Assembly: GCA_021774955.1 (NCBI GenBank) | Contig: JAJFIN010000106.1 | Span: forward strand, 1 to 43,815 | DNA: 43,815 nt | From: Alphaproteobacteria bacterium | Lineage (GTDB): Bacteria > Pseudomonadota > Alphaproteobacteria > M2410 | Reading direction: 5' to 3' | In this document: one piece after another, positions 1 to 43,815 of the stretch | Layout: each line of letters opens with the position of its first letter | Numbering within the stretch: position 1 is the first letter of the stretch | The notes under the pieces: model-generated | Told to the model about the DNA's origin: nothing | Databases searched by the model: none | Seen by the model: only the letters and a program-made list of their open reading frames with translations | Position numbers and translations under genes: made by a program

Positions 1-99
1 CCTTTTTCTGAAAGTGCTTTTGCTGACCTCATGGGCTTGGCTAAAAAAGGCGTGTCCGAACTTTATGTGCTTCAAAAGGGCGTTATTGAAAGCCTTTAA
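1..99 (+). CDS. rph: RNase PH, C-terminal end (gene begins upstream of the window)
   Basis: Frame 1 reads [32 protein letters not shown] and ends at TAA 97-99. This resembles the Rph C-terminus, and rph-rdgB-hemW is a common gene order. Confidence 0.6.
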
Positions 100-125
100 C
101 GCCAATTTTTGCCAAGGTTAAGCTT

Positions 126-743
126 ATGTCTCAAGCCCCCCGCGCGTTTCACGGCCGCTCTCTCGTGGTCGCCAGCCACAATGAGGGCAAGGTGCATGAA
201 ATCTGTGATTTGCTGACGCCTTTTAAGATCGAGGTGTTGTCTGCCCGGGAACTGGATTTGCCCGAGCCCATCGAGTCCGGCGCGACCTTTGCCGACAACG
301 CCAAGATCAAGGCCTTAAGTGCGGCGCACTCAAGCAGCCTGCCGGCGCTGGCTGATGATTCAGGCCTGTGTGTTCCAGATTTGGGCGGTGCGCCGGGGAT
401 CTATTCGGCGCGGTGGGCGGGGACGGATAAAAATTTTAACGCCGCCATGGAAAAAGTTCATAGCGATCTGGATGGACAAGGGATCACAGAGGCCCGCGCT
501 CATTTCTGGTGTTCATTGTGTCTGGGCTGGCCCGATGGACATGTGGATGTTTTTGAAGGACAGGTGCACGGCACCCTTGTCTGGCCGCCGCGGGGCCGCA
601 AAGGCTTTGGCTATGACCCGATGTTTCTGCCCGATGGGGAAAGCCAGACCTTTGGCGAGATGGATCCGGTGCGAAAACACGGCCTGTCCCATCGTGCGCG
701 CGCTTTTGAAAGTCTGATCCATGGCTGTTTCCCAGCCCGCTAA
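126..743 (+). CDS. rdgB: Non-canonical purine NTP pyrophosphatase (dITP/XTP pyrophosphatase)
   Basis: 205-aa ORF with Ham1/RdgB motifs: [32 protein letters not shown]. Confidence 0.9.
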
Positions 744-1884
744 GCCGGGCCCGGATCTGGGTGTTTATCTTCACTGGCCGTTTTGTCAGGCTATCTGTCC
801 CTATTGCGATTTCAACGTCATCCGTGCACGGCCTATGGATCAGGTGGCTTGGGCCGAACATTATGTGCGCGAGCTGAACCATTTTCATGAATTCACACCG
901 CACCATACTTTGCGCAGTATATTTTTTGGTGGCGGTACGCCGTCGCTGATGCAGCCCGAAATTGTTGGACTGCTGATCGACCATATCAAATCTTTATGGC
1001 AGGCGCCTGGCGCCGTCGAAGTCTCGTTGGAGGCCAATCCGAGCGATGCGAGCGCCCCGATCTTGTCTGGATTTGCTAATGCCGGCGTCAATCGTTTGTC
1101 TTTGGGGGTGCAGGCGTTGAATGACAGCGACTTGAAGGGGCTGGGGCGGTGGCATACGAGCGCGCAAGCGTTAAAGGCGATTGAACATGCAAAAGCAATC
1201 TTCCCAAGTGTCTCTTTTGATTTGATTTATGGCCGACCCGGACAAACCCTCGACGCCTGGGAGACCGAGCTGGCCCAAGCTTTGGCTCTGGCGCCTGATC
1301 ATCTGTCGCTTTATCAGCTCACCATCGAGCCCGGCACCGCTTTTGAACGCGCGCAGGCGCGCGGACGCCTGATCGTGCCTGAAGAAGATGACATGGCCGG
1401 GTTTTATGAAACGGCTGGCGCGTTATGCGCCAAGGCAGGTCTTGATGCTTATGAGGTCTCCAATCACGCGAGACCCGGTGCGGCGTGCGCACATAATTTA
1501 ATTTACTGGCGCTGCGGTGACTATATTGGCGTCGGGCCAGGGGCGCACGGCAGGTTGTCCGCTGACGGACAAAGATATGCAACGGTAGCTATCAAGAAAC
1601 CCAAAGAGTGGGCGGCAAGCGTCGAGCGCCACGGTCATGGACGGGCGAACATGGAGGCGCTGGATAAAAAAGATCAGCTGACTGAGTTATTGCTTATGGG
1701 GCTGCGTGTGCAAGAAGGTGTGGATCTGGCGCGGGTTCAGGCGCTGTCGCCTGGCGGGCTGGAACGTAATATTATGGGCGATCTTCAAAGCGCGGGATTG
1801 ATCGCAACTGACGCGCTTAAAATACGCACCACACAAAAGGGCCGCGCCGTGCTTAATGCGGTCCTAGAGCGTCTTCTTAATTAA
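721..1884 (+). CDS. hemW: Radical SAM heme chaperone HemW (coproporphyrinogen III oxidase-like)
   Basis: 387-aa ORF with the radical SAM cluster motif [10 protein letters not shown] and a GGGTPS motif. It overlaps the rdgB stop, as in the usual rdgB-hemW operon. Confidence 0.9.
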
Positions 1885-3203
1885 AACTCAAAACCTTCAA
1901 AGGAGGTCGGCGCCGGCTCGATCACTTTAAAACCTTTTTTGGTGATCTCAATGATCGAAAGGCCGCGCTGTGTCCTTCCATCGGGCAGGAAGCGGAACAG
2001 GCCATCGACGCCAAAATACCCATTGGGATCAGTGATCGCATTGGCGCTGAAGCGGCTTCCTGGCTCTGCATTGGCAAGGGAGGCCGCCAACATCACCGCG
2101 TCATAGGCAAGAGAGGCGATCCGGGACGGTTCGTGACCATAGGCGTTTTGATAATTTACCGTAAATGCTTGCCGGGCCTCAGGCGCGGGCGCGGCAAACC
2201 ACCCGCCGAGCAGAGAGGGTTCGCGGGCGATCTCAGGATTATCCCATAAGCCCGTCCCGAGAAATTTTACATAGCGTGGATCGACATCGTAATAGGGTAG
2301 AAGCGGCGCCAGGCTGCGCAGCAGATTGCCTTCTTCGGGCAGGAGTACGGCCTCATAGCCCACTTCGCCCCAGGTTTCCGAATCCTCCAGACGTTGCAAG
2401 GCGGCGCGGGACGCTTCATCATCAATTTTCCGCAGATTTTGTTTTTCCAACTCGATCGAGGATTTACGCTGGGCGTATTGCGCCAACCGCTTGACCGGCT
2501 CGAACATGGCGGAGGCTTCCCGGGCATAGTATTCTTTTTGAACGATAGTGCCGCCATATTTGGTGATGTTGGCATCAAACGCTTGGTCGACCCGGTTGCC
2601 GTAAGCACCATAGGGGATGAGAGAGGCAAACCGGCTTAGCCCGCGCCGGGTGGCGAAACGGGCAATGGCATCAAGCTCGCTTTCCGGCTGAAAGCTCAGC
2701 AAATAGACCTCTTGGCCCGCCACGGTCCGGTCGGTGGAAAAGGCGATAACGGGAATATTTCTGGTCCTGGCAAGTTCTGCTGTGGCCTTGACGGACGGGG
2801 CAAACAGAGGTCCCAGAATAATTTCCGCCCCCTGATCAAGCGCCTGCGCCGCGGCCCGCGCAGCGCCGTCAGCCGTGCCGAGCGTGTCTTTGGGAATCAG
2901 CAAAAGAGCAGTATTGCTTTGGTCGAACAAAGCAAGCTGCGCCGCGTTCAGCATTGACCTGGCCAGGGCTTGTATTTGGGGGCTTGGTGAGCTGAGCGGG
3001 AGCAACAGGGCGATGCGAACCGGTTCCCCACCTTGCATATGCTCGGGCGCGATCCACTTGGATCGATCGCCAGGAGGGAGGGGGGCGCTGTCCGGCGGCG
3101 AAAAAATCACCGGCGCCGGCAGCGAGGCGCCCTCACACCCGGCCAGCCCGACGAGAAAGAGCACAAGAAATGCGCGGCTTGTTTTGGCGATGAATTTGCG
3201 CAA
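1881..3203 (-). CDS. LpoA-like / periplasmic-binding-fold lipoprotein (penicillin-binding protein activator family)
   Basis: The long ORF is divergent from rsmI, matching the E. coli lpoA-rsmI-yraN-dolP neighbourhood. The lipobox FLVGLAGC follows a basic n-region if translation starts at TTG 3201-3203. The tracked ORF extends to 3371, but that extension runs through an intergenic repeat, so I trimmed it. Confidence 0.65.
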   Translation of the reverse strand: MRKFIAKTSRAFLVLFLVGLAGCEGASLPAPVIFSPPDSAPLPPGDRSKWIAPEHMQGGEPVRIALLLPLSSPSPQIQALARSMLNAAQLALFDQSNTALLLIPKDTLGTADGAARAAAQALDQGAEIILGPLFAPSVKATAELARTRNIPVIAFSTDRTVAGQEVYLLSFQPESELDAIARFATRRGLSRFASLIPYGAYGNRVDQAFDANITKYGGTIVQKEYYAREASAMFEPVKRLAQYAQRKSSIELEKQNLRKIDDEASRAALQRLEDSETWGEVGYEAVLLPEEGNLLRSLAPLLPYYDVDPRYVKFLGTGLWDNPEIAREPSLLGGWFAAPAPEARQAFTVNYQNAYGHEPSRIASLAYDAVMLAASLANAEPGSRFSANAITDPNGYFGVDGLFRFLPDGRTQRGLSIIEITKKGFKVIEPAPTSFEGFEF

Positions 3204-3238
3204 AACCTGCGGCGCGGTATGGTGCCTGACAAAACCCA

Positions 3239-3345
3239 GAGCGTTATCATCCTTAACTGAATCGCAATAACGCTCTAGCTTCTTAGTTTGGTCGCGTTTT
3301 CGGACGGAAAACCGGGACCACTTTTCCTGAAAACGCTCCAGCGGC
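3239..3345 (-). repeat. Structured intergenic repeat, copy 1 (two hairpins)
   Basis: Its reverse complement aligns with 5585-5695. Hairpins are GAGCGTTAT/ATAACGCTC (3239-3275) and GCGTTTTC/GAAAACGC (3294-3336). Confidence 0.7.
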
Positions 3346-3352
3346 GCGCCCG

Positions 3353-4312
3353 ATGACAAACAGTAAATCACGAAAATCCCCTCACGACTCCACTCATAAC
3401 GCGCGTGCGAAACCCAGAAATGATCTCGCGTGGACCGACCCTATCGTTCGCCTTGCGCAAAGTAAACTTGAGCCCGCCCTTTATGTGACCGCCACACCCA
3501 TCGGCAATTTGCAGGACATCACGCTGCGGGCCCTGACCTCTCTGGCAGCGTGCGATCTCATTCTGTGCGAAGACACGCGCGTCACCCGCAAATTGCTCAC
3601 CGCCTTTGGTATCGCCAAACCCTTAAAATCATATCACGATCACAATGCGGCGAAAATGCGCCCCCGGATACTGGACTGGCTAAGGGAAGGCATGAGCATT
3701 TGCCTGGTGAGCGATGCCGGAATGCCCCTGGTCTCCGATCCCGGGTTCCAATTGGTGCGGGCGGTCCTTGAAGCAGGTCTCAAAGTGACGGTTCTGCCTG
3801 GGGCCTCTGCGCCGCTCGCGGCTCTGGCCCTGTCGGGTCTGCCGAGTGACAGCTTTTTCTTTGCCGGGTTTTTGCCGGCCAAAGCGGGCGCCCGCCAGCG
3901 CCATTTGCACGGCTTACGCGCCGTGCCGGGGAGCCTGATCTTTTTTGAATCCGGCCCCCGCCTGGCGGCCACACTCAAGCAAATGGAAGGGTCTTTGGGG
4001 TCCCGCAACGCCGCGATTGCCCGCGAGATCACCAAGAAATTCGAAGAGGTGCGCCGGGGGACCTTAGAAACATTGGCCACACATTACGCCGCCGCTCCGC
4101 CGCCCAAGGGCGAAATCGTGATTGTGGTGGCGCCGCCCCCTCAAGGGGATGAAAACCTTATTGATCCTGAGGCTGAATTGCGCCGCGCGCTGAAATTCTC
4201 TTCAACCAAAGATGCAGTGGCCGAAGTGGCGGCATTGACCGGCCTGCCGCGCAAAACAGTCTATGACCTGGCTTTGGGCCTCAAAAACGAAGGCGATCAT
4301 GGGCAAGAATGA
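3353..4312 (+). CDS. rsmI: 16S rRNA (cytidine1402-2'-O)-methyltransferase
   Basis: 319-aa ORF with the RsmI N-terminal signature LYVTATPIGNLQDITLRAL and ILCEDTR. Confidence 0.9.
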   Translation: MTNSKSRKSPHDSTHNARAKPRNDLAWTDPIVRLAQSKLEPALYVTATPIGNLQDITLRALTSLAACDLILCEDTRVTRKLLTAFGIAKPLKSYHDHNAAKMRPRILDWLREGMSICLVSDAGMPLVSDPGFQLVRAVLEAGLKVTVLPGASAPLAALALSGLPSDSFFFAGFLPAKAGARQRHLHGLRAVPGSLIFFESGPRLAATLKQMEGSLGSRNAAIAREITKKFEEVRRGTLETLATHYAAAPPPKGEIVIVVAPPPQGDENLIDPEAELRRALKFSSTKDAVAEVAALTGLPRKTVYDLALGLKNEGDHGQE

Positions 4313-4700
4313 GAGTGCGGGCAAGCAACGTAGCGCGCGCGGCCGCCGCCACGCCTATGGCCGCGGGCTGTGGGCGGAGCGGTTGGCGGCCCTGATGCTG
4401 GTCTTCAAAGGCTACCGGATTCTTGCTCTGCGCCGCCAGACGGCGCTGGGCGAGATTGATCTGATTGCGCAAAAGGGCAGGGTTCTGGTGTTCGTGGAAG
4501 TGAAATACCGCAAGAGCGCGGCAAAAGCTCTGGAAGCGTTGACCCCGCGCCAGCGGGACCGGGTGGGCCGGGCCGCGCAACTTTTTCTCAGCTCCCGGCC
4601 GGATTTGGCTCAACTGGATCAAAGGTATGACGTTATAACGGTTTGTCCATGGAAATTAATCCAACACATTAAGAATTGCTGGCAACCATCATTAAAATAG
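4299..4700 (+). CDS. yraN: YraN-family (UPF0102) endonuclease-like protein
   Basis: Motifs GEIDLIA and VLVFVEVKYR. The start is placed at ATG 4299, overlapping the rsmI stop, although the ORF is open from 4263. Confidence 0.8.
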   Translation: MGKNESAGKQRSARGRRHAYGRGLWAERLAALMLVFKGYRILALRRQTALGEIDLIAQKGRVLVFVEVKYRKSAAKALEALTPRQRDRVGRAAQLFLSSRPDLAQLDQRYDVITVCPWKLIQHIKNCWQPSLK

Positions 4701-4709
4701 TGTTATAAA

Positions 4710-5462
4710 TTGGGATTGATTCGGCTAAATGGGCGCTGGGCCCACAGCCACCGTCTCTTAACAATGATGGGCAGAGCTATGACTGATCTCACACCCCTAC
4801 CGGTAAACAATGGGTTAACTTCACCGCAGCGGCTTTTCGTGCGCTGTCTGCCGCGTTTCGGCCTGGTCGCGCTTCTGGCTTTAAGTTTATCGGGCTGTGT
4901 TGGCCTTGTTCTTGCGGGAACCGCTACAACCGGCGCTCTCGTGGCGCAGGACCGTTCGATTGGCAGCGGATTCGATGACACCGCCATCGATATGGACATC
5001 AAGAGCCGTTATGCCGAAGAAAATTTCAAAACCTTCCGGCGCGTCAATATCGAAGTTTATGAAGGCCGGGTTCTGTTGACCGGCAATGTGCCGACGGTTG
5101 AGGACCGGGCCAAAGCCGTACAGATCGCGTGGGCAGCCCCCAAAGTAGAAGAAGTAACCAATGAGATCGAGATCAATGACCGCTCGGAACTGGCGCGCTG
5201 GCCCAAAGATACGTGGATATCCACCCGTCTCAAAAGCAAATTGATTTGGGATACTAATATCAACAGTTTCAATTATCAGATCGAAATCGTGAATGGGAAT
5301 GTCTATCTGGCCGGTGTGGCGAAAGACGCTGCTGAGCTGGAGCGGGTTACTGAACATGCGCGCAAAATAAACGGGGTCAAAAAAGTTGTCAGCCATGTCC
5401 GGCTGAAAGAATCGCCGCCACGCCAAGCGGTTGCTTTGGGGGATGCTCTTGCCAAAGAGTGA
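4710..5462 (+). CDS. BON-domain lipoprotein (DolP/OsmY-like)
   Basis: Lipobox LSLSGCVG followed by two BON-like segments (YEGRVLLTGNVPT, NGNVYLAGVAKD). Synteny with yraN supports the call. The exact start is uncertain because there are several in-frame Met codons. Confidence 0.8.
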   Translation: MGLIRLNGRWAHSHRLLTMMGRAMTDLTPLPVNNGLTSPQRLFVRCLPRFGLVALLALSLSGCVGLVLAGTATTGALVAQDRSIGSGFDDTAIDMDIKSRYAEENFKTFRRVNIEVYEGRVLLTGNVPTVEDRAKAVQIAWAAPKVEEVTNEIEINDRSELARWPKDTWISTRLKSKLIWDTNINSFNYQIEIVNGNVYLAGVAKDAAELERVTEHARKINGVKKVVSHVRLKESPPRQAVALGDALAKE

Positions 5463-5502
5463 TCGACCTACTGTGAGCAGCCGTTAGCGTTTCACTTCTC
5501 AA

Positions 5503-5537
5503 GGGCGCAAGGATTTAAGGATCGTTGCGCCCTTTTT
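5503..5537 (+). terminator. Rho-independent terminator after the BON-domain gene
   Basis: Stem GGGCGCAA (5503-5510) pairs with TTGCGCCC (5525-5532) and is followed by TTTTTG. Confidence 0.7.
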
Positions 5538-5584
5538 GTGCGCCGCGTATGATACGTGTCACAGTTAGAGACGCGCGCGCCAGC

Positions 5585-5695
5585 GCGTTAGAGCATTTCC
5601 GAGCGAAGTGGGCACCGGTTCGCGTGAAGGAAATGCGACCAAACAACAACTTAGAGCCGTTCTGTGAGTCAAATAAAGTCGGAACGGCTCTAGCG
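5585..5695 (+). repeat. Structured intergenic repeat, copy 2 (two hairpins)
   Basis: Homologous to the reverse complement of 3239-3345. Hairpins are GCATTTCC/GGAAATGC (5593-5636) and AGAGCCGTTC/GAACGGCTCT (5653-5691), which keep pairing through compensatory changes. The tracked ORF 5525-5722 is probably spurious. Confidence 0.7.
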
Positions 5696-5729
5696 CGAGC
5701 GATACGAACAAGAAGCAGGTGAAGAAGAC

Positions 5730-6677
5730 ATGGGCTTAAGCGTTGCGATTCAGATGGATCCCATTGACGCCATCGATATAGAAGGCGACAGCACTTTTGC
5801 TTTGGCGCTGGAGGCGCAAGGCCGCGGCCATGATCTGCTGTATTATCTGCCGCGGCATCTCAGTTTGAAAAACGGTCAGGTGATCACCAAGGCTCATCGC
5901 TTGCATGTGCAGCATCAAATCGGTGATCACTTTCGTCTCGGGGACCCGGCGCCGCTTGATCTGGCAAGTGTTGACGTGGTGCTGATGCGTCAGGACCCGC
6001 CCTTTGACATGAGCTATATCACCGCCACCCATCTTTTGCAGCGCATTCATCCCAAAACCCTGGTGGTCAATGATCCGGCCCATGTGCGCAACGCGCCGGA
6101 AAAGCTCTTTGTCACGGAGTTTGACGGCGTCATGCCGCCCACCCTCATTTCCAGCGATGAAGACGAAATCCGCGCTTTTCGCAACGAGCATGAGGACCTG
6201 ATCCTGAAACCGCTGTTCGGCAATGGCGGGGCGGGCGTCTTTCGTTTGGCGCCGGGTGATGAAAACCTGGGCGCGCTGCTGGAGATGTTCACCCAGTTTT
6301 ACCGCGAGCCGGTGGTGGCGCAAGCCTATGTGCCCGCCGTGCGCCAAGGTGACAAGCGCATCATTCTGGTGGACGGGCTTCCCGTCGGGGCCATCAACCG
6401 GGTGCCCGCGCCCGGCGAATCGCGCTCCAACATGCATGTCGGCGGCCGGCCGGAGCCATCCATTCTCACCCCCCGCGAGCAGGAGATCTGCGCCGCGATC
6501 GGCCCTGAGCTGAAACGGCGCGGTTTGATTTTCGTGGGCATTGATGTCATCGGCGAGTACCTCACCGAGATCAACGTCACCTCCCCCACCGGCATTCAGG
6601 AAATCGAGCGCTTTGACGGCGTCAACATTGCCGGGCTGATCTGGGACGCCATCGAAGAACGGATCGCGGGGCAATGA
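5730..6677 (+). CDS. gshB: Glutathione synthetase (ATP-grasp)
   Basis: 315-aa ORF of the size and layout of prokaryotic GshB, with motifs [37 protein letters not shown] and EINVTSPTG. Confidence 0.92.
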
Positions 6678-6762
6678 TCATATTTTGTTCTCATAATGTT
6701 CTTGCACACTCAACCATTACGCGATAACCTCGCGTATTCGTTAAGTATACAAGGGAACATCC

Positions 6763-7680
6763 ATGGTTGCCCATGTCTATACGGTTGCGTTTGATGGCAT
6801 CGAAGCGCGGGAAGTTGATGTTCAGGTCCATATGGCCAGCGGCATGCCGGGCTTTACCATCGTCGGGCTTGGGGACAAAGCAGTGGCGGAAAGCCGCGAG
6901 AGGGTCCGCGCCGCGCTCTCGGCCATCGGGCTTGCTCTGCCGCCCAAACGCATCACGGTAAATCTGGCGCCGGCTGATCTGCCCAAGGAAGGCAGCCATT
7001 ATGACTTGCCCATCGCGCTGGGCCTGTTGGTAGGGCTGGAGGCCCTACCGGGTGACAGCCTCAGCCGCTATACCGCCATGGGCGAGCTGTCGCTTGACGG
7101 CGGCATCACTCGCGTTGCCGGGGCGCTTCCGGCGGCGGTGGCGGCGCATGGCGCCGATCGCGGGTTGATTTGCCCCGCAGACTGCGGCGCGGAAGCCGCG
7201 TGGTCGGCCAATCCGGACATTCTGGCGCCCCTCAACCTCATCGCTCTGGTCAATCATTTTAAGGGCAGTCAAGTGCTTAGCCCTCCTAAGCCGGGCGCCG
7301 CCCTGGCGCGGTGCGTGGTGGCTGATCTCAAAGATATCAAAGGCCAGGAAAGCGCCAAACGGGCTTTGGAAGTGGTGGCCGCCGGGGGCCATAACATGCT
7401 GATGACGGGGCCGCCGGGCGCCGGTAAATCCATGCTGGCCCAGCGCCTGCCCGGGATTTTGCCGCCGCTTTGCGTCGAAGAGATGCTGGAGGTGAGCATG
7501 GTGCATTCGGTCGCGGGTCTCCTCGAACACGGCGCCATTGCCCAAGACCGGCCCTACCGTGCGCCTCATCACTCGGCCAGCATGGCGGCGCTGGTGGGGG
7601 GCGGTTTGCGGGTGAAACCGGGGGAAGTGTCTCTGGCGCATCTGGGTGTGTTGTTTTTGGATGAATTGCCGGAATTCTCC
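6763..7680 (+). pseudogene. comM: comM (YifB/Mg-chelatase-like ATPase), 5' fragment truncated by transposon insertion
   Basis: ComM N-terminal domain and Walker A (MLMTGPPGAGKSM), then Walker B LFLDELPEF. The frame is broken at 7680/7681 by the transposon IR and resumes at 11574. Confidence 0.9.
7671..7680. repeat. Target-site duplication, left copy (GGAATTCTCC)
   Basis: The identical 10-mer recurs at 11574-11583, immediately outside the right IR. Confidence 0.8.
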
Positions 7681-7768
7681 GGCATTATGTAGCAAACGCA
7701 CCTTCGGGGAGACTCGTCATGATTGAGCTAGAATCCACCTTTCCACCTACTCGTGGTAGGGATCGAGG

Positions 7769-8647
7769 ATGGATTATCTGTCTTATTTGTGGATGGTGCT
7801 CAAACTCGCCTGGCAAGGAGCTTGGAGCGTGGTGACTGAGCATTCTATCAAGACGCTGTTGCGTGATGCAGTGATTTTAACCGTCACCCTTGGTGCCTTA
7901 CGGTACTTGCAGCCAGTATTGACGAACGCCAACCTCATGAGTGAGGACAATGTTAGTGATACTATTATCTGGATTGTCGGGTTTTTAATTTCGGCTGTAG
8001 CAGTATTTGCGCTCATATTTGTCGTTCAAGGGGTGCTTGTTGTGCCCTATCGTCTTTGGAGAGAGCAAAAGCAAAGAATTTTTGGCCTGCTGCCAGACTA
8101 TGAGAAAAAACGCCTTGGTCCTTTGGCAGAGATGGCATCGCCAGCCAATCAGAAGCTGAGAGAAAGATTAGGAACCTTCGCCTGTGAATATCTTGATCCT
8201 GCATTTCGAGCACTCAACAAGGTACAGTTATCTCTCGTTGTTCAATGCAAACAACTATTTGGTGGACCATCATTTGGTGAGGCGTGCGTTAACGGGATTA
8301 TGGATCAAACTGTTGAATCGTCGGAAGACATATCTGACTTAACATATCCGCTTTATTTGGAGAGGCAATCCTTTGATGAAGCCGCCACCAAAACGCATAT
8401 GATTTTACAGCGATACGAAAAAGCTCAAACAATCCTTTGTCAAAGTCTTGATTATCTCGTTCAATCTAATTGCGATATTACCCCTGAGACACGAGCCAAG
8501 CTGGCGGAATGGAAGGCTATGGATGAGGCAATGTACGAAGCGCTGGATGAGTTGAAAGGCATGTATGGCATGGTGGCGATCAGCCAAATCCAGAGTACAT
8601 CCGCTCGAAACTTTGATGCATCCAAGTTCTCGGGGTTACAAGACTAA
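7769..8647 (+). CDS. Hypothetical membrane protein (transposon passenger)
   Basis: 292-aa ORF with hydrophobic helices near the N-terminus (IIWIVGFLISAVAVFALIFVVQGVLVV). No recognisable family. Confidence 0.55.
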   Translation: MDYLSYLWMVLKLAWQGAWSVVTEHSIKTLLRDAVILTVTLGALRYLQPVLTNANLMSEDNVSDTIIWIVGFLISAVAVFALIFVVQGVLVVPYRLWREQKQRIFGLLPDYEKKRLGPLAEMASPANQKLRERLGTFACEYLDPAFRALNKVQLSLVVQCKQLFGGPSFGEACVNGIMDQTVESSEDISDLTYPLYLERQSFDEAATKTHMILQRYEKAQTILCQSLDYLVQSNCDITPETRAKLAEWKAMDEAMYEALDELKGMYGMVAISQIQSTSARNFDASKFSGLQD

Positions 8648-8857
8648 CTCTTTGCAGCCGATTGCAATTAGGCATTGGATAAAAAATACAGCGGAAAAAC
8701 CCCCGCGTGCAATCTTATTGGCTATGTTCCTCTCGGTTTCATGGATTCCGACCCCTTCCAGACGTTCAGCTAGATCCCGGTAGCTGATATTCCGCCGCTT
8801 AAGTTCCGCTTTCAGGATGCCTTTGACGCGATCCTGCCATTCTTTATCTGCTGGCAT
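8636..8857 (-). CDS. DUF6471-like small HTH protein
   Basis: The sequence MPADKEWQDRVKGILKAELKRRNISYRDLAERL...FFIQCLIAIG resembles DUF6471 proteins as I remember them. The start is trimmed to ATG at 8857. Confidence 0.55.
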   Translation of the reverse strand: MPADKEWQDRVKGILKAELKRRNISYRDLAERLEGVGIHETERNIANKIARGGFSAVFFIQCLIAIGCKELVL

Positions 8858-8958
8858 GATAAATTCTCCGAATTTGATGATAAAATCATCATATTCGATG
8901 TTTTCATCCTTGACAATGGTGTATATTATCACCAAATATAGAGACATAAACATCAAAT

Positions 8959-9933
8959 ATGGTGATAATCATGTCTCAACACTTCCTTCTCTCAGCCCAA
9001 GCCCGGACCCTTTCACTGGCCAAGGTCTTCCGCATGTCCGACCAAGAAGCATTCGAGACCTTTAAGGCGATCCGCTGGGCGGATAATGACGGAGAGGCTT
9101 ATTGCCCACGGTGTGGCTGCACCAAGGTCTATGAGTACAAAACCCGCCGTATCTTCAAATGCAAGGACTGTGAGGCTCAATTCAGCGTCACCACGGCGAC
9201 AATCTTTGCAAGCCGCAAGCTGGCGATCCGCGACCTCTTGGCCGCTATTGCTATCTTTGTGAACGGGGCCAAGGGTGTTTCCGCTCTGCAATTGAGCCGC
9301 GATCTGGACGTGCAATACAAAACAGCCTTTGTGCTGGCCCACAAGCTCAGAGAAGCCTTGGGTGATGAGTTGAAGGCCCGCGAGCTGTCCGGTCATGTGG
9401 AAGTGGATGGGGCCTATTTCGGGGGCTATGTGCGCCCTGCCAATCGCAAGATCGACCGCAAAGACCGCCGCCTGTCACAGAACCGTACCGGCAAGCGCCG
9501 CGTGGTGGTGATTATGCGCGAGCGCAAGGGCCGGTCTTATCCCTTTGTCTGCAAGTCAGAGTCTCAATCAGTACCCACCATCTTAAAGCGTGTCGCTAAT
9601 GGCACCACGGTTTACGCCGACGAAGCATCATCTTGGGATGGTCTGCACGCTTCCTATGATGTTCGCCGCATCAATCACTCCATCCAATTCAGAGACGAAG
9701 ACGCCTGCACGAACCAAGCGGAAAGCTTCTTTTCGCGTCTGCGCCGGGCCGAGATCGGCACCCACCATCATATCAGCGGCAGGTATCTGCAATCATACGC
9801 AAATGAAATGGCTTGGCGCGAAGACAACCGCCGGGAAAGCAATGGCGAACAATATCTGATGGCCGTAACCGCCACTCTTAATCATCCGGTTTCCCGCCAG
9901 TGGAAGGGGTACTGGCAGAGAGCAAAGACTTAG
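8959..9933 (+). CDS. IS1595-family transposase (N-terminal zinc ribbon plus ISXO2-like DDE domain)
   Basis: Zinc-ribbon CPRCGC...CKDC, then typical IS1595 segments (FASRKL, VEVDGAYFGG, VYADEASSWD, HSIQF...NQAESFFSRLRR). Confidence 0.88.
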   Translation: MVIIMSQHFLLSAQARTLSLAKVFRMSDQEAFETFKAIRWADNDGEAYCPRCGCTKVYEYKTRRIFKCKDCEAQFSVTTATIFASRKLAIRDLLAAIAIFVNGAKGVSALQLSRDLDVQYKTAFVLAHKLREALGDELKARELSGHVEVDGAYFGGYVRPANRKIDRKDRRLSQNRTGKRRVVVIMRERKGRSYPFVCKSESQSVPTILKRVANGTTVYADEASSWDGLHASYDVRRINHSIQFRDEDACTNQAESFFSRLRRAEIGTHHHISGRYLQSYANEMAWREDNRRESNGEQYLMAVTATLNHPVSRQWKGYWQRAKT

Positions 9934-10051
9934 GATTGAGCACCTTTAATCTATATAATGTTGTTGTATCCACTGTTTGCACAAGATATTGTTAAGGGAT
10001 TCGGTGTTTCGCCACAAAAGAAAAAGAGCAGCCAAAAGACTGCCCTTCTTC

Positions 10052-10139
10052 GGATGCGTGGTGGAATTGGTAGACACAGCGGTCTTTAAAACCGCCTCCT
10101 GATCAGGGATTGTGGGTTCGAGTCCCACCGCATCCACCA
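10052..10139 (+). tRNA. Class II (long variable arm) Leu-type tRNA with anticodon 5'-UUA-3' (ochre-suppressor type), CCA encoded
   Basis: Manual cloverleaf follows. Acceptor GGATGCG/CGCATCC has 7/7 pairs. The D arm is GTG-GAATTGGTAGA-CAC. The anticodon stem GCGGT/ACCGC has 5/5 pairs around the loop C-T-TTA-A-A. The variable arm is CTCCTGATCAGGGATT and the T arm is GTGGG-TTCGAGT-CCCAC. The discriminator is A, followed by CCA. Confidence 0.8.
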
Positions 10140-10143
10140 CTTA

Positions 10144-10177
10144 ACGGACCTCTTCACAGGGGTCCGTTTTTCTTTTT
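10144..10177 (+). terminator. Rho-independent terminator directly after the tRNA
   Basis: Stem ACGGACC (10144-10150) pairs with GGTCCGT (10160-10166) and is followed by TTTTTCTTTTT. Confidence 0.8.
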
Positions 10178-10263
10178 AGCGCATAACACTTAACGAAGCG
10201 ATTCGCTTTATATTACAAACTGTATCACAATGTACTTACACTGCAAGAACATTGTGATAAATC

Positions 10264-10470
10264 ATGCCCGCCAAGAAGTCAGGTCAAGCAACAACTGAAC
10301 AGTTTTCCGTGACATTGCCATCTCAAGCAATTGAAATGCTTGAGCAATTGGTCGTGGTTGGACTATACGGCAACAGCAGGGCCGAAGTAGCCCGCACACT
10401 AATGCTTAGCCGTCTGGAACAAATCGTAGGCCTGGGCATCATTCAGGCCAAAAGGGCACCCAAGCGCTAA
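10264..10470 (+). CDS. Ribbon-helix-helix (CopG-like) small protein
   Basis: 68-aa ORF. The beta-strand-then-helices pattern FSVTLPSQAIEMLEQLV..GLYGNSRAEVARTLM is typical of RHH proteins. Confidence 0.55.
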   Translation: MPAKKSGQATTEQFSVTLPSQAIEMLEQLVVVGLYGNSRAEVARTLMLSRLEQIVGLGIIQAKRAPKR

Positions 10471-10718
10471 TGCTGGTTCTTCCACCCGCCATCTAGGGCA
10501 CCAAGTTGCTTTTTAATCTCATAATGCACCCGCGACCAAAAGCGGTTGCCTTTGCCATCCTGTAATGTCGCAATGCACTCATCTTTGGCTATGCCAATAG
10601 CTCTATTACCATGTGTCTCAATGAGACTGGATGCAGCAAATTCGATGGTGCGTTTTTGGGCGCGGCGTATTTCTTCAGGTGTAAGTCCTAATTGTGACAG
10701 GCGTTCACTTGGTGTCAT
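10467..10718 (-). CDS. Hypothetical protein
   Basis: 83-aa ORF, convergent with the RHH gene. No recognisable family. Confidence 0.4.
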   Translation of the reverse strand: MTPSERLSQLGLTPEEIRRAQKRTIEFAASSLIETHGNRAIGIAKDECIATLQDGKGNRFWSRVHYEIKKQLGALDGGWKNQH

Positions 10719-11091
10719 CAGTCAAGTCTCCAACATCGAAGGTAAAAACCTGTATAGGCAAATTCCATGCAGAAATGGTTTCCTCAAGCCGTAATCGGTC
10801 CCTAAGGCAGTTGGCCGGAGTGTCGTGGCAAACCAGATAAATTGCAGGCTTTTTATCTAGGGATTCTGCATAATGTAGGGATTGGCCTATCGCTTCCGCC
10901 CATTTCTCAGTCCAGTCAACCTCAATGGCATAGGTGTCATCCACACAGTCCGCCCTAGCCCCCGACGGGATGACAACCTCCATCTCTTTACCTGCGCATA
11001 TAATTGCCTGCACATCGGCCTCACTCATGCCATCGGCGGAAGCTGCGCCCGTGGCTAAGAGCAGGCTAAGACACCCGATTATCGTTTTCAT
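10705..11091 (-). CDS. Secreted hypothetical protein with PD-(D/E)XK-like core
   Basis: Signal peptide [19 protein letters not shown], taking the start at the internal Met. The segment ADCVDDTYAIEVDWTEKWAEAIGQSLHYA resembles a restriction-endonuclease-like core, but this is weak. Confidence 0.5.
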   Translation of the reverse strand: MKTIIGCLSLLLATGAASADGMSEADVQAIICAGKEMEVVIPSGARADCVDDTYAIEVDWTEKWAEAIGQSLHYAESLDKKPAIYLVCHDTPANCLRDRLRLEETISAWNLPIQVFTFDVGDLTDDTK

Positions 11092-11518
11092 GGGCAAGGC
11101 TCCATAGCAAAAACAGTTTAGGGCCGGGCTCAGAGCATAGCACACCTTTATTCCGCCAGTGTTTCAAACAAGCCCCTATGCGCTTCTGCATGAGCCTCAC
11201 AGTGTGTTTGTCGGCTGTATTGAGTCCTCTATCCGCCATAAGGCGAAGGGCAAGGTCTCTTGACGTAAGGGGCTTGTCGGAGTCTCTCAGGGCCGCCAGA
11301 ACGCCTCTTGTGACCTGCCCCTTATATGCCGCATACCGTGGCGGGACAGGCTTTGGCCGCACGTCCTCTAGGTCAATATCCGGCTTATAAAGCCTGATCG
11401 TGGCGTCCACATTGTCCAAGTCTATAACGCATTGCCGGACTGCATCTTGGTAGTGTTCCAAGAGCCCCGCTATCTCGGAACGCTTCTTCAATAACCCGGA
11501 AAGTACGTGATCGCTCAT
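11066..11518 (-). CDS. Hypothetical protein (possible winged-helix)
   Basis: 150-aa ORF next to the transposon right end. No confident family. Confidence 0.45.
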
Positions 11519-11551
11519 GCCTTATTCTAGGCAGGCAGGGATTCACTTCTA

Positions 11552-11573
11552 GGTGTGTTTGCTACATAATGCC
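11552..11573. repeat. Right terminal inverted repeat of the IS1595-family transposon
   Basis: GGTGTGTTTGCTACATAATGCC is the reverse complement of 7681-7702 with one mismatch. Confidence 0.85.
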
Positions 11574-11703
11574 GGAATTCTCCCGCGGCGTTCTGGACTC
11601 CCTGCGCCAGCCTTTGGAGACCGGCGAAGCGGTGATCGCGCGGGCTAATGCCCATGTCACCTATCCTGCCCGGGTTCAGTTGATCGCGGCGATGAATCCG
11701 TGA
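11574..11703 (+). pseudogene. comM: comM middle fragment (between the two insertions)
   Basis: Continues the comM frame as (E)[41 protein letters not shown] and then stops at TGA 11701-11703, where ComM proteins normally continue with a Cys-rich segment. Confidence 0.85.
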
Positions 11704-13214
11704 GGTTTTGTTGCCTTGGCGTCGGACTTTAGCGAAGCTGGAATGTTAAGAAGATTGATTACGACTTCTTCTTTTCCAATAATGATTGTGTCCGTTATGG
11801 TTTCGATCAGCTGACGCTTTTCTGTCCTTGAGAACTGATCCCATCGATTAGCTAAATCTTGGACGTCTGACAGAGCGGCAGCGTCCGCTGTGCTTGATAT
11901 CCTCAGAACGTCAAGTTGCGCTTGGAGGCGTGGCAGTTCCTCTTCGAGCTGCGATTGTCGGAGCGACAATGGCTTATGACGCCGACCGAATGCTTCTTTG
12001 GTGAGTTCGTCTGCTATGTATAGCTCATAGAGACGATCATCCTCGGCGTTGAGCTTTTTCAATTCATCCTTGGCTGATTGGATCAGCGCCCCTTTTTCTT
12101 GGATTGCGTCGTTAGCCGCCTCAATATGTGCGGCAATTTCGTCAGGCGAGAGGAGGAATTGGGACAGCTGGTCGCGGTATACGGCCTCAAGATCAGTGAT
12201 CGGGATCTTATTCTTGCACCCAGAGCAGATGTACTTCAGGGCTGACGGTCTTGCATACATCTTGGTGCCACAGGCACAAAAGGCGTAGCCGGAGAATAGG
12301 TGTACATTCTCACGAGACGGCTTTTTGTGTGATGCTCGATGCCGTTCAAGTATTCCGCTGCACTCCTCCCACAGCTCTGTGCTTACAATCGCCTCAACGG
12401 GCGTCCAGACCCATTCGTTTTCGGGCTTAAGTTCCCATGACTTGGTACGGTCGTTGGTACGAGTATAGTTCTGGCGATAGAGGCCCTTTGCAGTTGGATC
12501 TCGAAGGAGACGATCCACCGTGGTGTCAGAAAAATGAGCGCCCTTTCGGGTTCGGTATCCACGTTCATTAAGGATTCGCGCGACTGTTTTCTTGCGGCGG
12601 TGCTCGGCAAAGAGTTCGTACATGAGCGCCCGGACGGAGCGTTCATTAGGATCTGGTTCAAGTTTCTTGTTGTTCCAGCGATACCCGAATGGTGCAGCGC
12701 CTCCAATAGGTCGTCCCAGCTTCGCGCGAATCGGGACTGAGGCGGCAACGCGCTCTGCGATTTCTTCTCGCTCCCACTGGGCCATTGCGGCGATGACCGT
12801 AAAGAAGAGGCGACCTGCAGGCGAGCTTGTGTCTATCGCTTCTTGAAGGGAGACCATGTCGGCTCCCGCATCGCGAAATGAATCTGCAAATTCAAGAAGC
12901 TCTTTGGTGTTGCGAGCGAGGCGAGCGATTTTGGAAAAGATGAGGCCGCTGATGTGACCTGAGTGAATGTCAGCGAGCATGCGTTTTGCTTCTGCATGTC
13001 CCATCACGGCTTTTCCACTTACTGCATCAAGCCGGTATACTTCGCGCACACGCCAACCACGCGCTTCCGCGTACATACGTGCACGTTTTTCATGCACCTC
13101 GGGACTTTCGCCCCTCACCTGATCTTCGGTTGAGACGCGAATCCAGATGCCAACTTGCTTTGGTGCTGAATCTCTGTATTTTTCCGTACTGTTTGCCATG
13201 GCCATACTCAACAC
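11676..13214 (-). CDS. Large serine recombinase (resolvase domain, recombinase domain, zinc ribbon, coiled coil), copy 1
   Basis: 512-aa ORF with the catalytic region [22 protein letters not shown] and a Cys cluster CACG...CSGC. Its last 8 codons and stop lie inside comM sequence. Confidence 0.9.
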
Positions 13215-13331
13215 TGTGTCGCTAGATTCTAGCGCTGATGGGTATATATTCTCAAGGGGAAAGAACTGGTGTAGAGACTATACTTAAGTACGACCACATA
13301 GCGCGATTGGGAACGAACCTCCGATCTCGCT

Positions 13332-13388
13332 GGTAAATTGCTGCGGTGCATCCGGTCCACCGTAAGCGCAAACGGCAGAAAATTTCCT
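13332..13388 (+). repeat. Possible short or degenerate member of the island repeat family
   Basis: GGTAAATTGCTGCGGTGCATCC...GGCAGAAAATTTCC shares the GGTAAATT...GGTGCA core and the GAAAAT(T/C)T end with the 117-bp repeats. It has its own terminal inverted symmetry. Confidence 0.4.
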
Positions 13389-13479
13389 GCTAAGTGATCC
13401 GAAGAATGGGCACGCCTCACAATCAATTTTTCCTGACTTTTCTGAACTAAAATACAGAATTAGGATATATTGAATTAGG

Positions 13480-15390
13480 ATGCCAAATTGCCACCCTCTG
13501 CAATATGAAATTTGGATCTACATTATGTGGCCACCAAAAAACAGTAACCGATCATTGGATGGCCCCCGCCCTATCCCCTTGAAGCTTCAAGAACAGTTAG
13601 CTCTGTGCGCTACCTTCCCAGAGCGCGTTCTATTTATCGATATAGAGACAACGGGCTTAAGCCACTATTACGACGAGATTACAATTGTTGGCTGGTCGTT
13701 TGGTGGACGGGCATCGACCTTTGTCAAAGGTCAAGACCTTAGTCTACTCCTGGAAGATGCTGCAAATGCCAAAATCCTTGTCACCTTTAATGGAATACGT
13801 TTTGACCAACGTTTTCTCCGTCAGGAGTTTCCAGAAATCGCACTGCCCGAGGCGCATATTGATCTCATGTATTTATGTCGCCGCGTTGGTCTGACAGGAG
13901 GGCAAAAGGCAATAGAAAATGAGCTGGGCTTGCTATTCAGAGAAGACATTGTGGGCGTCGATGGGTTTGCCGCGGTTCTTTTGTGGCATCGTTATCTTCG
14001 CGGAGATTTGGGTGCCCTTAAGTCGCTCATTCATTACAACCGTGCTGACATTGCGGCGATGGGAGCCATCCTTGATGATGTACTTTCACGGTTCATCATC
14101 AATCCTGACCTGTTTGCAACGCCCATTGAATTTCTACATTGGTCAGCACCTCCGGGTTGGCGTGAACTTCCGGAGGATTTGAAACCTGCATCTGAGGATT
14201 TGACCAAAGCACTGCGGTTTGTGGATATATTTGAGGCGACCCCTGCCAAAGATGCACGAATTGTTGGTATAGACCTTACAGGTTCAGAAAAGCGCGCAAC
14301 TGGTTGGTGTCTGCTGGATGGCTCATATGCGACAACAACATTGCTTACCTCTGACCAAGAGATTTTGGAGAGTACAATCGGCGCAAAACCCGATCTGGTT
14401 TCTATCGACTCTCCTCTTTGCCTTCCCTCTGGTCGCATAACAGTGGAAGATTCCGACCCAGGTCGAGAGCAATACGGTATTATGCGTCAATGTGAACGTG
14501 AGCTAAAAAAGCGCGGTATTAATGTTTATCCCAGCCTCCTTCCGAGCATGCAGAAGTTGACAGCGCGGGGCATATTCCTTGCACAGCAACTCAGGGAGAA
14601 AGGTATCCCTGTGATTGAAAGTTATCCAGGTGCTGCACAGGATATTATGCGCATCCCCCGTAAAGGGGCAGGGGTTGAATGGTTGCGGCTTGGTTTGAGT
14701 GATTTTGGTATCACTGGCGATTATCAAAACGAAAATGTTTCGCACGATGAACTTGATGCCATCACTTCGGCGCTTGTCGGAACATTTCACATGGCAGGTC
14801 TTTCAGAGGCACTTGGTACGGAAGAAGAACCGCCATTGATAATCCCAAAACTCGATAAAGAGCAGGGGCCATATGTGATTGGTATTAGTGGACCGATTGC
14901 GGCAGGAAAAACAACGTTTGCCCAGGCACTTGCAGACAAGGGGTTTGCCTATACTCGGTTTAGCCTGGTGATCGATGATATGCTTAGTAAGCAAGGTTTA
15001 GAGCTGGATCGCATCAACCGGCAAAAACTGGGGGGTGAAATCAATGCTGATGGTCGTCAACGTTGGTTGGCTGAACAGACTATCCGCAAGGTCGAAGGGG
15101 CTTCTCACATCGTGGTAGATGGTCTCAGGTTTCCCGAAGATCACGCCTATCTTGTCGAGAAATTTGGTGCTCGATTTCATCATATTTATATAGAAGCAGA
15201 CGAGGCTATCCGACGAAACCGCTATAACCAACGAGGAAAAGAGGGCGGTTTTGATGCTGCTTCAGGCTCGGACGTTGAGAAAAGGGTGATTGAACTAGCT
15301 TCGATCTCACATGAGAAATTTGTTAACAATGCGAGCAAATCAGATATTGTGAATCATGTAACTGATTTGATTCATGATATAAAAAGGTAG
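13480..15390 (+). CDS. Three-domain fusion: DEDDy 3'-5' exonuclease (YprB/RNase_H_2-like), DUF429-like RNase-H-fold domain and P-loop nucleotide kinase-like domain
   Basis: Exo motifs FIDIETTG, FNGIRFDQRF and HYNRAD. The middle domain has IVGIDLTGSEKRATGW, LVSIDSPLCLP and HDELDAITSALVG. The C-terminal part has Walker A GISGPIAAGKTT and VVDGLRFPED. Confidence 0.75.
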   Translation: MPNCHPLQYEIWIYIMWPPKNSNRSLDGPRPIPLKLQEQLALCATFPERVLFIDIETTGLSHYYDEITIVGWSFGGRASTFVKGQDLSLLLEDAANAKILVTFNGIRFDQRFLRQEFPEIALPEAHIDLMYLCRRVGLTGGQKAIENELGLLFREDIVGVDGFAAVLLWHRYLRGDLGALKSLIHYNRADIAAMGAILDDVLSRFIINPDLFATPIEFLHWSAPPGWRELPEDLKPASEDLTKALRFVDIFEATPAKDARIVGIDLTGSEKRATGWCLLDGSYATTTLLTSDQEILESTIGAKPDLVSIDSPLCLPSGRITVEDSDPGREQYGIMRQCERELKKRGINVYPSLLPSMQKLTARGIFLAQQLREKGIPVIESYPGAAQDIMRIPRKGAGVEWLRLGLSDFGITGDYQNENVSHDELDAITSALVGTFHMAGLSEALGTEEEPPLIIPKLDKEQGPYVIGISGPIAAGKTTFAQALADKGFAYTRFSLVIDDMLSKQGLELDRINRQKLGGEINADGRQRWLAEQTIRKVEGASHIVVDGLRFPEDHAYLVEKFGARFHHIYIEADEAIRRNRYNQRGKEGGFDAASGSDVEKRVIELASISHEKFVNNASKSDIVNHVTDLIHDIKR

Positions 15391-15395
15391 GAATT

Positions 15396-16439
15396 ATGCC
15401 AGTTTCAATCGTAGTCGGTGGCCAGTTTGGCTCTGAGGGCAAAGGCAAAATATCACTCGAACTCGCCAGACAGTCGAAATCTCCAATAACTGTCGTTCGT
15501 GTGGGCGGATCAAATTCCGGACACACTGCATATAATCGCGAGGGCAAGAAATATGCGCTGCGGCAATTGCCTGCTGGCTGCATAGATCGAAACGTTGATG
15601 TGGTTTTCCCAGCAGGTGCCTATATCGATGTTAACATTTTGCTTGATGAAATCGAACAACTTCAATTTCCCAGGGATCGCATCAAGATAAGCAGTTTTGC
15701 TCGAATTATTACCTCTGAGCACAAAGCTTGGGAGCGAGAGGCTGGCCTCGGCGGCGCAATTGGCTCGACCGGTTCAGGCGTTGGTGCGGCGGTCATGGCA
15801 TCCGTCGCCCGGGGGGCCGCAAACTTCAAATTGCATTCATTGGATGCCGAACATTCTGGCAAGCTGGAAGAATTCCTTTGTGATTCCTCAGATCTCCTTC
15901 GCAAACGCCTAGACAAAGGATGCCGTGTTATTATCGAAGGCTCTCAGGGCTTCGGGCTTTCTTTACTCGAAGGTGGGTATTGGCCAAAAGCAACCTCACG
16001 GTCAACTACAGCAGCGGCAGCGCTTACAGAAACAGGCCTTAGCCCGCGTGACGTGGATGACATCACGATGGTTCTTCGTTCGTATCCGATCAGGGTAGCT
16101 GGCGAATCCGGACCTCTTCCAGGAGAAACAACCTGGGAAGAAATTGCTCAAACGGTAGGAATGAATGAGGACATTCGGGAATACACCACTGTTACGAAAA
16201 AACTCCGCCGTGTCGGCCGGTTTGATGCTGAACTGGTACGCCGTGCCCTCACCGTGAACGCGCCAACTCGTTTGGTGTTGAACCATATGGACTATATTGG
16301 CTCGATTGATGAGCTGAGTGACCCGAAAAGCAGACTAAGGCAGTTTATATCTGGGCTCGAATTTGATATCGACCGCAAGATCGATTGGTTTGGCTTCTCT
16401 GGGTTTGATGTGGCTCAAGCTGAAAGCCATGTCGCGTGA
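15396..16439 (+). CDS. Short-form adenylosuccinate synthetase homologue (PurA/PurZ-like)
   Basis: 347 aa. It carries GGQFGSEGKGK (canonical GDEGKGK with Asp replaced by Ser), GGSNSGHT, GSTGSGVG, EGSQGFGLS, GESGPLPGE and TTVTKKLRRVGRFD. It is about 80 aa shorter than bacterial PurA. Confidence 0.8.
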   Translation: MPVSIVVGGQFGSEGKGKISLELARQSKSPITVVRVGGSNSGHTAYNREGKKYALRQLPAGCIDRNVDVVFPAGAYIDVNILLDEIEQLQFPRDRIKISSFARIITSEHKAWEREAGLGGAIGSTGSGVGAAVMASVARGAANFKLHSLDAEHSGKLEEFLCDSSDLLRKRLDKGCRVIIEGSQGFGLSLLEGGYWPKATSRSTTAAAALTETGLSPRDVDDITMVLRSYPIRVAGESGPLPGETTWEEIAQTVGMNEDIREYTTVTKKLRRVGRFDAELVRRALTVNAPTRLVLNHMDYIGSIDELSDPKSRLRQFISGLEFDIDRKIDWFGFSGFDVAQAESHVA

Positions 16440-17584
16440 CGGATAAGTCTAGTGAGGTCCCGGAATCCGAGCCCGAGCCCGAGCCCGAGCCCGAAGAAGC
16501 GCTGTATATTGACCGGGCAACCGCAAAAGCAACGGCTGAGAAGTTTGGTAAGGATGGAGTAGACCCGAATCCATCAATACCTCACTCCCTGTTATCTGCA
16601 GAGCACATACGTGATTACGTTAAAAGAACGGGTCTTATCGGACCATATAACAATGGAACTGGAGCAAAGACACGGCTCAAAAAGGCTGCATATGAAGGAA
16701 GAATTGGCGAACACGCCTATTTATTCAACAAAGAGGGTGTTCTAGAAGAGTGCTTTCTTGAGGGCGGCCTCCTGGTTCCGGCCAACTCTATTGTTTTCGT
16801 TGAATGTGATTTGGACTTCCGTCTCCCCGAATTTATCGCTCTACGATTTAATCTCCAAATTAGACACGTGCACAGAGGGTTGTTGCTAGGAACGGGACCT
16901 TTGGTAGACCCAGGCTATTGGGGGAAGTTGTGCATACCCTTGCATAACCTGACTGACGAAGATTACCTAATTCCACTTGATGAAGGACTCATTTGGCTGG
17001 AGTTTACAAAAACAACGTCTAATCTGGGTGTTCGAGACAAGGCTATTGGGCGAGCGCCTCTTGGTAAGGAATTCTGGGATATTCAGGAATTCATTACCAA
17101 GGCTCAAAAGCCGTATAGTGGAATTGGAAGACACCCCCCCATTCGTAGCTCTATGGGTGCTATGGTTACAAATATGTTTGAAGAGGCCAAGAAGAAGGCT
17201 GACACGGCTATATCACGTGTGCGACTAATATTGGGTCTGGGGGGTGTTGCTGTTATTGGTATTACCATAGGTGTTTATCAATTATGGGCTGCATATGTTT
17301 CAATGTATGATAGACAGTATGAAGAGCTTCGGCAGCCGTTAATTCAACTTCAGAATAATGTTGCGGACATAAATAGACAGCTTCAAAACTCGGAAGACAG
17401 CGCTACTGTCCAACCTGAGTTCTCCTTGCTATTAAAAGAATTGCAAACGATGACCACTAAGATTGAGTCACTCAATCAAAACAGTGCATTGCTCGAACGT
17501 ATTCTAAATCTTGAGAATGAATTGAGTATCATTCGATCTGAGTTAACACCGAGTAGCGCTGAAGGAACTAAGCTTGCAGAATAG
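16436..17584 (+). CDS. dCTP deaminase/dUTPase-fold protein with C-terminal TM helix and coiled coil
   Basis: GTG start overlaps the upstream stop (GTGA). An acidic EP repeat sits at the N-terminus. The Dcd/Dut-like core is PANSIVFVECDLDFRLP...GPLVDPGYWGKLCIPLHNLT. The TM segment is LILGLGGVAVIGITIGVYQLWAAYV, followed by a heptad-like tail. Confidence 0.7.
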   Translation: MTDKSSEVPESEPEPEPEPEEALYIDRATAKATAEKFGKDGVDPNPSIPHSLLSAEHIRDYVKRTGLIGPYNNGTGAKTRLKKAAYEGRIGEHAYLFNKEGVLEECFLEGGLLVPANSIVFVECDLDFRLPEFIALRFNLQIRHVHRGLLLGTGPLVDPGYWGKLCIPLHNLTDEDYLIPLDEGLIWLEFTKTTSNLGVRDKAIGRAPLGKEFWDIQEFITKAQKPYSGIGRHPPIRSSMGAMVTNMFEEAKKKADTAISRVRLILGLGGVAVIGITIGVYQLWAAYVSMYDRQYEELRQPLIQLQNNVADINRQLQNSEDSATVQPEFSLLLKELQTMTTKIESLNQNSALLERILNLENELSIIRSELTPSSAEGTKLAE

Positions 17585-18293
17585 ATATGCCGGGGATATT
17601 GGCGACTATATAAAGCTGGCCCTTCTGCGGCATCTCTCCGTAGGTAAAAATCTCGGTATCGCTTGGTATCTACATCCTGACGAGAATCTTAATTCGGATG
17701 GGAAACACACCAGTTATCTCACCGACAAGGAGAAATGGCGTCCGCTTGATCCCGAATTGTTCGACACCCTCACGAAAGTGGTTTCAAAGACCCGATCAAT
17801 TGCAGCACTCCAAACCTCTGGCATGTTGAATGCTGTTTATTGGAGTGAGCCGCTGGCAATAGCTTCTGTGCTCGCGAGCAAGCGGTGTGATTATCGATCT
17901 AGATGGTTTAATGCCGCTTTGAAACAATTGAAAACATGCAATCTTATTTTTGCTGATCCCGACAATGGAATTATCGATGATGGCGAACATCGCAGGCGGC
18001 AACCGACCTTCGGAAAACAAATGCCTCTGTTCGAAGTGTTGACGATTTCAAATAGCAGAACTGCTATTATCTACCACCATAACACCCGTTTCAAAGGCGG
18101 GCATGATGCTGAGGTCGATCACTGGCTAGCCCAATTGGGGCCGGATGCCATAGCAGTGAGAGCGAACGCCTATAGTTGCCGCACGTTCTTCATTGTTAAT
18201 CCTGATATAGAAACCAAAAATAGGGCAGAGGGTTTTTGCAAGCAGTGGTCCGATCATAAGGTAAGACTGCATCTTTCACTAAACGACCGGTGA
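17574..18293 (+). CDS. Hypothetical protein, fourth gene of the operon
   Basis: 239-aa ORF with a TTG start and an 11-nt overlap with the upstream gene. GAAGGAA lies 9 nt upstream. Motifs GDIGDYIKLALLRHL and LIFADPDNGI resemble motifs of RlmJ-like methyltransferase folds, but only loosely. Confidence 0.6.
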   Translation: MQNRYAGDIGDYIKLALLRHLSVGKNLGIAWYLHPDENLNSDGKHTSYLTDKEKWRPLDPELFDTLTKVVSKTRSIAALQTSGMLNAVYWSEPLAIASVLASKRCDYRSRWFNAALKQLKTCNLIFADPDNGIIDDGEHRRRQPTFGKQMPLFEVLTISNSRTAIIYHHNTRFKGGHDAEVDHWLAQLGPDAIAVRANAYSCRTFFIVNPDIETKNRAEGFCKQWSDHKVRLHLSLNDR

Positions 18294-18893
18294 ATTTATA
18301 GGGGTTTAATCGCAGAATTATACACGGAGATTCTGAGTGTAAAAAGTAAGACTAACGTTTATTTGGAACTTAAATTGTCTCAATTTTTATATTTCCCTGG
18401 GTATCTCACCCTTACATAAGAAGTCTAGGGCTGACTCGAACCTGCTCCCCATCGATGTATTTTGGTCACCCTTGTCTATCTTTCAACATCTATAATCTGG
18501 ATGTCATCGGCTTCCTTCATCAGATCAAGCTCAGTCAGAATGTCTTCGATTGTTGTAATTACATGAACGTGAGCGTTACGAGACATGACTGGACCGTAAC
18601 CTCGATCAACTAATTACTTTGCGGCTGATAAACTTCACGGCAGCCGTAACGCCACCGTGAAAGTTCAACCCGGAAAAACTCCAGCTGGGTGATCCAAACA
18701 AGAGGAGCGGGTCAAGTGCCAGAAACTTTATCAAGAAATGGCACATAAGAATGGATTTTACATCATCAGACAGTAGATAGTTTAGTCACTGTATCGTACG
18801 CAAACTTAACTACCAATTTGTGGGCACACAACCAATTTTATCAATTTGTACAAAGTACCATCACTTAAGCATTCTCATGTGCGTTGTGTGATG

Positions 18894-19406
18894 CTACCGA
18901 TTATGTAGCGACGCGAAGTGCGTAATCGCAAGTGCCGCAGCATTAAAGAGTCCCATTCGCGGATCTTCACTCATCCAAGGCTTTCGCACCGGGGGTAGCT
19001 TGTGACCCAGACCTTCAACACAATCCAATACAGCAAGTGCAATCTCATGACGCGTTTTGTCCTGTTCTCCGTAAAAGTGGTTGCTGACATCTGCACGGGT
19101 AAGGACTTTCACTTTGATGCCCTTTTTCTTGGCGAGTGATACCAAGGAGCGGCAGAGTTTTTGTATCCGTTGAGAGCGGCGTGAGGATATGCTTTCGTAT
19201 TCCTCCAATACCAGTACCCTCGGTTTATATTTATCAAGTAGCGTTTTGGCCTTTTTGATAGAGTCTCGGTTCTTATCCTTATGGACCGTCGCAATACCCC
19301 AATCGACTAGGAGTTCAGGACCCTCAAACAGCACCCAGCCAAAGCCTTTGGTAGTGGGATGGATTGCGAGAACCAGTTGGTTTCTGCCTACGATATTCTG
19401 CTTCAT
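18894..19406 (-). CDS. RuvC-like (RNase H fold) protein with substituted catalytic positions
   Basis: 170 aa. LAIHPTTKGFGWVLF aligns with the RuvC IDPG strand, VLVLEEYE with the RuvC Glu strand, and FNAAALAITH with the RuvC DAADALAIAITH helix. The Asp positions read His and Asn. Confidence 0.5.
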   Translation of the reverse strand: MKQNIVGRNQLVLAIHPTTKGFGWVLFEGPELLVDWGIATVHKDKNRDSIKKAKTLLDKYKPRVLVLEEYESISSRRSQRIQKLCRSLVSLAKKKGIKVKVLTRADVSNHFYGEQDKTRHEIALAVLDCVEGLGHKLPPVRKPWMSEDPRMGLFNAAALAITHFASLHNR

Positions 19407-19750
19407 ACGTCAGTTTGTTCACGCTCCAGGCGTGTGATGATTGACTTAATAAAGTCTCGTTTCGCAGCAGAAGCTGCGCCTTGTCTGGCAACGAGTCGTT
19501 CGAGGAGTTTTTCTGCTCTCGCGCAGGCGGCGCGTTCAATATTGGTGTAGAGGTGGGGAAACAACTCACATGCCTTCACGCCAAAGACGATCTCACATCC
19601 AATGATGAAATCCACGCTTGGTGTGCGCGTCAGAGACTCGTATTTTGAAATTACCGTTGACGTAAGGCCAAATAGAATTCCCAACTCCTCCTGCGTTAGT
19701 GCATTACGTCTTCGATACGTGTGAAGGTAGCTGGGAAGTGAATTAGGCAT
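19403..19750 (-). CDS. XRE-family helix-turn-helix protein
   Basis: HTH segment LTQEELGILFGLTSTVISKYESLTRTP. Its stop overlaps the start of the downstream gene by 4 nt. Confidence 0.75.
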   Translation of the reverse strand: MPNSLPSYLHTYRRRNALTQEELGILFGLTSTVISKYESLTRTPSVDFIIGCEIVFGVKACELFPHLYTNIERAACARAEKLLERLVARQGAASAAKRDFIKSIITRLEREQTDV

Positions 19751-19962
19751 ACAGTGTCATGCCACTCAGCAGCCGGTACGGGAGTGCTGTCTATTCTCTC
19801 AAAACAAAAACAGCGTGCGAAGGAGTAAAACCTTGGCACGCCGTCAACATTTTCCTATTGGGTATACGTTTTCTCACAGTGCTGGTAATTGTACCCGCTC
19901 CACCAATATTGACACCAATGGGCAAGCTGTGGTGTCAAAAAGTTACTCCTCCCGTTCTCAAA

Positions 19963-20157
19963 ATGAACGCGCAGAATAGGGCTATGGCAAAGAAAGCGAA
20001 GCTCCCTGGAGATCTTATTTTAGACCGGTATATGCAAAACGCAACAGAAGAGGAGCGACGTCAAGCCTATGAAAACCTTCGCTCGTTTGCAGTGGTACTC
20101 GCCCGCATTGATGCACGGCTGAAATACACAGAAGTTGATTCGCGTAAATCAATTTGA
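19963..20157 (+). CDS. Small hypothetical protein upstream of recombinase 2
   Basis: Internal Met of tracked ORF 19759-20157 (MNAQNRAMAKKAKLPGDL...). It ends 27 nt before the recombinase start. The start choice is uncertain. Confidence 0.35.
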   Translation: MNAQNRAMAKKAKLPGDLILDRYMQNATEEERRQAYENLRSFAVVLARIDARLKYTEVDSRKSI

Positions 20158-20184
20158 TGAGGTAGAGTCGAGTCATTCCAATGT

Positions 20185-21690
20185 ATGAAAAAGTATTTAG
20201 CGTACGTCCGCGTCTCAACGGTGAAACAAGGCGAGCGGGGGTCATCGCTTCAAGAGCAACGCAGCGCCATCGAGGCTTTTGCTCAACGGCAAGGGCTCAC
20301 CGTTACCACATGGTTTGAGGAAACCGAGACGGCTGCCAAGCAGGGAAGGCGCATATTTTCTCGCATGCTCCGGCTTCTTGAGCATGGCGAAGCAGACGGT
20401 GTCGTTATTCACAAGATCGACCGGAGCGCCCGCAACCTCAAAGACTGGGCAAACCTTGGCGAGCTCATTGATCGAGGCATCGATGTGCAATTTGTCCACG
20501 ACAGCGTTGATCTCCGTTCCCGAGGAGGCAGGCTCTCTGCTGATATTCAGGCTGTCGTCGCCGCAGACTATATCCGCAACCTTCGTGATGAGGTGCGCAA
20601 GGGGTTTTATGGCCGCCTCAAGCAGGGCCTCTACCCCTTACCTGCTCCGATCGGATACCTAGATAGGGGGCCGGGCAAGCCCAAAGAGCTTGACCCGGTT
20701 CGTGCACCACTGGTGCGCCAAGCCTTTGAGCTCTACAGTACCGCGACCGTTGGACTGAAAAAACTACGTATAGAATTGAACCGACGAGGTTTGCGGTCGA
20801 GAAGTGGAAAACCGCTTTCTCTCACTGGCCTCTCAACGATGCTCAACAACCCTTTCTACATGGGCCTGATCCGCATCAGGCGTACCAACGAAACATTTGA
20901 GGGTGTTCACCAGCCTCTGATCTCTAAAGCGCTCTTTGATCGTGTCCAAGCGATCCTTCGTGGGAAAACCGTTTCTCGAAGCGTCAAGTACGACTTTGTC
21001 TTTCGCCGCTTTGTTCGTTGTGCCTCCTGCAAATACCACCTGATCGGTGAACGACAAAAGGGTCATGTTTATTACCGCTGCCACAGTGAAGGGTGCAAGG
21101 GAACCTGTATTCGAGAAGAGGTTTTGGATGAGGTAGTACAAAGTGCCCTAAAGCTTTTAGTCTTCGATACTAAGGAGATGCAGGAACTCAGTGCACTTGC
21201 CGACGAGGCGAAAACGCGTGATGTGGGTGACACCGAGAAACTACGGGCATCAATCAATATGCGCCTCGTTAAATGCGAAGAGCGGATGGTACGTCTGACT
21301 GATGCCCTTGTTGATCGGCTTATTGACAAAGAGCTGTTTGAATCTCGCAAGCTTGCCTTGTTCAATGAGAAGCGGGAGTTGGCCGATCAATTAGAGAGAT
21401 TGTGTGATTCAGAGGCTCCGGCGAATGTAGCGTTCAAAAACCTCGAACTCGGAAATGTCGCGTATTCTGGATATAAAGAAGGAATTCCGCTTGAGCGCCG
21501 CGCAATCATAGAATCCGTTACCTCGAACCTTGTTGCGCAGAGAAAAAACCCAGTAATTAAAATGAAATCTCCGTTTCAAGAGATCATAAATTGGCGGAAA
21601 TCGTTAAACGGTGCACCGTATCGAGGCGACACTCGAACGAGAATGAAGCAGCTTCTTGCTATTCTAACGGAGGGTGACAATAAGACATAA
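20185..21690 (+). CDS. Large serine recombinase, copy 2
   Basis: 501 aa with YVRVSTVKQ, IHKIDRSARN, a recombinase domain and the zinc-ribbon Cys cluster CASCKY...CHSEGC. Confidence 0.9.
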   Translation: MKKYLAYVRVSTVKQGERGSSLQEQRSAIEAFAQRQGLTVTTWFEETETAAKQGRRIFSRMLRLLEHGEADGVVIHKIDRSARNLKDWANLGELIDRGIDVQFVHDSVDLRSRGGRLSADIQAVVAADYIRNLRDEVRKGFYGRLKQGLYPLPAPIGYLDRGPGKPKELDPVRAPLVRQAFELYSTATVGLKKLRIELNRRGLRSRSGKPLSLTGLSTMLNNPFYMGLIRIRRTNETFEGVHQPLISKALFDRVQAILRGKTVSRSVKYDFVFRRFVRCASCKYHLIGERQKGHVYYRCHSEGCKGTCIREEVLDEVVQSALKLLVFDTKEMQELSALADEAKTRDVGDTEKLRASINMRLVKCEERMVRLTDALVDRLIDKELFESRKLALFNEKRELADQLERLCDSEAPANVAFKNLELGNVAYSGYKEGIPLERRAIIESVTSNLVAQRKNPVIKMKSPFQEIINWRKSLNGAPYRGDTRTRMKQLLAILTEGDNKT

Positions 21691-21789
21691 TCTTACTCCG
21701 TCTGAATAACCTTTTTATGAGTTAGGTTTGTGCGTGTTGACCTGCCCTGAACTACCTCGAGTGATCATACAGCAAGATCTGAGCGTAGC

Positions 21790-22368
21790 CTATTTTGGCT
21801 GTTTTAAACCAGTTGGTACAGCACTCGCTACTGACTCAGCTTTGCGGTTACTAATGTAGCCCGTTATGTAATAAATCCAAAATGTGAGTAGTGATATATC
21901 TGATCTAACCATTACGACGTTAACAGAGATTATTTCTAAGCTCTCGTGTTCAGCGGGCGGGTTATTGTCGTCCTTGTGTCTGTAGTAATATCCTGCCCAA
22001 CAATTTTCACCAGGGCCATATCGGCGAAGATAGTATGCACCCTGACTATATACAGATTTATCAATCGGCCAAAATATACCAAAAAAGATTCTCCCAAGAA
22101 CACGGCCATAGCAGTGCCACCGCCTGTGTCGCTCGTTCTTTGGTTCGACTCGCCTCAACCTTCCATGAACCACTTCGCCTTTTTGCCGCAACAGAATAAT
22201 ATCTCTTTTTACAATTCTCCCTTCGTTATCAAATACTGCTGCGTCCCAATTACCCGACCCCTGGTTTCGGAATTCGGCAAATTTGGAAATCAACCAGGCA
22301 ATAGCAAGCAGAGCTATTCCACCAAGGATACTACCCACTACCCCATTGAAAATGTCAGACAAGTCCAT
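21790..22368 (-). CDS. Hypothetical protein with N-terminal TM helix
   Basis: 192-aa ORF with the TM segment VVGSILGGIALLAIAWLI. It lies 25 nt downstream of the HAD gene on the same strand. Confidence 0.55.
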   Translation of the reverse strand: MDLSDIFNGVVGSILGGIALLAIAWLISKFAEFRNQGSGNWDAAVFDNEGRIVKRDIILLRQKGEVVHGRLRRVEPKNERHRRWHCYGRVLGRIFFGIFWPIDKSVYSQGAYYLRRYGPGENCWAGYYYRHKDDNNPPAEHESLEIISVNVVMVRSDISLLTFWIYYITGYISNRKAESVASAVPTGLKQPK

Positions 22369-22393
22369 AGAGCGTTCCTCACACTACAAACCA

Positions 22394-23164
22394 TCAGTTC
22401 GGCAATTGCGGTGGATCCGAAACCCTTTGCCGATCGAAATGGGCTTCCAATATCGTATCTAAACTATCGATATGACTGCTCGCGGCAGAAAGCTCAAAAA
22501 TGTCACTTCTATTGCTTATGCTTGAGGCAAGTTCTCCAAATTCTTTGGAATTGGAGTCGTTCTTTACCAAGCAAACTATTTCAGAGCGCTCAAAGAGTGG
22601 CATATCAGAAGTCGTGTCGCCGATTGCGATCAAAGCACTGCTGACCGGACCAAGCTCAGCTGAAGTGGCAATTCTCTTGTCTCTTTTGGTGCCATGAGTT
22701 TTAACCTCGATTTCTCCGCTTATCGATTGAGCGATGGTCACACCATAAATTCGGTCTATTTGAAGCTTTTCAGAGTATGCGCTTAGAACAATGGAAGGTG
22801 CCCCACTTACTATAACTATGTCAGTGTTGCGACTTTTGATTGTCGAAAGTAAATCATGGGCAAACGGCATAAGCTTTCTGTCAGATTCCACAAATTCTGA
22901 GGCGGCATTTTCTAATCTTTCGACTTCTACGTCTCTAATTAGTTCTGCATATGCGTTAGCAGCAAGCACCACTCCTTCCTCATAGCTTATTTGACCACTA
23001 GCAAATGATTTATAGTGTGCTCTGAGCAAATCTTCATTTTTCCAATTCACGATTTGACGGGAAATCAAAAAATCTGCCCAATCGAAAATTAGATATCCTT
23101 CGCGTAAGGTGCCATCCCAATCGCAGAGACAAATATTCACAAATGGCTTTTTTGGTTTCCTCAA
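22394..23164 (-). CDS. HAD-superfamily hydrolase (HAD-IB/SerB-like)
   Basis: Motif I CDWDGTL, motif II VSGAP, motif IV GDTTSDMP. Confidence 0.75.
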   Translation of the reverse strand: MRKPKKPFVNICLCDWDGTLREGYLIFDWADFLISRQIVNWKNEDLLRAHYKSFASGQISYEEGVVLAANAYAELIRDVEVERLENAASEFVESDRKLMPFAHDLLSTIKSRNTDIVIVSGAPSIVLSAYSEKLQIDRIYGVTIAQSISGEIEVKTHGTKRDKRIATSAELGPVSSALIAIGDTTSDMPLFERSEIVCLVKNDSNSKEFGELASSISNRSDIFELSAASSHIDSLDTILEAHFDRQRVSDPPQLPN

Positions 23165-23396
23165 AAGCGTTCTCCAGATAGCGTGCCAGCTTACTCTGAT
23201 CCTACGATATCACATTTCTGGCCGTAACATTTAGTTATAGGGTTTAACGTAGGGCCTAGGATTTTCACCGAGTCGGTGAAGGGCTAATACTGGAGGAGAA
23301 TCTATGAGGGCGGTTGAGATTGTTGAAGGTCGTGTTCAGAAGCGGCTGTCTGTGCCGTTCATTGGCCATCTGGAAAAGAGCGCCAAATTATGGCGA

Positions 23397-23512
23397 CGGG
23401 GTAAATTCTTGCCGTAGTGTCAGGTGCACCTTATCGTAACAGCAATCGAACGCAGCTCATGCAGTTACTGACTACTTTGCTTGATCTAGCCAAGGAGGAA
23501 AAATCTCACTCC
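23397..23512 (+). repeat. Island structured repeat, copy A (~117 bp)
   Basis: Aligns with 26097-26213 and 29421-29539. Shared blocks are ACGGGGTAAATT, GTGTCAGGTGCACC, TCGAAC, GCCAAGGAGGAAAAATCT and a C-rich end. The two ends are imperfectly inverted. Confidence 0.7.
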
Positions 23513-23622
23513 AACACCTAAATCACACCTATTTCTAGCATCTGGCACGTTCTGCTTGCCAAGGTAGCAAATCGCTGTACGATGAAAACAGGCTCAGTCA
23601 GGTTTGATCAGTAGATCTATCT

Positions 23623-25647
23623 ATGAAGAAAATCGATTTACACGTTCATACAAAGTCAGCTGATAGAGAACGTTCAATCGTGTTCGATTTAGAGCGTCTC
23701 AGCGAGTACGTCCAAGTGCGTGAGATAGATTGTGTCGCAATAACCAATCACAATGAATTTGATCTCGTTCAGTTTGAGGAGATCCAATCAACTCTCAACA
23801 TCCTTGTTCTTCCTGGAATCGAGATGGACCTTGAAGGTAGTCAGATACTTCTCATTGGTGACGCATCTAACCTTGGTGATTTCGATTCAAAATGCCAAAA
23901 GATCCAAGAACGACAGCCGAACAAAAGAGATTCTGTTTCGGTCGAAGAGTTAAAGGAAATTTTCGGGGATCTATCCAAATATCTCTTGATACCGCACTAC
24001 GACAAGAATCCAGCTATTAAGGATGGAACACTTAATGCTTTGGGTCCTGACGTTAACGCAGGTGAAGTCGCGAGCCCAAAAAAATTCATGTACTGCATAC
24101 GCAATGACGACAAGCTTGTGCCGGTCTATTTCAGTGATTGTCGTATCGAAGAGTCTCTGACGGAATTTCCCATACGACAAACCTATATTTCGTGTGATGA
24201 ATTGAATTTATCGACCATTAAAAATTGTCTCCGCGACAAGAGTAAGGTTGCACTGTCCTTCAATGATGGGAACGATATTTTTCAAGTTTTTGATGATGGG
24301 CAGCATATATCAACAGGATTGAATGTGATTCTTGGTGAGCGTTCCACGGGGAAGTCGCACACCCTTAAGAGAGTCCGGGACGCGATATCAAACGCCAAGT
24401 ATTTGGAGCAATTTTCTTTAGTGGCAACCGACGATCAAGAGGACGAAAGACGATTCAACCGATTTCTGAGCGACAAACACAGTCTCTTCTCTCGAGAGTA
24501 TTTGGCAGAGTTACAACAAGTTGTGAATGATGTAGTCGAGATCGACCTTGACGCAGATTTGAGACGAGTTGATGTATACCTCAAGTCGTTAAAGAAACAT
24601 GCGAAAGAGTCGGAGAAACACGATGCATTTTCTCGGGCGAAGCTTTTCAGCGAAGAAAAATATCCAGATACCAAACAAACAGGACTAGAGGATTTGATTG
24701 GGTCTACCCAGAACCTAATTGAAAACGTTGAATTCAAAGACACGATTGAAAAGCATGTGTCAATTCAGCATTTGAAAGCGCTTATCGTCGAGTTGATGAC
24801 GCTATATGCAACAAGGGAACAAGAACGTCTAAAGAAAAGATGGGTTAACGAACTAGTTTCGGAAATTAAAGCCAAACTACAAGTACGAACCGCGGCTACA
24901 GTTATTACTGATCTTGATCTCTATGACATTGCGATGAACAAGGTTCGTGTTGAAAAGTTTGAGCGTATAGTGGAGGCAGCTAGAAAACCTAGGGAACTTT
25001 TGCGTAAACCATTGCAAGGCTTTGAACTCGTCGCGACAGCGGGCGAATTCGAAGGTGCTGGGCGGCTAAAAAGGCTAAGTCGTCTGACGGTAGCGTTTTC
25101 AGACGCGTATAAGGTTTATTCAGAACCTTATCGGTTTCTTCAGGCCCTCAAAGAGATTGATGGGTTGGCAGAACAGGATTTATACAAGTACTTTGTCAAA
25201 ATCGACTTCAAAATACTAAATCAAGACGGATATGAAGTATCTGGCGGTGAAAGATCAGAGTTCAATCTTTTGCAGGAAATTCAGGATGCCCAAAATAATG
25301 ACATACTTCTAATTGACGAGCCTGAGTCTTCATTTGACAACCTCTTCCTTAAGGACAGCGTCAATGAAATTATTCGAGAAATTGCCAAGAACATGCCTGT
25401 CGTTTTAGTTACTCACAATAACACTGTAGGGGCATCAATAAAGCCTGCGTATCTTCTTTATACGAGCAAAGAGATGGAGAACGGCAAGGTCGTTTATCGA
25501 ATTTATTCGGGGTTCCCAACAAATAAGCAACTGCAATCGATAGATGGGAAGGCTGTTAGTACATGGGAAGTGACGATGGGTTGTTTAGAAGCAGGGGTCG
25601 ACGCTTATAATGATCGAAGTAGAGGCTATGAAGATATTAAAGATTGA
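23623..25647 (+). CDS. PHP-domain phosphoesterase fused to an ABC/OLD-type ATPase (PplA-like architecture)
   Basis: PHP motifs IDLHVHTKSAD, VAITNHNEF, LPGIEMD and LIPHYDK. The ATPase part has Walker A GERSTGKSHT, ABC signature VSGGERSEFNL, Walker B ILLIDEPESSFD and H-loop VLVTHNN. Confidence 0.75.
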   Translation: MKKIDLHVHTKSADRERSIVFDLERLSEYVQVREIDCVAITNHNEFDLVQFEEIQSTLNILVLPGIEMDLEGSQILLIGDASNLGDFDSKCQKIQERQPNKRDSVSVEELKEIFGDLSKYLLIPHYDKNPAIKDGTLNALGPDVNAGEVASPKKFMYCIRNDDKLVPVYFSDCRIEESLTEFPIRQTYISCDELNLSTIKNCLRDKSKVALSFNDGNDIFQVFDDGQHISTGLNVILGERSTGKSHTLKRVRDAISNAKYLEQFSLVATDDQEDERRFNRFLSDKHSLFSREYLAELQQVVNDVVEIDLDADLRRVDVYLKSLKKHAKESEKHDAFSRAKLFSEEKYPDTKQTGLEDLIGSTQNLIENVEFKDTIEKHVSIQHLKALIVELMTLYATREQERLKKRWVNELVSEIKAKLQVRTAATVITDLDLYDIAMNKVRVEKFERIVEAARKPRELLRKPLQGFELVATAGEFEGAGRLKRLSRLTVAFSDAYKVYSEPYRFLQALKEIDGLAEQDLYKYFVKIDFKILNQDGYEVSGGERSEFNLLQEIQDAQNNDILLIDEPESSFDNLFLKDSVNEIIREIAKNMPVVLVTHNNTVGASIKPAYLLYTSKEMENGKVVYRIYSGFPTNKQLQSIDGKAVSTWEVTMGCLEAGVDAYNDRSRGYEDIKD

Positions 25648-25954
25648 AAACGGTAAGGGATTTTTTCGCATCTCGGCTGAAGCAGAGTGGCAGGAAATCG
25701 ACACCATCGATAAAGAAGGTCTTATCGTATTGTTAGATGCTTTTCTAACCTCTGATGCAGAAATGGATTTCCCAGAAGAAAACGACATTCAGAATCAAGC
25801 GCAACAAATTGTCTATAAAAGCATCTTTGAAAAACTTAGTAACCTTAGTGACAACAAGAAAAAATTCAAAGATGAAAGTGATCGAAAGTTCCTAAAGGAA
25901 ACGAGAAAATATTCCGATGGAGCTGAGATTGCCGATTCGACTCAAGAAGAATAG
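25610..25954 (+). CDS. Small acidic hypothetical protein overlapping the PHP-ATPase gene end
   Basis: 114-aa ORF with a 38-nt overlap with the upstream gene. No recognisable family. Confidence 0.45.
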   Translation: MIEVEAMKILKIENGKGFFRISAEAEWQEIDTIDKEGLIVLLDAFLTSDAEMDFPEENDIQNQAQQIVYKSIFEKLSNLSDNKKKFKDESDRKFLKETRKYSDGAEIADSTQEE

Positions 25955-26096
25955 TTCGGTTGCTTGATTTCCAAAGGGATGCAGCCTGATGCGAGCGAAG
26001 ATAAAAGAGAAGCGGCATTGAGTGGATAAGTTCCAGTCAATGCCGCTTCGAGACATAAGAATCAAAAAATTGCTCTGCAGAGTCGTAGATTTTGTC

Positions 26097-26213
26097 ACGG
26101 AGTAAATTCGGGCCAAATTGTCGAGTGCACCGCATCGTGTCGATCTTCGAACGAGGATCAAGCAGCTCTTCACTATCCTACTTGGCCTTGCCGAGAACGA
26201 AAAATCTAACCCC
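26097..26213 (+). repeat. Island structured repeat, copy B
   Basis: ACGGAGTAAATT...GTCGAGTGCACCGCATCG...TTCGAAC...GAACGAAAAATCTAACCCC. Same orientation as copies A and C. Confidence 0.7.
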
Positions 26214-26525
26214 AATCTGATTTGAAGCCCATTTGAAGTGACGAGCAACAGACCAGGCGGGGTCGAATGTTCGTGTTAGGGCAATAGTTGTGTGCTTGCA
26301 GTTTGCAATTGCGAATCTTTAGCTCACTTGACAAAGTTCAAATTCATGAGAGAATTAATCTCTGTACAGAATATATTGCTGCTAAAACGTGCTTATTAGA
26401 TGAGTGTGCAGGGAGTTTTGCCAAAAATTAATTTCATATGCCTATGCAAGAATACATAAAAATATTTGAAGAACTGGGTGAAGCCGTATCCAAGACATTA
26501 GACGAACAAATGCGAGAAGAGCTGA

Positions 26526-28937
26526 TTAAGCAATTTGAAGATCAACTGCATCAATTCGGTTTGAAGTCTTCGTTTGATGATGATTAGTCGGCGCGTTTTT
26601 GGCCAAACCTAGCTCGATTAGTTCAAATTCGTCAATCTTTCTTAGATGGTATTTAGTTTCCACTCCATTGGCATTCTTATCGCTAAGTGGGAAGAGCTGA
26701 AAGCTATGGAAAAAGTCTAGCTGTCTATCCTTTGCGTTTAGTAGCAGTTCTAAGTAGTCGTCACCAACTTTTGCGCGGCGTGATATTTCCAGCAATCTAT
26801 TTCGAAAAGACTCTATTTGAACAATATCTTCTGAGTTCAACGCTAGTTCTGTAGCTCGACTCAAAATCGTGTCGAGTGTCCCTATTGCTTCATCAAGCAG
26901 CGACGTGTCCTGACATTCAGGGTGTTTAAAGTATTCGTATAAACATAGCGCTCGACCAAAGGAAACTCGCAACCAAAACTCTGGCATTTTGTTGATAGAA
27001 ATTGAGGAAAGTGCGAATCCATAGGCCCCTAGTGCCAACTTAAAAGCGTCGCTCTGCCTCTTTCTATTTTCAAGGCTAGCAAGCTGATGAAGTATGAATG
27101 CTCGGAATGCCCCGCTGTTAGCCCTAAGCAGCTCACGTTGTTCTTGGCTTGATGGGTCTGGAGCCTCGTTGACGGTCTCCAGCGCTTCGTCAAATGCCTC
27201 AAGTGCTTTCTTTAGCTCCTCAGCGCGCGGTTTCCCTGTTCGAATGCTTGCCAATCTAAAATAGGCATGGCCAATATGGTTGTGTATCCTTATCCAGTCC
27301 AGAGGTTTCGGAACTTTCCCGTTCAGTGCTGACTTACTTTGAGTAAATGCTTCAATAGCACCCTTGAGCAATTTCTTACGCTTCGATTGGCTTTTGATGC
27401 TGGCAAGCTTCAGAAGCACCACCCCTAAATAGAATTGTATTTCCCGCCACTGGTCTTTTGCATCTTCCTTGGTCCAAACCAAGCTTGCTAGTTCGAAGGC
27501 TTTAGCAGCATCCTCGAGCCGTTTTAACCGATTCTTGCTGGTATCTTGGGCGGCTAAGCCGAGTAGAGCCAGACCGTATATGCTCTGAGTTAATGCCCAC
27601 TGCAATTTAAATGAATATCTTTTCAGCACCGGTAGAGCACTGGCAAATGCCTTTGTCGCCGTCTCCAGAGTTTCCTGTCGTGCGCTACCCGCAAGTCGAG
27701 ATGCCAAGCCTACACAAACAATGCCATACAGGCTTTCGGTCATCGACTGTAGCACTAACGTGCCTTCCCCTTTCCATGCTTCTATGGCTGCAGAAAGCTC
27801 TTTCAAAGCCGCTTGGAATAGGCTGAGACCCCTATCTTCGCCACCCTTCAGAGGTGCGAGTATCAAATATAAAATACCCAGAAGAGACCTAATGCTTGCG
27901 TATTCAGCTCCATGGTCTCTTGGCATCCAAATCTCTAACGCCTCTTGGGTTGAGCCAATTGCTTCCTCGACACCTTTGATTTTGTCCTGTTTTTCCTCCA
28001 TTGCCGAAAGTGACAAGCGAGCCAAGCTAAAAGACATAAGAACTACTGAGCGATTATCCCCGGTTAGGGCTGTATTTTCCATTTCTAGAAAATTACGCAG
28101 CTGTTCAACGATGGGCCTCAATACTACATTAAGTTCAGTCAGACGCTTTTTGTCTATTGTAGGGCCCTCAATTGTACTCAAGGAGAAGTCCTGGAGTGGG
28201 CTTATAGACGCAACAATTTGTGCCACTAATGCAGCACAAAGCGCGTCATTCACGCCTTCCCTGAATTCGACAATTATTGGAGTAACAGCGCTTTCCAAAT
28301 CCTCTGCTTGCAGGTGGAGAGGTAGGAAATACAATTCATAGCGCGCTCTCTCTTTGTCCGACATTAAATTATACTTGCCCCATACGAGAACATCCGCATT
28401 CTTATCGGCAAGTAGCTCTCGACGTTCTTTTAGTTTGGCTTCGAACTTCTTTGGATTATTCGTGGGGAGAGGTTTTAGGGTTTTTCTCAGACGACGGACT
28501 TCAATACCTTTTGCTGTCTTTTGTCTTGTCAAAAATGCCCATAATCGTATGGGAATTTGCTGCCAGCGGTTGAGCCCAAAATTTTTGTTCAGGTAATCCA
28601 CCAATGCAGTCGTGTTTTTCTTCTTTCGGTTGTCCCCCTCTAAGTTGGCGACAAAGATAGTCAAAATCGTCTTCTTAGAGGGGCGCATGAGCCTTATTCC
28701 GACTAGTATCGCTCCCCACGTTAAGAAGGGTAAAACAACGTAGTAGAATAGCTGATTAGTAATAAACCGTTGCAAAAAGTCTATTGTTGGTCCTACCCAC
28801 GACGGGGGAAGGAACGTGCTGAGGAATATCTCAAGCTTCTCAAGGACTCCATTTGCGGTAGAGACCATTTTTGAAATCAGACTGTTTAGGGTGTTGACGA
28901 TATTGCCACACTCCATCAGCCTATTCCTTCCGTACAC
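26526..28937 (-). CDS. Membrane-anchored helical-repeat (TPR-like) protein
   Basis: 803-aa ORF with N-terminal hydrophobic helices (FYYVVLPFLTWGAILVGIRL). It continues as about 550 aa of repetitive helical A/L/E-rich segments (recurrent AL.A...AL pattern). No P-loop or catalytic motif seen. Confidence 0.65.
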   Translation of the reverse strand: MYGRNRLMECGNIVNTLNSLISKMVSTANGVLEKLEIFLSTFLPPSWVGPTIDFLQRFITNQLFYYVVLPFLTWGAILVGIRLMRPSKKTILTIFVANLEGDNRKKKNTTALVDYLNKNFGLNRWQQIPIRLWAFLTRQKTAKGIEVRRLRKTLKPLPTNNPKKFEAKLKERRELLADKNADVLVWGKYNLMSDKERARYELYFLPLHLQAEDLESAVTPIIVEFREGVNDALCAALVAQIVASISPLQDFSLSTIEGPTIDKKRLTELNVVLRPIVEQLRNFLEMENTALTGDNRSVVLMSFSLARLSLSAMEEKQDKIKGVEEAIGSTQEALEIWMPRDHGAEYASIRSLLGILYLILAPLKGGEDRGLSLFQAALKELSAAIEAWKGEGTLVLQSMTESLYGIVCVGLASRLAGSARQETLETATKAFASALPVLKRYSFKLQWALTQSIYGLALLGLAAQDTSKNRLKRLEDAAKAFELASLVWTKEDAKDQWREIQFYLGVVLLKLASIKSQSKRKKLLKGAIEAFTQSKSALNGKVPKPLDWIRIHNHIGHAYFRLASIRTGKPRAEELKKALEAFDEALETVNEAPDPSSQEQRELLRANSGAFRAFILHQLASLENRKRQSDAFKLALGAYGFALSSISINKMPEFWLRVSFGRALCLYEYFKHPECQDTSLLDEAIGTLDTILSRATELALNSEDIVQIESFRNRLLEISRRAKVGDDYLELLLNAKDRQLDFFHSFQLFPLSDKNANGVETKYHLRKIDEFELIELGLAKNAPTNHHQTKTSNRIDAVDLQIA

Positions 28938-29420
28938 GGTGGAATGCTGTGTTAGATGGGCTGTTGGGCCAATAAACTGTAAGGCATTCGGATGAACGGG
29001 AAGTAACGTTCATCCGAGACTTATTGATGCATGAATATTCGAAAACTGAGTAATCCAATAGAACTTGCACGCATGAAATATTGCGCCCCCCGTGTACCCC
29101 TGGGAAGACTAAACCAAATCAAGACGCTTGAGCAAGAGTATTCGCATACCTCTGGGACAGATGGTTTTTCTCCGTTCAGCATCACGCCAAACACGAAGAG
29201 TATTGTTAGAGTGGCATGTCTCGTATTTGAGCTTTCCAGAATGGAGCGAGAGCGGATTAGTATCGGTTTGTCATCAATTCTTGAGTAGTTTCCGTATCAG
29301 CGCCAGCTGCAAACAGTCAAACACAAAGCTATATACGTTATCGTTTTACGATATCATCCGAGCCGCATCGCTACGATGGCCGACTGCCGATATCACTAAC
29401 TTCGTCATGTATGTATGTTA

Positions 29421-29539
29421 CGGGGTAAATTTTGTCCGCTGTGTCAGGTGCACCGCATCGCCCTGACGCTCGAACCAGAGCTAAGCAACTCTTTGCTCTT
29501 TTGTGTGAGGGTGCCAAGCAGGAATAATTATACCCCCCG
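29421..29539 (+). repeat. Island structured repeat, copy C
   Basis: ACGGGGTAAATT...GTGTCAGGTGCACCGCATCG...CTCGAAC...GCCAAGCAGGAATAATTATACCCCCCGT. The terminal inverted symmetry ACGGGGTA / TACCCCCCGT is clearest in this copy. Confidence 0.7.
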
Positions 29540-30019
29540 TGCAAAGAACTAGTTCGTGTCATAAGACGCCCGGGGAGATCAAAAGATCAGTTCACAGAAT
29601 ATACTAATTGCTGCCTTTCCATCTGCAGAATGGCTCAAAAAATTGCAGACTCAGAATCACTTGCCATTTTCGTACTTATACGCTTCATCTCTTCCAGAAA
29701 TAGGCCCGAATAGTCTAGTCGCGAATGTGCTGCGAACAATTATCAACCTGAGGCAAATCAGTCCGTTAGGATACAGTAGATCGGACTATAGCCGAGCCTG
29801 CAGAGACCGCTCAAACTCCAACGACGCATTGTTGCGAAGGCCCATGAGCCCTATAATGGAATAGCTCTAAAATTGGAGTCTTGGAGCAAGAGCTAGCTGG
29901 AATTCTCAAGAAAATGATCGATTTAGTCGTCTTTGCTGACGATGGATTTGCAATTCCAATATGATGCAGCCTGCGGAAAGTTGACTTCCAAAGTACAACT
30001 GTCAAAGTATTAACTTACG

Positions 30020-30721
30020 TTGTCTATTTCGATTGTTCGTTGGGACATGAGGGTGTCAATGGAAACGTTTAAATCGGTTGTTGAAAACATTCGTGATCCG
30101 TCTGGACCGCTTGGTTTTTCGGTAGATTTCCTTTCGAATTTCACAAATGATTTTTTTTGGTTTGTATTTTCAGCCGCCGTTCTGTCGTTTTTGTTGCCAC
30201 GAGTTATAGAAGTTCGCGCTTATCGAAAGCAGCGTCGTGCAAGGAGAATGATTGCGGCAAGGATTGCAAGAGTTCACGACCATATATATGGATATGCGGA
30301 ATATTTGAAAACCAGGATTGAAAACGGCCAACCGATCGATCCAAACTCGGAACCCAAAATTCTTCTCGGAAACGCGTTGTATCATCTAATGGATGTGCCA
30401 AAGCATTTTTCGGTTGCCTTGAGGGGCAACGTTGCCGATGCGTATTTTGAGTACCGTATTCTGACGACATGCGGATCAGCGTTTATAGCAACACAAGCCA
30501 ATGATTATAATGGAATTTTTCAAGAAATATTCTTTTCAAAGATCGACACTTTTCTTCCAGATCCTGTACAATTGAATAATTCTTATAAGAGAATTATGAG
30601 ACACCTCGGGCGGGACATATGGGAAGTGCAGGCAATGCAGGACTATGTGAAGCCATGGGACAAAAAGACAATTAAAAAATACAAAATCATAGCTGATTTT
30701 TTCAAATTAAAGAGAGTTTAG
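30020..30721 (+). CDS. Hypothetical membrane protein
   Basis: 233-aa ORF with the TM segment FFWFVFSAAVLSFLLPRVI. It ends 13 nt before the next gene. The start is uncertain because there are several early Met/Val codons. Confidence 0.5.
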   Translation: MSISIVRWDMRVSMETFKSVVENIRDPSGPLGFSVDFLSNFTNDFFWFVFSAAVLSFLLPRVIEVRAYRKQRRARRMIAARIARVHDHIYGYAEYLKTRIENGQPIDPNSEPKILLGNALYHLMDVPKHFSVALRGNVADAYFEYRILTTCGSAFIATQANDYNGIFQEIFFSKIDTFLPDPVQLNNSYKRIMRHLGRDIWEVQAMQDYVKPWDKKTIKKYKIIADFFKLKRV

Positions 30722-30734
30722 GAGCCGCAATAAT

Positions 30735-31901
30735 ATGAACAAAACAAGTTACTCTTCGGCTGAAATGCTAGATAAACTAGTGTCTTTTGACACAACTAGC
30801 CGAAATTCAAATTTGGATCTAATTCAATTCGTTAGTGAGTATCTCTTAGGCTTGGGAGTCAAATCAAAGCTTGTTCAAAGTCCAGACAAGACAAAGGCAA
30901 ATCTCCTCGCTAGTATTGGACCTCAAAAGGCAGGTGGCGTGGTGTTATCAGGTCACACCGACGTTGTTCCAGTGGACGGCCAGGATTGGCACTCGGATCC
31001 TTTCAAGTTGATAGAAAAAGATGATAAATATTATGGCCGTGGAACTGCAGACATGAAGGGATTTTGTGCTGTAGTTCTAGCAAAAGTCCCAAGAATTTTG
31101 AGCGCAAAACTCCAAGAGCCAATTCATTTGGCGTTCTCATATGATGAAGAAGTAGGCTGCATCGGTGTTCGAGACCTTTTGCCTGTCCTAAAAAATGAAA
31201 TTCATTCTCCTAAGGCGGTCATCGTTGGGGAACCAACTTCAATGAAAGTGGCCACATCTCACAAGGGCATCAAATGCATGCGCACAGAGATTCGAGGTGT
31301 AGAGGCTCATTCTGCATACGCACATCAAGGCGAAAGTGCTATCTTCGCTGCATCCAAACTAATTGGATATCTGTCCGAACTTGCAGAAAAATGTAAGAAT
31401 GACGGCCCTCACGATGATAGATTTAACCCACCTTACACAACGATCAATATCGGAGATATTCAGGGAGGATCAGCGATCAATATAATTCCCAACCACTGCT
31501 TTTTTAATTGGGAACATAGGCCTATTCCTAGCCAAGACCCTGATGAAATTCCGGCCTTGTTTGAGGAGTTTGCAGAAGGAAAAGTGCTAGCAAAAATGCG
31601 CGAGCGTTTCGATACTTGTGAAATAGAAACGTCTGAATGGGCTTTTGTCCCTGCATTTAATTCTCAACCAGGATCTAACGCCGAGAGCTTAGCGCTAGCG
31701 TTAGCTGGACGTAACTCAACTGAAGCTATTTCGTTCACTACGGAAGCTGGGCTATTTGAGCAAATAGATTTCCCCACGGTGGTTTGTGGACCTGGAAGTA
31801 TGGATCAAGGCCACAAGCCAAATGAATTTGTTTCTCGCCAACAAATTGAGGCGTGTGAACATTTCATTGACAAACTTACTGCGGCTTTTTCGGCAAAATA
31901 G
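30735..31901 (+). CDS. M20-family metallohydrolase (ArgE/DapE-like acetylornithine deacetylase)
   Basis: LSGHTDVVPV, WHSDPF, GRGTADMKGF and SYDEEVG are typical M20 motifs. Confidence 0.8.
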   Translation: MNKTSYSSAEMLDKLVSFDTTSRNSNLDLIQFVSEYLLGLGVKSKLVQSPDKTKANLLASIGPQKAGGVVLSGHTDVVPVDGQDWHSDPFKLIEKDDKYYGRGTADMKGFCAVVLAKVPRILSAKLQEPIHLAFSYDEEVGCIGVRDLLPVLKNEIHSPKAVIVGEPTSMKVATSHKGIKCMRTEIRGVEAHSAYAHQGESAIFAASKLIGYLSELAEKCKNDGPHDDRFNPPYTTINIGDIQGGSAINIIPNHCFFNWEHRPIPSQDPDEIPALFEEFAEGKVLAKMRERFDTCEIETSEWAFVPAFNSQPGSNAESLALALAGRNSTEAISFTTEAGLFEQIDFPTVVCGPGSMDQGHKPNEFVSRQQIEACEHFIDKLTAAFSAK

Positions 31902-32227
31902 AAGTCCGTCAATTCATATTACTCCTCAGACACGACTTGTTGGGAGTTGGGCCCACGGCTGTTTCATTTACAGATTTCGGAGTCGCTTCTAACACATATA
32001 TGTTTAGAACATGACCTTTGACCTGCACTGACCTGCCCCCCTGATTGACCTCACTCATAAGGAAGATCTGTTCTGGTTGAGCCGCTCCCCATATTGCCCT
32101 CACCGGAGATTAGAGTTTCCGGCTTTGAACACGATGGCGGGCTGGTTGCGCCGTGATCTGTGAGTGCTATCGGGGTTTCGTCATGATGACTGTGACTCAC
32201 GTGTCAAACGCAGCACAATGCGATCAC

Positions 32228-33199
32228 TTAAATTACTCTTAAAATCAACCCAGCAATTAGAGGTTGTGCACTAGCTGCCAGGATAGTTATTCCAGCTGAA
32301 ATGGCTCTCGTCTGAAATGGTATTGGGCTTATCTGGTCTATTAAGCTCCGCAGCTGAGCCAATTCCTGAAGCCGCGTTAACTTGGATGGTTCCTGATCAG
32401 TCTGTACCGGGGACAGGATAGTGTTTGTGATACTAGTGAGTTCAGATGACACTCTGGCCAGTATTTCATGTTTTGTATCTCTGACGCGCCGTGAGTACAG
32501 CGTGTATGGTACCAAAATTGATGCAGTAACAATTGAAAACGAGAATACAATATATAGAAAAACCAAATCGTCCACTGGAATTTGGGAGAAAATAATACTC
32601 GTCATACTAAGCCCAACATAGATACTAGCGAAAACACCGACCCGTAAGATTATGCCGAAGAAAAAGTCAGTAGCCGGATTACGAACCTGCCAGATATCTA
32701 TCCTCATGTTTCGAACTAATGCAGGGGTTGCAGTTAGCAGTGAAATCAAAGAGTAGATGGTTGCACCGGTAATATAATTTGCAAAAAATAGAAATGCAAA
32801 AAAAGTGTATTGAAGCTCACCATTTAGATCGATCAAGCCGAGACTATTCACAAAAAACACTAGGAGTCCGCCATAAGCGATCCCACACAAAATCCGCGAG
32901 GCTGACGAAAAAAAACGGCGCAATAGTCGGTTATGTGCATTTCGGATGTGGTCTGGGTCAGACAATATATATGCCCAATACGCATACCCTCCTTCGACTG
33001 CACGCTGACGCGTATAAAGCAGTGCAATCACAAGGAAAGTAGTCGCAACAAGCAACAACTCAACGAACAGCTGATCAGGAATGATTCCGTTCGTTTTCCA
33101 CTGAATTACTAAATATGATAATGCCGCCGCGTAGCTTGCAAAGAGCGCTGCTAAATCAAACAAAAATCCAACGGATCCGATACGCGAACGCTGTTGCAT
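32228..33199 (-). CDS. Polytopic membrane protein, unknown function
   Basis: 323-aa ORF with about 7 hydrophobic segments. It lies downstream of the alpha/beta hydrolase gene on the same strand. Confidence 0.6.
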   Translation of the reverse strand: MQQRSRIGSVGFLFDLAALFASYAAALSYLVIQWKTNGIIPDQLFVELLLVATTFLVIALLYTRQRAVEGGYAYWAYILSDPDHIRNAHNRLLRRFFSSASRILCGIAYGGLLVFFVNSLGLIDLNGELQYTFFAFLFFANYITGATIYSLISLLTATPALVRNMRIDIWQVRNPATDFFFGIILRVGVFASIYVGLSMTSIIFSQIPVDDLVFLYIVFSFSIVTASILVPYTLYSRRVRDTKHEILARVSSELTSITNTILSPVQTDQEPSKLTRLQELAQLRSLIDQISPIPFQTRAISAGITILAASAQPLIAGLILRVI

Positions 33200-33248
33200 C
33201 TTACCCCCCTAAGAGTGCATTCTCATCCATATTAATCAGACAGTAGTA

Positions 33249-34076
33249 TCACCTTGCCTTGTTGACAACAATTGCATAGTAAGCTTCAGCTGCTTCAATC
33301 ATTGGTGTATGGCCAACTCCCGGAATTTCCACTTCGGCCGCATGTAATATTTTTGCCCATTTCTTTGTAATTGATCGTGAAACAATTCTATCAAACTGAC
33401 CCCTGAGCAGGGTGACTGATGCGTTAGCAATCACCATTTCAAATTGTTTAGAGACCTGAATTGCCTTGGATATCCGGCGCAGGTAGTATGCAGCGGCTTT
33501 TGGTTGTGCCTGTAACACTGATTGATAGATTTCATCCTCAAGCGCGGATCTGAGCCGAACCGTGTACCGAACGTTTGAACTGACTAATCGTCTACCAAGA
33601 AAACTCGGCAACACGCGAACAATATTGATCGCGAGTGGGATAATGGGCGGTAACAAACTAATTGGCATCCCAACGCCCTCAAATGGAGTACCACTTAGTA
33701 TCAAACTCCGAATATCACGTCGTTCTAAGTGATCAGCAATAGACGAAGATATGAGTAAGAGCGCACCAAGAGAATCAGCTACGATTGTCGGTAGGGGGTG
33801 TTCTTTTTTCAAATCCATTAATACGCTGATTAGCGCATTTCCCACGCCCTCCAAGCCTGCATCAAAACTCGTCAGCTTACATCCACCAAACCCTGGTAGA
33901 TCTACTGTGACGACAGTGTGATCATCAAGGAGGGATTGCGGAATTCTGCTCCAAATCAAAGAAGAGTGCATCCAACCATGAACGAAAACAATTACAGATC
34001 CATTCTTGCTTAGCTTGCGAATGCCAAATTCCCCAACATTTGTTTTTTTAATGCACTGATTTGCTATTCGTTTCAT
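33249..34076 (-). CDS. Alpha/beta-fold hydrolase
   Basis: VIVFVHGWMHSS (oxyanion region), nucleophile elbow ADSLGA and the C-terminal His region GVGHTPM. Confidence 0.75.
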   Translation of the reverse strand: MKRIANQCIKKTNVGEFGIRKLSKNGSVIVFVHGWMHSSLIWSRIPQSLLDDHTVVTVDLPGFGGCKLTSFDAGLEGVGNALISVLMDLKKEHPLPTIVADSLGALLLISSSIADHLERRDIRSLILSGTPFEGVGMPISLLPPIIPLAINIVRVLPSFLGRRLVSSNVRYTVRLRSALEDEIYQSVLQAQPKAAAYYLRRISKAIQVSKQFEMVIANASVTLLRGQFDRIVSRSITKKWAKILHAAEVEIPGVGHTPMIEAAEAYYAIVVNKAR

Positions 34077-34221
34077 ATCCGATTCCGAAAAGAGGTAATG
34101 AGACAGATCAATAATTTGATATTTATCACAATTAATTGCATACCTCCAATTCTACATCCATAAGCCGCTATTTGGTAGGCTTCGTGTAATTCTAAAAACC
34201 TTTTTCCGATGGTGAAGCAAA

Positions 34222-34701
34222 TCACATATCATGTTTCACGCGAGTGTGATCATAGATATCGCAAATCGCACGATCCAAAAGGATCGATTGCCCGGTGCAG
34301 CATCGTCCCCAGATGGTGAGACCGTAAAAATCCCATTCAATGGTTTCGCCTCTCTCTTCAAGTTTTTTGGCAAGCCAATCAGACACAATCCAATTTTCAT
34401 AGACCTCGCATTCTGCGGCAGAGACATCCAAAGCTAATTGATCCATCGCTGCTTTGAGGTCATCGGCGTTTTCTAAGTCGAGGCTCTCTATGAGCACCAC
34501 GGTATCCTGGTCTCGTTCGATTGCAGTCTTGATAGGTTCCCGCGCCTGGTCTGCGTTGAACGAACTAAACAGGTGCCAATGCTCTTCGTTATCTTTTCCG
34601 ATTTCAGTGACGAGAGGTGACACATTGCAAAGGACTTCGCGGCGGGCAAACGCATCCACTGCACGTTGGTACTCAGCATCCAGATATTTTCTGCCCTCCA
34701 T
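34222..34701 (-). CDS. Acidic hypothetical protein
   Basis: 159-aa D/E-rich ORF. No confident family. I only vaguely recall similar proteins from plasmids and integrative elements. Confidence 0.5.
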   Translation of the reverse strand: MEGRKYLDAEYQRAVDAFARREVLCNVSPLVTEIGKDNEEHWHLFSSFNADQAREPIKTAIERDQDTVVLIESLDLENADDLKAAMDQLALDVSAAECEVYENWIVSDWLAKKLEERGETIEWDFYGLTIWGRCCTGQSILLDRAICDIYDHTRVKHDM

Positions 34702-35341
34702 ACTACACTTTGATCAAGGGGCGCTTCCTCAGACAGGTTTGCAAGGCGTGTGGAATTTTCACAGGATTACTGCTCTTCCAAATTACGCACCCAAATTTGA
34801 AGCTAACCCAGGTTGAACGGCAATAATCTTAAGCCGCTGCTCAATGCGGTCGAGACGGTTGAAAATTTCATCATAATCACGCATGAATGTTGCATTAGTT
34901 GATACCGTCATACCTTAACCCCTCGCCGCTATACTCCGTAGAGTGATTGACTAGTCAAAAGCGGCAGAAAAAGAGGCTACGTTCAAACCCTTCGGTGGTT
35001 TATGCTGCTCCAGAGAGGGCCATAGATAGGCAATCACAGCTACTTCCTTCTTACGAGGAAGGGGCTAAAATTTACAAGTTCGACGATTAGGGTTTGCCGT
35101 TTTCTGAAGAGAGCAGCGCCGCCCGAACAGGAGGCTGAAGAGAAGTGGGACGAACATATTCTTCCAATCCCTATTGACGATATCGATCTCTATTGATTGC
35201 TGCCAACGATTAGCTTCGTTCAATTTCAATGAAAATTGAACGACACGGCGGTCTTTTGGAGAAAACTCAGAAGGGTTGCAGGTATAAGTTTGATTTAGTA
35301 TCATTAAAGCGTAAGTATCGTTTTGGGGATATGGGGACGAT

Positions 35342-35968
35342 ATGCGCGCATTCATAGCGTCAATTGACTGGTTCTTAGCGGTCATATTTGGAGCGGTTGC
35401 AGCTTTACTCATTGTTGCAATTATCAACCTTCCAACCGACCCGTACCAATGGATACCAGCGATAGCGAGCTCGGCCGAAGCATACGCCTCTGCGAACCCT
35501 TTAAAAGCGATATTCTTGGTTTTTGTCGGCAGTCTCGGCACCGTGTCGGCATATGGATTGTGGCAAAGCATACCAACTTGGGGGCAAGTCCGGTACCTCG
35601 GGATTCCACGAACAGGTTATAAGATCATAAAAAGCTTTTTTCAGATAGCAGGGCTGATCGTGCTCCCCTATGCAATCCTATCAATTCACGGTGAGTTTGC
35701 ATTTTTCTGGGATCTTGTGGCCACGGTTTTTGTCTTGCTTACACTTGGTGCCTTCGCAATCTGGCTGATTTCCGTACGAGACAAGTTCAAATTGGAAGGC
35801 TTCTACAACCGTATCGCAATGCCAATCGTGACCGTTGTGACACCAGGTGTAGACTTCGGAGTGAAGTGGTTTGGACTTATCCCTGTTCGGCAAACCCCAC
35901 GTTTTTTGGAAACTATGCTACCTAGTCTCTTTGAATGGTTTGCTGAAATCACGCCCAAGGCCCTTTAA
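35342..35968 (+). CDS. Hypothetical membrane protein (about 4 TM helices)
   Basis: 208-aa ORF with GGGGA 5 nt upstream of the ATG. It overlaps the antisense ORF 35065-35571, which I consider less likely. Confidence 0.5.
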   Translation: MRAFIASIDWFLAVIFGAVAALLIVAIINLPTDPYQWIPAIASSAEAYASANPLKAIFLVFVGSLGTVSAYGLWQSIPTWGQVRYLGIPRTGYKIIKSFFQIAGLIVLPYAILSIHGEFAFFWDLVATVFVLLTLGAFAIWLISVRDKFKLEGFYNRIAMPIVTVVTPGVDFGVKWFGLIPVRQTPRFLETMLPSLFEWFAEITPKAL

Positions 35969-36080
35969 TCCTAATCGGTATCGCTCTGAGTCAAGTTATG
36001 CCGTCTACCAGTGGATGCTTACGCAAATGCACCATATCCGGATACCGCCAGATGATAGTCAAAGTCAGTAGGCAGAATTG

Positions 36081-36947
36081 TTACCTGCGAAATCGAACCT
36101 CGTATGACGCTTCGAGTTCGGCGTCCTCATCAAGTTCGGCTTGATCAAGCTCATCGGGAGTATAGAGCACGGTAAGAGTTTTGCCGTAATCTCCGAGTCC
36201 TTTAACCTCCTCGTAGAGCTCTGTATCCCAGCCACTCTCAAACCACGAGGCAAGGTTTGTCGTGCCATTGACACGTTGGGCAGACTTCACATTGTTTGCG
36301 TCTAAATTGAATCGTTCGGTTGCAGTACCTCCTGGCACTAGCTGCCCCTTCCTGATCCATTGTAGCCCGTCCAGTTCCCGAAGCGAGTCGGACATAAAGC
36401 CATATTCAATGTGCTGCCCCTTGCTTACTACAATCGCGGTGGGAATTTTGGCAAGGGCTGCATAGCGAATAGCAGTAGCTGGCAGTGAGGTCTCACATTT
36501 TATGGAGAGCGCTTCGACCGCATCAAGGCCATCTCCCATATACTTCAGTTCTTTTGAGCACAGATGCTCGGGCATCAGGAGACCTGCACTAAAGAAATCA
36601 GCTTCTTGTTCATACTTGTCATATGACGTAAATCCAGCGTGCGAATAGTGTGTAGTTTGTCCGTCTGCAAACAATTGTTCAATATGACCAGAAAGCATGT
36701 AATGCCCAAGCTCATGCCCAACGCAAAAATGCTGAAAGCCTTCGCTCTTAATGTGCGTAGCGTATACAATCGCAAATTCATTCCCCATACGCAGCAACAT
36801 ACCCGAGACGCCCTCTGATGAGGGTGGCTTGGCACACACCTCAATGTCCAAGCTTTGGGCAATTGCAATCGGATCTACCGGAAGCGCAGTGATCTTACGC
36901 TCCTTAATAAAATTCTCAGCAACATGGGCTGCAAGGTGTGGGAGCAT
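36081..36947 (-). CDS. ImmA/IrrE-family zinc metallopeptidase with C-terminal extension
   Basis: HEXXH motif VGHELGHYML plus EQEADFFSAGLLMP, typical of ImmA/IrrE. Its start abuts the stop of the upstream XRE gene. Confidence 0.8.
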   Translation of the reverse strand: MLPHLAAHVAENFIKERKITALPVDPIAIAQSLDIEVCAKPPSSEGVSGMLLRMGNEFAIVYATHIKSEGFQHFCVGHELGHYMLSGHIEQLFADGQTTHYSHAGFTSYDKYEQEADFFSAGLLMPEHLCSKELKYMGDGLDAVEALSIKCETSLPATAIRYAALAKIPTAIVVSKGQHIEYGFMSDSLRELDGLQWIRKGQLVPGGTATERFNLDANNVKSAQRVNGTTNLASWFESGWDTELYEEVKGLGDYGKTLTVLYTPDELDQAELDEDAELEASYEVRFRR

Positions 36948-37306
36948 TAGTCTGCCGGGCCCCTCTGCGCATGGCTGCGTTTTTGCAACATCTCAAGTAT
37001 GTCAGTCGCTAGTTTTTGGTCTTCAGTCGTGAGGTTGTCAATGTCCCGATGCAACTGATCGGCTGTGGTAACTCCGGTAAACGTATTGGTACGCCCAAGC
37101 AGGAAATCAATCGTGACGTCTAATGCGTCCGCCAGCTTCCTTAGATTCTCAAATGAGGGCATACGGCCACCCGTTTCAAAATGTGATATGGCGGAAGCTT
37201 GAAGACCTGAACTGTCAGCAAGTTGCGCTTGGTTCAAGTGTCTATGGTCCCGCGCCGTTCGCAAGCGGTCAGCGAAAATTTTCCTGGTAGGGCTTGATTT
37301 GTCCAT
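36947..37306 (-). CDS. XRE-family HTH regulator (ImmR-like partner of ImmA)
   Basis: HTH segment LNQAQLADSSGLQASAISHFETGGRMPSFENLRKLADAL. Confidence 0.8.
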   Translation of the reverse strand: MDKSSPTRKIFADRLRTARDHRHLNQAQLADSSGLQASAISHFETGGRMPSFENLRKLADALDVTIDFLLGRTNTFTGVTTADQLHRDIDNLTTEDQKLATDILEMLQKRSHAQRGPAD

Positions 37307-37438
37307 GACGACTCCGTATATATAATGATGACGACTTCGTAGAGAGCGCTCGAAGTCCTTTTTTTCGTCTTCGAGCTATACGAAATCGTCATGTATTATA
37401 TGACGTTTATTAAATTCTGCAACACAACGGAGGTTGAA

Positions 37439-37699
37439 ATGGCAGATCGTGAAGTAAAACGTACTGGAAAAGATAGTGATGGTGACATTTTGTCACTTTG
37501 TAATAGCTCACAAGTCTGGTCGCCGCGCCGGAAGACAGATGCGATTAGGGATATTGAAAACTACGCCCACAGATATTTTGTCCAATGGTCCGATAAACGG
37601 ACCGAGATCCACGTGGTCAATGGCCCAACCGGCAAATATTTGCGGACTGATCGGGACAACACTACACGTAACAATTTGGATGACCTTCCGGATTGTTAG
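37439..37699 (+). CDS. DUF3892-like small protein
   Basis: Taking the start at the internal Met gives MADREVKRTGKDSDGDILSLCN...YLRTDRDNTTRNNLDDLPDC. This resembles the DUF3892 pattern (GDI..LCN, YLRT..D....NNL..LP.C) as I remember it. Confidence 0.6.
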   Translation: MADREVKRTGKDSDGDILSLCNSSQVWSPRRKTDAIRDIENYAHRYFVQWSDKRTEIHVVNGPTGKYLRTDRDNTTRNNLDDLPDC

Positions 37700-37821
37700 G
37701 TAGGCGTTCCAGTACATTCAGCTTTATGCGGGTGTTCTTTTGAGCCTGCCATACCCGCAAGAGCATGATGCTTATACACCTCGATGAGGATGAGTGGGAT
37801 ATTCGCAAGAGCCCAATCACT

Positions 37822-40560
37822 CTATTCTTTTTGTCCCGTAAGTGATTTTGCAATGAGACGCCCAACCGCTTCACGTCGGGCACGGGTCTCCTCTGGCGTT
37901 GTTGCGGTAAATGATCCTTGGACACGATATCCCTTAACGATTCGCTCCGTGGGTTGTGGTGTTGGTGCAAGAGATGCAATGTAATCGGGAATTTCTTCCG
38001 GCGTAAGGAATGAGACGTGTTCGCGCTCGTTTTCGGCAAGCGTTTCAAAGAGGGCTGTGCGATAGCTTGTCTGAACTGTTTTCGATTTTGCAAGTACGAC
38101 CGCAATATTGGGATACCCAGCCGCAAGACATTTCCGGAGGTTGTCTTTTTCATACTCAATCGGAGTGGTAACTGATATCTCAACTGCCGCAAGCACCCTC
38201 TCCCGCTCAATGAGCACGTCCACCTGTCCATTTCCATTTGCAAGAGGCGCTTCAATGGTTGCTTTAAGCCCCACTTGCTCAGCAAGTTCTTTGACGAGCG
38301 CTTGCAAGTACCGGTGCTTTTGGCCACCCTTGCCAAGTGTACGCTCCTCATATGCATGCCTCTCTGCACGCGCGTGGTGCAATTCAGTGGAGGTCTCCGG
38401 TACGGCAGCATCACCACCACTGAGCTCAGCTGTATGAGTTATCTTAGCACGCGCGGTATGGGGTGATTCGGTACGCGCTTCGTCTATCGTCTCTTGTTGC
38501 TCGACCGTTGTTGTTTCTTCTTTGACTATTGTATCGACGGTTGTTGATACAGGAAATGCTGCTGCAATATCGGCAATTGTTCCGCAATAGAGACTGCGAT
38601 TCCTTGCAATGAGTGCATCATATTCTTCTTCGGTGAGCGTGGGCTGCCGCTCAAGAAAGCCAAGAGGAATCGACAAGCGAACTGCATGATGGGTGAGATG
38701 CTTCATCCACACCGCAAACTCCGTGCGCTGTCCACGGCGACGCATGTTTGCAATGAATTCGGGTGTTGTGTGCAGTTCTTCCGCAAGTACCTTTGCATCT
38801 TTTACTGACACACCGCCAACACACTTTGTGGAGGTGTTTGCCAAGAGTGTGGATCGTAGGCGCAGCGACAGCTGGTCTAGTATCTGGTGCGAAAGCGTAA
38901 GGCCAAGCCTATACTTGCGCGCCTGATTGAGAATCGTCTCGATCGAATCATCGAAATACTCGTGTGCCTCGTCAACATAGATGAATGCGGGATTTCGCCG
39001 ATATTCAGGGAGTATTGACCGCTCCAGAGCAGCTTGTGCCAGCATCGCAATCATAAACCGGCCAAGAAGTTGACTCCCATCTCGTTTGAGGAGTTCCTTA
39101 GCAGTACTCATCAAAATGATCTTGCCGTCATTCAGCGCCTCAAAGAGATCAAGCTTGTTGGTGGGCTGGAGGAACATGCGCTCGAACGCTGGTGTTGAAA
39201 GCACACCCCAGAGGCGCTTTACGATCTGCTTCTTCGTTGCAGAAAACGAGGGATCAAAGAATTCCTTTTCAAAGAAATACCGTGCCGAGCCGTCAAGCTG
39301 CTCCATATATGGCTTGAACACTTTACCGTTCTGCATCACTTCCATGAGCGTGTGGATCGTTGCACCAGGGATCTGAAGCATCAAGCGCGCGATGTATTTG
39401 AATATTACCCCCTGCCGCTGCGTGAGCTCTGCCCCAAGAAAGCTTGTGAAAAAGAGCTCGTAGAGTTCAATGACGCCATTGAATACCCGCTCCCGATCCC
39501 CAGGGTCGCATGACGAGAAGCGCTCAAGATGTGTGTCGAAAAGATTGAGTGACGCTGGATGCTCCACGTCTGCAGGGTCGATCAAGATGAGACGATCAGC
39601 AAGACTTCCCGGTTTCTCGGGAGAAAAGAGGTCAAGACGAACGAGTTTGTTGATGAGGTCGCCCTGGCTGTCGATTACCACCACTGAGCGTCCATCCTTT
39701 TGAGCGGCAACAAGGTCGGCGTGGATCATCTTCTGCATCAACTGGGTCTTGCCGTGGCCGGTGCCTCCTACAATATGGCAATGCTCGAATCGAAGATTCT
39801 CAGGGACATTAAATGGGATGGGGAGGTTCATAAGCGCTGCAAATGGCGTTCCGGCCAGATAGAAGTCGACAAGCTCTGCAGAGCTCTTCTTGTTTTGCCG
39901 CGTGGGCATCACGAACTTTTCTTGCCGCTCTCTTGGGTCATCAGTCGGTGGAAAGCCCGATGCCACAAGCAGGTTCTGCCCGGTCACGTATCTGAAATTC
40001 GGAAAGAGATCGAGCGCGAGCACATTGGTAGTTTGCGGAAACTTCAATATTTCTTCAATCGTCTGAGCGGGGTCTGCCAGGAGGTCCACGAGCGGTACAC
40101 CAAAAGCATCGTGCTCATCGTCCCACGTCGCAAAGCAGCTCTCGGGGAGTGCTTGAACAAAGTCCTTGAAGAGCGCTTCAAGCGGGCCGCTCGCAAACTC
40201 GTACATGCTCTTAAAATTTTTTGCCCAGCGTCTGCGGTGTTTGACCATTTCCCGAAATTGAACCGCAGCGTCCACGTCACTTTCAACGACATCCCATAGC
40301 ACTTCAATATCATTGATGCATTCGGCGTCAAGAAGCTCCTCAGCAACATCGCATAGTGCAAGTAGGATTGGTGTTGCAGGCGTACGCTCAGCGCCAGTCA
40401 TTGCCTTCTTTACAAGATCTGCTGCAAGGCTCGTCAGGTCGCACTTTGATGCCGGGGAGGCACGCCAGAGAACCTGCGTCTTTTTCCACTCTCTGCGGTT
40501 ATCTCTAAGCTCCCGACGCCTGGTGCCTCCGAGAAGGAAATTGGTCAAGTTGTTGGACAT
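37822..40560 (-). CDS. FtsK/HerA/TraG-superfamily P-loop ATPase fused to a C-terminal PD-(D/E)XK-like domain
   Basis: 912 aa. Walker A HIVGGTGHGKTQ, VVVIDSQGD, Walker B-like FIYVDEAHEYF. The C-terminal segment is GGQKHRYLQALVKELAEQVGLKATIE...GQVDVLIERERVLAAVEISVTT...EKDNLRKCL. No TM helix was seen. Confidence 0.7.
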   Translation of the reverse strand: MSNNLTNFLLGGTRRRELRDNRREWKKTQVLWRASPASKCDLTSLAADLVKKAMTGAERTPATPILLALCDVAEELLDAECINDIEVLWDVVESDVDAAVQFREMVKHRRRWAKNFKSMYEFASGPLEALFKDFVQALPESCFATWDDEHDAFGVPLVDLLADPAQTIEEILKFPQTTNVLALDLFPNFRYVTGQNLLVASGFPPTDDPRERQEKFVMPTRQNKKSSAELVDFYLAGTPFAALMNLPIPFNVPENLRFEHCHIVGGTGHGKTQLMQKMIHADLVAAQKDGRSVVVIDSQGDLINKLVRLDLFSPEKPGSLADRLILIDPADVEHPASLNLFDTHLERFSSCDPGDRERVFNGVIELYELFFTSFLGAELTQRQGVIFKYIARLMLQIPGATIHTLMEVMQNGKVFKPYMEQLDGSARYFFEKEFFDPSFSATKKQIVKRLWGVLSTPAFERMFLQPTNKLDLFEALNDGKIILMSTAKELLKRDGSQLLGRFMIAMLAQAALERSILPEYRRNPAFIYVDEAHEYFDDSIETILNQARKYRLGLTLSHQILDQLSLRLRSTLLANTSTKCVGGVSVKDAKVLAEELHTTPEFIANMRRRGQRTEFAVWMKHLTHHAVRLSIPLGFLERQPTLTEEEYDALIARNRSLYCGTIADIAAAFPVSTTVDTIVKEETTTVEQQETIDEARTESPHTARAKITHTAELSGGDAAVPETSTELHHARAERHAYEERTLGKGGQKHRYLQALVKELAEQVGLKATIEAPLANGNGQVDVLIERERVLAAVEISVTTPIEYEKDNLRKCLAAGYPNIAVVLAKSKTVQTSYRTALFETLAENEREHVSFLTPEEIPDYIASLAPTPQPTERIVKGYRVQGSFTATTPEETRARREAVGRLIAKSLTGQKE

Positions 40561-40565
40561 GTCTT

Positions 40566-40943
40566 CTAGATAGGAATAACCTCCTCACCTCCAAACTGGG
40601 CGGCTGCTCTGAGCACCTGGCCGAATGTCTGCGCCGCCTCTTTGATATGTGCCTCGATACCAAGCATCTCAATGATGTCTTTGCATTCAATGCGCTTTCC
40701 GTGTTGCAGGTCTTTCACACTGAGGGAAAGATTGGTCGCTCGAAAGAATACTCTTGAGAGGAGGCCAAGAAGCCCGGATCCACGATTCGCTAACACGCTC
40801 TTTTGATAGAGCATCGTGTTACCCAGCTTATATTTGGATATGTGCGTTTGCTCCTCACCAGAGAGTTCTGCCCGAACTTCAATGGTGAAGATCGGCTTGC
40901 CGATCACACTTGTGCGTTGGTTGCGGCGGATAAGTAGTTTCAT
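40566..40943 (-). CDS. Small hypothetical protein, upstream partner of the ATPase-nuclease gene
   Basis: The start is taken at the internal Met (MKLLIRRNQ...) with AAGGAA upstream. There is a 5-nt gap to the ATPase start. No recognisable family. Confidence 0.5.
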   Translation of the reverse strand: MKLLIRRNQRTSVIGKPIFTIEVRAELSGEEQTHISKYKLGNTMLYQKSVLANRGSGLLGLLSRVFFRATNLSLSVKDLQHGKRIECKDIIEMLGIEAHIKEAAQTFGQVLRAAAQFGGEEVIPI

Positions 40944-41658
40944 TGTAATTCCTTCGTTCTGCGTTCGGTACTCTGAGCCGCACGAACATGATCTCGTGTG
41001 GTTGATCGCCATGGCAGGCGCGAAGAATGATTCTGAATTGGCGAGACGCACATGCTATAGGGCACGCAGTTCCTATCCCTCACCAGCCTCTGGCAATGGT
41101 GCAGGTAGTCAGGATCTGCGAGAGAGGGTGCGCGTCGTTCGTTTGGTGATTGCATAAGTATCATTATGATTCATCAACCATACAATTAGCACGGGGCACG
41201 ATTATGCCAGGGCGGCTAGCTGATTCAAATGATAGCCCATAAAGTAGTAATAAACTCCTTAAGCAACTGCCAAGTTACCTCGATAAACTCGTGATAGTGT
41301 TCACCGATGAACTGTTCAGCGCTCCACCTGAGAGCAGTTCTCATGATAGATGGCTCGCTTAGCTGAATGCGAAACATGGTAAACAGTGGCCGTGCAAATA
41401 ATGCTTCAACCCAATGTCTTCGGCGAGGGTCCTGCATGTAGAGATGATGAATGAATACATAAACAGGGAGAAGGCGAGAGATTACGGCAACGCGGCAATG
41501 TTCAGAAATTGTGTGAAGGCTCTAATATGCTTAGTCGAGCACGATCTCAAACGAGCTGGCACCTGCTATCTCTGAGACGGCAGCCGAGGCGTGACGCCTT
41601 TCGGATGTATTGAATAGCATCGCAATAACTAACACCAACGCAGTGTATGAAGCATTTT

Positions 41659-42015
41659 TCAGTTCTTTGCACGTTGGGCGGCGCGCTTCTTACTCCTGCG
41701 AGACATCTTGTCTCCCGCTGTTTCAAGAACAATCCCCACAAAGGGAAGCGCAAGAAAGACAATAGTAAAGAACATTGCCGGGTTCGACCCATCAGGCTCT
41801 TCACTCTGTGAAAGTGTTATGAGCCACGTGGGGCTAAAAAGAAACAGATTCGCAGCCGCTATGATTGGCGTTGCAATCGCATAGGTACGCTCTCCAAAGA
41901 GCGCCCCCAGAGCAACGATCACCAATGCCAGAAAGGAGATGTAGGGGCCCGCTAGTGGAATGATTATTGAAAAAATCACAATAATGAACCCCACGATCCC
42001 GAGTCCTTGGCTCAT
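41659..42015 (-). CDS. Small membrane protein (3-4 TM helices)
   Basis: 118-aa ORF, strongly hydrophobic with a basic C-terminal tail. Confidence 0.5.
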   Translation of the reverse strand: MSQGLGIVGFIIVIFSIIIPLAGPYISFLALVIVALGALFGERTYAIATPIIAAANLFLFSPTWLITLSQSEEPDGSNPAMFFTIVFLALPFVGIVLETAGDKMSRRSKKRAAQRAKN

Positions 42016-42084
42016 GAGTCTACTCCCCGCTTTTGTTTCAAGTGGATGCCAGAGCTATATCCAGCAGTCTTTAGAGAGTCCACT

Positions 42085-42103
42085 ATAGTCGAATTTCGAC
42101 TAT
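42085..42103. promoter_or_regulatory. Perfect 9-1-9 palindrome, candidate operator
   Basis: ATAGTCGAA-T-TTCGACTAT lies between divergent genes, just upstream of the XRE-type gene. Confidence 0.5.
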
Positions 42104-42156
42104 TCGTAAATCGACTTTATGGCTGTTTTGGTGAACCAAATTTCCCGAGGCAGTCC

Positions 42157-42426
42157 ATGCTCAAAGCGGCACTTAGCAAGGAATACGAAGCGTTTCAGCG
42201 TATTCTCCGCGAAACGCGGAAGAAGCATGGTCTTACCCAGTTGGACGTGGCAGAGCGGCTTGGCATGGGTATAACCCAAAGCGACGTGTCAAAGATCGAG
42301 CGCGGTGAACGGCGTTTGGACGTGGCCGAATTTGTCCTGTTCGTCCGAGCGCTTGGTGTCCCTCCCCAAGCGGTGCTTGCAGAGTTCGAACGGGCCATAC
42401 CCGAGCGACCCCTGACAAGGTCTTAA
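42157..42426 (+). CDS. XRE-family HTH protein
   Basis: The start is taken at the internal Met 42157. The HTH is LTQLDVAERLGMGITQSDVSKIERGERRL. Confidence 0.7.
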   Translation: MLKAALSKEYEAFQRILRETRKKHGLTQLDVAERLGMGITQSDVSKIERGERRLDVAEFVLFVRALGVPPQAVLAEFERAIPERPLTRS

Positions 42427-42609
42427 CCCGTGCCAGAACGAAGGTGTCTATTGAGGTGAGGGGACGACAGAATCTTGAAGTTCTCTGATGTACCATGCTG
42501 CGATACCCGTATCCGACATCAATGTATGGCGAAGTGCCAACCAGCTGATCGGTCAACTTTCCGATACCGATGAGTTTTTGGTGGGCACACGGGTGCATGA
42601 TGTCTGTCG

Positions 42610-43368
42610 TCATGTTTTTTCGCTTAAAAGAGCCGCCAATCGGCTGTTGAGCTGCAGCATTTCATGCCGAAGCGCCCGGATCTCCGTTTCCTGAGTGTCT
42701 TCGCCAGCCACGACAAAATATGATGCTATGAGACCCGTGAAAGTGCCGAATAGGCCTACGCCAGTTGTCATGAGGACGGCGGCCACCATACGCCCTTCCC
42801 AGCTCACCGGGTAATAGTCTCCATACCCCACCGTGGTGATGGTTACAAAACTCCACCAAACCGCGTCTTCTGCATTGCGTATGTTTGATTCGCTAAATGG
42901 AGCCTCAAAAACCAGCACCGCGATTGAACCGAAAAAGACCATAAGCAAAGATACTGATAGAACGGAATAAACAGCGCTTTTGGTGGGATCCCGAAGAATA
43001 TGACGCAAGAGAATCTTGACCGCTTTAAAACTGCGGACAACCTTAAACAGTTTAAGAATTCGTATAAGTCGCAAACCTCTTAGCGGATCGACTGTTGGAA
43101 TTGACGCTAATAAATCGATCCAGCCCCATTTCATGAAGTCCAATTTATTGTCGGCGCGGATAAAACGATAAATGAAATCAAAGAAGAATATCCCGCATAC
43201 GACCCAGTCGATACGATCTAAGAGAATATCAAGTTCAGCGTCTATCGGAATGGTTACCTGGACAGCCAGAGCGATGAGGGAATAGATCGAAAGAATGACG
43301 ATCAATAGTTCCAGGAGAGTAATTTCGTCAGATTCATTGCCGATCGATTGAATTTCACTATTTTTCAT
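42610..43368 (-). CDS. Ion-transport-family K+ channel (voltage-gated-like, 6TM type)
   Basis: Selectivity filter TTVGYGD and an S4-like basic segment LRLIRILKLFKVVRSFKAVKILLRH. Confidence 0.85.
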   Translation of the reverse strand: MKNSEIQSIGNESDEITLLELLIVILSIYSLIALAVQVTIPIDAELDILLDRIDWVVCGIFFFDFIYRFIRADNKLDFMKWGWIDLLASIPTVDPLRGLRLIRILKLFKVVRSFKAVKILLRHILRDPTKSAVYSVLSVSLLMVFFGSIAVLVFEAPFSESNIRNAEDAVWWSFVTITTVGYGDYYPVSWEGRMVAAVLMTTGVGLFGTFTGLIASYFVVAGEDTQETEIRALRHEMLQLNSRLAALLSEKT

Positions 43369-43815
43369 TGCTCCACCTTCAGTTGTTGAAGCGAAGCGTA
43401 GCCATGTTTTCCTGATACTTCAATTTACTGAATCTGGTGCGTGCTCACCAATTCAGTTGTCCCACCAACCCCATCCTATGCCTCCGACAAAACCATCGGA
43501 ACCAGAGCACATAAAGAAGCATGGACCGTCAGAGCATCGATCATGAGGAGATCAGAATATTATCTTGACAGCAACATACGGATTAAAGAAGGGACAACAG
43601 CCTACCCTGAGGCAATAGCAGGAGAAATCAGCAAAACGAGGAACCCAAACGCAGATAGCAATGCTTGCATCATGATCTCCTTCATAGCCCATTATCACAG
43701 CTAGCAGATATTCCTCAGAAAACATAAAACTACCCTTACGTGTGAATATTTAAAAACGGGGTTTAAAAGCAAGTGAAAATCAATTTTCCCCAGCCTTTAA
43801 AGCATTTGAATTACA

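Follow-up and report, generated by a model that had tools for sequence, protein, structure and literature searches.

The locus raises the question of what is achieved by a compact run of genes that joins nuclease, kinase-like, adenylosuccinate-synthetase-like and Dcd/dUTPase-fold domains. In the window, which is the whole 43,815-nucleotide stretch of alphaproteobacterial DNA that was analysed, the genes, their domains and the flanking recombinases are laid out as follows:

11676-13214, - strand: large serine recombinase, upstream flank of the cassette
13480-15390, + strand: gene 1 (636 aa), three-domain fusion of a DEDDy 3'-5' exonuclease, DUF429 (RNase-H-fold nuclease) and an NMP-kinase-like P-loop domain
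13630-14076, + strand: gene 1 exonuclease domain, residues 51-199 (RNase_H_2 PF13482, E 2e-27)
14230-14844, + strand: gene 1 DUF429 domain, residues 251-455 (PF04250, 24 bits with the isolated domain as query, cut-off 23)
14845-15387, + strand: gene 1 kinase-like domain, residues 456-636 (P-loop GKTT and DGLRFP motif; AAA_18 2e-11, AAA_33)
15396-16439, + strand: gene 2 (347 aa), PurZ0-type (Ser-type, short) adenylosuccinate-synthetase homologue (Adenylsucc_synt, E 2e-52)
16436-17584, + strand: gene 3 (382 aa), Dcd/dUTPase-fold protein without the deaminase Glu, with one transmembrane (TM) helix and a C-terminal coiled coil
16562-17020, + strand: gene 3 Dcd/Dut-fold domain, residues ~43-195 (predicted structure and homologue alignment)
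17207-17299, + strand: gene 3 transmembrane segment, residues ~258-288 (Kyte-Doolittle peak 2.15)
17303-17581, + strand: gene 3 C-terminal helical or coiled-coil tail, poorly conserved and of variable length
17574-18293, + strand: gene 4 (239 aa), accessory, Rossmann-type fold, distantly RlmJ-like (m6A methyltransferase)
20185-21690, + strand: large serine recombinase, downstream flank of the cassette

The ORF coordinates reproduce the tight co-directional packing described in the initial annotation, with a 5-nt gap between genes 1 and 2, a 4-nt GTGA overlap between genes 2 and 3, and an 11-nt overlap between genes 3 and 4. No terminator-like sites above chance were found inside the cassette. 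The start codon of gene 1 at 13480 is uncertain because the N-terminal ~46 residues show no conservation across 67 homologues and the exact product with this start had no entry in the protein collection searched. The operon had been described as the sole cargo beside a serine recombinase; it is the main cargo, located between two such recombinases in an interval shared with three small ORFs. The island also carries the defence-type genes reported earlier, namely PDC-M49A, a CapP-like peptidase and a HerA/mad8-like ATPase.

Domains and active-site residues

Profile matches to PF13482, PF04250 and AAA_18 upheld the assignment of gene 1 as a fusion of exonuclease, DUF429-like and kinase-like domains, and the motifs originally quoted for it proved invariant across the 67 homologues. 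Residues D54, E56, D109, Y186 and D190 of the exonuclease, as well as D265, D310, H422, D423, E424 and D426 of the DUF429 domain, were conserved in at least 97% of this set. The DUF429 domain is the most conserved part of the protein and its profile is matched by 36 of 37 family members; a solved structural relative of it was sought by sequence and none was found. The kinase-like domain matches the kinase part of the PADLOC 'dCTPase' (1e-9), has an ORF of its own at loci L049 and L075, and forms a fusion with gene 2 at loci L058, L076 and L081.

Gene 2 is the adenylosuccinate-synthetase homologue previously proposed, with a P-loop reading GSEGKG(K). The catalytic Asp13 of PurA is replaced by Ser in 76/76 cassette copies, and no Asp was found at this position among the best 150 gene 2 representatives. 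By these residues, gene 2 falls outside housekeeping PurA. Asp is 99% conserved here in PurA and Ser is universal in 147 phage PurZ/PurZ0 enzymes (PMC12884076). In the residue comparison of the 76 copies, gene 2 keeps K16, N38, H41, T129, Q224, T239, V273, R305 and D333, the last being the Asp that specifies GTP. It also displays the loop PIRVaGxSGpL..ETtW and, in 44 of the 76 copies, the replacement of R303 by Lys, both common to PurZ/PurZ0 and not PurA. Mean identities were 42% to PurZ0, 38% to archaeal PurA and 34% to Escherichia coli PurA, so that phage PurZ0 enzymes are the closest characterised relatives; identity to any phage protein was at most 39% in the phage protein search. The score of 242.8 lies below the NCBIfam PurZ cut-off (300), and that of 208 far below the PurA equivalog cut-off (395.55). 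A neighbour-joining (NJ) tree did not settle where gene 2 branches with respect to PurZ0 and PurZ.

The Dcd/Dut core of gene 3 was recovered in its predicted structure (Foldseek E 8e-12), and the block RFNLQIRHVHRGLLLGTGPLVDPGYWGKLCIPLHNLT within it is invariant or almost so across phyla. The suspected loss of the Dcd catalytic Glu was confirmed, as the position is occupied by a Pro invariant in 29 homologues; by sequence, gene 3 is matched best by an archaeal Dcd-like dUTPase, likewise without the Glu. The motif-III Asp (VDPGY) is invariant. Since the phosphate-binding motif-II Ser motif of dUTPases is replaced and reads QIRHVHRG, gene 3 may bind nucleotides without hydrolysing them. The proposed tether of TM helix plus coiled coil extends to the family: a single hydrophobic peak at residues ~250-295, followed by long helices, is present in 29/29 homologues and exceeds the usual transmembrane threshold of 1.6 in 28 of them. 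A faint, non-significant SLATT_6 match (E 0.08) covers the TM region.

Gene 4, for which no family had been named, matched nothing in four profile libraries, and none of its 850 homologues carries a name. Its AF2 model (pLDDT 91.6) resembles RlmJ (Foldseek E 4e-4, TM ~0.5), with ADPDNG at the position of the RlmJ motif DPPY.

Conservation and relation to known systems

Neighbourhoods were compared in a genome set of 80 loci seeded on gene 3 and in a metagenome set seeded on gene 2. Genes 2 and 3 occur together with the fused form of gene 1 at 66 of the 80 genome loci, spanning at least 10 phyla, and the three form a conserved cassette; in the metagenome set, gene 3 was found at 49/55 loci and DUF429 at 40/50. 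The initial view of all four genes as one functional unit thus stands for genes 1-3. Gene 4 is an accessory rather than a core component because it is present at only 29 of the 80 loci, with variable position and strand, and a plasmid carries genes 2 and 3 alone, so the four genes need not occur together. The cassette is patchy, occurring in ~0.1% of species genomes.

The commonest fourth gene in metagenomes is a deoxynucleoside kinase (dNK), located immediately 3' of gene 3 at 18 of 32 loci. Further variant genes handling deoxynucleotides are MazG/PRA-PH, including a MazG-like pyrophosphohydrolase in variant L058, and the fusion of the kinase with gene 2; passages of PMC12522546 report a NUDIX variant gene in Pseudomonas aeruginosa. 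Around genes 2 and 3 the DNA-acting module is interchangeable, consisting of the nuclease, a DarT-like ADP-ribosyltransferase (ART) that takes its place in the type-B variant, or none. No PurB-like gene was found in 160 loci, and formation of dZ would therefore depend on the host. Neither IMG/VR nor 50,697 phage records contained a relative of gene 3. Neighbours at other loci include type I R-M, RosmerTA, SoFic, HipA, AbiEi, LmuA, McrBC, integrases and transposases. At most loci the cassette lies in a chromosomal island beside R-M and toxin-antitoxin genes, not transfer genes; a conjugative plasmid of Sinorhizobium carries one copy. Genes for phage structure or replication showed no recurrence beside the cassette across loci.

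No named system in PADLOC or NCBIfam matches the locus, in line with the initial annotation. Nucleotide-depletion defences comprise an anti-phage dCTP deaminase with an N-terminal kinase domain, which the kinase-like domain of gene 1 resembles, and dGTPase. The predicted dNTP loss would be of the same kind, but the cassette has no cytidine-deaminase or HD domain (NF041025, 13 bits vs a cut-off of 400), and its predicted chemistry is a ligation making a new nucleotide rather than simple degradation. In Kongming, a purine-metabolism enzyme homologue and a phage-encoded nucleotide kinase generate a non-canonical deoxynucleotide (dITP) during infection. A similar pairing would operate here, with the difference that the kinase belongs to the cassette and that adenosine deaminase, SIR2 and HAM1-like components are missing.

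The earlier statement that no named system has this combination must be qualified in one respect: the co-occurrence of a DarT-like ART with "adenylosuccinate synthetase" is mentioned in passing in PMC12522546. These Lmac_3114/DUF7002 operons represent type B of this cassette family, in which DUF7002, with H-x-S/T and VFFW motifs, adjoins the kinase-synthetase fusion and gene 3, whereas the window cassette is type A and lacks the ART. The passages of the paper that mention them propose that ART activity is regulated by purine synthesis; in them, the synthetase is not recognised as PurZ-type and the Dcd-fold membrane partner is not mentioned.

The phage PurZ0 Z-cluster, as outlined in parts of PMC12884076 (and Tong et al. 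2023 as cited there), consists of PurZ0 and DutZ, with or without DmtZ, in Arthrobacter, Gordonia and Microbacterium phages. It shares with the cassette a short Ser-type synthetase homologue with the GTP-type Asp333, the loop RVAGxSG...ET(T/S)W, a dUTPase-superfamily partner and a lyase step assigned to the host. In contrast, the cassette is cellular, not viral, its gene 2 is only 37-42% identical to PurZ0, and its gene 3 is Dcd-like and membrane-tethered rather than a soluble classical dUTPase (hhalign only 1e-4); it contains the exonuclease-DUF429-kinase fusion and lacks the DpoZ polymerase and DmtZ. The PurZ/MazZ/DatZ cluster (S-2L, phiVC8; PMC8342488) likewise has Ser for Asp13, Lys for R303 (K267 in phiVC8), a loop insertion adjoining V273, and dGMP fed by a pyrophosphohydrolase, for which L058 has its MazG-like enzyme. 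However, PurZ carries Asn333 (ATP/dATP donor) instead of Asp333 and is 35% identical to gene 2, and DatZ is missing from the cassette.

Candidate functions

The locus is read as a horizontally mobile cellular conflict cassette, most likely an anti-phage system that acts by abortive infection or on the nucleotide pool; its enzymatic activities, substrate, trigger and phenotype are what we infer below. The preferred explanation, to which we assign a probability of roughly 40%, is an anti-phage module that would funnel deoxyguanosine nucleotides through dGMP into succino-2-aminoadenine or dZ nucleotides, depleting dGTP/GTP and poisoning replication. Its constant engine would be the gene 2 synthetase plus the membrane-tethered gene 3 protein. 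Once activated, gene 3 would convert dGTP to dGMP, like DutZ and MazZ in Z-genome phages, and the exonuclease and DUF429 nuclease of gene 1 would free more dNMPs from DNA, the equivalent role being filled in other variants by dNK, MazG or NUDIX. Using GTP and aspartate, gene 2 would turn dGMP into N6-succino-2-amino-dAMP, followed by conversion to dZMP by host PurB and to dZTP by host Ndk together with the NMP-kinase-like domain in gene 1. With dGTP and GTP lost, the excess of 2-aminoadenine (or succino) deoxynucleotides would enter or block replicating DNA, stopping the phage and sacrificing the host cell. The optional gene 4 may bind an N6-substituted adenine-like base. If this is true, a mobile cassette of bacteria, located in defence islands across many phyla, blocks phage replication with an enzyme otherwise known only from 2-aminoadenine phages.

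All findings agree with a module that, in a defence context, converts deoxynucleotides in conjunction with an attack on nucleic acids, much as originally suggested. The conversion part is strengthened by the PurZ0-like active site and by dNK, MazG and NUDIX in variants; the swap of the nuclease for a DarT-like protein makes it less likely that nucleotides come from the nuclease and leaves room for a role in signalling instead. In every PurZ0 phage, PurZ0 is paired with the dUTPase-fold DutZ, which makes dGMP and dAMP (PMC12884076), and the phage Z-cluster expressed in E. coli is toxic, with Z entering DNA made by cellular polymerases (PMC8342488). Counted against the nucleotide-pool explanation were the score of gene 2 under the PurZ cut-off and an NJ tree that does not settle its position, the replaced phosphate-binding motif of gene 3 and its universal membrane anchor, left without a role, the lack of PurB-like genes, and the interchangeable DNA-acting modules, a pattern expected more of sensor-effector systems than of an enzyme for supply. 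The cassette also yielded no recognisable trigger and no mechanism of self-protection.

The main rival, less probable yet serious, holds that gene 2 and the kinase domain make a base-modified second messenger, i.e. a succino-2-aminoadenine nucleotide or a phosphorylated derivative, which gene 3 binds, its TM helix then disrupting the membrane. Further effectors, acting instead or in addition, would be the nuclease in type A, the DarT-like ART in type B and gene 4 in type C. This would account for swappable modules around a constant core and for a gene 3 in which neither the Dcd Glu nor the motif-II Ser is kept although conservation is extreme and the membrane anchor is never missing; the faint SLATT_6 match points the same way. 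Precedents are the base-modified deoxynucleotide signalling of Kongming and the membrane-spanning effectors of CBASS and Pycsar. However, the presence of MazG, NUDIX, the exonuclease and, at over half of the metagenome loci, dNK suggests bulk flux over trace signalling, a single TM helix plus coiled coil is atypical of a pore-forming effector, the invariant motif-III Asp resembles that of active dUTPases, and a kinase-like domain found on the nuclease protein in type A and on the synthetase in type B is more to be expected of a pathway enzyme than of a receptor.

It is improbable that the cassette instead serves anti-restriction, its dZTP giving the island, ICE or plasmid a partial 2-aminoadenine substitution that evades restriction in new hosts. 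Its location between recombinases and on the conjugative plasmid, its similarity to Z-clusters and the block by Z of about half of the type II restriction enzymes tested, as given in part of PMC12944874, are consistent with this. Such a function would, however, assign no role to the membrane anchor, the nuclease or the DarT-like modules, and it sits poorly with the lack of a DatZ-like dATP-removing enzyme and of a dedicated polymerase, with the toxicity of Z-cluster expression, and with the predominance of chromosomal R-M and toxin-antitoxin contexts. Ordinary purine metabolism, with gene 2 as a second PurA isozyme or salvage enzyme, is very improbable: PGAP labels the plasmid copy 'adenylosuccinate synthetase' and the catalytic residues are intact apart from Asp13, but this essential residue is Ser in every cassette copy, the PurA equivalog score is too low, the distribution is patchy and lies in mobile islands, and fusion or coupling joins the gene to nucleases and a membrane protein. 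Scarcely credible is a decayed Z-genome prophage, as might be suggested by the relationship of gene 2 to PurZ0 and its dUTPase-fold partner; against it stand the phage searches with genes 2 and 3, the neighbourhoods devoid of recurring phage genes, and a cassette that is intact across phyla under strong constraint.

Layout and genomic setting of the cassette

As the initial annotation had described, four co-directional open reading frames (ORFs) are packed closely in the window, their successive spacings being a 5-nt gap, a GTGA overlap and an 11-nt overlap. No terminator-like sites above chance were found inside the cassette. The ORFs are:

13480–15390, +: gene 1, exonuclease–DUF429–kinase fusion (636 aa)
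15396–16439, +: gene 2, PurZ0-type synthetase (347 aa)
16436–17584, +: gene 3, Dcd/dUTPase-fold membrane-tethered protein (382 aa)
17574–18293, +: gene 4, RlmJ-like-fold protein (239 aa)

The cassette is located in a lower-GC island, flanked on both sides by large serine recombinases. Further features of the surroundings are:

8959–9933: IS1595 transposase near the cassette, adjoining a tRNA at the edge of the low-GC island
10052–10136, +: full-length tRNA of class-II size (Rfam, 59.6 bits)
18894–19750, −: 170-aa ORF of no family and 115-aa Xre-type HTH ORF, the former overlapping the stop codon of the latter
22394–23164: HAD hydrolase, near the PDC-M49A gene
23623–25647, +: PADLOC candidate PDC-M49A in the same island (full-length match, E = 9e-285)
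26526–28937: 803-aa ORF with no assignment, near the PDC-M49A gene
36081–36947, −: CapP-like M78 peptidase in the same island (3e-56)
37822–40560, −: HerA/mad8-like ATPase in the same island (2e-13)

The 170-aa and Xre-type ORFs occupy part of the interval from the cassette to the second serine recombinase, and this pair showed no conservation beside the cassette at other loci. There, the main neighbours are type I R-M, RosmerTA, SoFic, HipA, AbiEi, LmuA, McrBC and Fic genes, together with integrases and transposases. The anticodon loop of the tRNA is CUUUAAA; with UUA as anticodon, UAA stop codons would be decoded. Possible explanations are a suppressor tRNA and a tRNA serving as integration site whose anticodon has been altered.

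Sequence and structure analysis of the four proteins

Gene 2 matched PF00709 (Adenylsucc_synt) with E = 2e-52, and its best PDB matches were P. horikoshii PurA and Archimedes PurZ0. Its 347 residues correspond to the short archaeal-type length, so that its earlier description as a PurA homologue of the PurZ size class with a GSEGKGK P-loop was upheld. Within this P-loop (GSEGKG), the catalytic Asp13 of PurA is replaced by Ser in the window and in 76/76 full-length cassette copies. Among the best 150 matches, drawn from a search of 1.84 billion representative proteins, position 13 was Ser in 123, Gly in four, Leu in one and Asp in none, with 22 not scorable. Asp13 is 99% conserved in PurA, and Ser is universal in 147 phage PurZ/PurZ0 enzymes (PMC12884076). 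The remaining catalytic positions are unchanged (K16, N38, H41, T129, R143, Q224, T239, V273 and R305), as is the GTP-specifying Asp333, which is shared with PurA and PurZ0 and replaced by Asn in PurZ. The loop following V273 (PIRVaGxSGpL..ETtW) is common to gene 2, PurZ0 and PurZ and is lacking in PurA. At R303, the 76 cassette copies carry mainly Lys (44), followed by Arg (15) and Asn (6), the change to Lys being common with PurZ0/PurZ but not with PurA. In the phage enzymes, the loop/R303 region has been tied to 2'-deoxy selectivity, with R303 moved from 2'-OH contact (PMC8342488).

Gene 2 scored 242.8 bits against the NCBIfam PurZ model NF038379, below the cut-off of 300, and likewise stayed below those of the PurA models TIGR00184 (208.2 versus 395.55 bits) and PRK04293 (240.2 versus 368). 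A housekeeping PurA was rejected on account of the Ser in place of Asp13 and of scores below all PurA cut-offs. Mean identities were 42% with PurZ0, 38% with P. horikoshii PurA, 35% with PurZ and 34% with E. coli PurA, and the best phage match had 39%; PurZ0 has less in common with this archaeal PurA (36%) than with the cassette enzymes (42%). In a neighbour-joining tree of 210 relatives with 100 bootstraps, the Ser-type enzymes were separated from the two Asp-type PurAs with 87% support, and the PurZ0 clade received 98%. As the backbone supports were 0–10%, the tree allows no statement on the descent of gene 2, PurZ and PurZ0. We infer that gene 2 is an active, GTP-using enzyme ligating aspartate to a guanine deoxynucleotide, with a mechanism that would resemble that of PurZ0, yet outside the phage families. 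Whereas PurZ and PurZ0 are phage-encoded together with datZ/mazZ or dutZ plus a Z-polymerase, cassette gene 2 is cellular. The GenBank note on phiVC8 purZ (L083, 2992–4023) reads 'similar to Solibacter usitatus YP_827486', so the annotators' best match was a bacterial protein. This protein is possibly a member of the present family; the cassette does occur in Bryobacterales (locus L013).

For gene 3, sequence libraries gave only a faint match to dCTP_deam, and the best sequence match was a Thermococcus Dcd-like dUTPase. The AlphaFold model of gene 3 (pLDDT 78) was searched with Foldseek and retrieved Dcd-Dut, Dcd and archaeal dUTPases (E = 8e-12; target-relative TM-score 0.7–0.8). A single hydrophobic peak around residues 250–295 is present in 29/29 homologues, in 28 of them above the usual transmembrane threshold, and precedes a helical tail whose length varies. 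The Dcd/Dut core and transmembrane tether reported earlier were thus recovered, as was the suspected loss of the Dcd catalytic Glu: this residue of the T-L-E motif (E138 in E. coli) is replaced by Pro168 (CIPLHN), invariant in 29 homologues, and the Thermococcus protein likewise lacks it. Given this exchange and a score of 17 bits against TIGR02274 (cut-off 92.8), assignment as a true dCTP deaminase was rejected. The motif-III Asp (VDPGY) is invariant among the homologues. In motif II, QIRHVHRG stands in place of the Arg-Ser-Ser (RSS) phosphate motif, within a stretch of ~40 residues showing little or no variation between phyla. Comparison with the Herb DutZ fusion in hhalign gave E = 1e-4 and a probability of 55%, a similarity that is only remote. 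Each PurZ0 phage genome pairs PurZ0 with a dUTPase-fold DutZ making dGMP and dAMP, and by analogy the gene 2–gene 3 pair would be the cellular counterpart of PurZ0–DutZ.

Library scans bore out the DEDDy, DUF429-like and P-loop kinase domains proposed for gene 1. The exonuclease matched RNase_H_2 (DEDDy; E = 2e-27) and the kinase AAA_18 (2e-11); DUF429 was weak on the whole protein, but the isolated domain passed the cut-off (24 versus 23 bits), and 36/37 family members matched DUF429. Across 67 homologues, at least 97% conservation was found for the DEDDy residues (D54, E56, D109, Y186 and D190), for the acidic/His cluster of DUF429 (D265, D310, H422, D423, E424 and D426), and for the P-loop GKTT together with the Gly and Arg of the adenylate-kinase-like DGLRFP motif. 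The kinase domain also matched the kinase part of the PADLOC model for the anti-phage dCTP deaminase, dCTPase (1e-9). PDB sequence searches with gene 1 and with the DUF429 profile returned nothing usable.

Gene 4, for which no family could be named initially, had no match in Pfam, NCBIfam, PHROGs or PADLOC. Its confident model (pLDDT 91.6) had E. coli RlmJ structures as its only significant structural neighbours (E = 4e-4; TM ~0.5). Membership of the RlmJ m6A methyltransferase family was not supported, as the protein does not match PF04378 and carries ADPDNG where RlmJ has DPPY/F, so that the likeness is at fold level only; against cassette-linked RlmJ profiles, hhalign gave a non-significant probability of 1.2%. 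Canonical RlmJ (PF04378, DPPFE) itself stands beside gene 1 at 19/80 genome loci, and a conserved ORF of ~98 aa and no known family (RLHDYG...WRDLM..IHA) adjoins it in 13 of these 19. The loci are:

RlmJ with the ~98-aa ORF, genomes: L007 (3676–4799), L008, L020, L021, L024, L027, L029, L030, L042, L051, L066, L070, L072
RlmJ with the ~98-aa ORF, metagenomes: L094, L099
RlmJ alone: L102, L130

This RlmJ, which may be the housekeeping enzyme or a dedicated component, seems unlikely to be merely a conserved chromosomal neighbour, because the pair moves with the cassette under changed gene order.

Distribution and variants of the cassette

For gene 3, over 1,200 homologues were found, almost all without a name. 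A profile scan with one genome per species yielded 193 confirmed matches in 185,579 species, of which the best 80 were studied. In 66 of these best 80 loci, fused gene 1, gene 2 and gene 3 occur together in nearly constant order, and in three further ones separate ORFs make up gene 1. Gene 4 was found in 29/80 of the same set, at varying positions and on either strand. Of the four-gene unit originally proposed, neighbourhood conservation therefore sustains genes 1–3 and not gene 4. The hosts comprise Alpha-, Beta-, Gamma-, Delta- and Zetaproteobacteria, Acidobacteriota, Cyanobacteria, Nitrospirota, NC10, Binatia, Bacteroidota and Actinomycetota. A second, independent scan of metagenomes, seeded on gene 2, agreed with this picture. 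Gene 3 followed gene 2 in 49/55 loci having enough downstream DNA, DUF429 preceded gene 2 in 40/50 having enough upstream DNA, and a deoxynucleoside kinase (dNK; PF01712) lay immediately 3' of gene 3 in 18/32 with both flanks. According to these counts, the usual environmental form is gene 1, gene 2, gene 3 and dNK, and the window version, with gene 4, is the rarer form.

Type B loci, found in Herbiconiux, Microbacterium and Chryseosolibacter, lack the exonuclease and DUF429. They contain an M78 peptidase (alone or joined by a Macro domain), a kinase–gene 2 fusion, DUF7002 and gene 3, optionally with dNK or a MazG/PRA-PH pyrophosphohydrolase:

L058: 8830–12527, −
L076: 3327–6061, −
L081: 76–5584, +

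Its H-x-S/T and VFFW motifs identify DUF7002 as the 'Lmac_3114' DarT-like ADP-ribosyltransferase (ART) family. According to a 2025 survey covering that family (PMC12522546), it adjoins an 'adenylosuccinate synthetase' in 60% of neighbourhoods and has a NUDIX-containing version in P. aeruginosa. Type C consists of genes 2, 3 and 4 only, preceded by a MerR regulator or a resolvase. The minimal form, gene 2 plus gene 3, was found on the conjugative plasmid pMl2 of Sinorhizobium medicae (L089, 4853–6915), amid AbiEii and toxin–antitoxin genes. There, PGAP/RefSeq names gene 2 'adenylosuccinate synthetase' and gene 3 'hypothetical protein'; the former annotation is probably misleading for the whole gene 2 clade. 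Comparison of the variants thus leaves genes 2 and 3 as the invariant core. Most forms retain the kinase-like domain, joined to either the nuclease protein or the synthetase, and different DNA-acting modules can replace one another. Some loci of Mesorhizobium, Bradyrhizobium and Sphingomonas carry a second Dcd-like protein between genes 2 and 3, a divergent paralogue matching PF22769 at 1e-5 (L020, 6690–7754; L024; L034; L042).

Searches of PADLOC-DB v2 and the NCBIfam anti-phage models gave no system match, in line with the original view that no named system has this gene combination, and genes 2, 3 and 4 had no match at all. Membership of a PADLOC system was rejected, the only matches being to sub-domains (dCTPase kinase domain, 1e-9; DEDDh, 3e-6; PDC-S44, 2e-4). 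A search of the literature on adenylosuccinate synthetase, PurZ, DUF429, DUF7002 and defence found no description of the cassette. The sole prior notice found is a passing remark in PMC12522546 on the synthetase beside the type-B ART partner. Look-ups by exact sequence yielded no names for the window proteins.

Proposed function and alternative explanations

Deoxynucleoside monophosphates are made or handled by every one of the variant accessories (dNK, MazG, NUDIX, exonuclease and Dut-fold protein), and the only synthetase present throughout bears the PurZ signature. The most economical model, to which we assign a probability of roughly 0.4, is a pathway converting deoxyguanosine species via dGMP. 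Deoxyguanosine species would be funnelled to dGMP, which gene 2 would convert to succino-2-amino-dAMP at the expense of GTP. Host PurB, followed by the cassette kinase and Ndk, would then yield dZTP, the 2-aminoadenine (Z) deoxynucleotide; a PurB homologue was found neither in 160 loci nor in the window. The outcome would be replication arrest through depletion, poisoning or both. Such an arrest is possible since, in E. coli, the phage Z-cluster is toxic when expressed, and dZTP is accepted by cellular polymerases without discrimination (PMC8342488).

Alternatively, the gene 2 product could be a signal activating membrane and DNA-targeting effectors. This accounts better than dGMP conversion for the membrane anchor of gene 3 and for the swappable nuclease/ART modules, yet we regard signalling as rather unlikely. 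The CD-NTase or cyclase domain typical of CBASS/Pycsar signalling is absent from all cassette genes. Both dGMP conversion and signalling are more probable than the remaining explanations, among which self-modification of a mobile element is improbable and ordinary metabolism very improbable. A prophage remnant, the least credible, was rejected, as gene 3 has no relatives in 50,697 phage records or in IMG/VR and the identity of gene 2 to phage proteins is at most 39%.

PurZ-type enzymes have been regarded as peculiar to phages, their nearest cellular kin being archaeal PurA. The present analysis adds a cellular clade that is both large and diverse and bears the PurZ signature; its members belong to a conserved cassette in defence islands, alongside a partner of dUTPase fold, deoxynucleotide kinases and either nucleases or a DarT-like enzyme. 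In known nucleotide-pool defences, a canonical dNTP is destroyed; the cassette, should it prove to be a defence system, would follow a new chemical principle, in which a canonical dNTP is converted into a non-canonical one. The novelty would lie in the cellular combination of PurZ-type chemistry with nucleotide-pool immunity, both kinds being already known. Only tentatively do we consider that bacterial de novo synthesis of Z or succino-Z deoxynucleotides is an immune weapon and that the cassette is also the closest cellular relative, possibly source or sink, of PurZ0/PurZ. Were this doubtful but conceivable proposal true, such a weapon would be categorically new: the Z chemistry that protects phage genomes would be turned against infecting phages, and the origin of Z-genomes would be linked to bacterial immunity. 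The cassette also bears on the source of phage Z-genome biosynthesis, and its enzymes may find use in Z-DNA production.

Three metagenome loci (L120, L141 and L151) encode a Ser-type synthetase with long flanks and without any cassette partner, which points to further contexts of PurZ-type enzymes.

Follow-up and report, generated by a model that had tools for sequence, protein, structure and literature searches.

The repeats that lie between the gene modules of this alphaproteobacterial DNA are probably scars left at the junctions of an array of gene cassettes assembled around the large serine recombinase LSR2, and we rate the probability of this reading at about 60%. The sequences show that the repeats are homologous to the LSR2 gene at its 3' end, that they have a common breakpoint and one polarity, that the layout recurs across the recombinase family and that the cargo is free of recombinase genes. 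That LSR2 itself acts as the catalyst, that crossover takes place in an invariant GTG and that cassettes are excised as circles is what we infer from the arrangement of the sequence.

The window, i.e., the whole 43.8-kb stretch of DNA that was analysed, contains three copies of the repeat on the plus strand, at 23396-23522 (copy A), 26097-26225 (copy B) and 29420-29546 (copy C). Their left arms occupy 23396-23423, 26097-26124 and 29420-29447, their cores 23424-23451, 26125-26152 and 29448-29475, and the stop codons of their tail ORFs 23519-23521, 26223-26225 and 29525-29527, respectively. The copies are 69-83% identical to each other, and each was retrieved in leave-one-out nhmmer searches with E values of 1e-16 to 1e-19, so that the three same-strand copies of the original prediction are real. 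The sequence blocks named there (ACGGRGTAAATT, TGTCRRGTGCACC..ATCG, TCGAAC and GCCAAG.AGGAA.AAT) were all found in the copies, and according to the ORF list the flanking genes are divergent at A, convergent at B and divergent at C, as claimed. A possible short copy at 13332-13388 matched nothing in profile searches of the window and was dropped. A fourth copy (copy 0), on the plus strand at 21610-21703, had been overlooked; it matched the profile of A, B and C with an E value of 9e-16 (nhmmer) and sits inside a recombinase gene (20185-21690). Its core, GGTGCACC-N14-TCGAAC, lies at 21610-21638, its tail codes for ..GAPYRGDTRTRMKQLLAILTEGDNKT*, and the copy runs about 13 nt past the stop codon. 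The position of copy 0 within the 3' end of the recombinase gene explains the repeat family. Copy C is the final recognisable copy of the array; the 6.5 kb beyond it likewise consist of variable cargo, with no further site.

The gene that contains copy 0 (20185..21690, plus strand) encodes LSR2, a large serine recombinase of 501 aa with the Pfam domains Resolvase (E 6e-26), Recombinase (E 4e-17) and Zn_ribbon_recom (E 4e-6). An alignment of 28 family members shows no variation at the catalytic residues R9, S11, D79, R80 and R83. Homologues numbered 5752 at E<=1e-20, and a search of plasmids with the protein gave a single distant match of 45% identity. The last 27 to 30 codons or so of the gene are copy 0, and copies A, B and C encode a C-terminal tail of the LSR2 type (..SGAPHR...RT.KQL..L..), with the peptides ILAVVSGAPYR..RT.., IRAKLSSAPHR..RTRIKQLF.. 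and ILSAVSGAPHR..RTRAKQLF.., respectively, compared with ..NGAPYRGDTRTRMKQLL.. in LSR2. The homology of A, B and C to the 3' end of the gene also holds at the DNA level, as seen in the alignment and in the nhmmer match of copy 0. Codon-level selection on the tails gave dN/dS values of 0.33-0.77, with a similar signal from a second frame. The repeats appear to be displaced copies of the last ~30 codons of LSR2.

The original prediction had offered four readings of the repeat: cassette boundary, recombination site, MITE and small RNA. An element that came to lie in intergenic gaps by chance, be it a structured small RNA, a MITE or of the REP type, would suit the length of about 120 nt and the intergenic position, and copy C does fold better than shuffled sequences (z score -2.38). 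However, copies A and B do not (+0.42 and +0.24), and the consensus fold of the three sequences reached a weak -10.5 kcal/mol, its covariation term being positive. Single-sequence and consensus folds of both strands revealed no consistent structure. The inverted match between the ends of a copy was not above chance in any of the three (p about 0.98 for A, 0.06 for B and 0.1 for C), so the long imperfect hairpin predicted for every copy fails as a general feature, a fold signal being present in C only. Among the related loci the inverted match between left arm and right end was significant in L060 (p<0.003), and also in L063, L057 and L051. An Rfam scan of the window at gathering thresholds returned only a tRNA at 10052-10136 and no family at the copies, and a promoter and terminator scan showed neither enrichment nor any site coinciding with them. 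No match was obtained when viral and genome contigs were scanned with the pattern of core and right arm, or when plasmids were searched by blastn with copy A; the window, too, holds no other copies. The absence of an Rfam match, the lack of folding in A and B, the inconsistent terminal inverted repeats and the homology to coding DNA, one copy encoding a conserved protein tail, leave the RNA, MITE and hairpin readings unsupported, and an RNA, MITE or REP-type element is extremely improbable. The boundary and recombination-site readings do fit, because the units lie exactly between modules and have a sharp homology breakpoint and a core that is conserved throughout the recombinase family.

The core GTGCACC-N15-TCGAAC is common to copies 0, A, B and C. 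In its relaxed form, GTGNNCC-N15-TCGAAC, it has exactly four perfect matches in the 43.8 kb, and these are the four copies; only about 0.6 matches would be expected even with one mismatch tolerated. The conserved span measures about 54 bp, from -48 to +5 relative to TCGAAC, and GGTGCACC is an 8-bp palindrome. The outer arms of the sites are not symmetric to each other and form no clear left/right dyad, and the right arms are all of one type. A 28-nt left arm, ACGGRGTAAATT..CC..TGTCRR, is common to A, B and C and missing from copy 0. It stands in place of recombinase coding sequence and has the appearance expected of a half-site specific to one partner. The combined pattern of left arm and core was found at five loci in metagenomes, four of which were the same eukaryote-like sequence, while the fifth (L083) lay at the 3' end of a gene for ribosomal protein L33 (..KFCPRCRVHR..). 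An origin of the left arm from an attB in this gene, rpmG, was rejected, since L33 genes are absent from the window and from all 80 recombinase loci and since a 20-base pattern encoding K-F-x-P-x-C plausibly matches by chance.

The layout was compared with that of 80 related loci, 76 of which contain a complete recombinase ORF. Further tail copies were present in 12 of these 76 (L025, L026, L028/L032, L037, L051, L052, L056, L057, L060, L061 and L063) and also in L087, which brings the total to 13 related loci; about 60 of the 76 showed no displaced copy within 10 kb. There are about 20 displaced copies in all, the window included. In the related loci they number one to three per locus at a spacing of 0.9-3.2 kb and always lie downstream of the recombinase and on its strand; none was detected at E<1e-4 elsewhere in the 80 loci. 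The hosts of the loci with extra tails belong to the Alphaproteobacteria, Acidobacteriota and Bryobacterales. In near-identical pairs the homology starts abruptly at the same invariant GTG, between -23 and -22 relative to TCGAAC, and from there extends through the stop codon. The displaced tails are open from core to stop codon and similar in length. The intervals hold one to four accessory genes and no recombinase gene. Cassette 1 of L061 includes a fragment of a Mutator-like transposase and is the sole interval of this kind.

The recombinases of L024 and L026 are 91% identical and their flanks 87-88%, and the two loci differ by precisely the DNA after the tail, a comparison that bears on variability alone. 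L028 contains a cassette that was re-duplicated exactly, with the junction at the site, and direct repeats carrying the 3' end of the gene also bound tandem cassettes in L087, L061 and L028. When L039 and L044 were compared as empty and occupied loci, the extra DNA began past the stop codon and was not tail-bounded.

Tandem accretion of islands is common, and the tails, at 50-60% protein identity, are about as divergent as elements of separate lineages should be; the repeats could then be the remnants of whole LSR2 elements in tandem, from which later deletions removed the recombinase bodies and left the 3' ends. Random deletions, however, would produce scattered ends, whereas about 20 independent copies begin at the same nucleotide. 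No recombinase pseudogene fragment was found upstream of any copy, the displaced copies covering hmm positions 16-50 only, and no backbone gene is repeated between copies. The specific non-recombinase left arm of A, B and C also argues against such decay, which has little probability.

The cassette-array reading would instead explain the arrangement as follows. The LSR2 gene would itself contain the recombination site of the enzyme, some 27 codons upstream of the stop codon and with the core G-T-G-NN-CC-N15-TCGAAC. A cassette would be a segment of 0.9-3.3 kb with one to four genes, no recombinase gene of its own and a single site, composed of a cassette-specific left arm (here ACGGRGTAAATT....CC....TGTCRR), the core and a surrogate C-terminal tail with a stop codon. 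Recombination between the cassette site and the gene site would place the cassette immediately past the crossover, and the recombinase would then be completed by the cassette-borne tail. The former tail would be pushed downstream of the cargo with the left arm of the cassette in front of it, an arm that has an in-frame TAA in this lineage. Repeated insertion would yield the order LSR2-tail0, cargo 1, A, cargo 2, B, cargo 3, C; the cassette inserted last would be closest to the gene, and the sites would all point the same way. Neither circular junctions nor empty sites were seen.

LSR2 is not the only recombinase of the island. A second large serine recombinase, LSR1, recognised by Pfam, is encoded at 11676..13214 on the minus strand, and homologues of it are found within 10 kb in 49 of the 80 related loci. 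A truncated comM lies at 6763-7692, and in seven loci the 3' end of LSR1 directly adjoins a ComM fragment that stops near residue 306; LSR1 is thus the probable integrase of the whole comM-inserted island. The backbone genes directly upstream of LSR2 (18894..20157) encode a 170-aa protein (minus strand), an HTH protein of 115 aa (minus strand, Pfam HTH_3) and a 132-aa protein (plus strand), and tblastn detected homologues of the three, likewise located just upstream of the recombinase gene, in 56, 54 and 29 of the 80 loci, respectively. As two recombinases co-occur in the element, the site-specific insertion may be real and yet be catalysed by LSR1 or by a recombinase of the host or encoded elsewhere, with the 3' end of LSR2 serving as a favoured target in the way of tRNA or rlmH 3' ends. 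Canonical large serine recombinases join attP to attB, and the hybrid sites that result are not used again. A gene site and cassette sites with one type of right arm do not fit this rule, which also speaks for another catalyst. On the other side, the site always lies within a gene of the LSR2 family across phyla, even where no LSR1 homologue occurs within 10 kb, and the core co-varies with the LSR2 lineage (GTGCACC, GTGGACC, GTGAACC and GTGACCC). Furthermore, the target of LSR1 itself is apparently comM, and the core is unlike dif. A catalyst other than LSR2 is unlikely on this evidence.

No recombinase gene is among the cargo ORFs of the window. The cargo of cassette 1 (21790..23164, minus strand) comprises a 192-aa ORF (21790-22368) and a HAD-family hydrolase of 256 aa (22394-23164, Pfam HAD), and a PADLOC search of it gave no match. 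Cassette 2 (23623..25954, plus strand) carries PDC-M49A, a PHP/ATPase protein of 674 aa (23623-25647), and PDC-M49B with 114 aa (25610-25954), which were identified by PADLOC with E values of 9e-285 over the full length and 2e-31, respectively. The adjacent genes form a complete two-gene candidate anti-phage defence system; a look-up of the exact sequence of the 674-aa protein found nothing on record. The ORF list shows a single 803-aa protein in cassette 3 (26526..28937, minus strand), which had no match in Pfam, PADLOC, NCBIfam or PHROGs. The nearest PDC-M49 cargo elsewhere, in L092, has 80% nucleotide identity and begins directly after a tail copy (E 5e-15). Identity of this tail with A, B or C reaches only 60-72%, so tail and cargo are not strictly co-inherited. 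The tail was absent from all five of the more distant PDC-M49 loci (L088-L091 and L093). Cargo in other loci included SoFic (L052), a PDC-M48B-like protein (L028), PemK (L087), NUDIX, HIT and Schlafen/AlbA.

Sedentary chromosomal integrons, which consist of IntI, attI and attC arrays, store defence and toxin-antitoxin cassettes (bioRxiv 10.1101/2024.07.02.601686). As in integrons, the recombinase gene of the window adjoins an array of small recombinase-free cassettes with sites in one orientation, insertion would occur at the recombinase-proximal end, and genes for defence and toxins abound in the cargo. In contrast to the tyrosine recombinase IntI, LSR2 is a large serine recombinase, and no tyrosine recombinase was found among the window ORFs scanned. 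The window sites have no attC-type hairpins, and A, B and C no RYYYAAC/GTTRRRY boxes. The primary site is located inside the coding sequence of LSR2, and each cassette bears a replacement C-terminal coding segment. Since the cassette genes occur in either orientation, a common Pc promoter cannot be required, which is a further difference.

The SCC and SCCmec composite islands are built by the large serine recombinases CcrAB and CcrC (PMC11470126). They share with the present array the recombinase type, tandem cassettes of which some lack a recombinase, the mobilisation of defence genes and, between cassettes, direct repeats that correspond to the target gene's 3' end. The target here is, however, the recombinase's own gene (ORF 20185-21690, with copy 0) and not rlmH (orfX), the repeat comprises about 100-130 nt including some 30 codons compared with about 15-20 bp in SCC, and the hosts are Alphaproteobacteria and Acidobacteriota. 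With NCBIfam scores of 90.9 bits for CcrB (cut-off 900), 77 for CcrC (cut-off 900) and 70 for CcrA (cut-off 700), LSR2 is not a Ccr equivalog.

Tandem accretion also occurs in genomic islands and prophages that target the 3' end of a tRNA gene or a protein gene and supply a substitute for it. There, as here, the insert restores the interrupted gene and the displaced ends pile up downstream as direct repeats, but those elements carry an integrase and target a host gene, whereas here the inserts lack an integrase and the gene that is hit is the recombinase. Archaeal integrases of the SSV1 type are tyrosine recombinases with attP inside the integrase gene, which is split and inactivated by integration. 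The recombination site is thus embedded in the recombinase's own coding sequence in both cases; unlike the SSV1 type, which yields no cassette array, the LSR2 gene is kept intact by the surrogate tail.

A literature search found no description of such recombinase-tail arrays, and the findings point to an undescribed integron-like mode of gene collection. More tentatively, at somewhat less than even odds, large serine recombinases of a widespread family, located on islands inserted in comM in Alphaproteobacteria, Acidobacteriota and other phyla, may operate a true gene-capture platform. Recombinase-free cassettes would enter the 3' end of the recombinase gene, each supplying a C-terminal tail within its att site and so keeping the enzyme functional; with the newest cassette first, they would form exchangeable stores of defence and toxin genes, an independently evolved serine counterpart of the integron. 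This raises the question of why the site is coupled to the C-terminal tail of the enzyme. If the reading is true, a tail copy downstream of a recombinase would be a simple search rule for undiscovered accessory and anti-phage genes of little-studied bacteria from soil and water. The two sites would then also be a natural pair of donor and landing pad for large serine recombinases, perhaps with atypical rules for the sites, which is of interest to genome engineers. To our knowledge, integrons, with a tyrosine recombinase and folded single-stranded sites, are the textbook and sole well-established device for capturing and stockpiling cassettes. A second, mechanistically unrelated platform, with a recombinase of the large serine type and a site that is double-stranded and lies in the enzyme's own gene, would mean that cassette capture evolved more than once.

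Three repeat units of about 120 bp were present on the forward strand at 23396-23522 (copy A), 26097-26225 (copy B) and 29420-29546 (copy C), as placed by the original prediction, and all sequence blocks named there were seen in a three-way alignment (mean column identity, 76% over ~120 nt). A repeat finder ranked them as the top direct-repeat family of the window (D1). The copies were 69-83% identical in pairwise blastn, with E values of 1.5e-8 (A vs B), 6.5e-7 (A vs C) and 4e-3 (B vs C), and in leave-one-out searches a profile of any two copies always recovered the remaining one (E 1e-16 to 1e-19). Profile searches gave no match to the family at 13332-13388, where a short copy had been suspected. 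The long imperfect hairpin proposed for each copy failed for A (fold z +0.42) and B (z +0.24), and C alone gave z -2.38. An end-to-end inverted match above chance was found in none of the three, their consensus fold was weak and without net covariation support, and no Rfam family matched the repeat.

Translation showed one forward-strand frame with a conserved peptide in A (ILAVVSGAPYRNSNRTQLMQLL...), B (IRAKLSSAPHRVDLRTRIKQLF...) and C (ILSAVSGAPHRPDARTRAKQLF...). Searching the window with a profile then yielded a fourth copy (copy 0; 21610-21703; E 9e-16), which forms the 3' end of LSR2, the gene at 20185-21690. The product carries Resolvase, Recombinase and Zn_ribbon_recom domains, identifying a large serine recombinase, and has the C-terminus ...INWRKSLNGAPYRGDTRTRMKQLLAILTEGDNKT at the stop codon. 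Because of this conserved frame and the position of copy 0, we conclude from the sequence that each of A, B and C is a displaced copy of the LSR2 3' end, comprising the final ~30 codons (the tail) and a few bases past the stop. GTGCACC-N15-TCGAAC was present in all four copies, which were the only perfect matches in the window to the core GTGNNCC-N15-TCGAAC. On the 5' side of the core, a 28-nt left arm, ACGGRGTAAATT....CC....TGTCRR, is common to A, B and C and carries an in-frame TAA in each; copy 0 has recombinase coding sequence in its place. A metagenome match to the left-arm pattern (L083, 71-127) proved to be the 3' end of a gene for ribosomal protein L33 (..LSKFCPRCRVHRAHREVR before the stop), and in the L33 frame the left arms of the window read KF(C/G/L)P.C(Q/R)VH. 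This likeness was judged coincidental, leaving a small probability that the left arm was derived from an rpmG-type site.

The LSR2 family comprised 5752 proteins at E<=1e-20, the best matches being 55-69% identical, and the tail ..KSPFQEIANWRKSxxGAPxRxTPRTRAKQLLDI.. was conserved across it. Eighty genomic loci of relatives were each searched with the last 45 residues of their own recombinase. The recombinase ORF was complete in 76 of them, and 12 of these 76 carried one to three further tail copies (L025, L026, L028/L032, L037, L051, L052, L056, L057, L060, L061 and L063). L087, whose recombinase (69% identical) ranks among the two closest to LSR2, contained two further copies with identical cores. 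All of the ~20 displaced copies, those of the window included, lay downstream of the recombinase on the same strand, with 10 kb upstream equally searchable. In pairwise DNA alignments of every lineage, homology to the gene began sharply at the invariant GTG, 22 nt before TCGAAC (break between -23 and -22), and extended past the stop codon by 20-60 nt or more. The two bases after GTG varied by lineage (CA, GA, AA, AC or TC) and were usually the same in a gene and its displaced copies.

In several lineages (L025, L026, L028, L037, L056 and L060) a tandem run of two or three AAGTCCCNN motifs closed the repeated unit, at the stop codon or just past it, and may be a binding site for an accessory protein; the window lineage has ..AATCT.AC(T/C)CC instead. 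In L060 these motifs recur in inverted orientation, GACTTTAGGGACTTCAGGGAC, within the left arm of its displaced copy (12716-12736; p<0.003 vs shuffles). The proteins P0005 and P0011 (L002 and other loci) departed from the conserved tail immediately after GAP.R, just past the core (..GAPGRIRTHNTSSE before the stop, and ..GAPARIRTRNDSFEGCSD..); a frameshift, or a join at the site to DNA other than the tail, may account for this.

The intervals between copies were 0.9-3.3 kb long with 1-4 genes each. In the window, cassette 1 (copy 0 to A) contains a 192-aa ORF plus a gene for a HAD hydrolase, and the 803-aa product of cassette 3 (B to C) matched no family. Cassette 2 (A to B) corresponds exactly to a two-gene candidate defence system by PADLOC, PDC-M49A (E 9e-285, full length) plus PDC-M49B (E 2e-31). 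Cargo elsewhere included SoFic (L052; E 2e-115), PDC-M48B-like proteins (L028), a PemK toxin (L087), and NUDIX, HIT, Schlafen/AlbA_2, Fic and histidine phosphatase proteins, with many unknowns. No cassette of the window or the related loci contained a recombinase gene; one interval (L061, cassette 1) had a Mutator-family transposase fragment. The closest homologue of the PDC-M49 pair, L092 from an independent sample (85% aa, 80% nt identity), starts directly after a recombinase-tail copy (E 5e-15), and no tail copy lay beside the more distant PDC-M49 loci. The L092 tail was only 60-72% identical to A/B/C vs 80% for the cargo, and tails and cargo are therefore not strictly co-inherited.

The low-GC island of the window interrupts comM, leaving a Mg-chelatase/ComM ORF (6763-7692, forward) truncated near residue 306. 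The window's other large serine recombinase, LSR1 (11676-13214, reverse), is likely to be the island integrase, with LSR2 as an internal enzyme, because LSR1 homologues were found in 49 of the 80 loci and, in seven of these, abut a ComM fragment that likewise stops near residue 306. The conserved backbone includes the genes just upstream of LSR2, for proteins of 170 aa, 115 aa (HTH) and 132 aa, together with a 161-aa protein and a HerA/TrwB-like ATPase of 912 aa. The two arms of a 26-nt inverted repeat, 96% complementary to each other, lie at the comM truncation point (7678-7703) and about 100 nt beyond the stop codon of LSR1 (11551-11576). The 3.8 kb between them, with an IS1595-family transposase, a 292-aa ORF and a tRNA, looks like a secondary insertion or inversion, since the ComM fragment directly abuts LSR1 in seven relatives. 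This tRNA (10052-10139, forward), within inserted DNA near the island edge, has a leucine-type body, a long variable arm and the anticodon loop CUUUAAA, and is followed by a terminator-like hairpin. Its anticodon, UUA, would read the UAA stop codon (ARAGORN, 'tRNA-Stop'; Rfam tRNA, 59.6 bits); such a tRNA was found in none of 34 related loci. The variable stretch that separates LSR1 from LSR2 (13480-18293, forward) has four ORFs: a 636-aa RNase_H_2 plus AAA protein with a weak PADLOC dCTPase match, a 347-aa adenylosuccinate-synthetase-like (PurA/PurZ-like) protein and two without family match. It may be a nucleotide-targeting defence module.

Two loci with 91% identical recombinases and 87-88% identical flanks, L024 and L026, differed precisely in the DNA after the tail. 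In L028 (11455-19730) a cassette was exactly re-duplicated with junctions at the recombination core: one block, made up of tail a, a 3.1-kb cargo and tail b in that order, occurs on both sides of a 1.9-kb cargo. This pattern is expected from an excised circle that re-inserted and could have arisen in that way; an assembly artefact or unequal crossing-over could also have produced it.

The simplest account would be site-specific insertion of cassettes without a recombinase gene at a site overlapping the 3' end of LSR2. Each incoming cassette would supply a surrogate tail, keeping the recombinase ORF intact, and push the previous tail downstream. Such insertion would explain why the copies share a breakpoint and a polarity, why their tails stay open, why only displaced copies have the left arm and why the cargo lacks recombinase genes. 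We infer LSR2 as the catalyst, with a crossover within the invariant GTG; the site would span ~54 bp from the conserved left-arm start to TCGAAC, and cassettes would be excised as circles. Caution comes from the lack of clear dyad symmetry in the site arms, the absence of a displaced copy from most family loci and the identity mismatch at L092. Classical large serine recombinases, moreover, do not reuse their hybrid sites.

In SSV-type archaeal tyrosine integrases the recombination site is embedded in the recombinase gene, but integration splits that gene. Full-text literature searches gave no account of cassette arrays with serine-recombinase tails at their borders. The array differs from integrons in its serine recombinase and in copies without an attC-type fold, from SCC in that LSR2 is far below the Ccr cut-offs, and from both in targeting the enzyme's own gene. 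For these reasons the LSR2 array belongs, on comparative evidence, to neither class, although its mode of working resembles that of integrons and of SCC composite islands.
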